Positions 1-32,000 of a stretch of 32,000 nt of DNA are shown here, piece after piece. Location: NCBI GenBank assembly GCA_035528905.1, contig DATKXU010000002.1, forward strand, positions 56,441-88,440, given 5' to 3'. The notes beneath the pieces were generated by a model. That model was not told the DNA's origin. It was given only the letters and a program-made list of their open reading frames with translations, and searched no databases. The first letter of the stretch is position 1, and each line of letters starts with the position of its first letter. The translations under genes and the position numbers were made by a program. This DNA comes from Armatimonadota bacterium. Lineage in GTDB: Bacteria > Armatimonadota > UBA5829 > DTJY01.

Positions 1-3000
1 GGCAAGGAGTACGTCTATTCCACGCGCCTGGACCAGAGCACTGATCCGTATTACCACTGCTTTGTCGCGGCGGATGCCTCGACAGCGATGGCCCAGTATG
101 ACGCCACCACGTCGCCCAGCGCCCACACGATATGGGAGCCTGTCGAAGTTCTCAGCGGCTCCGGCAAAGTATACGAGTTTGCGCACAAACCCGTTGTTGG
201 GAACCTGTCGGTTCCCGAGTTGCCCGGTATGTACACGAACCCGTCCATTTACGTGGGCGGCACACTCACGACGAATGTCACCATAGATCTGCTGCAAGGC
301 ACTGTCACGTTTGCGAGTGCTCCGACCGGCCAAGTGACCGCGAAATACTGGTTCGGCGTGCAAGGTCCGGATGAGGTGGTTGCGAACACGCCGCCTGCAC
401 TGACGCTCGGGAAGGTTGTTCCCACGACCGGATCGAGCACTACTCTATTCACATTTTCGGTGCGTTACACGGATACCGATGGGTTGAAGGGCCAAGCCCC
501 GGAGTACTCGCGTCTGATCCTGGATGGGCGGGCGGAGGCGCTCACCAGCAAGGCCGGCAGCTACAAGGAAGGCGTGACGTACGAGGCCCAGATGAACCTT
601 GCAAACGGCGTTCACAAGTTCTACTTCGAGGCTTCGGACGGCGCTGGGTATGCGGTCTTCGACGCCGGCACTCCAAGCTCGAGGTCGTCCGGCGCTCCCA
701 TCGCGCCGATCACGCCGATCACAGGGCCGTATGTCAATGACCGACCAATCCTCTCGAATGGTCTGGTAACCCCGAACAACCCGCTGGGACATAGCACCGC
801 GCAGCAGTTCGTCTACACGGTTAAGTATAGGGATGATTCCGGGGACGCGCCGGATGCCGGCTACCCGGTCGTCTATGTAGATAACGCGAGTGAAACGGCC
901 TATGACGGCACCGTGACCGCCATCGGCGCAACCGCAATAACCGATGACTCGCAGAACTGGACTGTAGACCAATTCAAAGGTATGCCTATGCAGTTCACCA
1001 GCGCAGGCCCGAAGGCAACCTATCAAGTCTTTACCATCGGGAGCAATACCAGCAATACGTTGACGATCCTGACAAGTGATCTCGTTGACGAGTTCGGTGT
1101 CAAGGTCGGCGATGAGTTCAGCATCGGCAAGCTCATCATGACGAAGGTCGATGCCGACGACAGCGACTACCTCGGGCCCGGAGGAGTGGATTATCAGGCG
1201 ATCGTGCCGGGCCTCGGCGTAAGCGTCGGCCTTCTGCCGAACGATGTGCATACCGCTCATTTCAGGTCGAACACGAAAGAAATACTTGTAGGTCCGACGG
1301 ACGCGGCGACCAGGGACACTACTCTGAGATTCCCTGCAGCGTCGGAGTTGCAGGGCCCGAAGGTCTCAATACAGGCGCCGGCGGGCAACGAACCCCCGAC
1401 GTTAAGCAACGCCTCGCATACGCCGTCGCGGGGTACGGCTTCCACGGTGTTCACTTTCAAGGTGACGTATGCTGATCCGGACGGTGATGCGCCCACGGTG
1501 GATCCCATCAACAAGGTTGAGGGATTTGTCAGGGTTCTCATTGATGGAGCGCCTCACGCTATGACGCCGCCGGCCTCGCCGGATTATACCGCGGGCGCCG
1601 AGTTCACGTATTCATCCACTCTGAGTCCCGGCAAGCGCAACTATCACTTCGAGGCGTCGGATGGCTGGGCAGCGGTCAGGCTGCCGGTGTCCGGCGAGCT
1701 GACTGTGACGGTCAACTACCCGCCGGCTCTGGGCGAACCTTCAATCACGCCTGTGCGCGGGAACACGGGTATGTCCTATGTGTACAGCGTCAAGTACGTT
1801 GATCTGAACAACGACGCGCCCACATCGGTCAAGGTAGTCATAGACGGCCAGGAGACGGACATAACGGACTGCATGGTGGTGGTGCCGGGCGGCACCTATG
1901 CAACCGGAGTAGTGTACCGATATACGCTGCCGGGCGGCAGCCTCACAGAAGGGTCTCACACCTATTACTTCAGGGCGGTGGACGCGCTTGAGGCCGCAAC
2001 GCCCACCACTCAGATGGATGGCCCGTCCATCTACTCAAACTCCGCCCCGGCTTTCAGTGAGGCGGACGTGTCCCCGGCTAGCGGATGGAACACGGACACG
2101 TACACCTACTCAGTTGTCTATAGTGACCCCGACGGAGACGGTCCGGAATACGTGAAGGTCTACGTAGACAACGCGGACGCTGATGTGATGGTGAAGGATC
2201 CGAATGAGAACGACTTCGTGACGGGCGTCACTTACAGATTCCAGAAGCAGGGCCTCGGCCCTGGGTCGCATACGTATTACTTCAAGGCTTCCGATTATCT
2301 GGATACGGTTAGAGATCCTGCGTCAGGCGAGTACAACGGGCCGATTGTGACTGGAAGGCCGACTGCAACCATCACAATACGGTGCAGCGCATCGCCGATG
2401 GTGGGCCAGGCGGCAATCATAAGCGGCACGGTCAGCCCCGCAATGGCAGTGCCTTTGACGATCAAGTTTACCAGGCCGAGCGGCACAAAGTTCGAGCGAT
2501 CGGTGAGCTCTCAGGCGAATGGGAGCTATTCACTCTCCTGGACGCCTGAGTTAAATGGGACATGGAAGATCTCGACCGCCTGGGCGGGAGGAGGAGATTA
2601 TCTCCCGAGCAGCTCATCCGAGCTCACCGTAGTGGTAGCTGGTCCGAGTTTGACCATCACCGGGCTTCATATGATCTCCCTGCCGCTGCAGCCGAGTATC
2701 GGTTATCCCGAGGGATGTTTCGGCCGCATACCGCCATTCGCGTTGGCGAAATGGCAGCCTTCATCCGGCGCATACAAGCTCTACTCGCTGCTGCCTGGTT
2801 ATGCGTCGGATTACGACTTCCCGCTGATTGCTGCCGGCCAGGCATACTGGATCAAGACTCTGGAGCCCAAGGTGATCGCTCCCAGCGGCAGTCTGGTCAG
2901 CACCACTTGGTCCTTCAGCATACCAATCGAGGCTGGCTGGAACCAGATAGGCTATCCGTTCCTGCAGGAAACAGTCTGGGGCAATCTGCAGGTCAGATAC

Positions 3001-3696
3001 AACGCTCAGACCGTCAGCCTAGCGACTGCTCACGCAAATGGCTGGGTTCGCGAGTATGCGTGGACGTATGATCCAAGTATCAGGAACTACAAGCTCGTTG
3101 ATGCAAACCGAGTGGGAGCGGACCGGACAATGCGCCCATGGCTCGGCTACTGGGTGAGAGCGTTGGTTGACTGCCAGCTAATAGTTCCGTCTCCTACAGG
3201 CGGGGGAATCGAGCCGCCGCCACCGCCGATGGGCGGGCAGCCCTTGGGTCTCTCTGAGCATGGGATAGAGGGTGCAGATACATACCGCCCGCGCGAGTGG
3301 ACAGTCCGCATGATCGCCACTAGCGGCGAACTGCAGGACAGCGCCTACTTCGGCCAGAGTTCCTCGAAGCCTGAGCGGATCGAGAGCCCGCCGTGTTTGG
3401 AGGGCTATGTGGATTTGTACTTCACCGATGATGAAAGGGACGGCATCTATGCGGCTGATGTGAGAGGCAGCCTGTATTCCGGCGATAGCTGGCAGCTCAG
3501 AGTGGCGACGGACAGCCCAGGCGATGTCCAGTTGACCTGGGAGGGCCTGGAAAGCGTGCCGGCGAACGCGCGGCTAACGCTCGTGGACGAGCAGAACGGC
3601 GTTTCTCTCGAGTTGGTCTCTGGCGGCTCTTATACGTTCGAGGCCCGCCAGGTTTACACCAGCAGATCATTCCGCATCCTCTTCGAGACAAAGTAG
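1..3696 (+). CDS. Giant secreted/cell-surface repeat protein, 5'-truncated by the window edge (1231 aa visible)
   Basis: Frame 1 is open from nt 1. GKEYVYSTRLDQSTDPYYHCFVAADA precedes the first Met at 88 and already shows the module-end motif. Stop at 3694-3696. At least five tandem ~95-180 aa modules share [FY]x[FY]xVxYxDx[DN]GDxP ... GxHx[YF][YH]FxAxD (approx nt 385-672, 727-1270, 1387-1692, 1717-2022, 2038-2322). These are followed by an Ig-like domain (~2350-2640), a GWNQIGYP / AYW-type domain, a PPPPPMGG linker and a beta-rich C-terminal domain. Confidence 0.85.
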   Translation, partial: GKEYVYSTRLDQSTDPYYHCFVAADASTAMAQYDATTSPSAHTIWEPVEVLSGSGKVYEFAHKPVVGNLSVPELPGMYTNPSIYVGGTLTTNVTIDLLQGTVTFASAPTGQVTAKYWFGVQGPDEVVANTPPALTLGKVVPTTGSSTTLFTFSVRYTDTDGLKGQAPEYSRLILDGRAEALTSKAGSYKEGVTYEAQMNLANGVHKFYFEASDGAGYAVFDAGTPSSRSSGAPIAPITPITGPYVNDRPILSNGLVTPNNPLGHSTAQQFVYTVKYRDDSGDAPDAGYPVVYVDNASETAYDGTVTAIGATAITDDSQNWTVDQFKGMPMQFTSAGPKATYQVFTIGSNTSNTLTILTSDLVDEFGVKVGDEFSIGKLIMTKVDADDSDYLGPGGVDYQAIVPGLGVSVGLLPNDVHTAHFRSNTKEILVGPTDAATRDTTLRFPAASELQGPKVSIQAPAGNEPPTLSNASHTPSRGTASTVFTFKVTYADPDGDAPTVDPINKVEGFVRVLIDGAPHAMTPPASPDYTAGAEFTYSSTLSPGKRNYHFEASDGWAAVRLPVSGELTVTVNYPPALGEPSITPVRGNTGMSYVYSVKYVDLNNDAPTSVKVVIDGQETDITDCMVVVPGGTYATGVVYRYTLPGGSLTEGSHTYYFRAVDALEAATPTTQMDGPSIYSNSAPAFSEADVSPASGWNTDTYTYSVVYSDPDGDGPEYVKVYVDNADADVMVKDPNENDFVTGVTYRFQKQGLGPGSHTYYFKASDYLDTVRDPASGEYNGPIVTGRPTATITIRCSASPMVGQAAIISGTVSPAMAVPLTIKFTRPSGTKFERSVSSQANGSYSLSWTPELNGTWKISTAWAGGGDYLPSSSSELTVVVAGPSLTITGLHMISLPLQPSIGYPEGCFGRIPPFALAKWQPSSGAYKLYSLLPGYASDYDFPLIAAGQAYWIKTLEPKVIAPSGSLVSTTWSFSIPIEAGWNQIGYPFLQETVWGNLQVRYNAQTVSLATAHANGWVREYAWTYDPSIRNYKLVDANRVGADRTMRPWLGYWVRALVDCQLIVPSPTGGGIEPPPPPMGGQPLGLSEHGIEGADTYRPREWTVRMIATSGELQDSAYFGQSSSKPERIESPPCLEGYVDLYFTDDERDGIYAADVRGSLYSGDSWQLRVATDSPGDVQLTWEGLESVPANARLTLVDEQNGVSLELVSGGSYTFEARQVYTSRSFRILFETK

Positions 3697-3728
3697 GACG
3701 GGAGACAATTCCGAGAGGGGTGACATCC

Positions 3729-4538
3729 ATGCGCACAATGGTCAGATTCAGGACTGCCAAGTGGTTGGCTTGGTCTCTGGCCAGCACCGTACTGGTGCCA
3801 TACATGGCGAGCGGTGCTCTTGCAGCCTCCCAGGTCAGCGACGTCAAGCCGCAAACCATGGTCCTGTTTCCGTTAGATAAGGCGGCCACGGTGACCAAGT
3901 TACAGGTGGTCTCCGAGCTGAATGCTTTTCTTGGGCAGGGGCTGGCTTCATGCCCTAGGTACAGCGTCTTGGAGTACACGGAGCGTCTGCCCGCTGTGGA
4001 GCGCTTAGCGGCCATGCAGTCGGAGATGAAGCTGATAGCGGTGGGTCCGTTCTCACCCGACGACGCGGGCATCGCACACGCCGCCGTGCTCGCAAGAGCC
4101 ATATCAGCAGACCTGTTTCTCGTTGGGTCCGTGGAGAAGTACACCTTCGCCGACAGGGAGGGTGTAGCGGAGATAACGGCTACCGTTCGGTTGGTGGATA
4201 CGAAGACGGGGAAGGCTGTGCAGACTATCACGGTCACGGGGCGCGGTACGAAGCCATCTCCTACCGCGCCGGCGGGAGAGTCGAGCATTGCCTCTGAGGC
4301 TGTCAGGGACACGGGCAGGAAGGTCATCCAGGAGGTAACGGGCGAGGAATACAAAGAACGCGCAGTGCCACCTCCTATCGTGGCTGTGAGGAAAAAGAGC
4401 AGCAAGAAGTCGTGGATTCCGCTGTTGCTGCTGTCCCTTGGCGTTGGACTGCTGCTTGGAGGCTCGGGCGGCGGCGGTGATGGCGGTGGAGGCGGCGCCG
4501 ACCCCGTACCGGATCAGCCACCTCCCATACCGTTCTGA
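3729..4538 (+). CDS. Exported protein with a C-terminal TM anchor; paralog A of a tandem pair. The fold guess is TolB-N/CsgG/LpoB-like periplasmic alpha/beta domain.
   Basis: The ORF-track frame opens at 3720 (GTG), but ATG 3729 lies 9 nt after a GAGAGGGG SD. N-terminal signal-like segment WLAWSLASTVLVPYMASGALAAS. Central LFP...RYSV...GSVEKYTFADREGVAEITATVRLVDTKTGKAVQTITVTGRG pattern. C-terminal KKSSKKS + WIPLLLLSLGVGLLLGG helix, then a Gly/Pro tail ending in F. Confidence 0.75.
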   Translation: MRTMVRFRTAKWLAWSLASTVLVPYMASGALAASQVSDVKPQTMVLFPLDKAATVTKLQVVSELNAFLGQGLASCPRYSVLEYTERLPAVERLAAMQSEMKLIAVGPFSPDDAGIAHAAVLARAISADLFLVGSVEKYTFADREGVAEITATVRLVDTKTGKAVQTITVTGRGTKPSPTAPAGESSIASEAVRDTGRKVIQEVTGEEYKERAVPPPIVAVRKKSSKKSWIPLLLLSLGVGLLLGGSGGGGDGGGGGADPVPDQPPPIPF

Positions 4539-4625
4539 CGCGGCCACATTGCAGGGAAGGTGACAGGCTTGCCGGCTGCCCTTGGCATAGATGAGTCCCA
4601 TAGCAATAGAGGAGCATACCAGACT

Positions 4626-5363
4626 GTGAGGCCAATACTTACCGGAACCCGCATATGTCGGGTACTAGCTGTGACGTGTCTGCTGGTTTTCCAGTGTGCA
4701 CAGGCGCTAAATGCCGATGATGTCCTCCAGAAGGAATCGCTGGCACTTTTCCCCTTTGCAATAGGAAGTGACGTTGGAGCCTCGAAGCAGGAACTCATCC
4801 AGCAATGTGCCGGTGACCTGCTATTGCTCGTCAACGAAGGTCTGGCCGGGACGCGGCGTTACTCGGTCGTCCTATTCGACCCAAGAGCCGCTTCTGTGGA
4901 CCGAGCTGTGCGTGAGAAGCAGATCACCGAGAAGGAAATCGCACAGCCGATTGATACCGGAGTTCAAGGGGTCGCCAAGGCGCGGAAGCTAGCCACCCTG
5001 ATGGGCGCTAACTTGGCCATGATCGGTTCCATAGACCGATATGACTTCAACGAAAGGAAAGCCGAGGCCGAGTTGACCGTCACGCTGCAGTTGATAGACG
5101 CTAGGAGCGGCAGTTTCAGCACAATCACCGCGACAGGCAGAGCTGCGGCGGTTGAGGGGAAGACTGGGCAGGGGGAGGAGGCATTAGGAATCGGTGCGAC
5201 TTACGAAGTTGCGGAGAAGCTGCTGGCGGAGGTGACGGCTGCGAGCCTCACTCAGCCGACCAGCCCGGCGGTCCCGCAGCCATCACACTCCAAGAAGAAC
5301 CGAGGGTTGATCGCTGCCATGATCGGAGCCATCATAGTAGGCTTTGTGATCGGCAGCGGTTAA
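4626..5363 (+). CDS. Exported protein with a C-terminal TM anchor; paralog B of the tandem pair
   Basis: The same frame opens at GTG 4560. GTG 4626 follows an AGAGGAG SD (~10 nt) and gives the signal peptide RICRVLAVTCLLVFQCAQALNA. It aligns with paralog A: LFPF, RYSVV, GSIDRYDFNERKAEAELTVTLQLIDARSGSFSTITATGR. C-terminal HSKKNRG + LIAAMIGAIIVGFVIGSG. The start codon is uncertain (4560 or 4626). Confidence 0.75.
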   Translation: MRPILTGTRICRVLAVTCLLVFQCAQALNADDVLQKESLALFPFAIGSDVGASKQELIQQCAGDLLLLVNEGLAGTRRYSVVLFDPRAASVDRAVREKQITEKEIAQPIDTGVQGVAKARKLATLMGANLAMIGSIDRYDFNERKAEAELTVTLQLIDARSGSFSTITATGRAAAVEGKTGQGEEALGIGATYEVAEKLLAEVTAASLTQPTSPAVPQPSHSKKNRGLIAAMIGAIIVGFVIGSG

Positions 5364-5393
5364 CATGGAGCTAGGCTAGCCAAGCATAGAACC

Positions 5394-5433
5394 AAAGGCC
5401 CGTAGTCCATCTAGGGAGGGTACGGGCCTTTTT
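5394..5433 (+). terminator. Rho-independent terminator after the surface-protein/paralog operon
   Basis: aaaggcccgta (5394-5404) pairs with tacgggccttt (5421-5431). The GC-rich 8-bp core ggcccgta/tacgggcc is followed by TTTTT (5429-5433), 31 nt after the stop at 5363. Confidence 0.7.
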
Positions 5434-5464
5434 CATCAGGTTCTGGCGCTGGCAGGCTTGACTG

Positions 5465-5493
5465 TTGACGACGCCGGTGAACCCTACTAATAT
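5465..5493 (+). promoter_or_regulatory. Sigma-70-type promoter TTGACG-17-TAATAT for the OMP gene, apparently leaderless
   Basis: TTGACG at 5465-5470, a 17-nt spacer, TAATAT at 5488-5493. The ATG at 5503 is only 9 nt downstream of the -10 and has no SD. Confidence 0.55.
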
Positions 5494-5502
5494 TGGATCC
5501 GT

Positions 5503-7428
5503 ATGCGAACGAAGCTTTTGATTCCAGGTAGTCTGCTCCTGTTCTCCGCGATTCTGTGCCCTGCAGCATGCGACAGAGGTGTGGGGAGCATTGAGTTATC
5601 GGCGAATCCCAGCGCTATCCTTGCGGATGGTAAGAGCGTGTGTACCGTAACGGTTCAGGTCAGGGATAGAGAGGGAAGATTCGTCGCCGATGGCACAGAA
5701 GTGCGCGTCTCTGCATCGCTCGGCGTTATCGAAGAGTCCGGGTTGACCTCCGCTGGGGTCGCCCGGGTGAAGCTCGTGAGCGCGGATATTCCAGGCACCT
5801 GCGTGGTCACAGCTACCTGGGTCGAGGGACAAGCTGTAGCGCAGATCAACGTAGAATTCGGGGACGCCCCGTCTCTGCCTCAGGGCCCAGACTACTTGAC
5901 AGTGACTGCGGACAAGTATCTTGCCTACAGCGTGGACTACAAAGTGCTGGAAGCGCTGGGGAATGTGCGCATTCGTTGCCGCACACTGGATCTCGCGGCG
6001 GAGGAGGCTCAGATCAATCTTGAGCGGGGCAGGGTGGTTGCTAGAGGTGAGGGCCGAGCAAGCCCTATCCGCATCCGCACGACCGGCGGCGACGTGGTGG
6101 GGGACATGTTCGCTTGTGACCTGTCGGGGTCGGAGGGATTGCTTCTGTCGGCGGAGCGTGGCCGCGTTCAGAAGGTGAACGTCTCGAAGAGCATACCTGA
6201 GATCAGCGACCAAGAAGCTTCCTATATGCCCGAGGATATGAGCCTGCACGATCTCTCGGACAGCTCGATATTGGTGAAGGCCCGCGAGGCCACGGTCTTT
6301 CCGAACCAGAAGATTCAGTTCAAGAGGGCCAGCGTCTACGTTGATGGTAAGCGCGTGGTCTCCCTGCCGCTGTATGTGCTGTGGCTGACAGGCGCCGGGC
6401 CTGAGGAAGGACAATATGTCGGCTACAGCACCGGCGGTGTGACCCTTAACCTCCCTGTCTACTACTCGCTGAGTTCGTCGTCCAGCGGGGCGCTGTTGGT
6501 GAGGCACGGCGACAGTACGGGCTGGGGCGACTACGGCCAGAAACCTGGATGGTTCGTTGATCTGCGCCAGAAGTATTCTACAGAGCGTTCTGACGGTTCG
6601 CTCCTGCTCAGCCAGGTCACGAGGGCTGACTGGGGAGCCCACTTTTATCACAGCCAGGATTTGGGGAGGCAGACTCGCGGCTATGTCTACATGGATTACC
6701 CTTCCCATAGGGACTTCTTCGGCAGCGTCAGCATCAACAAATCGTTCGAGGCGTTTGACGTTGGCTTAAGTCTGGACAGGAGCGACCTGCAAGAAGGCGA
6801 AGACTCGACGAACGCCGACATCTTCATCCAGATGCGTGCAAGGCCGCTTGGCAAGTCACCGTTCCGATATACGCTCTCGACTAGGTCAGCATACTCTACA
6901 TATTCCGACATGAGGTACGAGGTAAAGGGCAACGTCTACTCCTCGCCGATTCGTCTGGCTGACAAGCTCTCGCTCAGGACTTCGCTCGGGCTCGGCTACC
7001 TGTGGGGCAGCCGGATATCCGGGCTGTCTACGTTGGGAGCGGCCGTCTTGGAATGGAGGATCTCCGAGTACAGTGGTTTTGGTCTCAGCTACCGATTTGC
7101 CGATAGAGCCAGTGTGTACACGTCGTACGCGGGCAAGCAAACCCTATCGGCGACCTGCGTCCTTAGCGATGGGAAGAAATGGCGGGCTTCCATCTATGCC
7201 ATAAAGGGGCTGGACTATCCGACGGCCAACGTGTTCGGTGATCTCACGTTCCGTTTGAGTCCAGACTGGCGATTCACAGTAAGCTCCACGTTCAATGAGA
7301 TAGTCGGCCGGTCATATAGAGACCTCGAGCTCTCTGTAGGGAAGATGGTCGGCAGCCGGGAGCTGATCGCTGTGTGGTCGCAGTCGCAGAGAAAGATCAT
7401 GTTCGAGTTGGGCTCCGGCGGCTTTTAG
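5503..7428 (+). CDS. Outer-membrane beta-barrel protein, LptD/OstA-like, with an extra N-terminal Big_1 (invasin/intimin-type) Ig domain
   Basis: Signal peptide MRTKLLIPGSLLLFSAILCPAAC. Big_1-like ANPSAILADGKSVCTVTVQVRDREGRFVADGTEVRVSASLG...GTCVVTA (~5587-5856). OstA_N-like LTVTADKYLAYSVDYKVLEALGNVRIRCRTLDLAAEEAQINLERGRVVARG (~5890-6150). The C-terminal half alternates hydrophobic residues, is rich in Y/S/G, and ends ...FELGSGGF (terminal Phe, the classic OMP signature). Confidence 0.6.
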   Translation: MRTKLLIPGSLLLFSAILCPAACDRGVGSIELSANPSAILADGKSVCTVTVQVRDREGRFVADGTEVRVSASLGVIEESGLTSAGVARVKLVSADIPGTCVVTATWVEGQAVAQINVEFGDAPSLPQGPDYLTVTADKYLAYSVDYKVLEALGNVRIRCRTLDLAAEEAQINLERGRVVARGEGRASPIRIRTTGGDVVGDMFACDLSGSEGLLLSAERGRVQKVNVSKSIPEISDQEASYMPEDMSLHDLSDSSILVKAREATVFPNQKIQFKRASVYVDGKRVVSLPLYVLWLTGAGPEEGQYVGYSTGGVTLNLPVYYSLSSSSSGALLVRHGDSTGWGDYGQKPGWFVDLRQKYSTERSDGSLLLSQVTRADWGAHFYHSQDLGRQTRGYVYMDYPSHRDFFGSVSINKSFEAFDVGLSLDRSDLQEGEDSTNADIFIQMRARPLGKSPFRYTLSTRSAYSTYSDMRYEVKGNVYSSPIRLADKLSLRTSLGLGYLWGSRISGLSTLGAAVLEWRISEYSGFGLSYRFADRASVYTSYAGKQTLSATCVLSDGKKWRASIYAIKGLDYPTANVFGDLTFRLSPDWRFTVSSTFNEIVGRSYRDLELSVGKMVGSRELIAVWSQSQRKIMFELGSGGF

Positions 7429-7512
7429 TGTAAAATAGGTGAAGCAAGTCTGCGCACAGCGGCGAACGCATGTGCGATTGAGCAGTAGCGTTATCATGGA
7501 CTGGGAAGAGAC

Positions 7513-9498
7513 GTGGACGAGTTCAAACTGATCTCGGATTTCAAACCCAAGGGCGATCAACCCAAGGCTGTAGCACAACTAGTCGAGGGGGTCGATGCCG
7601 GATATCGGTTTCAGACGCTTCTGGGCGTGACCGGCTCCGGCAAGACCTTCACGATGGCAAACGTCATCCAGGCGGTGCAGAAGCCTGCGCTCGTGATCGC
7701 CCACAACAAGACGCTGGCGGCACAGCTATGCGGCGAGTTCCGCGAGTTCTTTCCGCAAAACGCGGTGGAGTACTTCGTCAGCTACTACGACTACTACCAG
7801 CCGGAAGCGTATATTCCCCGGACAGATACTTACATCGAGAAGGACACCTCAATCAACGACGAGATAGATCGCCTTCGCCACTCCGCGACTCAGGCGGTGC
7901 TGGAGCGGCGTGATGCCGTTGTTGTGGCAAGCGTCTCCTGCATTTATGGACTCGGTTCGCCCGCAGAGTACAGGCGGATCGTTCTGAGCTTTACTGAAGG
8001 TGAGACATACGACCGCGAGGAGGTTCTGCGCAGGCTGATTGACATGCAGTTCGGTCGGAATGATGTCGCGCTCCAGAGAGCTACATTCCGCGTCAAGGGC
8101 GACATCCTGGAGATTCAGCCGGCGGATGAGGAGATAGTCATACGCATCGAATTCTTCGGCGACACAGTCGAGCGGATCGCGGTGGTGGATCCGCTTACAG
8201 GCGAGGTATTGAGCCGACAGGAGGAACTTACGGTCTATCCAGGCAGTCACTACGTCACGTCTCCGGCAACGATGGAGCGCGGCCTGACCGAGATCGAGTG
8301 CGAGCTTCAGGAGCGCGTCGAGTACTTCCAGCGGCACGGGAAGCTGCTTGAAGCGCAAAGGATCGAGCAGCGGACAAAGTACGACATGGAGATGATGCGC
8401 GAGATCGGCTACTGCTCCGGCATCGAGAACTACTCGCGAATCCTGGACGGCCGTGCTCCCGGTGAACCGCCATTCTGCCTGCTGGACTATTTCCCGGACG
8501 ATTTTCTCATCATCATAGACGAGTCGCACCAAACAATCCCGCAACTCCACGCTATGTACGCCGGCGACAGGTCGCGCAAGGAGACATTGGTGGAGTTCGG
8601 CTTCAGGCTGCCGTCCGCTCTGGATAACCGCCCGCTTCGCTTTGAGGAGTTCATGGAGCGCATCAACCAGGTGGTGTTCGTCTCCGCGACGCCGGGTCCT
8701 TACGAGCTTGCCCACAGCAGCCAGGTTGCAGAGCAGATAATCCGCCCGACTGGATTGGTTGATCCGGAGGTGGAGATACGTCCACCGCAGGGCCAGATAG
8801 ACGACTTGATCAACGAGATAAAGCAGCGAACCGAGAAGGGCGACCGCGTGCTGGTCACCACGTTGACGAAGAAGATGGCGGAGGACTTGACCGAATACCT
8901 TGCCGACTTGGGCATCAAGGTGCAGTACCTGCACTCGGAGATTCACACCCTCGACCGGAACGAAATCCTCCGCGATCTGAGGCTCGGCGTCTACGACGTG
9001 GTCGTGGGCATAAACCTCCTGCGCGAAGGGCTGGACCTGCCTGAAGTCTCGCTTGTCGCTATTCTCGACGCCGACAAGGAGGGCTTCCTGCGCTCGGAGA
9101 CGGCGCTGATTCAGACGATCGGCCGCGCCGCACGCCACATTGACGGCAAAGTCCTCATGTACGCGGAGGATACGACCGGCTCGATGCACCGGGCGATCGA
9201 GGAGACCAACAGGCGCCGCCGGCTCCAAAGGGAGTTCAATGAGCAGCATGGCATCAAGCCCGCCTCCATTCAGAAGGCTGTGCGCGATGTCATCGAAGCC
9301 AAGAAGGTTGCTGAAAGCAAGAGCTACTACCGTGTACGCCCGTCGCCCGACGAAAACACGCCACTGGACCAGCTCATGTTCGTGCTCGCCGACCTTGAGA
9401 AGGAGATGAAACGCGCGGCCAAGGACCTCGACTTCGAGCACGCCGCCGAGGTAAGGGACGAGATCATCCGCCTCAAGAAGCTCCTGCCGACGAAGTAG
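7513..9498 (+). CDS. uvrB: Excinuclease ABC subunit B
   Basis: 661 aa with a GTG start. [17 protein letters not shown], Walker [13 protein letters not shown] box ([13 protein letters not shown]), helicase C motifs, C-terminal UVR domain ([16 protein letters not shown]). Confidence 0.97.
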
Positions 9499-9646
9499 GG
9501 GAGGGCGAAGCTCCTGCTGAGCCGTGCCTTCGTACACAGGGATGCACAGGATGGACAGGATAAATCCGGGACTAGCAGCCAACCCTTATGGAGTGCTGGT
9601 GGCATGCCTGCCCCGAAGTAAGCGGGAACACCGCTTCGCCCTCCCC
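9498..9646. repeat. Dispersed-repeat hairpin: 14-bp perfect inverted repeat GGGGAGGGCGAAGC / GCTTCGCCCTCCCC enclosing 121 nt
   Basis: The left arm at 9498-9511 overlaps the last base of the uvrB stop codon. The right arm is at 9633-9646. The left arm extends to the 26-nt unit at 9499-9524, which recurs inverted at 17325-17350. The loop contains three tandem 9-10-nt units (cacagggatg/cacaggatg/gacaggata, 9535-9562). Confidence 0.85.
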
Positions 9647-9684
9647 TCTGTGCCTCCGTGGTGCAAATCCGGCCCTGAATTCTG

Positions 9685-9713
9685 TTGACCAGTGTCACGA
9701 TTCCTGATAGAAT
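9685..9713 (+). promoter_or_regulatory. Sigma-70-type promoter TTGACC-17-TAGAAT upstream of uvrA
   Basis: TTGACC at 9685-9690, a 17-nt spacer, TAGAAT at 9708-9713. It is bracketed by a 9-bp inverted repeat, GAATTCTGT (9677-9685) and ACAGAATTC (9729-9737). Confidence 0.6.
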
Positions 9714-9773
9714 TTAATTTCGCGGAGTACAGAATTCCGCCGCAAACTTATGCACAGGGATGGTCGTCCGAGC

Positions 9774-12632
9774 ATGGGAGCCGATAGCATAGTCATCCGC
9801 GGAGCGCGGCAGCACAACCTCAAGAATATTGACCTCGAAATCCCCAGGGACAAGTTCGTCGTCATCACGGGCATCTCCGGGTCGGGGAAGTCGTCGCTTG
9901 CGTTCGACACTATCTACGCAGAGGGCCAGCGGCGCTATGTCGAGTCGCTGAGCGCCTATGCCAGGCAGTTCCTCGGCCAGATGGACAAGCCGGATGTGGA
10001 CTACATCGAGGGGCTTTCGCCCGCCGTCTCCATTGACCAGAGATCCACGACCAAGAATCCGCGTTCCACTGTCGGCACGGTCACAGAGATCTACGACTAC
10101 CTCCGGCTCTTGTTTGCCAGGGTGGGGCATCCGCACTGCCCTCGGTGCGGCCGCGAGATCAGCCAGCAGACGGTGCAGCAGATGGTAGACGCCGTGATGT
10201 CCCTCCCCGGGGATACGAAGTTCCAGGTTCTCGCGCCGGTGGTTCGGGGCCGTAAGGGCGAGTACAGGCAGGTCTTCGAGGACATTCGGAAGGAAGGGTA
10301 CGTCAGAGTCCGCGTAGACGGCCACACATATGAGGTAACGGACGACATCGAGCTGGACAGGTACAAGCAGCATTGGATTGATGTCGTCGTGGATCGTCTC
10401 GTGGTCAAGCCAGGCATTGAGAAGCGGCTCGCCGACTCGCTGGAAGCGGCGCTTAAAATGGGCAAGGGCGTCGTGGGCATTGACATCATCGGCGGCGAGC
10501 AGCTCCTCTTCTCCGAGCAATTCGCCTGCTCGGAGTGCGGCATCAGCATCGAGGAGATAGCCCCAAGGAATTTCTCGTTCAACAGCCCATACGGCGCGTG
10601 TCCGGACTGCCACGGCCTCGGCACGCATACGGAACTCGACCCGGCGCTGATTCTCCCGGACTGGAACCTCTCTATTGAGGATGGAGCGATTGCTCCTCTC
10701 TCACGCGCCACGGGCGACTATTTCCACGGCCTCCTCAGAGGAGTGAGTGAGAAATACAGGTTTTCTACGAGCACCCCGATCAGGGATTTGACCGACGAGC
10801 AAAGGAGCGCGCTTCTGTACGGCGCGGACGGCCCGATAGACGTCACATTCAGAAACCGCTACGGGCGCATGCGGCATTTTTACACAACATTCGACGGCAT
10901 AGTGGCCATCCTGAACCAAAGGCACGCGGAAACACACTCGCAGATGGTGCGCGAAGAGACCGAGAAGTACATGTCCACGGGGAAATGCCCCGCGTGCGAC
11001 GGCCAGCGCCTCCGCCCGGAGAGCCTGGCTGTCACGATCAGCGGGTTGAATGTCTCGCACGTAGCGGACTTCTCGGTGCAGCAGGCATACGACTTCTTCG
11101 ACACCCTGAGGCTGAGCGAGCGCGAATACACCATCGCGCGCCAGGCGATCAAGGAGATCAAGACGAGGCTCGGCTTCCTCACGAACGTGGGCTTGAGCTA
11201 CCTGACCCTCGATCGGCGGGCGGCAACCCTGGCGGGAGGCGAGGCCCAGAGAATACGCCTGGCAACCCAGATCGGCTCCGGCCTCATGGGAGTAATATAC
11301 ATCCTCGATGAGCCGAGCATCGGCCTTCACCAGAAAGACAACCGAAAACTCATAGACACCCTTCTCAAGCTCCGCGACCTGGGCAACACGATCATCGTCG
11401 TGGAGCATGATGAAGAGACAATCCGCTCGGCGGACCACATCATTGACCTGGGCCCCGGCGCAGGAGAGCATGGCGGGAGAGTCGTCGTCGCAGGAACGCT
11501 TGAAGATGTCATAAACGCGAAGAACTGCCTGACCGGCGACTACCTGACTGGACGGGAGTCAATACCTGTGCCGGGAAGGCGTCGCGAGGCGAACGGTCAG
11601 TTCATGGAGCTGCGAGGCGCGCGCGAGCACAATCTGAAGAACATCAATGTCCAATTTCCGCTTGGGATGTTCATATGCGTGACGGGTGTATCCGGCTCAG
11701 GCAAGAGCACGCTCGTTCAGGAGACACTGTTCCCGCGGCTGATGTACCGCCTGCACGGGACGCACGCCGCCTGGGGTGACCACGACGAGATAATCGGCAT
11801 CGAGCACATAGATAAGGTCATAGACATTGATCAGTCGCCGATCGGGAGGACGCCGAGGTCGAACCCCGCTACGTACACAGGCACTTTCGACATCATCCGC
11901 GATCTCTTTGCGAGCACTCCCGATGCAAGAGTGAGGGGTTACAAGCCCGGAAGGTTCAGCTTCAACGTGAAGGGCGGGCGATGCGAGGCATGCCGCGGCG
12001 ACGGCATCATCAAGATAGAGATGCACTTCCTGCCGGATGTCTATGTCCCGTGTGAGGTCTGCAAGGGAAAACGGTACAACCGCGAGACCCTGGAGATCAA
12101 ATACAAGGCGAAGAACATCGCCGATGTGCTGGATATGACCGTCGGGACCGCGCTGGAGTTCTTCAAGAACATACCGGCGATCATGCGGCGGCTTCAGACG
12201 ATACACGACGTGGGGCTGGATTACATAAAGCTGGGCCAGCCAGCCACAACGTTGTCCGGCGGCGAGGCACAGAGGGTGAAGCTCGCAACCGAGCTCGCTA
12301 AGAGAGGCACAGGAAGGACCGTCTACATCCTAGACGAGCCGACGACCGGCCTGCACTTCGCGGATATTCGAAAGCTGCTCGACGTATTGAACAGACTGAC
12401 GGACGCCGGGAACACGGTCATCGTGATAGAGCACAACCTGGAGGTCATCAAGACCGCCGATTACATAATTGATCTCGGCCCCGAAGGCGGTGACGAAGGC
12501 GGCCGCGTGATAGCGACGGGAACTCCCGAGGAGGTCGCCCAGGTCGCCAACTCGTACACAGGACAGTTCCTGCGCCGGATGCTCCCGCAGTACGCAGAAG
12601 CACGAAGGGAGAGAAAGGCGGCTGTGGTGTAG
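9774..12632 (+). CDS. uvrA: Excinuclease ABC subunit A
   Basis: The frame opens at ATG 9750. ATG 9774 gives the canonical N-terminus [55 protein letters not shown]. Two ABC ATPase modules (second Walker [10 protein letters not shown]), Zn-finger cysteines ([24 protein letters not shown]). Confidence 0.97.
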
Positions 12633-12706
12633 GCCGCACGGGATAAAGTTGTTTTGCTGGGGTGAGGGCTAGAACCCACACTATAACTTAAACCCGAGAC
12701 ACGATC

Positions 12707-14545
12707 ATGGAAGCAGCGCTTCGAGAAAAGCTCAAGCATCTGCCCGATAAGCCGGGCGTATATATGATGAAAGACGTGCGCGGAGAGGTGCTCTACGTCG
12801 GAAAGGCATCCTCTCTGCGCAGTCGGGTCCGCTCGTATTTCCAGAAGGGGCGAACGCATCAGCCGAAACTGCTGATCATGATGCCTAAGGTGAATGACGT
12901 AGACTGGCTTGTGACGGGCAGCGAGCTCGAGGCGCTCATGCTCGAGTGCAACCTCATCAAGCAGCACCATCCGCGCTACAACGTATGCCTCCGCGATGAC
13001 AAGCATTACCCATACCTCTGCGTGACAACTTCCGAGCCGTTCCCGCGCGTCCTGGTAGTCCGCCGCGTCAAGCAGGACGGGAACAGGTATTTCGGCCCTT
13101 ATGGCGATTCCTCAGCCATGCGGGAGAGTCTGCGGCTTATCAGAAGGGTCTTCAGGATCAGGGGCTGCAACAAGAAGCTCACTGGGGAGGAGCGCGATCG
13201 CCCCTGTCTGAATTTCCACCTCGGCCAGTGCGAATCGCCGTGCTCGGGCCGGATCGCCCAGGACGCGTATAGGGCATTGGTCCGGGATACGTGTTCCTTC
13301 CTGGAAGGGCGGGGAGAATCCCTCGTGGCCTCTCTCGAAAAGGAGATGGGGGCGGCGGCCGAGGCGCTTGAGTTCGAGAGAGCAGCCCGCCTTAGGGATC
13401 AGACCTGGTCGCTGCGCAAGCTCGTCGAGCGGCAGAAGGCGATCAGCACCGACCAGACAGACCGGGATATAGTATCCGCCAGCGTCGAGGGCGATTCGGC
13501 GTGCGTGCAGTTGCTGTTCGTGCGCTCAGGAAGGCTCATCGGGGAGGAGCGCTTCTTCCTCGACGGCGTGACCGACGAGGGCGCCGAGGCCGGCCTCGTG
13601 GGGTTCATCAAGCAGTACTACCGCGATGCCGCATACGTGCCGAAGGAAATCCTGGTGTCGCACGCGCTTCCGGAAAGGGCCATCCTGGAGGAGTGGCTGT
13701 CGCTCAGGCGGGGATCGAGGGTCAGGCTGATGCACCCGAAGCGCGGCGTTAAGCGCCGGCTGGTGGATATGGCGATCGAGAATGCTGCACTGGCTGCCGA
13801 GCGCGAGCGGAGTCAAGAAGCTGAGGCTGAAGCATGCGCAGACCTGCAGGCTCTCGCGCAGGCCCTCGGCCTCCCTGAGCCCCCGTCGCGGATCGAGGCG
13901 TACGACATCTCGAACATCCAGGGGCGTGAGGCGGTCGGCTCGATGGTGGTCTTCCAGCGCGGGCTGCCGGCGAAGTCGCAGTATCGGCGGTTCAAGATTC
14001 GTGCGGCCGAGCAGCCGGATGACTATGGGATGATCCGCGAGGTGTTACTGCGGAGGCTGGCACGGACTGCTGCCGGCGACCCCAAATTCGCCGCTCTGCC
14101 CGATCTTGTCCTGATAGACGGGGGTAGGGGACAGTTGAACGCAGCGCTGGACGCGCTGCGACCCGTTAGCCGTCAGCAGTTAGCCGCTAGCTCCGAAATC
14201 CGAATTGTGTCGTTGGCAAAGCGGCTGGAGGAGATTTACACGCCTGAATCGAGCAAGCCGCTTCTGCTCCCGTTGGATTCCCCTGCGCTCAGGCTGCTGC
14301 AGAGGATACGCGACGAGGCGCACCGCTTCGCCCTGGCCTACCACCGGAAGCTCCGCGTGAAGGCGGCGAAGAAGTCCGTGCTCGACGGCATCCCCGGAAT
14401 AGGCGATCAGCGCCGGAAGGCCCTCATCCGCAGGTTCGGCTCCCTCGCCGGCGTCCGCAGAGCTTCCCTCGAAGAGCTTCTCACCGTCCCCGGCATGACA
14501 CGGCCGGCTGCAGAGACAGTGTACGAGGCGTTGCATGGGGAGTAG
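12707..14545 (+). CDS. uvrC: Excinuclease ABC subunit C
   Basis: 612 aa. GIY-YIG N-terminus (PGVYMMKDVRGEVLYVGKASSLRSRVRSYF), UVR domain (FERAARLRDQ), endonuclease V-like region (IEAYDISN), C-terminal (HhH)2 (IPGIGDQRRKALIRRFGSL). It carries an in-frame repeat-derived segment at 14165-14205. Confidence 0.97.
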   Translation: MEAALREKLKHLPDKPGVYMMKDVRGEVLYVGKASSLRSRVRSYFQKGRTHQPKLLIMMPKVNDVDWLVTGSELEALMLECNLIKQHHPRYNVCLRDDKHYPYLCVTTSEPFPRVLVVRRVKQDGNRYFGPYGDSSAMRESLRLIRRVFRIRGCNKKLTGEERDRPCLNFHLGQCESPCSGRIAQDAYRALVRDTCSFLEGRGESLVASLEKEMGAAAEALEFERAARLRDQTWSLRKLVERQKAISTDQTDRDIVSASVEGDSACVQLLFVRSGRLIGEERFFLDGVTDEGAEAGLVGFIKQYYRDAAYVPKEILVSHALPERAILEEWLSLRRGSRVRLMHPKRGVKRRLVDMAIENAALAAERERSQEAEAEACADLQALAQALGLPEPPSRIEAYDISNIQGREAVGSMVVFQRGLPAKSQYRRFKIRAAEQPDDYGMIREVLLRRLARTAAGDPKFAALPDLVLIDGGRGQLNAALDALRPVSRQQLAASSEIRIVSLAKRLEEIYTPESSKPLLLPLDSPALRLLQRIRDEAHRFALAYHRKLRVKAAKKSVLDGIPGIGDQRRKALIRRFGSLAGVRRASLEELLTVPGMTRPAAETVYEALHGE

Positions 14546-14549
14546 GGGA

Positions 14550-14810
14550 CTAGCTAAACGTATATCGTCTCCAGGGAATCGCTCGCACAGGCACTGAAGC
14601 CAAGAAGTTCACTAGGTCACGCCGACCACAATACGTCGGTGCCCCCCGACCGTCCTGGGCCATCAGAACAATTGGCATGCCAGGAAAAAGAGGTGCAAAC
14701 GACCGTGTCGCCTCTCTTGCCAAATGGGAACTCTGGATGATGTGACGTTTCACGATCACCACTGCGAATGTGACTCCTTGCTCTCTTACGACCGCGCCGT
14801 CAATCTGCAT
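14550..14810 (-). CDS. Hypothetical 86-aa protein, last gene of the minus-strand island operon
   Basis: ATG at 14810 is preceded by AAGGGGG 7 nt upstream and lies 18 nt after the upstream gene's stop. Its stop codon is 4 nt from the convergent uvrC stop. No TM segment and no motif I can name. Confidence 0.6.
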   Translation of the reverse strand: MQIDGAVVREQGVTFAVVIVKRHIIQSSHLAREATRSFAPLFPGMPIVLMAQDGRGAPTYCGRRDLVNFLASVPVRAIPWRRYTFS

Positions 14811-14828
14811 TTTGTTACCCCCTTATTG

Positions 14829-15221
14829 CTATGGAAGACTGGAGAATGTGGCGGTCCCACCCATATTCAGCACGTAGGTGGCAAACCGCATCATCGGGGC
14901 ACCATGTGTGGAAACCAAGGTCTCAGCTGTTGCCAAAGCTTGTGCAGGGACGACAAGTGTAAAATTGAACAGTGTGCGGTAGGTCGTCCACTGCTGAACC
15001 TCTGAGTCATTGACGGAATCCCCGGTTTCCACTTCGAGGATGTAGTAGCTATTCTGATTCTTCAACTTGACGATGACATCGGGATACATCCCGTTAAAGC
15101 GTTGGTTTTGCGACGAGCCCGGGTTTGTCCAGACCTCAAAACCGTTGCGCTGATAAATCCCGGCGATAGCTGCAATAATCGCGTCGTGTTCAGATTGTGC
15201 ATTTAGCGTTCTTGTTGCCAT
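14829..15221 (-). CDS. Small (130 aa) PD-(D/E)xK-like (restriction-endonuclease-fold) protein, hypothetical
   Basis: The ORF track extends to 15371, but the internal ATG at 15221 has a strong SD (AGAAGGAGCACATC-ATG) and removes the overlap with the upstream gene. The motif YPDVIV-x12-ILEVET matches PD...ExE spacing. The canonical Lys is not evident. Confidence 0.65.
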   Translation of the reverse strand: MATRTLNAQSEHDAIIAAIAGIYQRNGFEVWTNPGSSQNQRFNGMYPDVIVKLKNQNSYYILEVETGDSVNDSEVQQWTTYRTLFNFTLVVPAQALATAETLVSTHGAPMMRFATYVLNMGGTATFSSLP

Positions 15222-15286
15222 GATGTGCTCCTTCTGTCTAAGCCGTATTGTGCAGTTGGCAGCTACTCTACCAGTGTTGAGCAATG

Positions 15287-16417
15287 CTAGAAGTCTAGGC
15301 TGCCTTGTCCTTTGGATTCTGGCTTGGCCTCGGGCATGCCCATACAGGCATCCAAGTAGCGCAGACGCCACTCTATTGCTGGGACAGAAACCCCGAACTG
15401 CCTTGCTAATTCCTGAACATCATCTACGCCGCTCTGGATGAGTTCGCATAGCGGTTTGGTAGGCATGATAAGCGCCGCAGCAAACACGTTAGCCTCAGTT
15501 TCACGGTGGGCCTTTCGTCTGAGTTCCTTCTCTTCTGACCTGGCAGCGATCACGTCGTTCGCTGTCAATGCTTGCAATACTTCCCAGGTCAGGTCCACTC
15601 GCTCTTCATCCACTGTCGCTTGCGGGTCCCTGTGGACGGCACCGCGCAGTTCGACCCTATGCATCATGGCATGGGCGATTTCATGACCAAACGTATACCG
15701 CTGCCTGGTCGGCCGCTCGTCGGCATTGATGCATATTCGGTTAGTATCTGGATCGAACCACCCAGAATCGCCCTGTCCCATACGGTCGAGAAAGTAATCG
15801 CAGCTTAGAGCTACCTCGCCTATCAGATCGACGGGTACAGGGATAGTTATGCTGCCTATGCCTCTAATGGACATATACATGGCGAGGGTTCTGTCTGCCT
15901 CATGTGCCACGTGCCGGTACCAATCGCATTTCTGAGTGGTTAGTATTCTGTGTTTCCCTGAAACCTTCGCTCTTAACTTTGCGAGTTGAACCGCAGCGAA
16001 GACCCGATTCCGGTCACGGACGTCTACAGTGGATCTTGCGTAAGCATGCGCTGGTCTAGGAAAGGGCACCGATGGAGAAGTTGTGGTTAACGATGTGCTG
16101 ACGGCAGCAAGAACAGACTGCAGCACCTCGGTGATTCGACTCGTGACACTTTCGCTCTTTCTTATACCAACCTCCCACTGGCCAAGGTCTGCTTCATCTA
16201 CTCCAGCCATTTGGGCGATTTGCCCACGTGGTACAGCACCAGCCCGGCGTAGTGCGCTGACAGCAGATGCTACATCCAGTCTCCGACCACTCGTGAGCGC
16301 TTCGGGACAATATCTGAGCACTGACACAAAGAGCTCAGCAAGATTCGAATCCCGCTCTGACCTGCTGCCAAACTTGGTGAAATATTCGCCCAATATTTTG
16401 TCCAGGCTCTCACTCAT
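15287..16417 (-). CDS. XRE-family HTH fused to an ImmA/IrrE-type (COG2856, peptidase M78) zinc metalloprotease
   Basis: 376 aa. N-terminal HTH-like ALRRAGAVPRGQIAQMAGVDEADLGQWEVGIRK. Zinc-binding HEIAH encoded at 15671-15685 (catgaaatcgcccat on the minus strand). ETEANVFAAALIMP and the C-terminal ELARQFGVSVPAIEWRLRYL are typical of ImmA/IrrE. GGGGGAG SD. The ATG overlaps the upstream stop (ATGAGTGA). Confidence 0.85.
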   Translation of the reverse strand: MSESLDKILGEYFTKFGSRSERDSNLAELFVSVLRYCPEALTSGRRLDVASAVSALRRAGAVPRGQIAQMAGVDEADLGQWEVGIRKSESVTSRITEVLQSVLAAVSTSLTTTSPSVPFPRPAHAYARSTVDVRDRNRVFAAVQLAKLRAKVSGKHRILTTQKCDWYRHVAHEADRTLAMYMSIRGIGSITIPVPVDLIGEVALSCDYFLDRMGQGDSGWFDPDTNRICINADERPTRQRYTFGHEIAHAMMHRVELRGAVHRDPQATVDEERVDLTWEVLQALTANDVIAARSEEKELRRKAHRETEANVFAAALIMPTKPLCELIQSGVDDVQELARQFGVSVPAIEWRLRYLDACMGMPEAKPESKGQGSLDF

Positions 16418-17042
16418 CGCAGTCTCCCCCTACCGAAACGTCCAATGTGGCAGAATTGGCAGCATCAGCGGCAAAGTACGGCTGCCTGCTTAATAGGGAG
16501 CCAAACTTTCGTTTTACTCTCCTGATTATGTTTTGCGGAGATTCGCCGCTAGGATAGCCTGCGTATGCTACCGCACCAACTGGCGAATATCCCGTGGAAT
16601 AAGCCCTCAGAAACTTCTGCTCCCGAATATCCATCTGCGTAAGTGCTGTTGTTACCGCTGCGACCCGTTCTGTCCGGTCTAAGCATTCCCATGGGTCTGG
16701 GGCATCCGAGGCAATATCAATTCCTTCTTCCCTCATAGCCTCAAGCGAACCCACAGTAGGGCGCTTCTCTTTGCGCTGGATATAACGTTTCCGCCTGTCT
16801 TCAGCTTTCAGCCAAACGAAGGATTTTATATTTTGTGTGCCGGATGGATCCCACTTCTTCAGGTCTAGGTACACACGGCGTAGCGTCTCCATACACTCAT
16901 CCTCTAGGTCCATGGGGTCTACTGTTTTGCTTAGGCGACGCTTAATAAGTTGTAGAGCCTGCTCTGCGAAGAGCGCCCACGTTTGAGGATCACCTGCGCG
17001 TAAGCGTTCTAGGCTGGCCATATCCCAATCGGCAACTCCCAT
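16410..17042 (-). CDS. Sigma-70/ECF-like protein (regions 2 and 4 recognisable), first gene of the island operon
   Basis: 210 aa. Region-2-like LRAGDPQTWALF...LEDECMETLRRVYLDLKKWDP...SFVWLKAEDRRKRYIQRKEKR. Region-4-like ALTQMDIREQKFLRAYSTGYSP...IIRRVKRKF. GAGGA SD 5 nt upstream. 8-nt overlap with the next gene. Confidence 0.6.
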   Translation of the reverse strand: MGVADWDMASLERLRAGDPQTWALFAEQALQLIKRRLSKTVDPMDLEDECMETLRRVYLDLKKWDPSGTQNIKSFVWLKAEDRRKRYIQRKEKRPTVGSLEAMREEGIDIASDAPDPWECLDRTERVAAVTTALTQMDIREQKFLRAYSTGYSPVGAVAYAGYPSGESPQNIIRRVKRKFGSLLSRQPYFAADAANSATLDVSVGGDCDE

Positions 17043-17077
17043 CGTATCCTCACAATCCGCCTCCCGTTTCTTGCCCT

Positions 17078-17106
17078 ATATACTTACCTACCGACTTTCG
17101 CCCAAT
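17078..17106 (-). promoter_or_regulatory. Candidate sigma-70-type promoter for the island operon (TTGGGC-17-TATATA on the minus strand)
   Basis: Read on the minus strand: TTGGGC (17101-17106), a 17-nt spacer, TATATA (17078-17083), ~35 nt upstream of the ATG at 17042. Confidence 0.4.
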
Positions 17107-17290
17107 CTGCCATCACAGGCGGGTTTTTCATGGGTACATGCGATGATATAGCAACCTTACTGGAGCGCAGACCAATTCTACGCTTTTCTGAAGGGTCTTG
17201 TAAAGCGCGGCTCAGCGTTAATCCGCAGGTGCCGCGCTACCGCATCACCGGCCCAGCACTCCATCACTCCTCACGAATCACGCTCGGAGT

Positions 17291-17350
17291 GGGAGGGCGA
17301 TCCGCCGCGGCCAATCCGTCGAACCGGCTCAGCAGGAGCTTCGCCCTCCC
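17291..17350. repeat. Second copy of the GGGAGGGCGA.../...TCGCCCTCCC hairpin repeat
   Basis: GGGAGGGCGA (17291-17300) pairs with TCGCCCTCCC (17341-17350). 17325-17350 (cggctcagcaggagcttcgccctccc) is the exact reverse complement of 9499-9524 (26/26). Confidence 0.9.
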
Positions 17351-17395
17351 GAATGCCCTGTTTAAACAATCCCATCCGGCATTTAGCATCCAGCC

Positions 17396-17586
17396 GTCAG
17401 CAGTTAGCCGTCAGCAGTTAGCCGCCAGCAGTTGGCATCGAGCATCTAGTATCCAGTATCCAGCATCCAGTATCGCTCAACACTCAACACTCCACACTCA
17501 ACTCTTTTCACTCCTCACTCCTCACTCCTCACTCGTCACGATCCACGAGCACGAGTAAGAGTACGAGTAGGATTCACGAGTACGAG
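17396..17586. repeat. Mosaic of five different short tandem-repeat blocks (14, 7, 7, 7 and 6-nt units)
   Basis: gtcagcagttagcc x2 plus a degenerate third copy (17396-17437). tatccag-type x4 (17450-17476). tcaacac-type x4 (17477-17504). cactcct x4 (17509-17536). NAcgag hexamers x7 (17544-17586). It ends with the box cacgatccacgagcacgagtaagagta (17537-17563). Confidence 0.9.
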
Positions 17587-17619
17587 GGCGCTTTGTGCGT
17601 GCAGAGGCCCGGCCTTTCG

Positions 17620-17628
17620 TGCTATAAT
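17620..17628 (+). promoter_or_regulatory. Extended -10 promoter element TGCTATAAT for ogt (near-leaderless)
   Basis: TGc + TATAAT at 17620-17628. The ATG at 17639 is 10 nt downstream and has no SD. Confidence 0.5.
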
Positions 17629-17638
17629 AGGCCCGGAC

Positions 17639-18139
17639 ATGGCGGGCGTATACTACGTTTTCGAGACCCGGCTCGGGTGGGTCGGCATCGCGGGCGCCGA
17701 TGGAGGAATCCAACGCCTGGTACTGCCTTTGCCCAGCAAGCGCCAGGCTGAAAAGGCCGTCAAGGAAGGAATGCGGGAGCAACTCGTGGAATCAAAGCAT
17801 GACTTCTCCGGCGAGGCGGCGCGGCTTCGAGCGTATTTCCGCGGCGAGCGGGTAAAGTTCAAGTGTGAAGTAGATGCAGCGGGTTCGAGCGCCTTCGACC
17901 GGCGGGTCTGGGCCGCCGCGCGCGAGATCGGATACGGGCGGGTTGAGACTTATGGGTGGATCGCGGCGCGGATCGGACAGCCTCACGCGGCGAGGGCGGT
18001 CGGCCAGGCGCTCGGCAGGAACCCGGTGCCGATAATCGTGCCCTGCCACCGGGTCATTCGCTCGGATGGGCGCTTGGGCGGCTTCAGCGCCGGCCTTGAA
18101 TGGAAGATCAGACTGCTGGATATGGAAAAACACGCTTAG
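17639..18139 (+). CDS. ogt: Methylated-DNA--protein-cysteine methyltransferase
   Basis: 166 aa. Active-site PCHRVI (IIVPCHRVIRSDGRLGGFSAG). YGWIAARIGQPHAARAVGQALGRNP DNA-binding wing. Confidence 0.92.
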   Translation: MAGVYYVFETRLGWVGIAGADGGIQRLVLPLPSKRQAEKAVKEGMREQLVESKHDFSGEAARLRAYFRGERVKFKCEVDAAGSSAFDRRVWAAAREIGYGRVETYGWIAARIGQPHAARAVGQALGRNPVPIIVPCHRVIRSDGRLGGFSAGLEWKIRLLDMEKHA

Positions 18140-18151
18140 GGGCGGCTCAGC

Positions 18152-18517
18152 ATGAAGGGTTTGCTGATCAGGTGGGTCGTCAGCGCCATCGCGCTGTACG
18201 CGACCGCTCTTTTGGCAAACATGCTGCACATCGGTATCAAGGTTGGTGGAGCGGGCTCGGCTTTGGTGGTGGTCGTCGCGCTGGCGATCGTAAATGCGCT
18301 GATCCGGCCGCTGGTCATAGCCCTGACGCTGCCGCTGAACTGCCTGACCCTGGGCTTGCTGACTTTCGTGATAAACGCGCTGATGTTCTGGCTGGTGGGA
18401 AGCGGATGGCTCCGGGGATTCAAGGTTGAAGGCTTCTGGGCGGCGATGTTCGGCTCGGTCATGATGGGGATCATATCCGGGCTGGCGAACAGCCTGATCG
18501 GACCCAAGGAACAGTAG
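18152..18517 (+). CDS. DUF360 / phage-holin-4_2 family integral membrane protein
   Basis: 121 aa with four hydrophobic helices. Family-typical LIRWVVSAIALY...ALVVVVALAIVNALIRPLVIALTLPLNCLTLGLLTFVINALMFWLV...GFKVEGFW. Confidence 0.8.
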   Translation: MKGLLIRWVVSAIALYATALLANMLHIGIKVGGAGSALVVVVALAIVNALIRPLVIALTLPLNCLTLGLLTFVINALMFWLVGSGWLRGFKVEGFWAAMFGSVMMGIISGLANSLIGPKEQ

Positions 18518-18528
18518 CGGGGAAACAG

Positions 18529-18717
18529 GTGTGGGAGTGTGGGGGTGACTGCGAGACGGGGAGAAATGGAGAACATCCAATCCGCCGCGGCGGAAAAGTC
18601 CAACGCTCAACGTCCAACTTCGAACTCCCAACCTGCAACCTGAAACTCGGAACCTGGAACCCTGGATCCCTTCCCTTGCGTAATACGCATCACGATCCAT
18701 GAGCACGAGTAGGAGTA
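18529..18717. repeat. Second mosaic of short tandem-repeat blocks, ending in the same 27-nt box as 17537-17563
   Basis: gtgtggga/gtgtgggg (18529-18544). 14-nt perfect palindrome tccgccgcggcgga (18581-18594). tcNaac-type units (18598-18632). aacctgc/aacctga/aactcgg/aacctgg/aaccctgg (18630-18665). Box cacgatccatgagcacgagtaggagta (18691-18717), 25/27 identical to 17537-17563. Its AGGAG serves as the rapZ SD. Confidence 0.85.
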
Positions 18718-18720
18718 GAA

Positions 18721-19581
18721 ATGCAACTTGTGATCGTCACAGGCATGTCCGGCGCGGGCAAGACGCTCGCAATCCGGGCGTTCGAGGACCTCGGCTTCTT
18801 CTGTGTGGACAACTTGCCACCGAAGCTCCTGCCTGATCTGAGGAAGCTTTGCGAGCGCAGTGAGGCGAAGAACGAGAACATAGCAGCCGTGGTTGATGTC
18901 CGCTCGGGAGAGCTGTTCGACGGACTCGTTCGGACATACCCGAAGATACGGGATGGGTACAAGCGCGCGCGGCTGCTATTCTTAGATGCATCCGATGAAG
19001 TGCTCATCCAGCGATTCAAGGAGACCAGGCGCCGGCATCCGCTGTTCGACCGTTGCCACGGGATACTCGACAGCATCGCCACCGAGCGCAAAATACTCGT
19101 AGACCTCAAGGAACTGGCCGACAAGGTCATTGATACGTCCGACCTCGATCCCGGCAAGCTCAAATCCGAAATCGTGACATACTTCGGCACCGACAGCGCC
19201 AATGCGGGGCTGATTATCACAGTTACCTCCTTCGGGTTCAAATATGGCTTGCCGCTGGATGCGGATATCGTACTCGACGTGCGATTCCTCATCAACCCGC
19301 ACTACGTCCAGGACTTCCGAACCTTCGACGGACGGGATCAGCCCGTCTATGAATACGTGATGAAGGATGCGAGAACTCGCGAGTTCATGCAGAAGCTCTA
19401 TGATCTTGTAGATTTCTCGCTGCCCCAGTACGAAAACGAGGGTAAAGCGTATTTGAACATCGCAATCGGGTGCACCGGCGGGCAGCACAGGTCGGTTGTG
19501 ATTGCGAACGAACTCGCGGACTTCTTGGAGCATAAGGGCTACCGCACCATAATCGAGCACCGCGATGTCACAAAGCGCTAG
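18721..19581 (+). CDS. rapZ: RNase adapter / nucleotide-binding protein RapZ (YvcJ family)
   Basis: 286 aa. MQLVIVTGMSGAGKTLAIRAFEDLGFFCVDNLPP, C-terminal IAIGCTGGQHRSV. Confidence 0.93.
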   Translation: MQLVIVTGMSGAGKTLAIRAFEDLGFFCVDNLPPKLLPDLRKLCERSEAKNENIAAVVDVRSGELFDGLVRTYPKIRDGYKRARLLFLDASDEVLIQRFKETRRRHPLFDRCHGILDSIATERKILVDLKELADKVIDTSDLDPGKLKSEIVTYFGTDSANAGLIITVTSFGFKYGLPLDADIVLDVRFLINPHYVQDFRTFDGRDQPVYEYVMKDARTREFMQKLYDLVDFSLPQYENEGKAYLNIAIGCTGGQHRSVVIANELADFLEHKGYRTIIEHRDVTKR

Positions 19582-19586
19582 AAGCT

Positions 19587-20915
19587 GTGGAGAGTAATAT
19601 GAGCCGGCTCAGAAGCACGGTCAAATGGTTGTATCCGGGAATGCGGGTAAAGCGGTGGCTGCTGCTGACTCCGTTTGGTGTGCTTCTGGTCATAATGGGC
19701 GTTGGCCTCCTGGCCAATGTGCGGGTCTTCGACTACCTGGAAGCCATCGCGGTTCCAGTGGCGAAGTACATCAATATCAACATCGCAGAGCCGGGGGTCT
19801 ACATCCCGATCTCGATTGTGGCAATTCTCCTCGGCCTGGTGCTGATTTTCGTGAGCTTCCGCCAGGTTATCGGCTCGATCGCCAGTGTGATCAGCCCAAC
19901 CCATAAAGGCCGGCTTGCCGATGTCATTTACCAGCAGCGGTACCTGGCTCAAGGGCACAGAATGGTGGTCATCGGCGGCGGCACAGGCCTTTCGACGCTG
20001 CTCCGCGGCCTGAAGGAGCAGACGAGCAACATCGTTGCAGTCGTCACCGTGACCGACGATGGTGGAAGCTCAGGCAGGCTGCAGCGCCAGCTCGGAATGC
20101 TCCCGGCGGGCGATATTCGGAACTGCATTGTCGCCCTAGCCGACGAGGAGACCCTGATGACCGAGCTCTTCCAGCACAGGTTCAGCGATGCTGGGGAGGA
20201 GTTGTCAGGGCATTCGTTCGGCAATCTGCTGATCGCGGCGATGACCAGTATTACCGGAGATTTCGAACGCGCCGTAAAGGAGAGCAGCAAAGTCCTCGCT
20301 ATCCGTGGACGTGTTCTGCCCTCGACTATCGAGAACGTCTCCCTACAGGCCGAGCTGGCAGATGGGTCGTCGGTGGATGGTGAAACAACGATAGCGAAAT
20401 CGTCACAGCCGATCCGGCGCTTGTCGCTGGTTCCGCCGGACGTCAAGCCTCTGCAAGAGGCGCTGGATGCCATACATCTTGCCAATGCAATTGTCATCGG
20501 CCCCGGAAGCGTCTATACCAGCGTGATCCCCAACTTGCTGGTGGAAGGTGTCGTGGATGCAATAGCCGCTTCGCACGCGGTCAAGATCTATGTGTGCAAC
20601 GTGATGACCCAGCCCGGCGAGACGGACCACTTCCGAGCGTCGGATCACGTCAAAGCTGTCGAGGAACACAGCGGCAAGCGTATCTTCAACTACGTCGTTG
20701 TGAACAAGGAAGTCCCCTCGATGCGGCTCCTCGAGAAATACCACAAGGAAGGCGCAGAATTGGTAGCGCCGGATGTGGACGTGATACGGGAAATGGGGTA
20801 TAGACCGATCACGGGAAACTTCATCAGCCAGACCGATGTAGTGCGGCATGACCCGCAGAAGCTGGGGCAGGCGATACTTCGGCTGGTCTTCGAGAAGTCC
20901 TTCCTGCCTAGGTAG
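19587..20915 (+). CDS. yvcK: YvcK/CofD-family (UPF0052, gluconeogenesis-factor) protein with a ~110-aa N-terminal two-TM extension
   Basis: VVIGGGTGLSTLLRGLK...NIVAVVTVTDDGGSSGRL...GDIRNC...GHSFGNLLIAAM...IVIGPGSVYTSVIPNL. N-terminal helices WLLLTPFGVLLVIMGVGLLANV and IPISIVAILLGLVLIFVSF. The start is GTG 19587 or ATG 19599. Confidence 0.9.
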   Translation: MESNMSRLRSTVKWLYPGMRVKRWLLLTPFGVLLVIMGVGLLANVRVFDYLEAIAVPVAKYININIAEPGVYIPISIVAILLGLVLIFVSFRQVIGSIASVISPTHKGRLADVIYQQRYLAQGHRMVVIGGGTGLSTLLRGLKEQTSNIVAVVTVTDDGGSSGRLQRQLGMLPAGDIRNCIVALADEETLMTELFQHRFSDAGEELSGHSFGNLLIAAMTSITGDFERAVKESSKVLAIRGRVLPSTIENVSLQAELADGSSVDGETTIAKSSQPIRRLSLVPPDVKPLQEALDAIHLANAIVIGPGSVYTSVIPNLLVEGVVDAIAASHAVKIYVCNVMTQPGETDHFRASDHVKAVEEHSGKRIFNYVVVNKEVPSMRLLEKYHKEGAELVAPDVDVIREMGYRPITGNFISQTDVVRHDPQKLGQAILRLVFEKSFLPR

Positions 20916-20922
20916 CAAAGCC

Positions 20923-20952
20923 TTGACACAGGCAGCCCTGCCAGTTTAGAAT
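20923..20952 (+). promoter_or_regulatory. Sigma-70-type promoter TTGACA-18-TAGAAT for gap-pgk-tpiA
   Basis: TTGACA at 20923-20928, an 18-nt spacer, TAGAAT at 20947-20952. The ~115-nt leader contains a 9-bp stem, tccgccgcc (20960-20968) with ggcggcgga (21004-21012). Confidence 0.6.
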
Positions 20953-21071
20953 ACATTGATCCGCCGCCTGCTTGCGCCCCTTGGAGGGCAGGGATTCTAC
21001 GGCGGCGGCGGACCTTCACACGGACGCAGCCAAGTCTCGAAATAAACACCGCACAAAAGGAGGTTCATCTA

Positions 21072-22085
21072 GTGGCTGTTCGAGTTGGGATCAACGGTTT
21101 TGGGCGCATAGGCCGCCTCACACTGCGGGCTATTCTGGAGCAATATCCAGACGAGATCGAGGTAGTGGCATTGAACGATCTCGTGGATGCTCGAACCAAC
21201 GCGCATCTGTTCAAGTACGATTCGAGCTACGGGATCTTCCCGGGCCAGGTCACCTTCGAAGAGAAGGACATAGTCGTCAATGGCAAGAAGATCTACGTGT
21301 ATGCTGAAAAGGAGCCTGCGAGTATCCCATGGGGCGAGCGCGGCGTCCAGGTCGTTGTAGAATCAACGGGAATATTCACCGACGCCAACAAGGCTGAGGC
21401 GCACCTGCGGGACAGCGTCAAGAAAGTCATCATCACCGCGCCGGCTAAGAATGAGGACGTGACGATCGTCCTCGGCGTCAACGACGATATGTACGAGCCG
21501 GCAAACCACACTATCGTATCGAACGCCTCATGCACCACGAATTGCCTCGCGCCGATTGCCAAGGTCCTGCAGGACAGCTTTGGGATAGTCAAGGGGTTCA
21601 TGACGACGGTTCATGCATACACGAACGATCAGAGAGTGCAGGACCAGGCCCACAAGGACCTGCGCAGGGCCAGGGCTGCGGGTTTGAGCATCATCCCGAC
21701 TACCACCGGCGCTGCTAAGGCTATCTCGCTGGTCATCCCGGAGCTGAAGGGCAAGATGCACGGCTTAGCGCTTCGCGTCCCGACTGCGACAGTCTCGCTG
21801 GTTGACCTGGTAGTGCAGTTGGAGAAGGAAACCTCTGAGCAGGGGATCAACGATGCGATGAAGGCAGCCGCGGATGGCAAGATGAAGGGCTACCTTGGCG
21901 TGTGCGAGGAACCGCTCGTCTCGGTTGATTTCAAGGGCAACGCGCTCTCTTCCATCTTGGACGCGGCTTCCACTCTGGTGCTCGGCGGAAACATGGCCAA
22001 GGTGCTCGCCTGGTATGACAATGAGTGGGGCTACTCGTGCCGCGTGGCTGATATGATTGACTTCATGGTGAAGAAGGGGCTTTAG
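21072..22085 (+). CDS. gap: Glyceraldehyde-3-phosphate dehydrogenase (type I)
   Basis: 337 aa. GTG start after an [21 protein letters not shown], active site [21 protein letters not shown]. Confidence 0.97.
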
Positions 22086-22198
22086 GAGACTACGCAGGCA
22101 TAGCGAAAAAGCCGTTAAGCGATACAGCGAAGGGCCAGGGAGAACTGCCTAGCAGCGTGGCTTTACCTGGCCCTCAATTCCGTGCAAGGGGGTTACTT

Positions 22199-23380
22199 AT
22201 GAACAAGAAAACGGTAGAGGATATGGACGTCGCGGGCAAGCGTGTCCTCGTCCGTGTGGACTTCAACGTTCCACTGGACGAGAACGGGAAGATCACAGAC
22301 GACACACGGATCAAGGCAGCGCTGCCCACCATCCAGTACCTGATTGATCACAATGCGAGGATAATCCTCGTATCTCACCTGGGCCGTCCCAAAGGCGTGA
22401 CGGATAACCTGCGGATGGATCCCGTTGCGAAGCGGCTATCCGAGCTTCTTGGCAGGCCCGTGAAGAAGGCCGGTGACGTGATCGGCCCGGACGTCGAGGC
22501 AGCGGTGAACGCCCTGTCTCCGGGCGGCATAGTTCTTCTGGAGAATGTGAGGTTCCACGCCGAGGAAGAAGCCAACGATCCCGAATTTGCGAGGAAGCTG
22601 GCGTCTCTGGGTGAGATTTACGTGAACGATGCGTTCGGAACGGCCCATCGAGCGCACGCGTCCACAGAGGGCGTGGCTCATGACCTGCCGGCCGTCTCCG
22701 GGTTTCTGATGCAGAAGGAGATAGACTATCTGAGCAAGGCAATCACCAATCCCGATCGGCCCTATGTCGCTGTCCTGGGCGGCGCCAAGGTAGCCGACAA
22801 GATACCGGTGATCGAGAACTTGATTGACAAAGTGGACGTTCTCCTAATCGGCGGCGGTATGGCCTACACGTTCCTGAAGGCCAAGGGATACGAGGTCGGC
22901 AAGTCTCTGCTGGACGAGAACAGCCTTGGTGTAGTGAAGGAGCAGATGGAGAAGGCGGCGGCCAAGGGCATAAAGTTCGAGCTACCGGATGATGTCCTGG
23001 TGGCGGACAGGCTGGCTCCGGACGCCAGTACTAAGGTGGTACCCGTCTCACAGATTCCTGCCGGTTGGATGGGACTGGACATAGGCCCGAAGACGAGCGA
23101 GAGATTCCGCGACTACATACTTCAGGCCGGCACAGTAGTCTGGAACGGGCCGATGGGCGTATTTGAGATGCAGCCGTTCGCAGCGGGCACGAGAGCTGTC
23201 GCGCAGGCAATGGCGGATTCCAAGGCGGTCACTATCGTAGGAGGCGGAGACTCTGCCGCTGCCGTCGAGCAGATGGGCTTCGCCGACAGAATGTCTCACG
23301 TCTCGACCGGCGGCGGCGCCTCCCTCGAGTTCCTCGAAGGCAAGGAGCTCCCCGGCGTGGTAGCCTTGAACGACAAATAG
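22199..23380 (+). CDS. pgk: Phosphoglycerate kinase
   Basis: ATG 22199 ([25 protein letters not shown]) is preceded by AAGGGGG. The track's GTG 22157 lies inside an intergenic stem-loop. [28 protein letters not shown]. Confidence 0.96.
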
Positions 23381-23399
23381 GAAAGGGAATCTCGCAACT

Positions 23400-24197
23400 A
23401 TGCGTTTACCACTTATTGCTGGCAATTGGAAGATGCACAAGACCGTCGGGGAGTCTAGGGACTTCGTCGAGAACCTGCGCGGCGAGGTCGCGGGGGTCAA
23501 GAATGCTGAGATCATCGTCTGCCCGCCTTACACCGCGCTTTATGAGGTGGCGCGCAGGCTGATGGGATCCAACATCGGCCTGGGCGCACAGGACGTTTTC
23601 TGGAAGGAGCAGGGCGCGTACACAGGGCAGATATCGCCGAGAATGCTGCTCGACGTCGGGTGTACGCACACCATCATAGGCCACTCGGAGACTCGCGGCA
23701 GATTCGGCAAGGCGGAGGAGGGAACGACTCCCGCGCTGATGGCGCACTTTGCCGACTCTGATGAGACCGTCAATGCGAAACTTCACGCGGCACTGGCTGC
23801 TGGGTTGACGCCCATAGTCTGTGTCGGCGAGACGATAGACGAGCGCAAGGCAGGGCGGACGGACGACGTGATCCGAACACAGGTGGAAAAGGGCCTCGCC
23901 GGGCTGAACGCCGAGCAGGCGGCCGGAATGGTCATCGCCTACGAGCCGGTCTGGGCTATCGGAACTGGAGAGGTGTGCGACGTGCCTGAGGCAAACCGCG
24001 TCTGCGGCATGATCCGCTCGATCATCCGATCGGTTTTCGGCGACGAGGCCGCGGACGGCATCAGGATTCAGTACGGAGGCAGCGTGAAGCCTGACAATGC
24101 TGAGGAACTCCTGCGGCAGCCCGAGATAGACGGCGCGCTCGTCGGCGGCGCGAGCCTCAAAGTTCCCGATTTCGTCGCCATTATCCGCTCTGTCTAG
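23400..24197 (+). CDS. tpiA: Triose-phosphate isomerase
   Basis: 265 aa. IAGNWKMH, IIGHSETR, AYEPVWAIGTG, YGGSVKP. Confidence 0.96.
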   Translation: MRLPLIAGNWKMHKTVGESRDFVENLRGEVAGVKNAEIIVCPPYTALYEVARRLMGSNIGLGAQDVFWKEQGAYTGQISPRMLLDVGCTHTIIGHSETRGRFGKAEEGTTPALMAHFADSDETVNAKLHAALAAGLTPIVCVGETIDERKAGRTDDVIRTQVEKGLAGLNAEQAAGMVIAYEPVWAIGTGEVCDVPEANRVCGMIRSIIRSVFGDEAADGIRIQYGGSVKPDNAEELLRQPEIDGALVGGASLKVPDFVAIIRSV

Positions 24198-24256
24198 CAC
24201 TACCTCAGAACTTTGCAGGTTCTGGGAGAGGGCCAGGGTGAGGAGCCGGTCGCGAC

Positions 24257-25072
24257 ATGGGTGAAATACGCATCGGAACCTCCGGGTTCAGCTACGACGA
24301 CTGGCGGGGTTTCTTCTACCCGAAGGACATTCAGAAGGGCGACATGCTCGGCTACTACGCTGAGCGGTTCTCGGCCGTGGAGGTGAATTCGTCCTTCTAT
24401 GCCATCCTATCAGCGTCCGCGTTCGCTCGCATGGCGGAGAAGACACCGAAGTCGTTCGAGTTTGTCGTCAAAGCCTACAAGGACCTGACGCACGCGCCGG
24501 ACGTAGACCTCAGCGCCTTCGAGCCGTTCGTCTCGGTCTTGGCGCCATTGGTCGAAGTTGGAAAGCTGGGCTGTGTGCTTGCACAATATCCCTGGAGCTT
24601 CAAGAGAGAAAAAAAGAACTTCGACAGGCTCCGGCAGCTTAGGGAGCAGTTTGGCGAGCTCCCTGTGGTTGTGGAGTTCCGGAACGCGGGTTGGGTAGGG
24701 GAGGAGACGTTTGACTTCCTGAGAGAGCACAGTCTGGGCTTCTGCTGTGTAGACGAGCCGCGTCTGAGAGGTCTGATGCCGCCCGTTGCGGTGGCGACTT
24801 GCCCCGTGGGTTACGTGCGCTTCCACGGGCGAAATGTCGAGAAATGGTGGCAGCACGAAGAGGCCTGGCAGCGGTACGATTACCTGTACTCCTCGAGCGA
24901 GTTGAGCGAGTGGATTCCGAAGGTGCGGGAGCTCGCATCTGCCACTGAGAAGACGTATCTCTTCTTCAACAATCACTATCAGGGCAAATCGGCCCAGAAC
25001 GCGCAGATGTTTGCGGGAATGCTCCGCCTGATGGAAGTCCAGGGCGACGAAGCGGACTTGCCGCCGAGCTAG
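24257..25072 (+). CDS. DUF72 (YecE-like) family protein
   Basis: 271 aa. Family-typical N-terminus IRIGTSGFSYDDWRGFFYP, plus VEFRNAGW and RFHGRN. Confidence 0.85.
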   Translation: MGEIRIGTSGFSYDDWRGFFYPKDIQKGDMLGYYAERFSAVEVNSSFYAILSASAFARMAEKTPKSFEFVVKAYKDLTHAPDVDLSAFEPFVSVLAPLVEVGKLGCVLAQYPWSFKREKKNFDRLRQLREQFGELPVVVEFRNAGWVGEETFDFLREHSLGFCCVDEPRLRGLMPPVAVATCPVGYVRFHGRNVEKWWQHEEAWQRYDYLYSSSELSEWIPKVRELASATEKTYLFFNNHYQGKSAQNAQMFAGMLRLMEVQGDEADLPPS

Positions 25073-25122
25073 ATCGAGCGAGTACTTGCGCAACTTCGGC
25101 CGTATAGTGTATCATTCACAGG

Positions 25123-25149
25123 TTGGCACTCGTTCACGGCGAGTGCTAG
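25123..25149 (+). promoter_or_regulatory. CIRCE operator (HrcA-binding inverted repeat) upstream of groES
   Basis: TTGGCACTC-N9-GAGTGCTAG, compared with the consensus TTAGCACTC-N9-GAGTGCTAA. It lies 34 nt upstream of the groES start. Confidence 0.9.
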
Positions 25150-25182
25150 AGCTGTGTCAAATCGAACGGAGGTGGATAGACG

Positions 25183-25467
25183 TTGCTTAAACCATTAGAT
25201 GATCGGATCGTCATCAAGCCGACAGCAGCGGAGGAAGTCACCAAGGGCGGGATCGTCCTGCCGGACGCTGCGCAGGAACGCCCGCAGGAGGGCGAGGTCA
25301 TCGCAGTCGGCACAGGGAAGGTTCTCGAGACCGGCGCGAAGGTGCCCATGGAGGTTAAAGTGGGCGACAAGATCATCTACTCAAAGTATGGCGGGACCGA
25401 AGTAAAAATCGGCGGCGAAGAGTACGTAATTCTCAGGCAGGATGACGTGCTTGCCGTTTCGGAATAG
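25183..25467 (+). CDS. groES: Co-chaperonin GroES
   Basis: 94 aa. TTG start 7 nt after [20 protein letters not shown]...KGGIVLPD...GEVIAVG. Confidence 0.96.
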
Positions 25468-27105
<1,638 letters not shown>

Positions 27106-27200
27106 TCCGACGCAGACGAGCGCAAGAAGAACTTCCGTCGTGGGGAGAAAGGACAAAGCGAGAGCATGCTATTGAGGTGCTCCCCAGAATCAGTACCACC

Positions 27201-27406
27201 TGAAGTGTGAGGATCCGGTAAGATAGACAAGGAGGATTCTTGCATGAAGGGTAAGCGGTATACGGAAGAGCACATCATCAACATGCTGAGGGAGTCGGCT
27301 TCGGATACTGACGGTCCTAGATGAGTACACGAGGGAGAGCCTGGCGATAGGGGTAGGCCGATCGGTGTCGGCGCAGTTCTTGTTTATGAGCTCAGGCAAG
27401 AACTGA
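27201..27406 (+). mobile_element. IS3-family insertion-sequence relic: left end, a 26-aa OrfA stub and a frame-shifted 29-aa OrfB fragment
   Basis: TGAAGTG... at 27201 resembles IS3-family terminal repeats. ATG 27244 encodes MKGKRYTEEHIINMLRES (OrfA HTH N-terminus) and is stopped at 27322. In another frame, 27317-27406 encodes LDEYTRESLAIGVGRSVSA (the DDE-core region motif xDxxxREcLAI). Most of the element is deleted, and I found no right inverted repeat. Confidence 0.7.
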
Positions 27407-27414
27407 CTGCGAGT

Positions 27415-27648
27415 GTGGTGTTTGCCAGAAAGCCTGACCTGCGGGAGATCGACCGTATCCTGAAGGGGCTCGGCATAACAAGTAAGGCGGTTCGAGACAT
27501 TATCCATCGCGAAATCTGGAAGGGACACTACACGCTTGAGGAGATCGAGGAAATAGCTGAGGATATAGGTAAGTTGATCACTAAAGGCGGTAAGCCACAC
27601 CCAGAAGGAGGAGAGCCAGAAAACCCAGATGGAGGAGGAGAAGAATAG
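27415..27648 (+). CDS. Hypothetical 77-aa protein, possibly the C-terminal remnant of a gene truncated by the IS
   Basis: GTG start with no clear SD. The frame is open upstream into the IS relic. KPDLREIDRILKGLGITSKAVRDIIHREIWKGHYTLEEIEEIAEDIGK plus an acidic Gly/Pro/Glu tail. Codon pattern looks coding. Confidence 0.4.
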   Translation: MVFARKPDLREIDRILKGLGITSKAVRDIIHREIWKGHYTLEEIEEIAEDIGKLITKGGKPHPEGGEPENPDGGGEE

Positions 27649-27720
27649 CCCATGTCTTCCATAGTGGTACCACCATACTAGTAGATTCTTGCTCGGCCGT
27701 ACACGTGCATCTGGTAAATC

Positions 27721-28152
27721 ATGTCTACGATCAATCAGGACGAACTCAGAGCGGCGCTCGATATGGCTATCAATGGCAAGCTTGTTGTCCAGAACTGGCT
27801 GGGTTATGCCAATGTTCTTTTTCTCGGCTTCGGCGATGAAGTTCTGCCGCGTGTCCCGGCTGGTGAGAGCCCCGCTTGGTCCCCGTATGAGCTGGAGACG
27901 AATTACGCCGACTGGTCTGTTGAGAATGAAAAGGGGATTGTTGGCACAGCAGATGATGAGCGCGCAAAGGCGCTGGCGGCTGTTGAACTTCTTGTCGGCC
28001 ACCGTGCAACCGGCTGGGCTTTTGGAGACACGCTATTCTGCTTGGTCGTCTATTTTGAAGGTGGATTTAAACTCAAGATCACCCCTATGGCGGACGCATT
28101 GACCGACGAGGAAATCCTGCGCAGGAATGGCGGGTTTGGAAGCGACAACTAG
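27721..28152 (+). CDS. Hypothetical 143-aa cytoplasmic protein (immunity-protein-like small beta-rich pattern)
   Basis: Chosen over the overlapping Arg/Ser-rich 27689 frame. Two-part pattern NGKLVVQNWLGYANVLFLGFGD...YELETNYADWSVE ... LLVGHRATGWAFGDTLFCLVVYFEGGFKLKITP. Weak SD. Confidence 0.55.
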   Translation: MSTINQDELRAALDMAINGKLVVQNWLGYANVLFLGFGDEVLPRVPAGESPAWSPYELETNYADWSVENEKGIVGTADDERAKALAAVELLVGHRATGWAFGDTLFCLVVYFEGGFKLKITPMADALTDEEILRRNGGFGSDN

Positions 28153-28259
28153 GTGGGAGGGAACCGACGGCCCTGGAGATAATAGAGAAAGCGGAAGAGA
28201 CTCTCCAAAAATATGGAAAGCAGCTCTACCCATAAGAATCGGTTAAGGAGGGATTTGGG

Positions 28260-28640
28260 ATGGATACAGCCAGGAAACGAGCATTGTTATACAAGCACAT
28301 AAGAAGCGGCATGCGATCAGACCGCGAATCTGCTGTAAACAGGATCCTCGGCAGGGAGAAACTGCCGACGGTCGGCCAGGTGGACTACTATGAAGTGCTT
28401 GGTAAGTACCTAACCTCGGAGGACGCCCTCTATGCCTTTCAGCGGGTTGTAGATGACCTAAGCCAGGGCTTACTGCACGGGATTTTCTGTGTGCTGGATG
28501 GGGCAACCGCAGTGACTGACTTCTATCAACCCGCTCTGATCGACCGCGATACCAAACAAGACCTCGCGCCAGAAGACAGCACATACCATGACGAGTTCTT
28601 TGACTACCTGTTGGACCAAGGGGACGAACTCGGCGTGTGA
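28260..28640 (+). CDS. Hypothetical 126-aa acidic protein
   Basis: Strong SD (AAGGAGGG) 8 nt upstream of the ATG. No TM segment and no recognisable motif. Confidence 0.6.
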   Translation: MDTARKRALLYKHIRSGMRSDRESAVNRILGREKLPTVGQVDYYEVLGKYLTSEDALYAFQRVVDDLSQGLLHGIFCVLDGATAVTDFYQPALIDRDTKQDLAPEDSTYHDEFFDYLLDQGDELGV

Positions 28641-28806
28641 TTTTCGAACACAGCGGTTAGCCCTGTTGACGTGCTAGACGAGAAGTGGGTATCGAGGCGG
28701 CCTTCCTCCTGGTTTTGATAGATTGGGAAACCGAGGAGGATCTGGCGCCGAGGAGCAGGAGACATTAACACGGTTTCTTCGATTATACGGGGAAAGGTGA
28801 TGCGTA

Positions 28807-29772
28807 ATGGATATATTCGCTGCTGTCACAGGTGGTGACGCTGCGGAGGTCACAAGGCTGCTCGACGCCGATCCCAGTCTTGTGGATGCGAAGGACGGAT
28901 TCGGGCTGACCCCTTTGCGGTGGGCAGCCTTCTATGGATACAAAGACATCGTGGAGCTGCTGCTTGATAGAGGCGCAAAGCTCAACCCCAAGGAGGAACA
29001 TGGCAGGACTCCTCTCTATTGGGCGGGCAAGGAAGGTCATATGGACGTACTGGATCTGCTCATTGCCAGGGGCGCCATTACAAAGGGCAATGCGACCAGA
29101 CTGCTATTTGTTGCAGCGGAAGATGGAAACTTGGAGCTGGCAAGAATCGCCATCGAAAAAGGAGCTGATATCAACGCCTCAAAGGGCGAGGACTTTGAGG
29201 ACTGGACACCGCTGCACGAGGCGGCAAGGGAAGGCCACGCCGAGGTCGTTAAACTCCTTCTTGCAAGCAGCGCTGACATCACGATAAGCTGGCATGGCAT
29301 GACACCGCTTCATCACGCAGCTAATGCGGAGGTTGCAGAGCTATTGATCGCAAACGGTGCAGACATTGAAGCCAGAGACCTTACGGGGCGGACTCCTCTG
29401 CGCACAGCAAGCGCCAGCGAAGTAGCAGCACTGTTGATCTCAAAAGGTGCGGACGTAAACGCTCGCAGCAATAATGGCGGCACCCCAGTGAACTCGCGCA
29501 AGGGGGTGGACAACAAGGACTTAATGGCAGTGCTCATTGCCGGGGGTGCAGATGTGAACGTGACGGACGGAGATGGTAGAACTGCGCTGAGCTACGCGGC
29601 CCAATATGATCTCCCAGAGTCAGCGAGACTATTCTTGGACCACGGCGCGGATATCAATGCCAAGGATAAGTCAGGGCGCACTCCCCTTGACTGGGCTGTA
29701 CGCCTTAGCCGGAAAGACACGGCTGACCTGCTGATTTCCAGAGGCGCCAAGATGAACACGGGTGGCAAGTGA
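28807..29772 (+). CDS. Ankyrin-repeat protein (~9 repeats)
   Basis: 321 aa. Repeated G-x-TPLH/R-x-A-x-x-G-H-x-x-V-x-x-LL-x-x-GA-D/K-x-N units (GLTPLRWAAFYGYKDIVELLLDRGAKLN, GRTPLYWAGKEGHMDVLDLLIARGA, WTPLHEAAREGHAEVVKLLLASSADI, and so on). No signal peptide. Confidence 0.9.
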   Translation: MDIFAAVTGGDAAEVTRLLDADPSLVDAKDGFGLTPLRWAAFYGYKDIVELLLDRGAKLNPKEEHGRTPLYWAGKEGHMDVLDLLIARGAITKGNATRLLFVAAEDGNLELARIAIEKGADINASKGEDFEDWTPLHEAAREGHAEVVKLLLASSADITISWHGMTPLHHAANAEVAELLIANGADIEARDLTGRTPLRTASASEVAALLISKGADVNARSNNGGTPVNSRKGVDNKDLMAVLIAGGADVNVTDGDGRTALSYAAQYDLPESARLFLDHGADINAKDKSGRTPLDWAVRLSRKDTADLLISRGAKMNTGGK

Positions 29773-29957
29773 TACAGTCGTGCCCTTGGCCCGACCAATC
29801 AGGGGTTCAATGCTCGTATAGTGTATGTTCATCAACACAGCTCACAAATGGATTCTACTAAGGCATACAAAGGAGGCTTAGGACAAGATGCGGATATTAG
29901 CGTATTTCCTGCTGGCTGTATGCCTGGCCGTCCGCGCAGCTCATTTAGCCTCTCTGG

Positions 29958-31523
29958 ATGGAATTTGGTGTCGTTATGGCTGCTTTGAACAAGTTCCGCG
30001 AGCACGCTGTTGTAATTGACTTTGGGGCGCAGTACAGCCAACTGATCGCGCGGCGGATACGCGAGTGCCGCGTTTATTCGGAGATCCTACCGCACGATGT
30101 TACCGCGAAGGAGATCGAGGCTCGGCGGCCTGCGGGAATAGTGTTGTCGGGCGGCCCGGCAAGCGTCTACGAGCCAGGCGCGCCCAAGATGGACACCCGC
30201 ATCCTCGAGCTTGGTATACCGATACTGGGCATCTGCTATGGAATGCAGATCATGGCTCATGCGCTGGGCGGTCGCGTCGAGCCGGGCCGGAAGCGGGAGT
30301 ACGGGAAGGCAGAACTCGAAGTGCTGAACCCGGATGAGTTGTTTTCCGGTTTGGACCGCCATCTGGTCGGCTGGATGAGTCATGGAGATTCGGTCCTGGA
30401 ACCGCCTCCTGGTTTCCGGATCCTGGCTCGCACTGCAAACACGGGCGTAGCCGCGATGTCGGATGGAGAGAGACACCTGTACGGGGTGCAGTTCCATCCA
30501 GAAGTTGTCCATACGCCTCGGGGCAAGGAGATACTTGAGAACTTTCTATATAGAGCCTGCGGGTGCAGCGCGTCGTGGACGATGAAGTCCTTCATTGAGA
30601 AGGCTACAGAGAGTATCAGGCAGCAAGTGGGCAACGGATCGGTAGTTTGCGGCCTGAGTGGGGGAGTGGACTCCGCCTGCGTCGCCACGCTTGTTCATCG
30701 CGCGGTCGGCGACCATCTTAGCTGCATCTTTGTGAACAACGGCTTGCTTCGAAAAGGCGAGCCGGAGATGGTTCAGAGAACCTTTCGCGACGTGTTCAAG
30801 ATGCGGTTGGTATACGTAGATGCGCAGGACCGGTTCCTGGAGAAACTGCGCGGTGTGAGTGACCCGGAGCGGAAGAGGAACATTATCGGGGAGGAGTTCG
30901 TCAGAATATTTGAAGAAGAAGCTGCAAAACTCGGCAAAGCTCAATTCCTTGCACAAGGTACTATATACCCCGATGTAGTAGAGAGCGGCACAGGCTGCGC
31001 AGCTAGGATCAAGACTCACCACAACGTAGGCGGCCTACCAGAGGACATGAAGTTGGAACTGGTGGAGCCACTACGGCAGCTCTTCAAGGATGAAGTGCGA
31101 GTGGTCTGTCACGAGCTGGGTCTGCCTGATGAGATCACCTGGCGACACCCATTTCCCGGTCCTGGTCTTGGAGTACGACTCGTCGGCGAGCTCACTAAAG
31201 AACGCCTGGACATGCTGCGGGAAGCCGACGCAATCGTCGTGGAAGAGATAAAGGCATCCGGACTCTACCGCGAGTTGTGGCAGACCTTTGCGATTCTTCT
31301 TCCCGTGCAATGCGTTGGAGTGATGGGTGACCAGCGAACTTATGCAAGCCCTGTTGTCCTGAGGGCGGTGACGAGCGAAGATGCGATGACCGCTGATTGG
31401 GCCAGGCTGCCTTATGACTTGCTCGAGCGCATCAGCAACCGCATAATCAACGAGGTCCACGGTGTAAACCGCGTCCTGTACGATGTGAGTTCAAAGCCTC
31501 CTTCAACCATCGAATGGGAGTAG
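29958..31523 (+). CDS. guaA: GMP synthase (glutamine-hydrolysing)
   Basis: 521 aa. The alternative ATG 29976 gives [30 protein letters not shown]. GATase motif GICYGMQ, ATP-PPase SGGVDS, C-terminal PPSTIEWE. Confidence 0.96.
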
Positions 31524-31528
31524 AGACA

Positions 31529-32000
31529 GTGAATCCGGCAGCCATCGCCGAGTCGCTCCTGACTGAAAAGCAAATAGCCCAGCGTGTGGCTGAACTTGGG
31601 CGGCAGATTTCCGATGATTATAAGGGGAAGGACCTCGTACTGGTAGGCATACTGAAGGGGGCGTTTGTCTTTCTCGCCGACCTTGTGAGAAGCATTTCCA
31701 TTCCAGTCAGGATTGATTTCGTATCCATTTCCAGCTATGGGACTTCCACCCAGTCTTCGGGTGTAGTAAGAATAATCAAGGACCTGGACGAGCCGGTGGA
31801 GAACAAGCATGTGCTCGTCGTGGAAGACATCGTTGATACAGGTTGGACGCTCAAGTTGAGCTACCTCATGGAGAGCCTCCGCGCCAAGAAGGCTTCGAGC
31901 GTCCGCGTTTGCACCCTACTCGACAAGCCCAGCCGCCGCGAGGCGGATGTGCAGCTCGACTACGTAGGGTTCGTTATCCCGAGGAAGTTTGTGGTAGGCT
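31529..32000 (+). CDS. hpt: Hypoxanthine phosphoribosyltransferase, 3'-truncated by the window edge
   Basis: Absent from the ORF track because no stop falls in the window. GTG 31529 lies 8 nt after GGGAG. My own translation reads VNPAAIAESLLTEKQIAQRVAELGRQISDDYKGKDLVLVGILKGAFVFLADLVRSISIPVRIDFVSISSYG...VLVVEDIVDTGWTL...CTLLDKPSRRE. Confidence 0.9.
   Translation, partial: MNPAAIAESLLTEKQIAQRVAELGRQISDDYKGKDLVLVGILKGAFVFLADLVRSISIPVRIDFVSISSYGTSTQSSGVVRIIKDLDEPVENKHVLVVEDIVDTGWTLKLSYLMESLRAKKASSVRVCTLLDKPSRREADVQLDYVGFVIPRKFVVG

Follow-up and report, generated by a model that had tools for sequence, protein, structure and literature searches.

The window, by which we mean the whole 32,000-nucleotide stretch of DNA analyzed here, carries between two DNA-repair genes, uvrC on one side and ogt on the other, a foreign segment of about 3 kb with four closely spaced minus-strand genes of reduced G+C content (14550-17042). 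We think it probable that this island is a self-regulated operon, acquired horizontally, in which a conserved two-gene controller drives interchangeable defense-type cargo. The best reading is that a controller resembling CapH/CapP, with a sigma factor of its own, governs the immune-type operon next to it. The controller, a sigma-like protein and a fused helix-turn-helix (HTH)-M78 peptidase, elsewhere fronts antiphage systems, and here it fronts two small uncharacterized proteins. An initial annotation had proposed the four genes as a single candidate toxin-antitoxin, defense, or sensor module with the sigma gene as an extra layer. Its assignments of the M78, HTH, and sigma domains, the foreign origin, and the defense context were upheld, whereas the four-gene unit and the extra layer were not.

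A foreign four-gene segment between uvrC and ogt

The G+C content of the island is 0.531, versus 0.584 for the remainder of the window, and GC3 is 0.50-0.59 in its four genes, versus 0.71-0.82 in the flanking housekeeping genes. Composition is uniform over the four genes, and by tetranucleotide deviation the island is the top-ranked 3-kb segment of the 32 kb (z = 3.96). These measurements bear out the uncomputed impression that the island is richer in A+T than its flanks and make it the strongest tetranucleotide outlier in the window. When the window was compared by blastn with its closest relatives, L029 and L030 (uvrC 85% and 81% identical, respectively), homology was lost at 14548-14551 and regained at 17571-17598. 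Unrelated DNA lies between uvrC and ogt in L029, L030, and L035, and in L031 and L033 the two genes are essentially adjacent; relatives without the island keep the order uvrA-uvrC-ogt-rapZ. Because its composition is atypical and relatives have uvrC and ogt either adjacent or split by unrelated DNA, the island is foreign and was acquired horizontally. We found no flanking direct repeats, att-like repeat, tRNA gene, integrase, excisionase, or phage structural gene, either within the island or next to it. The ogt-proximal edge, at the variable junction, is a tract of 7-nt repeats, and similar repeats also occur at 18608-18671.

Table 1. Positions of the island and its features in the window
Feature	Position	Strand	Description
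Island (inserted segment)	14549..17570	.	Between uvrC and ogt; blastn break points, composition
Sigma-like gene	16410-17042	-	210 aa; divergent ECF-type sigma-70-family protein (supported)
HTH-M78 gene	15287-16417	-	376 aa; fused Xre-HTH/M78 (ImmA/IrrE/CapP-like) zinc metallopeptidase
130-aa gene	14829-15221	-	Cargo; ATG start; possibly a minimal PD-(D/E)xK-like nuclease (weak match)
86-aa gene	14550-14810	-	Cargo; phrog_23950 family member
Promoter-like motif GGCAGAT-N13-GTAGGTAAGTAT	17080..17111	-	Conserved across homologous loci
Sigma-70-consensus promoter-like site TTTACA-18-TAGAAT	17175..17204	-	Consensus scan, 10/12 matches
Non-coding tandem-repeat tract with several different 7-nt units	17385..17586	.	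Tandem Repeats Finder; periods 7, 14, and 21 nt

The genes are tightly packed. The HTH-M78 gene overlaps the stop codon of the sigma-like gene, with 8 nt shared between them (ATGAGTGA, 16410-16417), and gaps of 65 and 18 nt precede the 130-aa and 86-aa genes, respectively. All four have a GGAG/GGGGG-type Shine-Dalgarno sequence 5 to 9 nt before the start. For the 130-aa gene, the longest version of the open reading frame (ORF) begins at a GTG at 15371. The uvrC stop codon ends at 14545, so that the convergent stops of uvrC and the 86-aa gene are 4 nt apart, and a terminator scan of this junction was empty; within the operon, neither an internal terminator nor a second promoter motif was found. 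Transcription of the island is convergent with uvrC; on the other side, about 600 nt of repeats separate it from ogt, which is transcribed divergently. The coordinates and features given by the initial annotation, including the tight coupling and the closely apposed stops, were all present in the sequence. The ORF map is also consistent with its statement that the 32 kb hold no other minus-strand operon, as the remaining long minus-strand ORFs overlap plus-strand genes or translate to junk.

Domain content of the four proteins

The search results support the view that the first gene encodes a divergent ECF-type sigma-70-family protein, with every sigma-family HMM score falling short of its curated cut-off. 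The protein from the window matches TIGR02937 (1.3e-6) and Sigma70_r2 (0.042) without reaching either cut-off, and its homologues match TIGR02937 at 1.6e-10 to 4e-10 (39.6-40.8 bits against a cut-off of 42.9). Individual family members gave 4e-10 (P0010), 3e-8 (P0011), and 1.6e-10 (P0012), and TIGR02937 was matched by all four of the members that were aligned. The NCBIfam matches of the family are exclusively to sigma-factor families, residues 15-195 of P0012 match PRK05602, and the top PDB profile match is RpoE sigma-2. The family is small, with seven clusters at E < 1e-10, the window's own included, among 1.84 billion representative proteins. A public annotation of this gene at 160 aa is N-terminally truncated, because the alignment of homologues is conserved from residue 1.

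The second protein combines an M78 peptidase with a likely HTH, as initially annotated. Residues 221-352 match Peptidase_M78 (Pfam PF06114) at E = 6e-19, with HEIAH at 245-249, and the motif ETEANVF is invariant in the family. Among PADLOC models, capP was the best match (1e-18); 13 RmrA models also matched (best 1.8e-8), one of them spanning residues 54-254, as did the NCBIfam model "spr1629 family repressor/antitoxin" (9e-5). Among solved structures, IrrE is nearest to the peptidase in sequence. Evidence for an Xre-type HTH at residues 48-90 is weak but consistent: E values are borderline (0.02-0.1), but the top PDB profile matches (P22 C2, HipB, PezA, and SinR) are all Xre repressors aligned to residues 48-87, and the L027 homologue matches HTH_3 and HTH_19. 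The protein lacks a C-terminal GAF domain.

The two downstream proteins differ in how widely their families occur. The 130-aa protein may be a PD-(D/E)xK-like nuclease, as a weak match to Pfam AHJR-like REase suggests (9e-4, 19.3 bits, cut-off 26.1), and has the conserved motifs YPD48 and E63-V-E65. Its AlphaFold model is of low confidence (pLDDT 59), with the order helix-strand-strand-strand-helix, and a Foldseek search with that model was uninformative; the nuclease fold assigned earlier thus stands only weakly. Its sole homologue in 5.8 billion clusters, P0003 (39% identical), brings the known family to two members. The 86-aa protein, for its part, matches phrog_23950 over its full length (2.8e-28), and a single-sequence AlphaFold model is confident (pLDDT 91.2, pTM 0.80). 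That model had no convincing structural neighbor, the best being the C-terminal domain of a tRNA-splicing endonuclease at a query TM-score of at most 0.45. Homologues 60-67% identical adjoin DUF2188 on conjugative plasmids of Rhizobium and Agrobacterium, and 33 IMG/VR viral contigs carry the gene near cI/Cro-type repressors, integrases, and Ant anti-repressors. To judge from these homologues, the family is widespread and borne by phages and plasmids, prophage lysogeny modules included; as the gene stands alone in such modules, it may benefit the mobile element rather than defend the host. Neither cargo ORF is disrupted, and both are conserved when compared with homologues. No PADLOC model, for RmrT, for other toxins, or for anything else, matched either protein, which does not favor their earlier casting as toxin-type effectors.

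A conserved regulatory pair with its own promoter motif and variable cargo

The sigma-like and HTH-M78 genes occur together at five other loci, and two further sigma-like loci lie on short contigs that stop too early for the peptidase gene to be confirmed. As the family comprises eight loci, the window included and all of them metagenomic, generalizations are fragile. Each of the three full-length peptidase homologues (41-56% identical) is preceded by an overlapping sigma-like homologue of 207-216 aa, and wherever a contig of a sigma-like cluster is long enough, an M78 gene lies immediately downstream. At every locus, start and stop either overlap by 8-20 nt or lie 1 nt apart, which matches the usual layout of sigma/anti-sigma operons. 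The genes behind the pair vary. The three full-length homologues are followed on the same strand by CD-NTase and SLATT_4 (twice) or by Multi_ubiq and ThiF/E1 (once), so that the cargo sets comprise CD-NTase plus SLATT (CBASS-like), multi-ubiquitin plus E1, 86-aa plus DUF2188, and, in the window, 130-aa plus 86-aa. At L023 the order is sigma, M78, 86-aa gene, DUF2188, with the 86-aa protein 76% identical to that of the window; this is the one locus besides the window that joins the 86-aa gene to the pair. The 130-aa gene adjoins the pair in the window only, and the four-gene set is unique to the window's lineage. Judged by these sequences, then, the conserved core is the rare sigma plus HTH-M78 pair, of which the sigma gene is one half, and the small proteins are swappable cargo.

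The contexts of homologues are defense islands or mobile elements and support the defense context proposed initially: L016 adjoins GmrSD and BrxC/PglY, L018 adjoins a serine recombinase and an endolysin-like gene, and P0003 sits between hsdS and hsdR in a type I restriction-modification operon. In the phage, plasmid, and IMG/VR collections searched, tblastn found no match to the sigma-like protein, and the fused peptidase had no full-length relative. Independently, a Fuscovulum plasmid carries an unfused trio of sigma-like, 146-aa, and M78 genes, divergent from a pair of 92-aa and 86-aa genes.

A two-block motif, GGCAGAT-N13-GTAGnTAA, with its spacing fixed at 13 nt, lies 65-84 nt 5' of the sigma-like start codon at all eight loci. 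In the window, its blocks are GGCAGAT (17111-17105) and GTAGGTAAGTAT (17091-17080), 69 nt before the gene, with an A-tract at 17129-17121. In a leave-one-out position weight matrix scan, the motif ranked first among all positions in six of the eight loci, second in one, and 47th in one, and in the window it scored 23.6 versus 12.6 bits. The window holds no second copy, and no conserved palindrome accompanies the motif at the eight loci. The promoter proposed earlier, TTGGGC (17105-17100) and TATATA (17082-17077) with a 17-nt spacer, exists as letters, but the conserved blocks are GGCAGAT and GTAGGTAAGTAT rather than a TTGGGC -35. Besides the sigma-like protein, the HTH could read the motif, as could the housekeeping sigma factor, because the second block contains a TAnnnT-like -10. 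The sigma-70-consensus site farther upstream, known from the window sequence only, is a candidate basal promoter.

Together, these features suggest a self-regulated circuit. A single family-specific promoter upstream of the sigma gene would serve the whole operon. At rest, the HTH-M78 protein would silence it by attaching to the promoter region, by sequestering the sigma factor translated along with it, or by both; as to sequestration, its gene lies where an anti-sigma factor would be encoded. An infection or stress signal would switch the peptidase on. By analogy with CapP, IrrE, and ImmA, this may be DNA damage or single-stranded DNA, although the activating signal may differ, since the protein lacks the GAF domain that forms part of the groove sensing single-stranded DNA or ligand in CapP and IrrE. 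The peptidase would then cut the HTH-bearing polypeptide, in cis or in trans, in the poorly conserved linker (approximately residues 95-150), and the freed sigma factor would steer RNA polymerase to its own promoter, giving positive feedback and a burst of cargo. In the window, the nuclease-like 130-aa protein and the highly conserved 86-aa protein would be the effectors, directed either at the invader or at the infected cell.

Relation to known systems and alternative explanations

CapH, an HTH repressor, and CapP, an M78 peptidase activated by single-stranded DNA, control CBASS and other immune operons, and similar pairs are described as regulating CBASS, operons with DUF2188, and "6e" systems, which combine multi-ubiquitin with E1 (Lau et al. 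2022, bioRxiv 10.1101/2022.04.27.489752). That study reports a sigma-70-family gene alongside capH/capP in 24 of 408 CBASS systems and a CapH-CapP fusion in 15; in part 1 of 5 of its Table S1, the notes "Sigma-70 present" and "CapH-CapP fusion" never share a row. A sigma layer, which the initial annotation did not recognize from described systems, had thus been noted already; sigma factors beside capH/capP are mentioned in the literature in passing only and are uncharacterized. The island resembles CapH/CapP in its capP-like peptidase and Xre-type HTH, and its family does so in lying immediately upstream of CBASS, "6e" multi-ubiquitin plus E1, and DUF2188-type cargo. It differs in that the N-terminal HTH and the peptidase form one protein, no GAF domain follows the peptidase, the family always has a dedicated, translationally coupled ECF-like sigma gene and its own promoter motif, and the regulators point the same way as the cargo, whereas CapH/CapP are divergent.

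Protease- or anti-sigma-gated sigma factors that control immune systems are established, as in DdvS/DdvA of Myxococcus (PMC11506125), the Calp system (PMC12751052), and the type III-E CRISPR sigma factor, for which NCBIfam has a dedicated model. The island is like CalpL/CalpT/CalpS, the type III-E Craspase-Csx30-sigma system, and DdvS/DdvA in placing an ECF-type sigma factor in a defense locus beside a protease or anti-sigma partner, with a transcriptional response to infection as the expected outcome. It differs in that Lon/SAVED, TPR-CHAT, and a transmembrane anti-sigma protein are absent, the partners share no homology, the protease belongs to the M78 zincins and is fused to an HTH, and the cargo lies in the sigma factor's operon. 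The Calp and Craspase features in this comparison are drawn partly from general background. Classical ECF sigma/anti-sigma operons also have the sigma gene first with a partner overlapping its stop codon, and the conserved motif upstream suggests a similar autoregulation; the partner here, however, has no recognizable anti-sigma domain and carries an HTH and a peptidase, and the motif is unlike the GGAAC/CGT-type ECF consensus.

In RosmerTA, a fused HTH-M78 antitoxin (RmrA) is paired with a toxin (RmrT), and the island's fusion, of similar length, might likewise be an antitoxin or repressor of one or both small proteins, the sigma factor being accessory. The RmrA and spr1629 matches and the small variable genes in the toxin position fit this, and comparable regulator pairs can be recruited to toxin-antitoxin systems (CapK/CapS to VapK/VapS/VapC; PMC13373217). 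We nevertheless consider it unlikely: the capP match is far better than the best RmrA match, no RmrT-like toxin was matched, the obligate sigma partner and shared promoter motif are foreign to RosmerTA, and the 86-aa gene stands without an antitoxin-like neighbor in the 33 viral contigs. Moreover, that the pair also fronts multi-gene CBASS-like and ubiquitin-like systems rather than simple toxins points to transcriptional control and away from stoichiometric neutralization. Less likely again is a remnant of a prophage or ICE switch for lysogeny or excision, serving element regulation or superinfection exclusion. ImmR/ImmA logic, an HTH protein plus an M78 peptidase (Lau et al. 2022), the phage associations of the 86-aa family, the recombinase and endolysin-like gene at L018, and the foreign DNA all agree with such an origin; against it stand the absence of integration or structural genes in or beside the island, the phage, plasmid, and IMG/VR searches, and the CBASS-like and ubiquitin-like operons, not excision genes, that the pair fronts in relatives.

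ImmR/ImmA (ICEBs1, phage phi105) and DdrO/IrrE (Deinococcus) share with the island an M78 peptidase and an Xre-type HTH, IrrE being the closest solved structure, and by analogy proteolysis of an HTH protein would be the activation logic. The island is neither an excision module nor a chromosomal DNA-damage regulon, however, and has fused proteins, an added sigma factor, and no GAF domain. There is a slight chance that the four genes form no functional unit and that the cargo consists of unrelated hitchhikers or decaying ORFs, given the restriction of the set to one lineage and the two-member 130-aa family, found with the pair nowhere else. Short gaps, a strong Shine-Dalgarno sequence for each gene, uniform composition, the uninterrupted operon, intact and conserved cargo ORFs, and the recurrence of the 86-aa gene behind the pair at L023 all count against this. 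Very improbable is a native IrrE/DdrO-style regulator of the neighboring uvrA, uvrC, and ogt. M78/HTH pairs govern DNA-damage regulons in Deinococcus, and the kinship with IrrE and the location would suit such a role. Yet relatives keep the same repair-gene order without the island, its composition is foreign, no copy of the motif lies near uvrA, uvrC, or ogt, and the operon converges on uvrC and diverges from ogt; in other genomes, the cassette adjoins flagellar, ABC transporter, or defense genes.

A foreign operon between uvrC and ogt

For the island between uvrC and ogt in this uncultured Armatimonadota genome, the best description is a foreign operon in which a controller composed of a sigma-like protein and a fused Xre-HTH/M78 peptidase (HTH-M78) is followed by swappable defense-type cargo. 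The four minus-strand open reading frames (ORFs) of the initial annotation match the sequence exactly, as do the overlap of 8 nt (ATGAGTGA), the two gaps (65 nt and 18 nt), and the Shine-Dalgarno sequences described for them. The last stop codon of the island is indeed separated from that of uvrC by 4 nt, and a terminator scan of this junction returned nothing. The lower G+C content, previously judged by eye, was computed to be 0.531 for the island versus 0.584 elsewhere in the window. The four island genes have a GC3 of 0.50 to 0.59, compared with 0.71 to 0.82 in the flanking housekeeping genes, and the tetranucleotide usage of the island deviates more than that of any other 3-kb segment of the 32 kb (z = 3.96).

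Genes of the uvrC-ogt island (window positions)
Gene	Position	Strand	Product length
Sigma-like gene	16410-17042	minus	210 aa
HTH-M78 gene	15287-16417	minus	376 aa
130-aa gene	14829-15221	minus	
86-aa gene	14550-14810	minus	

An exact-protein look-up of the neighboring holin-like gene returned only the same strain; the empty site came from a uvrC scan, which recovered relatives that retain the uvrA-uvrC-ogt-holin-rapZ-yvcK order. In two of these (L031 and L033, whose UvrC proteins are 68% and 63% identical), uvrC and ogt lie virtually side by side. In the closest two relatives (L029 and L030; UvrC 85% and 81%), the genes are separated by ~1.4 kb of unrelated DNA that holds a single 275-aa ORF without a Pfam match (9994 to 10821 of L029, minus strand). 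Since that ORF is unrelated to the island, the site accommodates cargo that varies between lineages. In alignments with L029 and L030, nucleotide homology ends at 14548-14551 of the window and returns at 17571-17598; thus, the inserted segment spans approximately 14549-17570. The gap in another relative, L035, is ~0.9 kb and contains only overlapping ORFs with repetitive, low-complexity translations and no convincing gene. The island borders lack the hallmarks of integrative elements (no flanking direct repeats, tRNA target, or recombinase among the neighboring genes), and no tRNA gene or Rfam family was found anywhere in the window.

Several 7-nt tandem units (TCACTCC, ATCCAGT, CTCAACA, and CAGCCGT among them) occur at 17385-17586, 18608-18671, and 14163-14191, most of them intergenic and close to the variable junction between uvrC and ogt. 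They are similar to short heptamers described in tandem arrays in some bacteria and may mark the insertion hotspot. A second low-GC3 stretch (0.53 to 0.63) lies after groEL (27400-29800) and contains an ankyrin-repeat protein (28807-29772) as well as three small ORFs of 77, 143, and 126 aa on the plus strand. It could represent a further acquired cassette, possibly one of immunity-protein type.

A conserved pair with a shared promoter-like motif

The peptidase matches Pfam PF06114 at 6e-19, carries HEIAH (HExxH) at residues 245 to 249 and the invariant ETEANVF motif, and has IrrE as its closest solved relative. Assignment of the predicted zinc peptidase to M78 is solid. When the first 110 residues of six family members were searched as a profile, the PDB matches were almost exclusively Xre-type repressors, aligned to residues 48 to 87 (P22 C2, HipB, PezA, SinR, and Aca3), at borderline E values of 0.024 to 0.5 for the top matches; the homologue from locus L027 matches HTH_3 and HTH_19 directly (0.003 to 0.008).

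The sigma-like protein alone is sub-threshold (TIGR02937 at 1.3e-6 and 28.1 bits, with a cut-off of 42.9; Sigma70_r2 at 14.1 bits, with a cut-off of 24). TIGR02937 is nevertheless matched by all four aligned members, for which the listed NCBIfam families are exclusively sigma factors, and more typical homologues reach 39.6 to 40.8 bits against the cut-off of 42.9, over both sigma-2 and sigma-4. On these profile matches, we accept the protein as a putative divergent ECF-type member of the sigma-70 family. Its public 160-aa annotation, which starts at M51, appears to be N-terminally truncated, since conservation among homologues begins at residue 1 of the 210-aa ORF. A word-indexed homology search with this protein returned itself alone; the family was revealed by an exhaustive HMMER search of 1.84 billion representatives, which yielded seven clusters at E < 1e-10, including the window's own.

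Among 5.8 billion clusters, there were three full-length HTH-M78 homologues (41 to 56% identical), every one of them preceded by an overlapping gene for a 207- to 216-aa sigma-like homologue (29 to 40% identical). The cargo that follows on the same strand differs among these three loci, and regulators and cargo are co-directional in every locus with visible cargo. The contexts of all seven metagenomic loci with sigma-like homologues are listed below; the 86-codon ORF of L025 is taken for a candidate start of the peptidase gene.

Gene contexts of sigma-like homologues in metagenomic loci
Locus	Genes
L016, L018	pair, then CD-NTase, unknown protein, SLATT_4
L022	pair, then Multi_ubiq and ThiF-type E1
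L023	sigma, M78, 86-aa gene (76% identical to the window's), DUF2188, 123-aa gene
L027	sigma, M78, unknown gene of >327 aa
L026	sigma gene with divergent YukD-type ubiquitin-like protein and E2; contig ends at sigma gene
L025	1-kb contig; sigma gene, then 86-codon ORF cut at contig end

Because these contexts repeat with varying cargo, we consider the sigma and HTH-M78 genes to be the conserved unit and the downstream genes to be interchangeable. In several phyla, the arrangement precedes cargo of CBASS-like, ubiquitin-like, or small-protein type. The 86-aa gene stands beside the pair in two loci and the 130-aa gene in the window only. The initial annotation had proposed a four-gene toxin-antitoxin, defense, or sensor module. 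A foreign operon with a defense-type context is borne out, whereas the four genes as a conserved unit are not: the four families do not co-occur elsewhere, and only the pair is conserved across homologous loci.

Further scans added no member to the family. A search of genome contigs with the peptidase gave one irrelevant partial match, and scans of metagenome and viral contigs with the peptidase alignment gave no family member. By tblastn against plasmid and phage collections, nothing was found for the sigma-like or 130-aa protein, and the peptidase gave only a weak partial match among plasmids. The CBASS-bearing locus in L016 (9900-14913) sits in a defense island, adjoined by a GmrSD-type nuclease and a BrxC/PglY-like ATPase.

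All eight loci (the seven above and the window) share, upstream of the sigma gene, a two-block motif, GGCAGAT-N13-GTAGnTAA(g/t)(t/a), which begins 65 to 84 nt before the start codon and is preceded in most loci by an A-tract. By a leave-one-out position weight matrix (PWM), the motif is the top position of the whole locus in six of the eight, by ~10 bits; in the other two loci, its rank is second and 47th, respectively. A PWM scan found no second copy before the cargo, and no conserved palindromic operator was found near the motif. A single copy without a palindrome is more in keeping with a putative promoter for one operon than with a dimeric operator. The TTGGGC-17-TATATA hexamers pointed out in the initial annotation exist; TTGGGC, the proposed -35 hexamer, sits in the non-conserved spacer of the shared motif.

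Relation to known controllers of immune operons

Among PADLOC models, the best match to the HTH-M78 protein is capP (1e-18), well above the RmrA models of the RosmerTA system, in which an HTH-M78 antitoxin (RmrA) is paired with a toxin (RmrT). Thirteen RmrA models match the protein at 1.8e-8 to 2.3e-4, most of them over residues 300 to 356 only, and all score far below capP; no RmrT or other PADLOC model matched the 130-aa or 86-aa protein. The capP match itself spans only positions 50 to 150 of the 242 in the capP profile.

CapH (HTH) and CapP (M78-linker-GAF) are controllers triggered by DNA damage or single-stranded DNA (ssDNA), and their targets are CBASS, DISARM, DUF2188/DUF3892 operons, and ubiquitin-like "6a/6e" systems (Lau et al. 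2022, bioRxiv 10.1101/2022.04.27.489752). The cargo spectrum of the loci described here matches that set: homologues lie directly upstream of CD-NTase and SLATT, of Multi_ubiq and E1, and of the 86-aa gene and DUF2188. The architecture differs, however. The putative HTH is fused N-terminally to the peptidase, whereas CapH is a separate protein. In CapP, the peptidase is followed by an HTH-like linker and, C-terminally, by GAF with its ssDNA-sensing groove, whereas the HTH-M78 protein has no GAF domain and stops ~24 residues past the peptidase domain. In addition, unlike in CapH/CapP systems, the regulators are co-directional with the cargo, and an obligate, translationally coupled putative sigma factor and a shared promoter-like motif are present. 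Lau et al. 2022 note a sigma-70-family gene in 24 systems and CapH-CapP fusions in 15, but do not follow these up. C37 and C358 are invariant across six HTH-M78 homologues and may recall the autoinhibitory cysteine switch of CapP.

The silencing of toxic anti-phage systems and their subsequent activation are under active study. Type III-E is an immune system with a protease- or anti-sigma-gated sigma factor. Gated sigma factors in immunity are also described for DdvS/DdvA (PMC11506125) and for Calp (PMC12751052); none of these three is homologous to the sigma and HTH-M78 pair. By the account of a 2026 paper on CapK/CapS, three families of immune regulators have been characterized so far, CapW/BrxR, CapH+CapP, and CapK+CapS (PMC13373217). 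The locus defines a compact, rare fourth arrangement, which ties an ECF-like sigma factor to a CapH-CapP-like fusion and has a recognizable promoter motif.

For the island, the triggering signal, cleavage by the peptidase, a role as anti-sigma factor, and effector activity of the cargo are inferred rather than shown. It is a tentative and rather improbable reading that the pair is a self-contained, protease-gated sigma/anti-sigma switch with positive feedback, as opposed to simple de-repression, and that the 86-aa protein is a minimal stand-alone conflict effector. If true, the pair would add another family to the known controllers of adjacent pathways, one that acts on immune operons by activating a dedicated sigma factor. 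With three parts and one promoter, the locus offers a simple test of whether, outside CRISPR-associated systems, proteolysis can gate sigma factors of innate immunity.

Candidate effectors among the cargo

Both small cargo proteins are flagged as candidate effectors. For the 130-aa protein, a PD-(D/E)xK-like fold had been suggested. In favor of this are an AHJR-like match (9e-4) and the conserved residues D48...E63-x-E65, although the match is below the cut-off and the motif is without the lysine. An AlphaFold model of low confidence (pLDDT 59) has an order of secondary structures compatible with a PD-(D/E)xK core and was too poor for a meaningful Foldseek search, which gave no significant match. 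We thus treat nuclease activity of this protein as a hypothesis. Its sole homologue, P0003, is encoded within a type I restriction-modification operon, between hsdS and hsdR, a position in which accessory defense genes are often embedded, and a viral scan for the family found nothing. At that locus (2793-3731 of L007), P0003 is accompanied by a 177-aa unknown protein, likewise between hsdS and hsdR.

The 86-aa protein is a member of phrog_23950 (2.8e-28, residues 1 to 84 versus profile positions 1 to 81 of 82), and it is 60 to 76% identical across Armatimonadota, alphaproteobacterial plasmids, and prophage lysogeny modules. Its single-sequence AlphaFold model is confident (pLDDT 91, pTM 0.80). 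Foldseek found no convincing structural neighbor for this model; the weak nuclease-like resemblances returned had query TM-scores below 0.5 and do not amount to an assignment.

The family is widespread in prophages and conjugative plasmids. As a lone gene, it is carried by 33 IMG/VR contigs, with cI/Cro-type repressors close by in 17. It is also found near integrases and Ant anti-repressors, on the same strand as the integrase wherever one is present. This position is the lysogeny module, the usual location of prophage-expressed exclusion or defense genes.

On conjugative or mobilizable alphaproteobacterial plasmids (59 to 67% identity), the gene usually follows a DUF2188 gene, and the two are arranged divergently to either an AAA-ATPase/S8-peptidase pair or HTH genes. 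A Fuscovulum plasmid has, in this divergent position, an unfused trio encoding a sigma-like protein, a 146-aa protein, and an M78 peptidase; orthology of this trio to the sigma and HTH-M78 family was dropped, as only the peptidase domain is distantly related. AAA-ATPase and S8-peptidase genes adjoin the DUF2188/86-aa pair or a lone 86-aa gene on Rhizobium plasmids and Leptolyngbya pLBX (L011, L013, L057, and L058). This association with the 86-aa cargo recurs in two phyla, and the AAA-ATPase and S8-peptidase may represent a further sensor or regulator that accompanies this small cargo.

Follow-up and report, generated by a model that had tools for sequence, protein, structure and literature searches.

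The DNA analysed here (the window) is a 32,000-nt stretch from the metagenome-derived genome of an uncultured Armatimonadota bacterium in which ogt, a PF04020 gene and rapZ follow one another, with one chain of short tandem repeats upstream of ogt (mosaic 1, locus 1) and another upstream of rapZ (mosaic 2, locus 2). An earlier description made from the letters of the DNA alone (the sequence-only reading) had presented mosaic 1 as five head-to-tail blocks of micro-repeats, and TRF confirms this, finding five short-period arrays within 17385-17586. The same architecture had been claimed for mosaic 2; its arrays are real (TRF, 18529-18671) but weaker than those of mosaic 1. The parts of both window mosaics follow the same order, namely a palindrome, a linker of ~31 nt, a putatively slippage-made core and a CACGAKC/(GAGTAN)n tail, and the architecture and orientation common to the two loci are borne out (Table 1).

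The window holds 23 short-period arrays compared with a mean of 4.5 and a maximum of 13 in 60 dinucleotide shuffles. In the same shuffles, arrays with a score of at least 43 averaged 0.15 (nine in the window), and the best array coverage of 250 nt averaged 27 nt with a maximum of 55 nt (195 nt in the window). The units are 6-14 nt long and stand head to tail with no spacers, and neither mosaic has the identical 24-48-nt repeats and unique spacers of similar length of a CRISPR. Each is also a chain of several different arrays (TRF) and not a simple microsatellite, and both of these exclusions, already made in the sequence-only reading, hold.

Table 1. Positions of the repeat blocks, palindromes and predicted promoters within the window
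Feature	Position	Strand	Basis or remark
Longer member of the palindrome family, uvrB-uvrA gap	9499..9655	+	TRF, repeat search
In-frame 27-nt copy of the 14-mer array, uvrC hypervariable loop	14165..14191	+	Encodes VSRQQLAAS
Promoter-like site TTTACA-18-TAGAAT, divergent minus-strand operon	17175..17204	-	Consensus match only
Older flank (CCATCACT)n ... TCACTCCTCACGAATCACGCTCGGAGT	17253..17292	+	TRF array 17253-17274; repeat family D8
Decayed palindrome copy GGGAGGGCGA...TCGCCCTCCC, containing ATCCGCCGCGGC	17293..17351	+	Inverted repeat I1
Linker module CCCTCCCGAATGCCCTGTTTAAACAATCCCA	17344..17374	+	Sequence match to sister species
14-mer array (AGCCGTCAGCAGTT) x3	17385..17433	+	TRF; repeat family D2
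Mosaic 1, AGCCGTCAGCAGTT x3.0	17392-17433		TRF; 96% matches
Three heptamer blocks, (GYATCNA)x6 + (TCAACAC)x4 + (TCACTCC)x5	17435..17543	+	TRF
Mosaic 1, ATCCAGT x4.4	17444-17474		TRF
Mosaic 1, CTCAACA x3.9	17476-17502		TRF
Mosaic 1, TCACTCC x4.6	17508-17539		TRF
Mosaic 1 tail: box 1 (17537-17563), then terminal CACGAKC/(GAGTAN)n array	17537..17590	+	
Mosaic 1, ACGAGT x6.8	17545-17586		TRF
Predicted extended -10 promoter of ogt, TGcTATAAT (17620-17628)	17620..17641	+	Alignment A2
Mosaic 2, the PF04020-rapZ spacer (203 nt)	18518..18720	+	Orthologous alignments A1, A4
Mosaic 2, GTGTGGGA x2.4	18529-18547		TRF
Mosaic 2, degenerate palindrome core ATCCGCCGCGGCGGA	18580-18594		
Mosaic 2, CA-rich TCCAACG/AACCTGN units	18596-18671		
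Mosaic 2, CAACCTG x4.7	18629-18661		TRF; 76% matches
Mosaic 2, GGAACCCT x3.0	18649-18671		TRF

The shared box and the predicted promoters

The 27-nt box CACGATCCAYGAGCACGAGTARGAGTA, reported earlier at the end of both mosaics, is present at 17537-17563 and 18691-18717, each time on the + strand. No third copy exists in the window even with 3 mismatches, and no match arose in 100 shuffles. The box opens the terminal 7/6-mer block (CACGATC CACGAGC ACGAGTA AGAGTA) and is no element apart from the repeat chain; similarity between the loci reaches 33 nt at 88% (repeat family D14). Box 2 does provide the Shine-Dalgarno sequence of rapZ (AGGAG, 18711-18715, 5 nt before the ATG at 18721). The common orientation of the boxes stands, but their placement relative to the gene differs, since box 1 stops 75 nt short of the ogt ATG and, unlike box 2 at the rapZ Shine-Dalgarno, lies upstream of the predicted ogt promoter.

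Database searches with the box, along the lines that the sequence-only reading had proposed, gave no family signature. The box is absent from GTDB species genomes, three matches in JGI metagenomes all fall in unrelated coding sequence and were rejected as chance, and in 2.37 Mb of comparison loci it occurs only at this species' two sites. Copy counts of the box and of the composite cover ~40 kb of this genome, and more copies may exist beyond it; a 3' extension of 7.8 kb (L086) contains no further mosaic, and none of the flanking proteins encoded at 88-3696, 3720-4538 and 29958-31523 is on record. The motif ATCCAYGAGC is found in both window boxes and is missing from the orthologous tail of the sister species (L096, L225), and being specific to the window it suggests recent local copying. 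A recent local duplication, which the sequence-only reading had set against its own proposal, is the direction in which the comparative data point.

TGcTATAAT appears to act as the ogt promoter, where cTTTCnTGnTATAAT is invariant in 5 species (alignment A2); the ATG of ogt follows 10 nt downstream of this -10 element (17639), and the mRNA is probably leaderless. On this reading mosaic 1 would be flanked by divergent promoters, with that of ogt on its downstream side, and probably escapes transcription. Mosaic 2 would now form a transcribed 203-nt spacer between PF04020 and rapZ that carries the rapZ ribosome-binding site. The transcription status of the mosaics is read from consensus promoter matches only. 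Nowhere else is the window as rich in C and as poor in G as in the heptamer blocks (C/G = 9 over 78 nt). A Rho-utilisation reading of this C-rich region, taken as 17441-17560, was set aside as speculative, as no + strand transcript is predicted to enter it.

Palindromes, shared patches and repeats in coding sequence

The 12-mer ATCCGCCGCGGC had been noticed at both loci, and it is present at 17300-17311 and 18580-18591 because it is supplied by the core or arm of a dispersed palindrome GGGAGGG...CCCTCCC. The locus 1 copy has a fold z of -1.6, and 26 nt of its arm (17325-17350) are 100% identical, inverted, to 9499-9524. The longer element at 9499-9655 (fold z = -3.8) is bounded by terminal inverted repeats of 14 bp (GGGGAGGGCGAAGC / GCTTCGCCCTCCCC) and encloses an (CACAGGATG)x2.9 array, whose unit CACAGGATG recurs in L095; no clear target-site duplication is visible at this element. 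A 25-mer of the palindrome, which stands twice in the window, recurs at 100% identity in L225, L093, L094 and L095, and copies of any kind are found in the window (two), L225, L096, L103 and L093-L095. Of its 31 nt, the linker shares 28 with the stretch that comes after the palindrome at the sister species' locus 2 (L096:435-465); it has no match in IMG/VR. No RAYT (IS200/IS605-like) domain was found in the window ORFs scanned (~88-27105). Text searches of the literature for the palindrome sequence and its peptide read-outs returned norovirus primers only, and nothing was found on Armatimonadota repeats.

Further similarities link mosaic 1 to other sites. The older flank at 17264-17285 is 82% identical to 17522-17543, a likeness to both the later TCACTCC block and the beginning of box 1; this flank (17253..17292) can be aligned in L103 and L225. 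At its end the tail reads GAGTACGAGGGCG, which nearly repeats GAGTGGGAGGGCG (17289-17301). The 14-mer array matches uvrC (14165-14191) at 26/27 nt (96%), and among the repeat units within ~40 kb of this genome only the 14-mer (in uvrC) and the GAGTA tail recur, the units differing between blocks.

The same kind of mosaic occurs in frame within permissive coding loops of uvrC and ogt. The uvrC loop of both L103 and L097 contains an in-frame micro-repeat chain together with a G/C-rich self-complementary stretch, and ogt of L097 and L098 contains an in-frame hairpin pair. In L096 and L225 the hexamer array is now the coding N-terminus of RapZ. The called lengths of RapZ (286, 298 or 302 aa) and Ogt (89 to 221 aa) vary with the repeats. 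A 142-aa ORF running across mosaic 1 (17130-17558) was rejected as spurious, having no Pfam match and a low-complexity translation. The peptide LSRSFALP in that translation is a read-out of the palindrome arm.

Turnover in relatives and the probable origin of the mosaics

The closest loci and named proteins belong to Armatimonadota MAGs, and roughly 70 relatives of RapZ fall at 70-86% identity. The order ogt-PF04020-rapZ is kept with no mosaic in L006 (RapZ 69% identical), in L099 and L103 (78%) and in L101 and L102 (76%); in L006, L099 and L103, PF04020 abuts or overlaps rapZ, with a junction of 5 nt in L006, and GAGAGTAGGA or GGGAGTAGGGAGTAA precedes rapZ. The sister species stands at 86-87% protein identity (L225 Ogt 87%), and in its strain L225 mosaic 1 is missing: GAGTGGGAGGGC joins the promoter directly, and the window carries ~290 nt extra at locus 1. 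Since relatives with RapZ of 69-78% identity have no mosaics and L225 has no mosaic 1, the mosaics are lineage-specific and dispensable.

Over short evolutionary times the mosaics acquire and lose blocks, and existing blocks change in size or are swapped. Across 9.5 kb the sister-species strains L096 and L225 share 98.96% identity, and their mosaics 2 differ in the palindrome variant, in how many AACYTGR units they hold and by a single extra GAGTAT unit. Within the window species, both mosaics keep the same length in the three assemblies that span them (the window, L001 and L002), and three Logan contigs covering the 3' part of mosaic 2 are identical to the window. Three Logan contigs and one JGI contig end in or just after mosaic 2, which could reflect repetition of mosaic sequence elsewhere in the genome.

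Mosaic 1 of the window is colinear with mosaic 2 of the sister species (z = 7.5-8.1, or 5.9-7.5 against 7-mer block shuffles), and the two window mosaics align with each other at z ~4. In the window and in L097 (RapZ 80%), ogt and rapZ are each preceded by a (GAGTAN)n array, the orientation being the same, and within each of these genomes the two arrays are closer to each other than to their orthologues; selection on a shared binding site could alternatively produce this likeness. Locus 2 of L097 consists of (GTATGGGA)x4, a loop, (TACTCCA-like)x4 and then UUUUU (fold z = -3.9). The orthologous site takes the form of an intrinsic terminator in L097 and a terminator-like form in L096, where GCCCUUUUUG follows the palindrome. 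Hairpins with tandem-repeat arms were found in L014, L017 (four), L032, L095 and L097 (two); the Bacillota loci have none. Folding of four such hairpins (two from L017, one from L095 and that of L097 locus 2) gave z from -3.9 to -7.9.

On this comparative record we think it probable that both mosaics are paralogues of one non-coding composite, which evolves fast and is dispensable, and not a conserved regulatory device. The core would have grown by local slippage amplification of 6-14-nt seeds, as in cyanobacterial STRR arrays, and the locus 2 tail may have grown from the ancestral rapZ Shine-Dalgarno region GAGTAGGAG. Mosaic 2 probably arose from an intercistronic hairpin with tandem-repeat arms, as still seen in a relative, in which the palindrome would later have landed and which would then have decayed. 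The near-identical 27-nt boxes would stem from recent gene conversion or duplication between loci 1.15 kb apart. We infer both the slippage mechanism and the direction of copying between the loci. The proposed series runs from no spacer to a repeat-arm hairpin, palindrome insertion, and finally decay with paralogous copying.

Mobility of the composite as a whole, in which palindrome, linker, core and GAGTA tail would transpose together in a MITE-like manner and leave copies elsewhere in the genome, would explain the colinearity of window locus 1 with locus 2 of the sister species, the near-identical direct repeats (GAGTGGGAGGGCG and GAGTACGAGGGCG) that bound the extra segment of ~290 nt, the 100% identity of the palindrome arm on several metagenomic contigs and the breaking of assemblies at mosaic 2. 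We nevertheless regard it as unlikely, as GTDB, JGI, IMG/VR and the 2.37 Mb of loci yielded no further copy of box or linker, terminal inverted repeats are missing from the composite taken as a unit and no transposase adjoins it. Furthermore, L225 has the appearance of a microhomology deletion at this site, which would explain the flanking repeats without transposition. What stands of the 'decaying mobile element' of the sequence-only reading is that a mobile or decaying component is involved. The (GAGTAN)n arrays might instead be bound by an oligomeric RNA- or DNA-binding regulator that coordinates ogt-PF04020 with rapZ-yvcK, in analogy to TRAP, which acts on GAG/UAG triplet repeats, and HutP, which acts on UAG repeats. 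GAG does recur here with a 6-nt period, arrays of at least three GAGTAN units (seen in the window, L096, L097 and L098) occur only upstream of ogt and rapZ and always on the + strand among the rapZ-region and window-species loci, and the two arrays of each genome appear to evolve in concert. We consider such a device quite improbable, however. Locus 1 of L225 and both loci of L006, L099, L101, L102 and L103 lack the arrays, the distance to the ogt -10 element varies (~20 nt in L097 vs ~35 nt in the window), and the locus 1 array, being upstream of a promoter whose transcript is probably leaderless, would be left out of the mRNA. The array of L096 and L225 has turned into coding sequence, and (GAGTAN)4, a hexamer repeat of a common and generic kind, has at least 120 matches in IMG/VR. 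A conserved form of the protein-binding arrays suggested earlier is not supported, since the sister species lacks mosaic 1.

It is highly unlikely that the mosaics are stem-loops with tandem-repeat arms today, whether as terminator, attenuator or mRNA stabiliser. The clear tandem-arm hairpins of relatives, the U-tract after the L097 hairpin and the GCCCUUUUUG after the L096 palindrome are what such a role would predict, but the + strands of both window mosaics fold no better than shuffles (z = -0.6 for both), and the structured leader envisaged by the sequence-only reading is not supported. A minus-strand hairpin of mosaic 1, in which adjacent blocks pair via G.U, reaches z = -3.05 against plain shuffles, but its energy lies only at the 11th percentile of a tandem-preserving null (p ~0.11, units permuted), and it was rejected. 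Neither window mosaic has a predicted intrinsic terminator or terminator-like site, transcription of mosaic 1 is improbable, and Rfam gave no match at gathering score in the window and none with E up to 5 in 16900-18800. The sequence-only reading had also proposed phase-variable 5' regions. As contingency loci, the arrays would add or drop units within populations and so switch or tune the expression of ogt and rapZ; we give this very little credence. One GAGTAT unit and the AACYTGR number do differ between the two ~99%-identical strains, but these are strains of the sister species; in the window species the length is constant in all three assemblies and the three Logan contigs are identical over part of mosaic 2. 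The arrays are moreover short (at most 7 units) and imperfect, those of locus 1 lie outside the promoter hexamers, and the hexamer changes in the coding extension preserve the reading frame.

Beyond the paralogous composite that we favour, a wider and rather doubtful proposal is that some Armatimonadota possess an undescribed, active sequence-generating process, by which mosaics colonise permissive sites and patches are copied between loci. Micro-repeat mosaics seeded at a conserved palindrome may enter both intergenic gaps and, in frame, surface loops of housekeeping proteins (UvrC, Ogt), and patches of 26-33 nt may be exchanged over a few kb by template switching or short-tract conversion. 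If true, new spacer, Shine-Dalgarno and even coding sequence would be made de novo, an example of the last being the N-terminal extension of RapZ in the sister species, read from a hexamer array. Patch copying, if confirmed, would represent a specific mutational mechanism worth study.

Comparison with known repeat systems

The statement in the sequence-only reading that no described element class fits was too strong, as the 7-bp STRR arrays of cyanobacteria are a described analogue (PMC2670836). In filamentous heterocyst-forming cyanobacteria, STRR consist of tandem units of ~7 bp in non-coding DNA, often capable of forming hairpins between the genes of operons; a role in transcript stability or translational coupling has been suggested, the function being unknown (PMC2670836). 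The window resembles them in its three heptamer blocks, accompanied by 6-, 8- and 14-mers, in non-coding DNA (TRF), and its relatives L017, L097, L095, L032 and L014 have hairpin arrays. The window itself differs in that its arrays form no significant hairpins (z = -0.6; structured null p = 0.11), the complementary arm being lost, and in its host phylum, Armatimonadota, which is not a heterocyst-forming cyanobacterium. STRR are reportedly a few unit families reused throughout a genome (Mazel, in 1990). In the window, units of 6-14 nt change from block to block, unrelated blocks are chained head to tail, and arrays of this type are also found in frame within coding loops.

REP, BIME and REPIN palindromes and small MITEs (pneumococcal SPRITE, BOX and RUP) cluster and insert into one another, and some elements of this type resemble terminators (PMC10969869; PMC3116915). 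The window palindrome is likewise short, G+C-rich, placed between genes and near-identical at unrelated loci and in other genomes. The micro-repeat cores and the GAGTA tail have no REP/BIME counterpart; the ATCCGCCGCGGC motif lies in a REP/MITE-like dispersed palindrome. The composite mosaics have flanking direct repeats only and no terminal inverted repeats. Rickettsia palindromic elements (RPE) are selfish palindromes tolerated in frame within housekeeping protein genes (PMC10969869), to which the in-frame repeat or self-complementary inserts in the uvrC loop (window, L097, L103) and in ogt (L097, L098) may be likened. RPE are, however, ~150 bp long with a conserved peptide, whereas here chains of 7-14-nt tandem units and short self-complementary stretches encode no conserved peptide. 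The SDR of Nostoc, reportedly very small palindromic repeats of 21-27 nt that apparently insert into hairpin or tandem-repeat contexts already in place (Elhai et al., in 2008), may be comparable; their sequences are unrelated to those of the window.

In practical terms the mosaics break metagenome assemblies and shift gene-start calls, and their annotation as regulatory RNA or CRISPR-like repeats should be avoided. They offer a compact, datable case of spacers, ribosome-binding sites and short coding extensions arising via slippage and small palindromic repeats. Their closest known kinds are the STRR arrays of cyanobacteria and REP/MITE-like palindromes, and with them the STRR-type phenomenon is extended from cyanobacteria to Armatimonadota.

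Repeat composition and gene setting of the two mosaics

Re-inspection bore out the sequence-only reading's description of chained micro-repeats at both loci, 5' of ogt (mosaic 1) and between PF04020 and rapZ (mosaic 2), and the feature is real. Array density in the window is well above chance: there are 23 short-period arrays against 4.5 expected (shuffle maximum 13), and the densest 250 nt hold 195 nt of array against 27 nt expected (maximum 55; 60 dinucleotide shuffles each).

Repeat features and gene neighbourhood (window positions unless a locus of another contig is named; TRF, tandem-repeat finder; gene order from Pfam scans)
Feature	Position	Strand	Detail	Source
uvrB, uvrA, uvrC		+		Pfam
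Element in uvrB-uvrA gap	9499-9655		157 nt; 14-bp terminal inverted repeats GGGGAGGGCGAAGC / GCTTCGCCCTCCCC
Three genes 3' of uvrC		-	one M78/IrrE-like peptidase	Pfam
Gap, minus-strand genes to ogt			596 nt
Promoter-like site, divergent operon	17204-17175	-
Mosaic 1 array chain	17385-17586	+	head to tail	TRF
Mosaic 1, arrays 1 to 5			AGCCGTCAGCAGTT x3.0; ATCCAGT x4.4; CTCAACA x3.9; TCACTCC x4.6; ACGAGT x6.8	TRF
ogt extended -10 element	17620-17628		TGcTATAAT, 10 nt 5' of ATG
ogt	17639-18139			Pfam
PF04020 membrane protein	18152-18517			Pfam
Gap, PF04020 to rapZ			203 nt
Mosaic 2, weaker arrays	18529-18671		GTGTGGGA x2.4; CAACCTG x4.7; GGAACCCT x3.0	TRF
rapZ	18721-19581		then yvcK/CofD, gap, pgk, tpi, DUF72, groES, groEL	Pfam
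Tandem-armed intercistronic hairpins	L017:1857-1968, 2967-3072, 5250-5336, 8396-8468; L032:8223-8303; L014:2354-2429; L095:1608-1691, 8574-8650

The 27-nt box common to both mosaics lies at 17537-17563 and 18691-18717 and nowhere else in the window, with none expected by chance, and similarity between the loci reaches 33 nt at 88%. Box 2 contains AGGAG 5 nt 5' of the rapZ ATG, and the 12-mer ATCCGCCGCGGC is found at both loci. The box is no entity of its own: the terminal 7/6-mer block opens with it (CACGATC CACGAGC ACGAGTA AGAGTA).

The extended -10 element would place mosaic 1 upstream of the ogt promoter. cTTTCnTGnTATAAT is invariant in five species; the window (17620-17641), L006, L097, L099, L103 and L225 have it upstream of ogt, 9-15 nt from the start codon in four relatives and about 30 nt in L006; the closeness of this invariant -10 motif to the ATG suggests that ogt mRNA is leaderless in this clade. 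Given also the promoter-like site of the divergent operon (17204-17175), mosaic 1 would lie between two divergent promoters and is probably untranscribed. Positions 17441-17560 mark the C-richest, G-poorest 78-nt stretch of the window on the + strand (C/G = 9), and would resemble a Rho-utilisation site were transcription to reach there. No promoter was predicted inside mosaic 2, which is therefore probably a transcribed intercistronic spacer.

The nearest RapZ relatives are Armatimonadota MAGs, and 99.9%-identical contigs are present in ENA, Logan and JGI assemblies. In L001, an assembly of the window species, a 1-nt deletion at 18135, just 5' of the ogt stop codon, extends Ogt to 171 aa so that it overlaps the PF04020 gene. 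The same assembly has a 6-nt deletion (27595-27600) adjoining a 24-nt tandem repeat (27599-27645); this repeat region occurs twice (8121-8167 and 8793-8839) in L086, the 3' extension, and hence the strains differ structurally here. Within 27190-27750 two ENA contigs terminate near 27700-27740, and about 27245-27325 holds a short, transposase-like fragment of an ORF. The groES and groEL genes are preceded by a CIRCE-like inverted repeat, TTGGCACTC-N9-GAGTGCTAG (25123-25149), the HrcA operator consensus.

The ogt and rapZ loci in relatives

How the mosaics are read is decided by comparative evidence. They are absent from the distant relatives L006, L099, L101, L102 and L103, where the order ogt-PF04020-rapZ is kept: PF04020 and rapZ are 5 nt apart in L006 (RapZ 69% identical), overlap or abut in L099 and L103 (78%), and are separated by short, unrelated spacers in L101 and L102 (76%). 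At the mosaic 1 site L103 keeps nothing but the palindrome. The rapZ ATG is preceded in L006, L099 and L103 by GAGAGTAGGA(N)ATG or GGGAGTAGGGAGTAA, and box 2 has a 3' end (GAGTAGGAGTA) resembling this ancestral Shine-Dalgarno region. Locus 2 of L097 and L098 (RapZ 80%) reads (GTATGGGA)x4, loop, (TACTCCA-like)x4, UUUUU, (CGAGTA)x3...GAGAGTAAGAAT ATG; this terminator-like hairpin with tandem-repeat arms (fold z = -3.9) and hexamer tail shows a likely earlier state of mosaic 2. Both also carry (GAGTAN)x5 about 20 nt 5' of the ogt -10 element.

In the sister species, represented by strains L096 and L225 (identities 86% for RapZ and 87% for Ogt), mosaic 2 has an orthologue. The L096 version includes a perfect palindrome of 40 nt (ATCCGGGAGGGAATCCGCCG/CGGCGGATTCCCTCCCGGAT), after which comes GCCCTTTTTGAACAATCCCA. 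The strains are 98.96% identical across 9.5 kb, and their differences inside mosaic 2 (a swapped palindrome variant, fewer AACYTGR units and one additional GAGTAT unit) are direct evidence for rapid turnover. L225 has the long palindrome form, with an arm, GGCTCAGCAGGAGCTTCGCCCTCCC, identical to window 17326-17350. Mosaic 1 is absent from L225, where GAGTGGGAGGGC runs straight into ACGTGCAGAG and the promoter; relative to it window locus 1 has about 290 additional nt, flanked by GAGTGGGAGGGCG and GAGTACGAGGGCG. In both strains the rapZ ATG is replaced by ATA (L096:540-605, L225:11180-11250) and the called start falls within the (GAGTAN)n array, adding 12-16 residues (MSTSKSRSKAGI...); the unit gained between strains alters this extension by 2 aa with the frame intact.

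The 12-mer is shared because both window loci contain the palindromic element seen in L096, of which it is the core, decayed at locus 2 and in longer form at locus 1 (17293-17351). The L096 locus 2 linker 3' of the palindrome matches window locus 1 at 28/31 nt, and mosaic 1 is colinear with the sister-species mosaic 2 at z 7.5-8.1, against about 4 with window mosaic 2. From these matches and the palindrome at both loci, the window mosaics are paralogous composites, each with a palindrome, a linker, a variable core and a CACGA/GAGTA tail. Both window boxes contain ATCCAYGAGC, which the tails of L096 and L225 lack, and this points to recent copying between window loci 1 and 2; the recent local duplication that had been held out as a trivial source of the box likeness is to that extent indicated, for this window-specific segment.

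Palindromes, hairpins and in-frame repeats elsewhere

A 26-nt palindrome arm (17325-17350) is 100% identical, inverted, to 9499-9524 in the uvrB-uvrA element, which has an internal 9-mer array, (CACAGGATG)x2.9, and a fold z of -3.8. The arm recurs, again 100% identical, in the IMG/VR contigs L093, L094 and L095. At L093:8020-8105 and 11880-11985 and at L094:3380-3470 it lies inside what looks like coding sequence for a repetitive protein, in which NYFDQFD motifs return at intervals of about 70 aa, and may represent further in-frame colonisation. A second REP-like hairpin family (GGGTAGGGATTCGGAAATCCCTACCC, GGAGGCGATTCGGAAATCGCCTCC) has several copies in intergenic gaps of L103 (4846-4900, 6680-6806).

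Hairpins with reverse-complementary tandem-array arms were found in L014, L017 (four), L032, L095 and L097 (two), and none in the Bacillota loci compared. In L014, L017, L032 and L095 they take the form (U)n-loop-(reverse complement of U)n with arms of tandem 7-9-nt repeats. The genes they separate include icd, mdh and sucC. Three of these hairpins, when folded, gave z from -6.7 to -7.9; with L097 included the range is -3.9 to -7.9. L095 has additional micro-repeat chains and repeat-armed hairpins, one built on a unit shared with the window, ACAGGATG.

Coding sequence is also affected. The 14-mer array of mosaic 1 (17403-17429) matches, at 26/27 nt, an in-frame segment (14165-14191) of uvrC (12707-14545) in a hypervariable loop of the protein, flanked by LNAALDAL and IRIVSLAKR. 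Relatives have loops of 9 to about 85 aa, made up of in-frame micro-repeat chains; those of L103 (about 85 aa) and L097 (about 55 aa) consist of such a chain plus a G/C-rich self-complementary stretch. The ogt genes of L097 (6080-6260) and L098 contain an in-frame insertion of two REP-like hairpin copies (GTAGGGGCGACCCCCAGTGGTCGCCC), and the Ogt lengths called in the two assemblies differ, at 89 and 221 aa. With repeats in the uvrC loop, in ogt and in gaps, it follows that mosaics build up wherever insertions are tolerated.

Function, turnover and known repeat classes

The proposal of a structured leader found no backing, as + strand folds of both mosaics were no better than shuffles; an Rfam search gave no match, and no terminator was predicted in either window mosaic. 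A minus-strand fold of mosaic 1 was discarded, not being significant under a null preserving tandem structure. Phase variation fared likewise, with no length polymorphism seen among window-species assemblies. The suggested genome-wide search with the box gave no match in GTDB genomes and nothing but chance matches within coding sequence in JGI metagenomes; in 2.37 Mb of fetched DNA the box was restricted to the window species' two loci. The sole residual argument for function is that two lineages have (GAGTAN)n arrays ahead of ogt as well as rapZ, evolving in concert, and we consider it improbable that they are binding sites of a putative regulator. A mutational or selfish process fits the mosaic distribution better than a dedicated function. 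We lean towards the mosaics being fast-evolving, dispensable repeat filler, together with paralogous copying between two nearby loci. An active process in Armatimonadota by which short patches are copied and new sequence arises seems doubtful, less so than the regulator sites.

Comparison with STRR, REP/REPIN/MITE and Rickettsia elements gives likeness only, with membership not established, a different host phylum and no known transposase here. The nearest described analogue of the window arrays is the STRR of cyanobacteria, 7-bp tandem repeats of unknown function, capable of forming hairpins between genes (PMC2670836). The palindrome is similar to REP/REPIN or small MITE elements, which cluster, insert into each other and can mimic terminators (PMC3116915, PMC10969869), and the in-frame insertions are reminiscent of the Rickettsia palindromic elements (PMC10969869).
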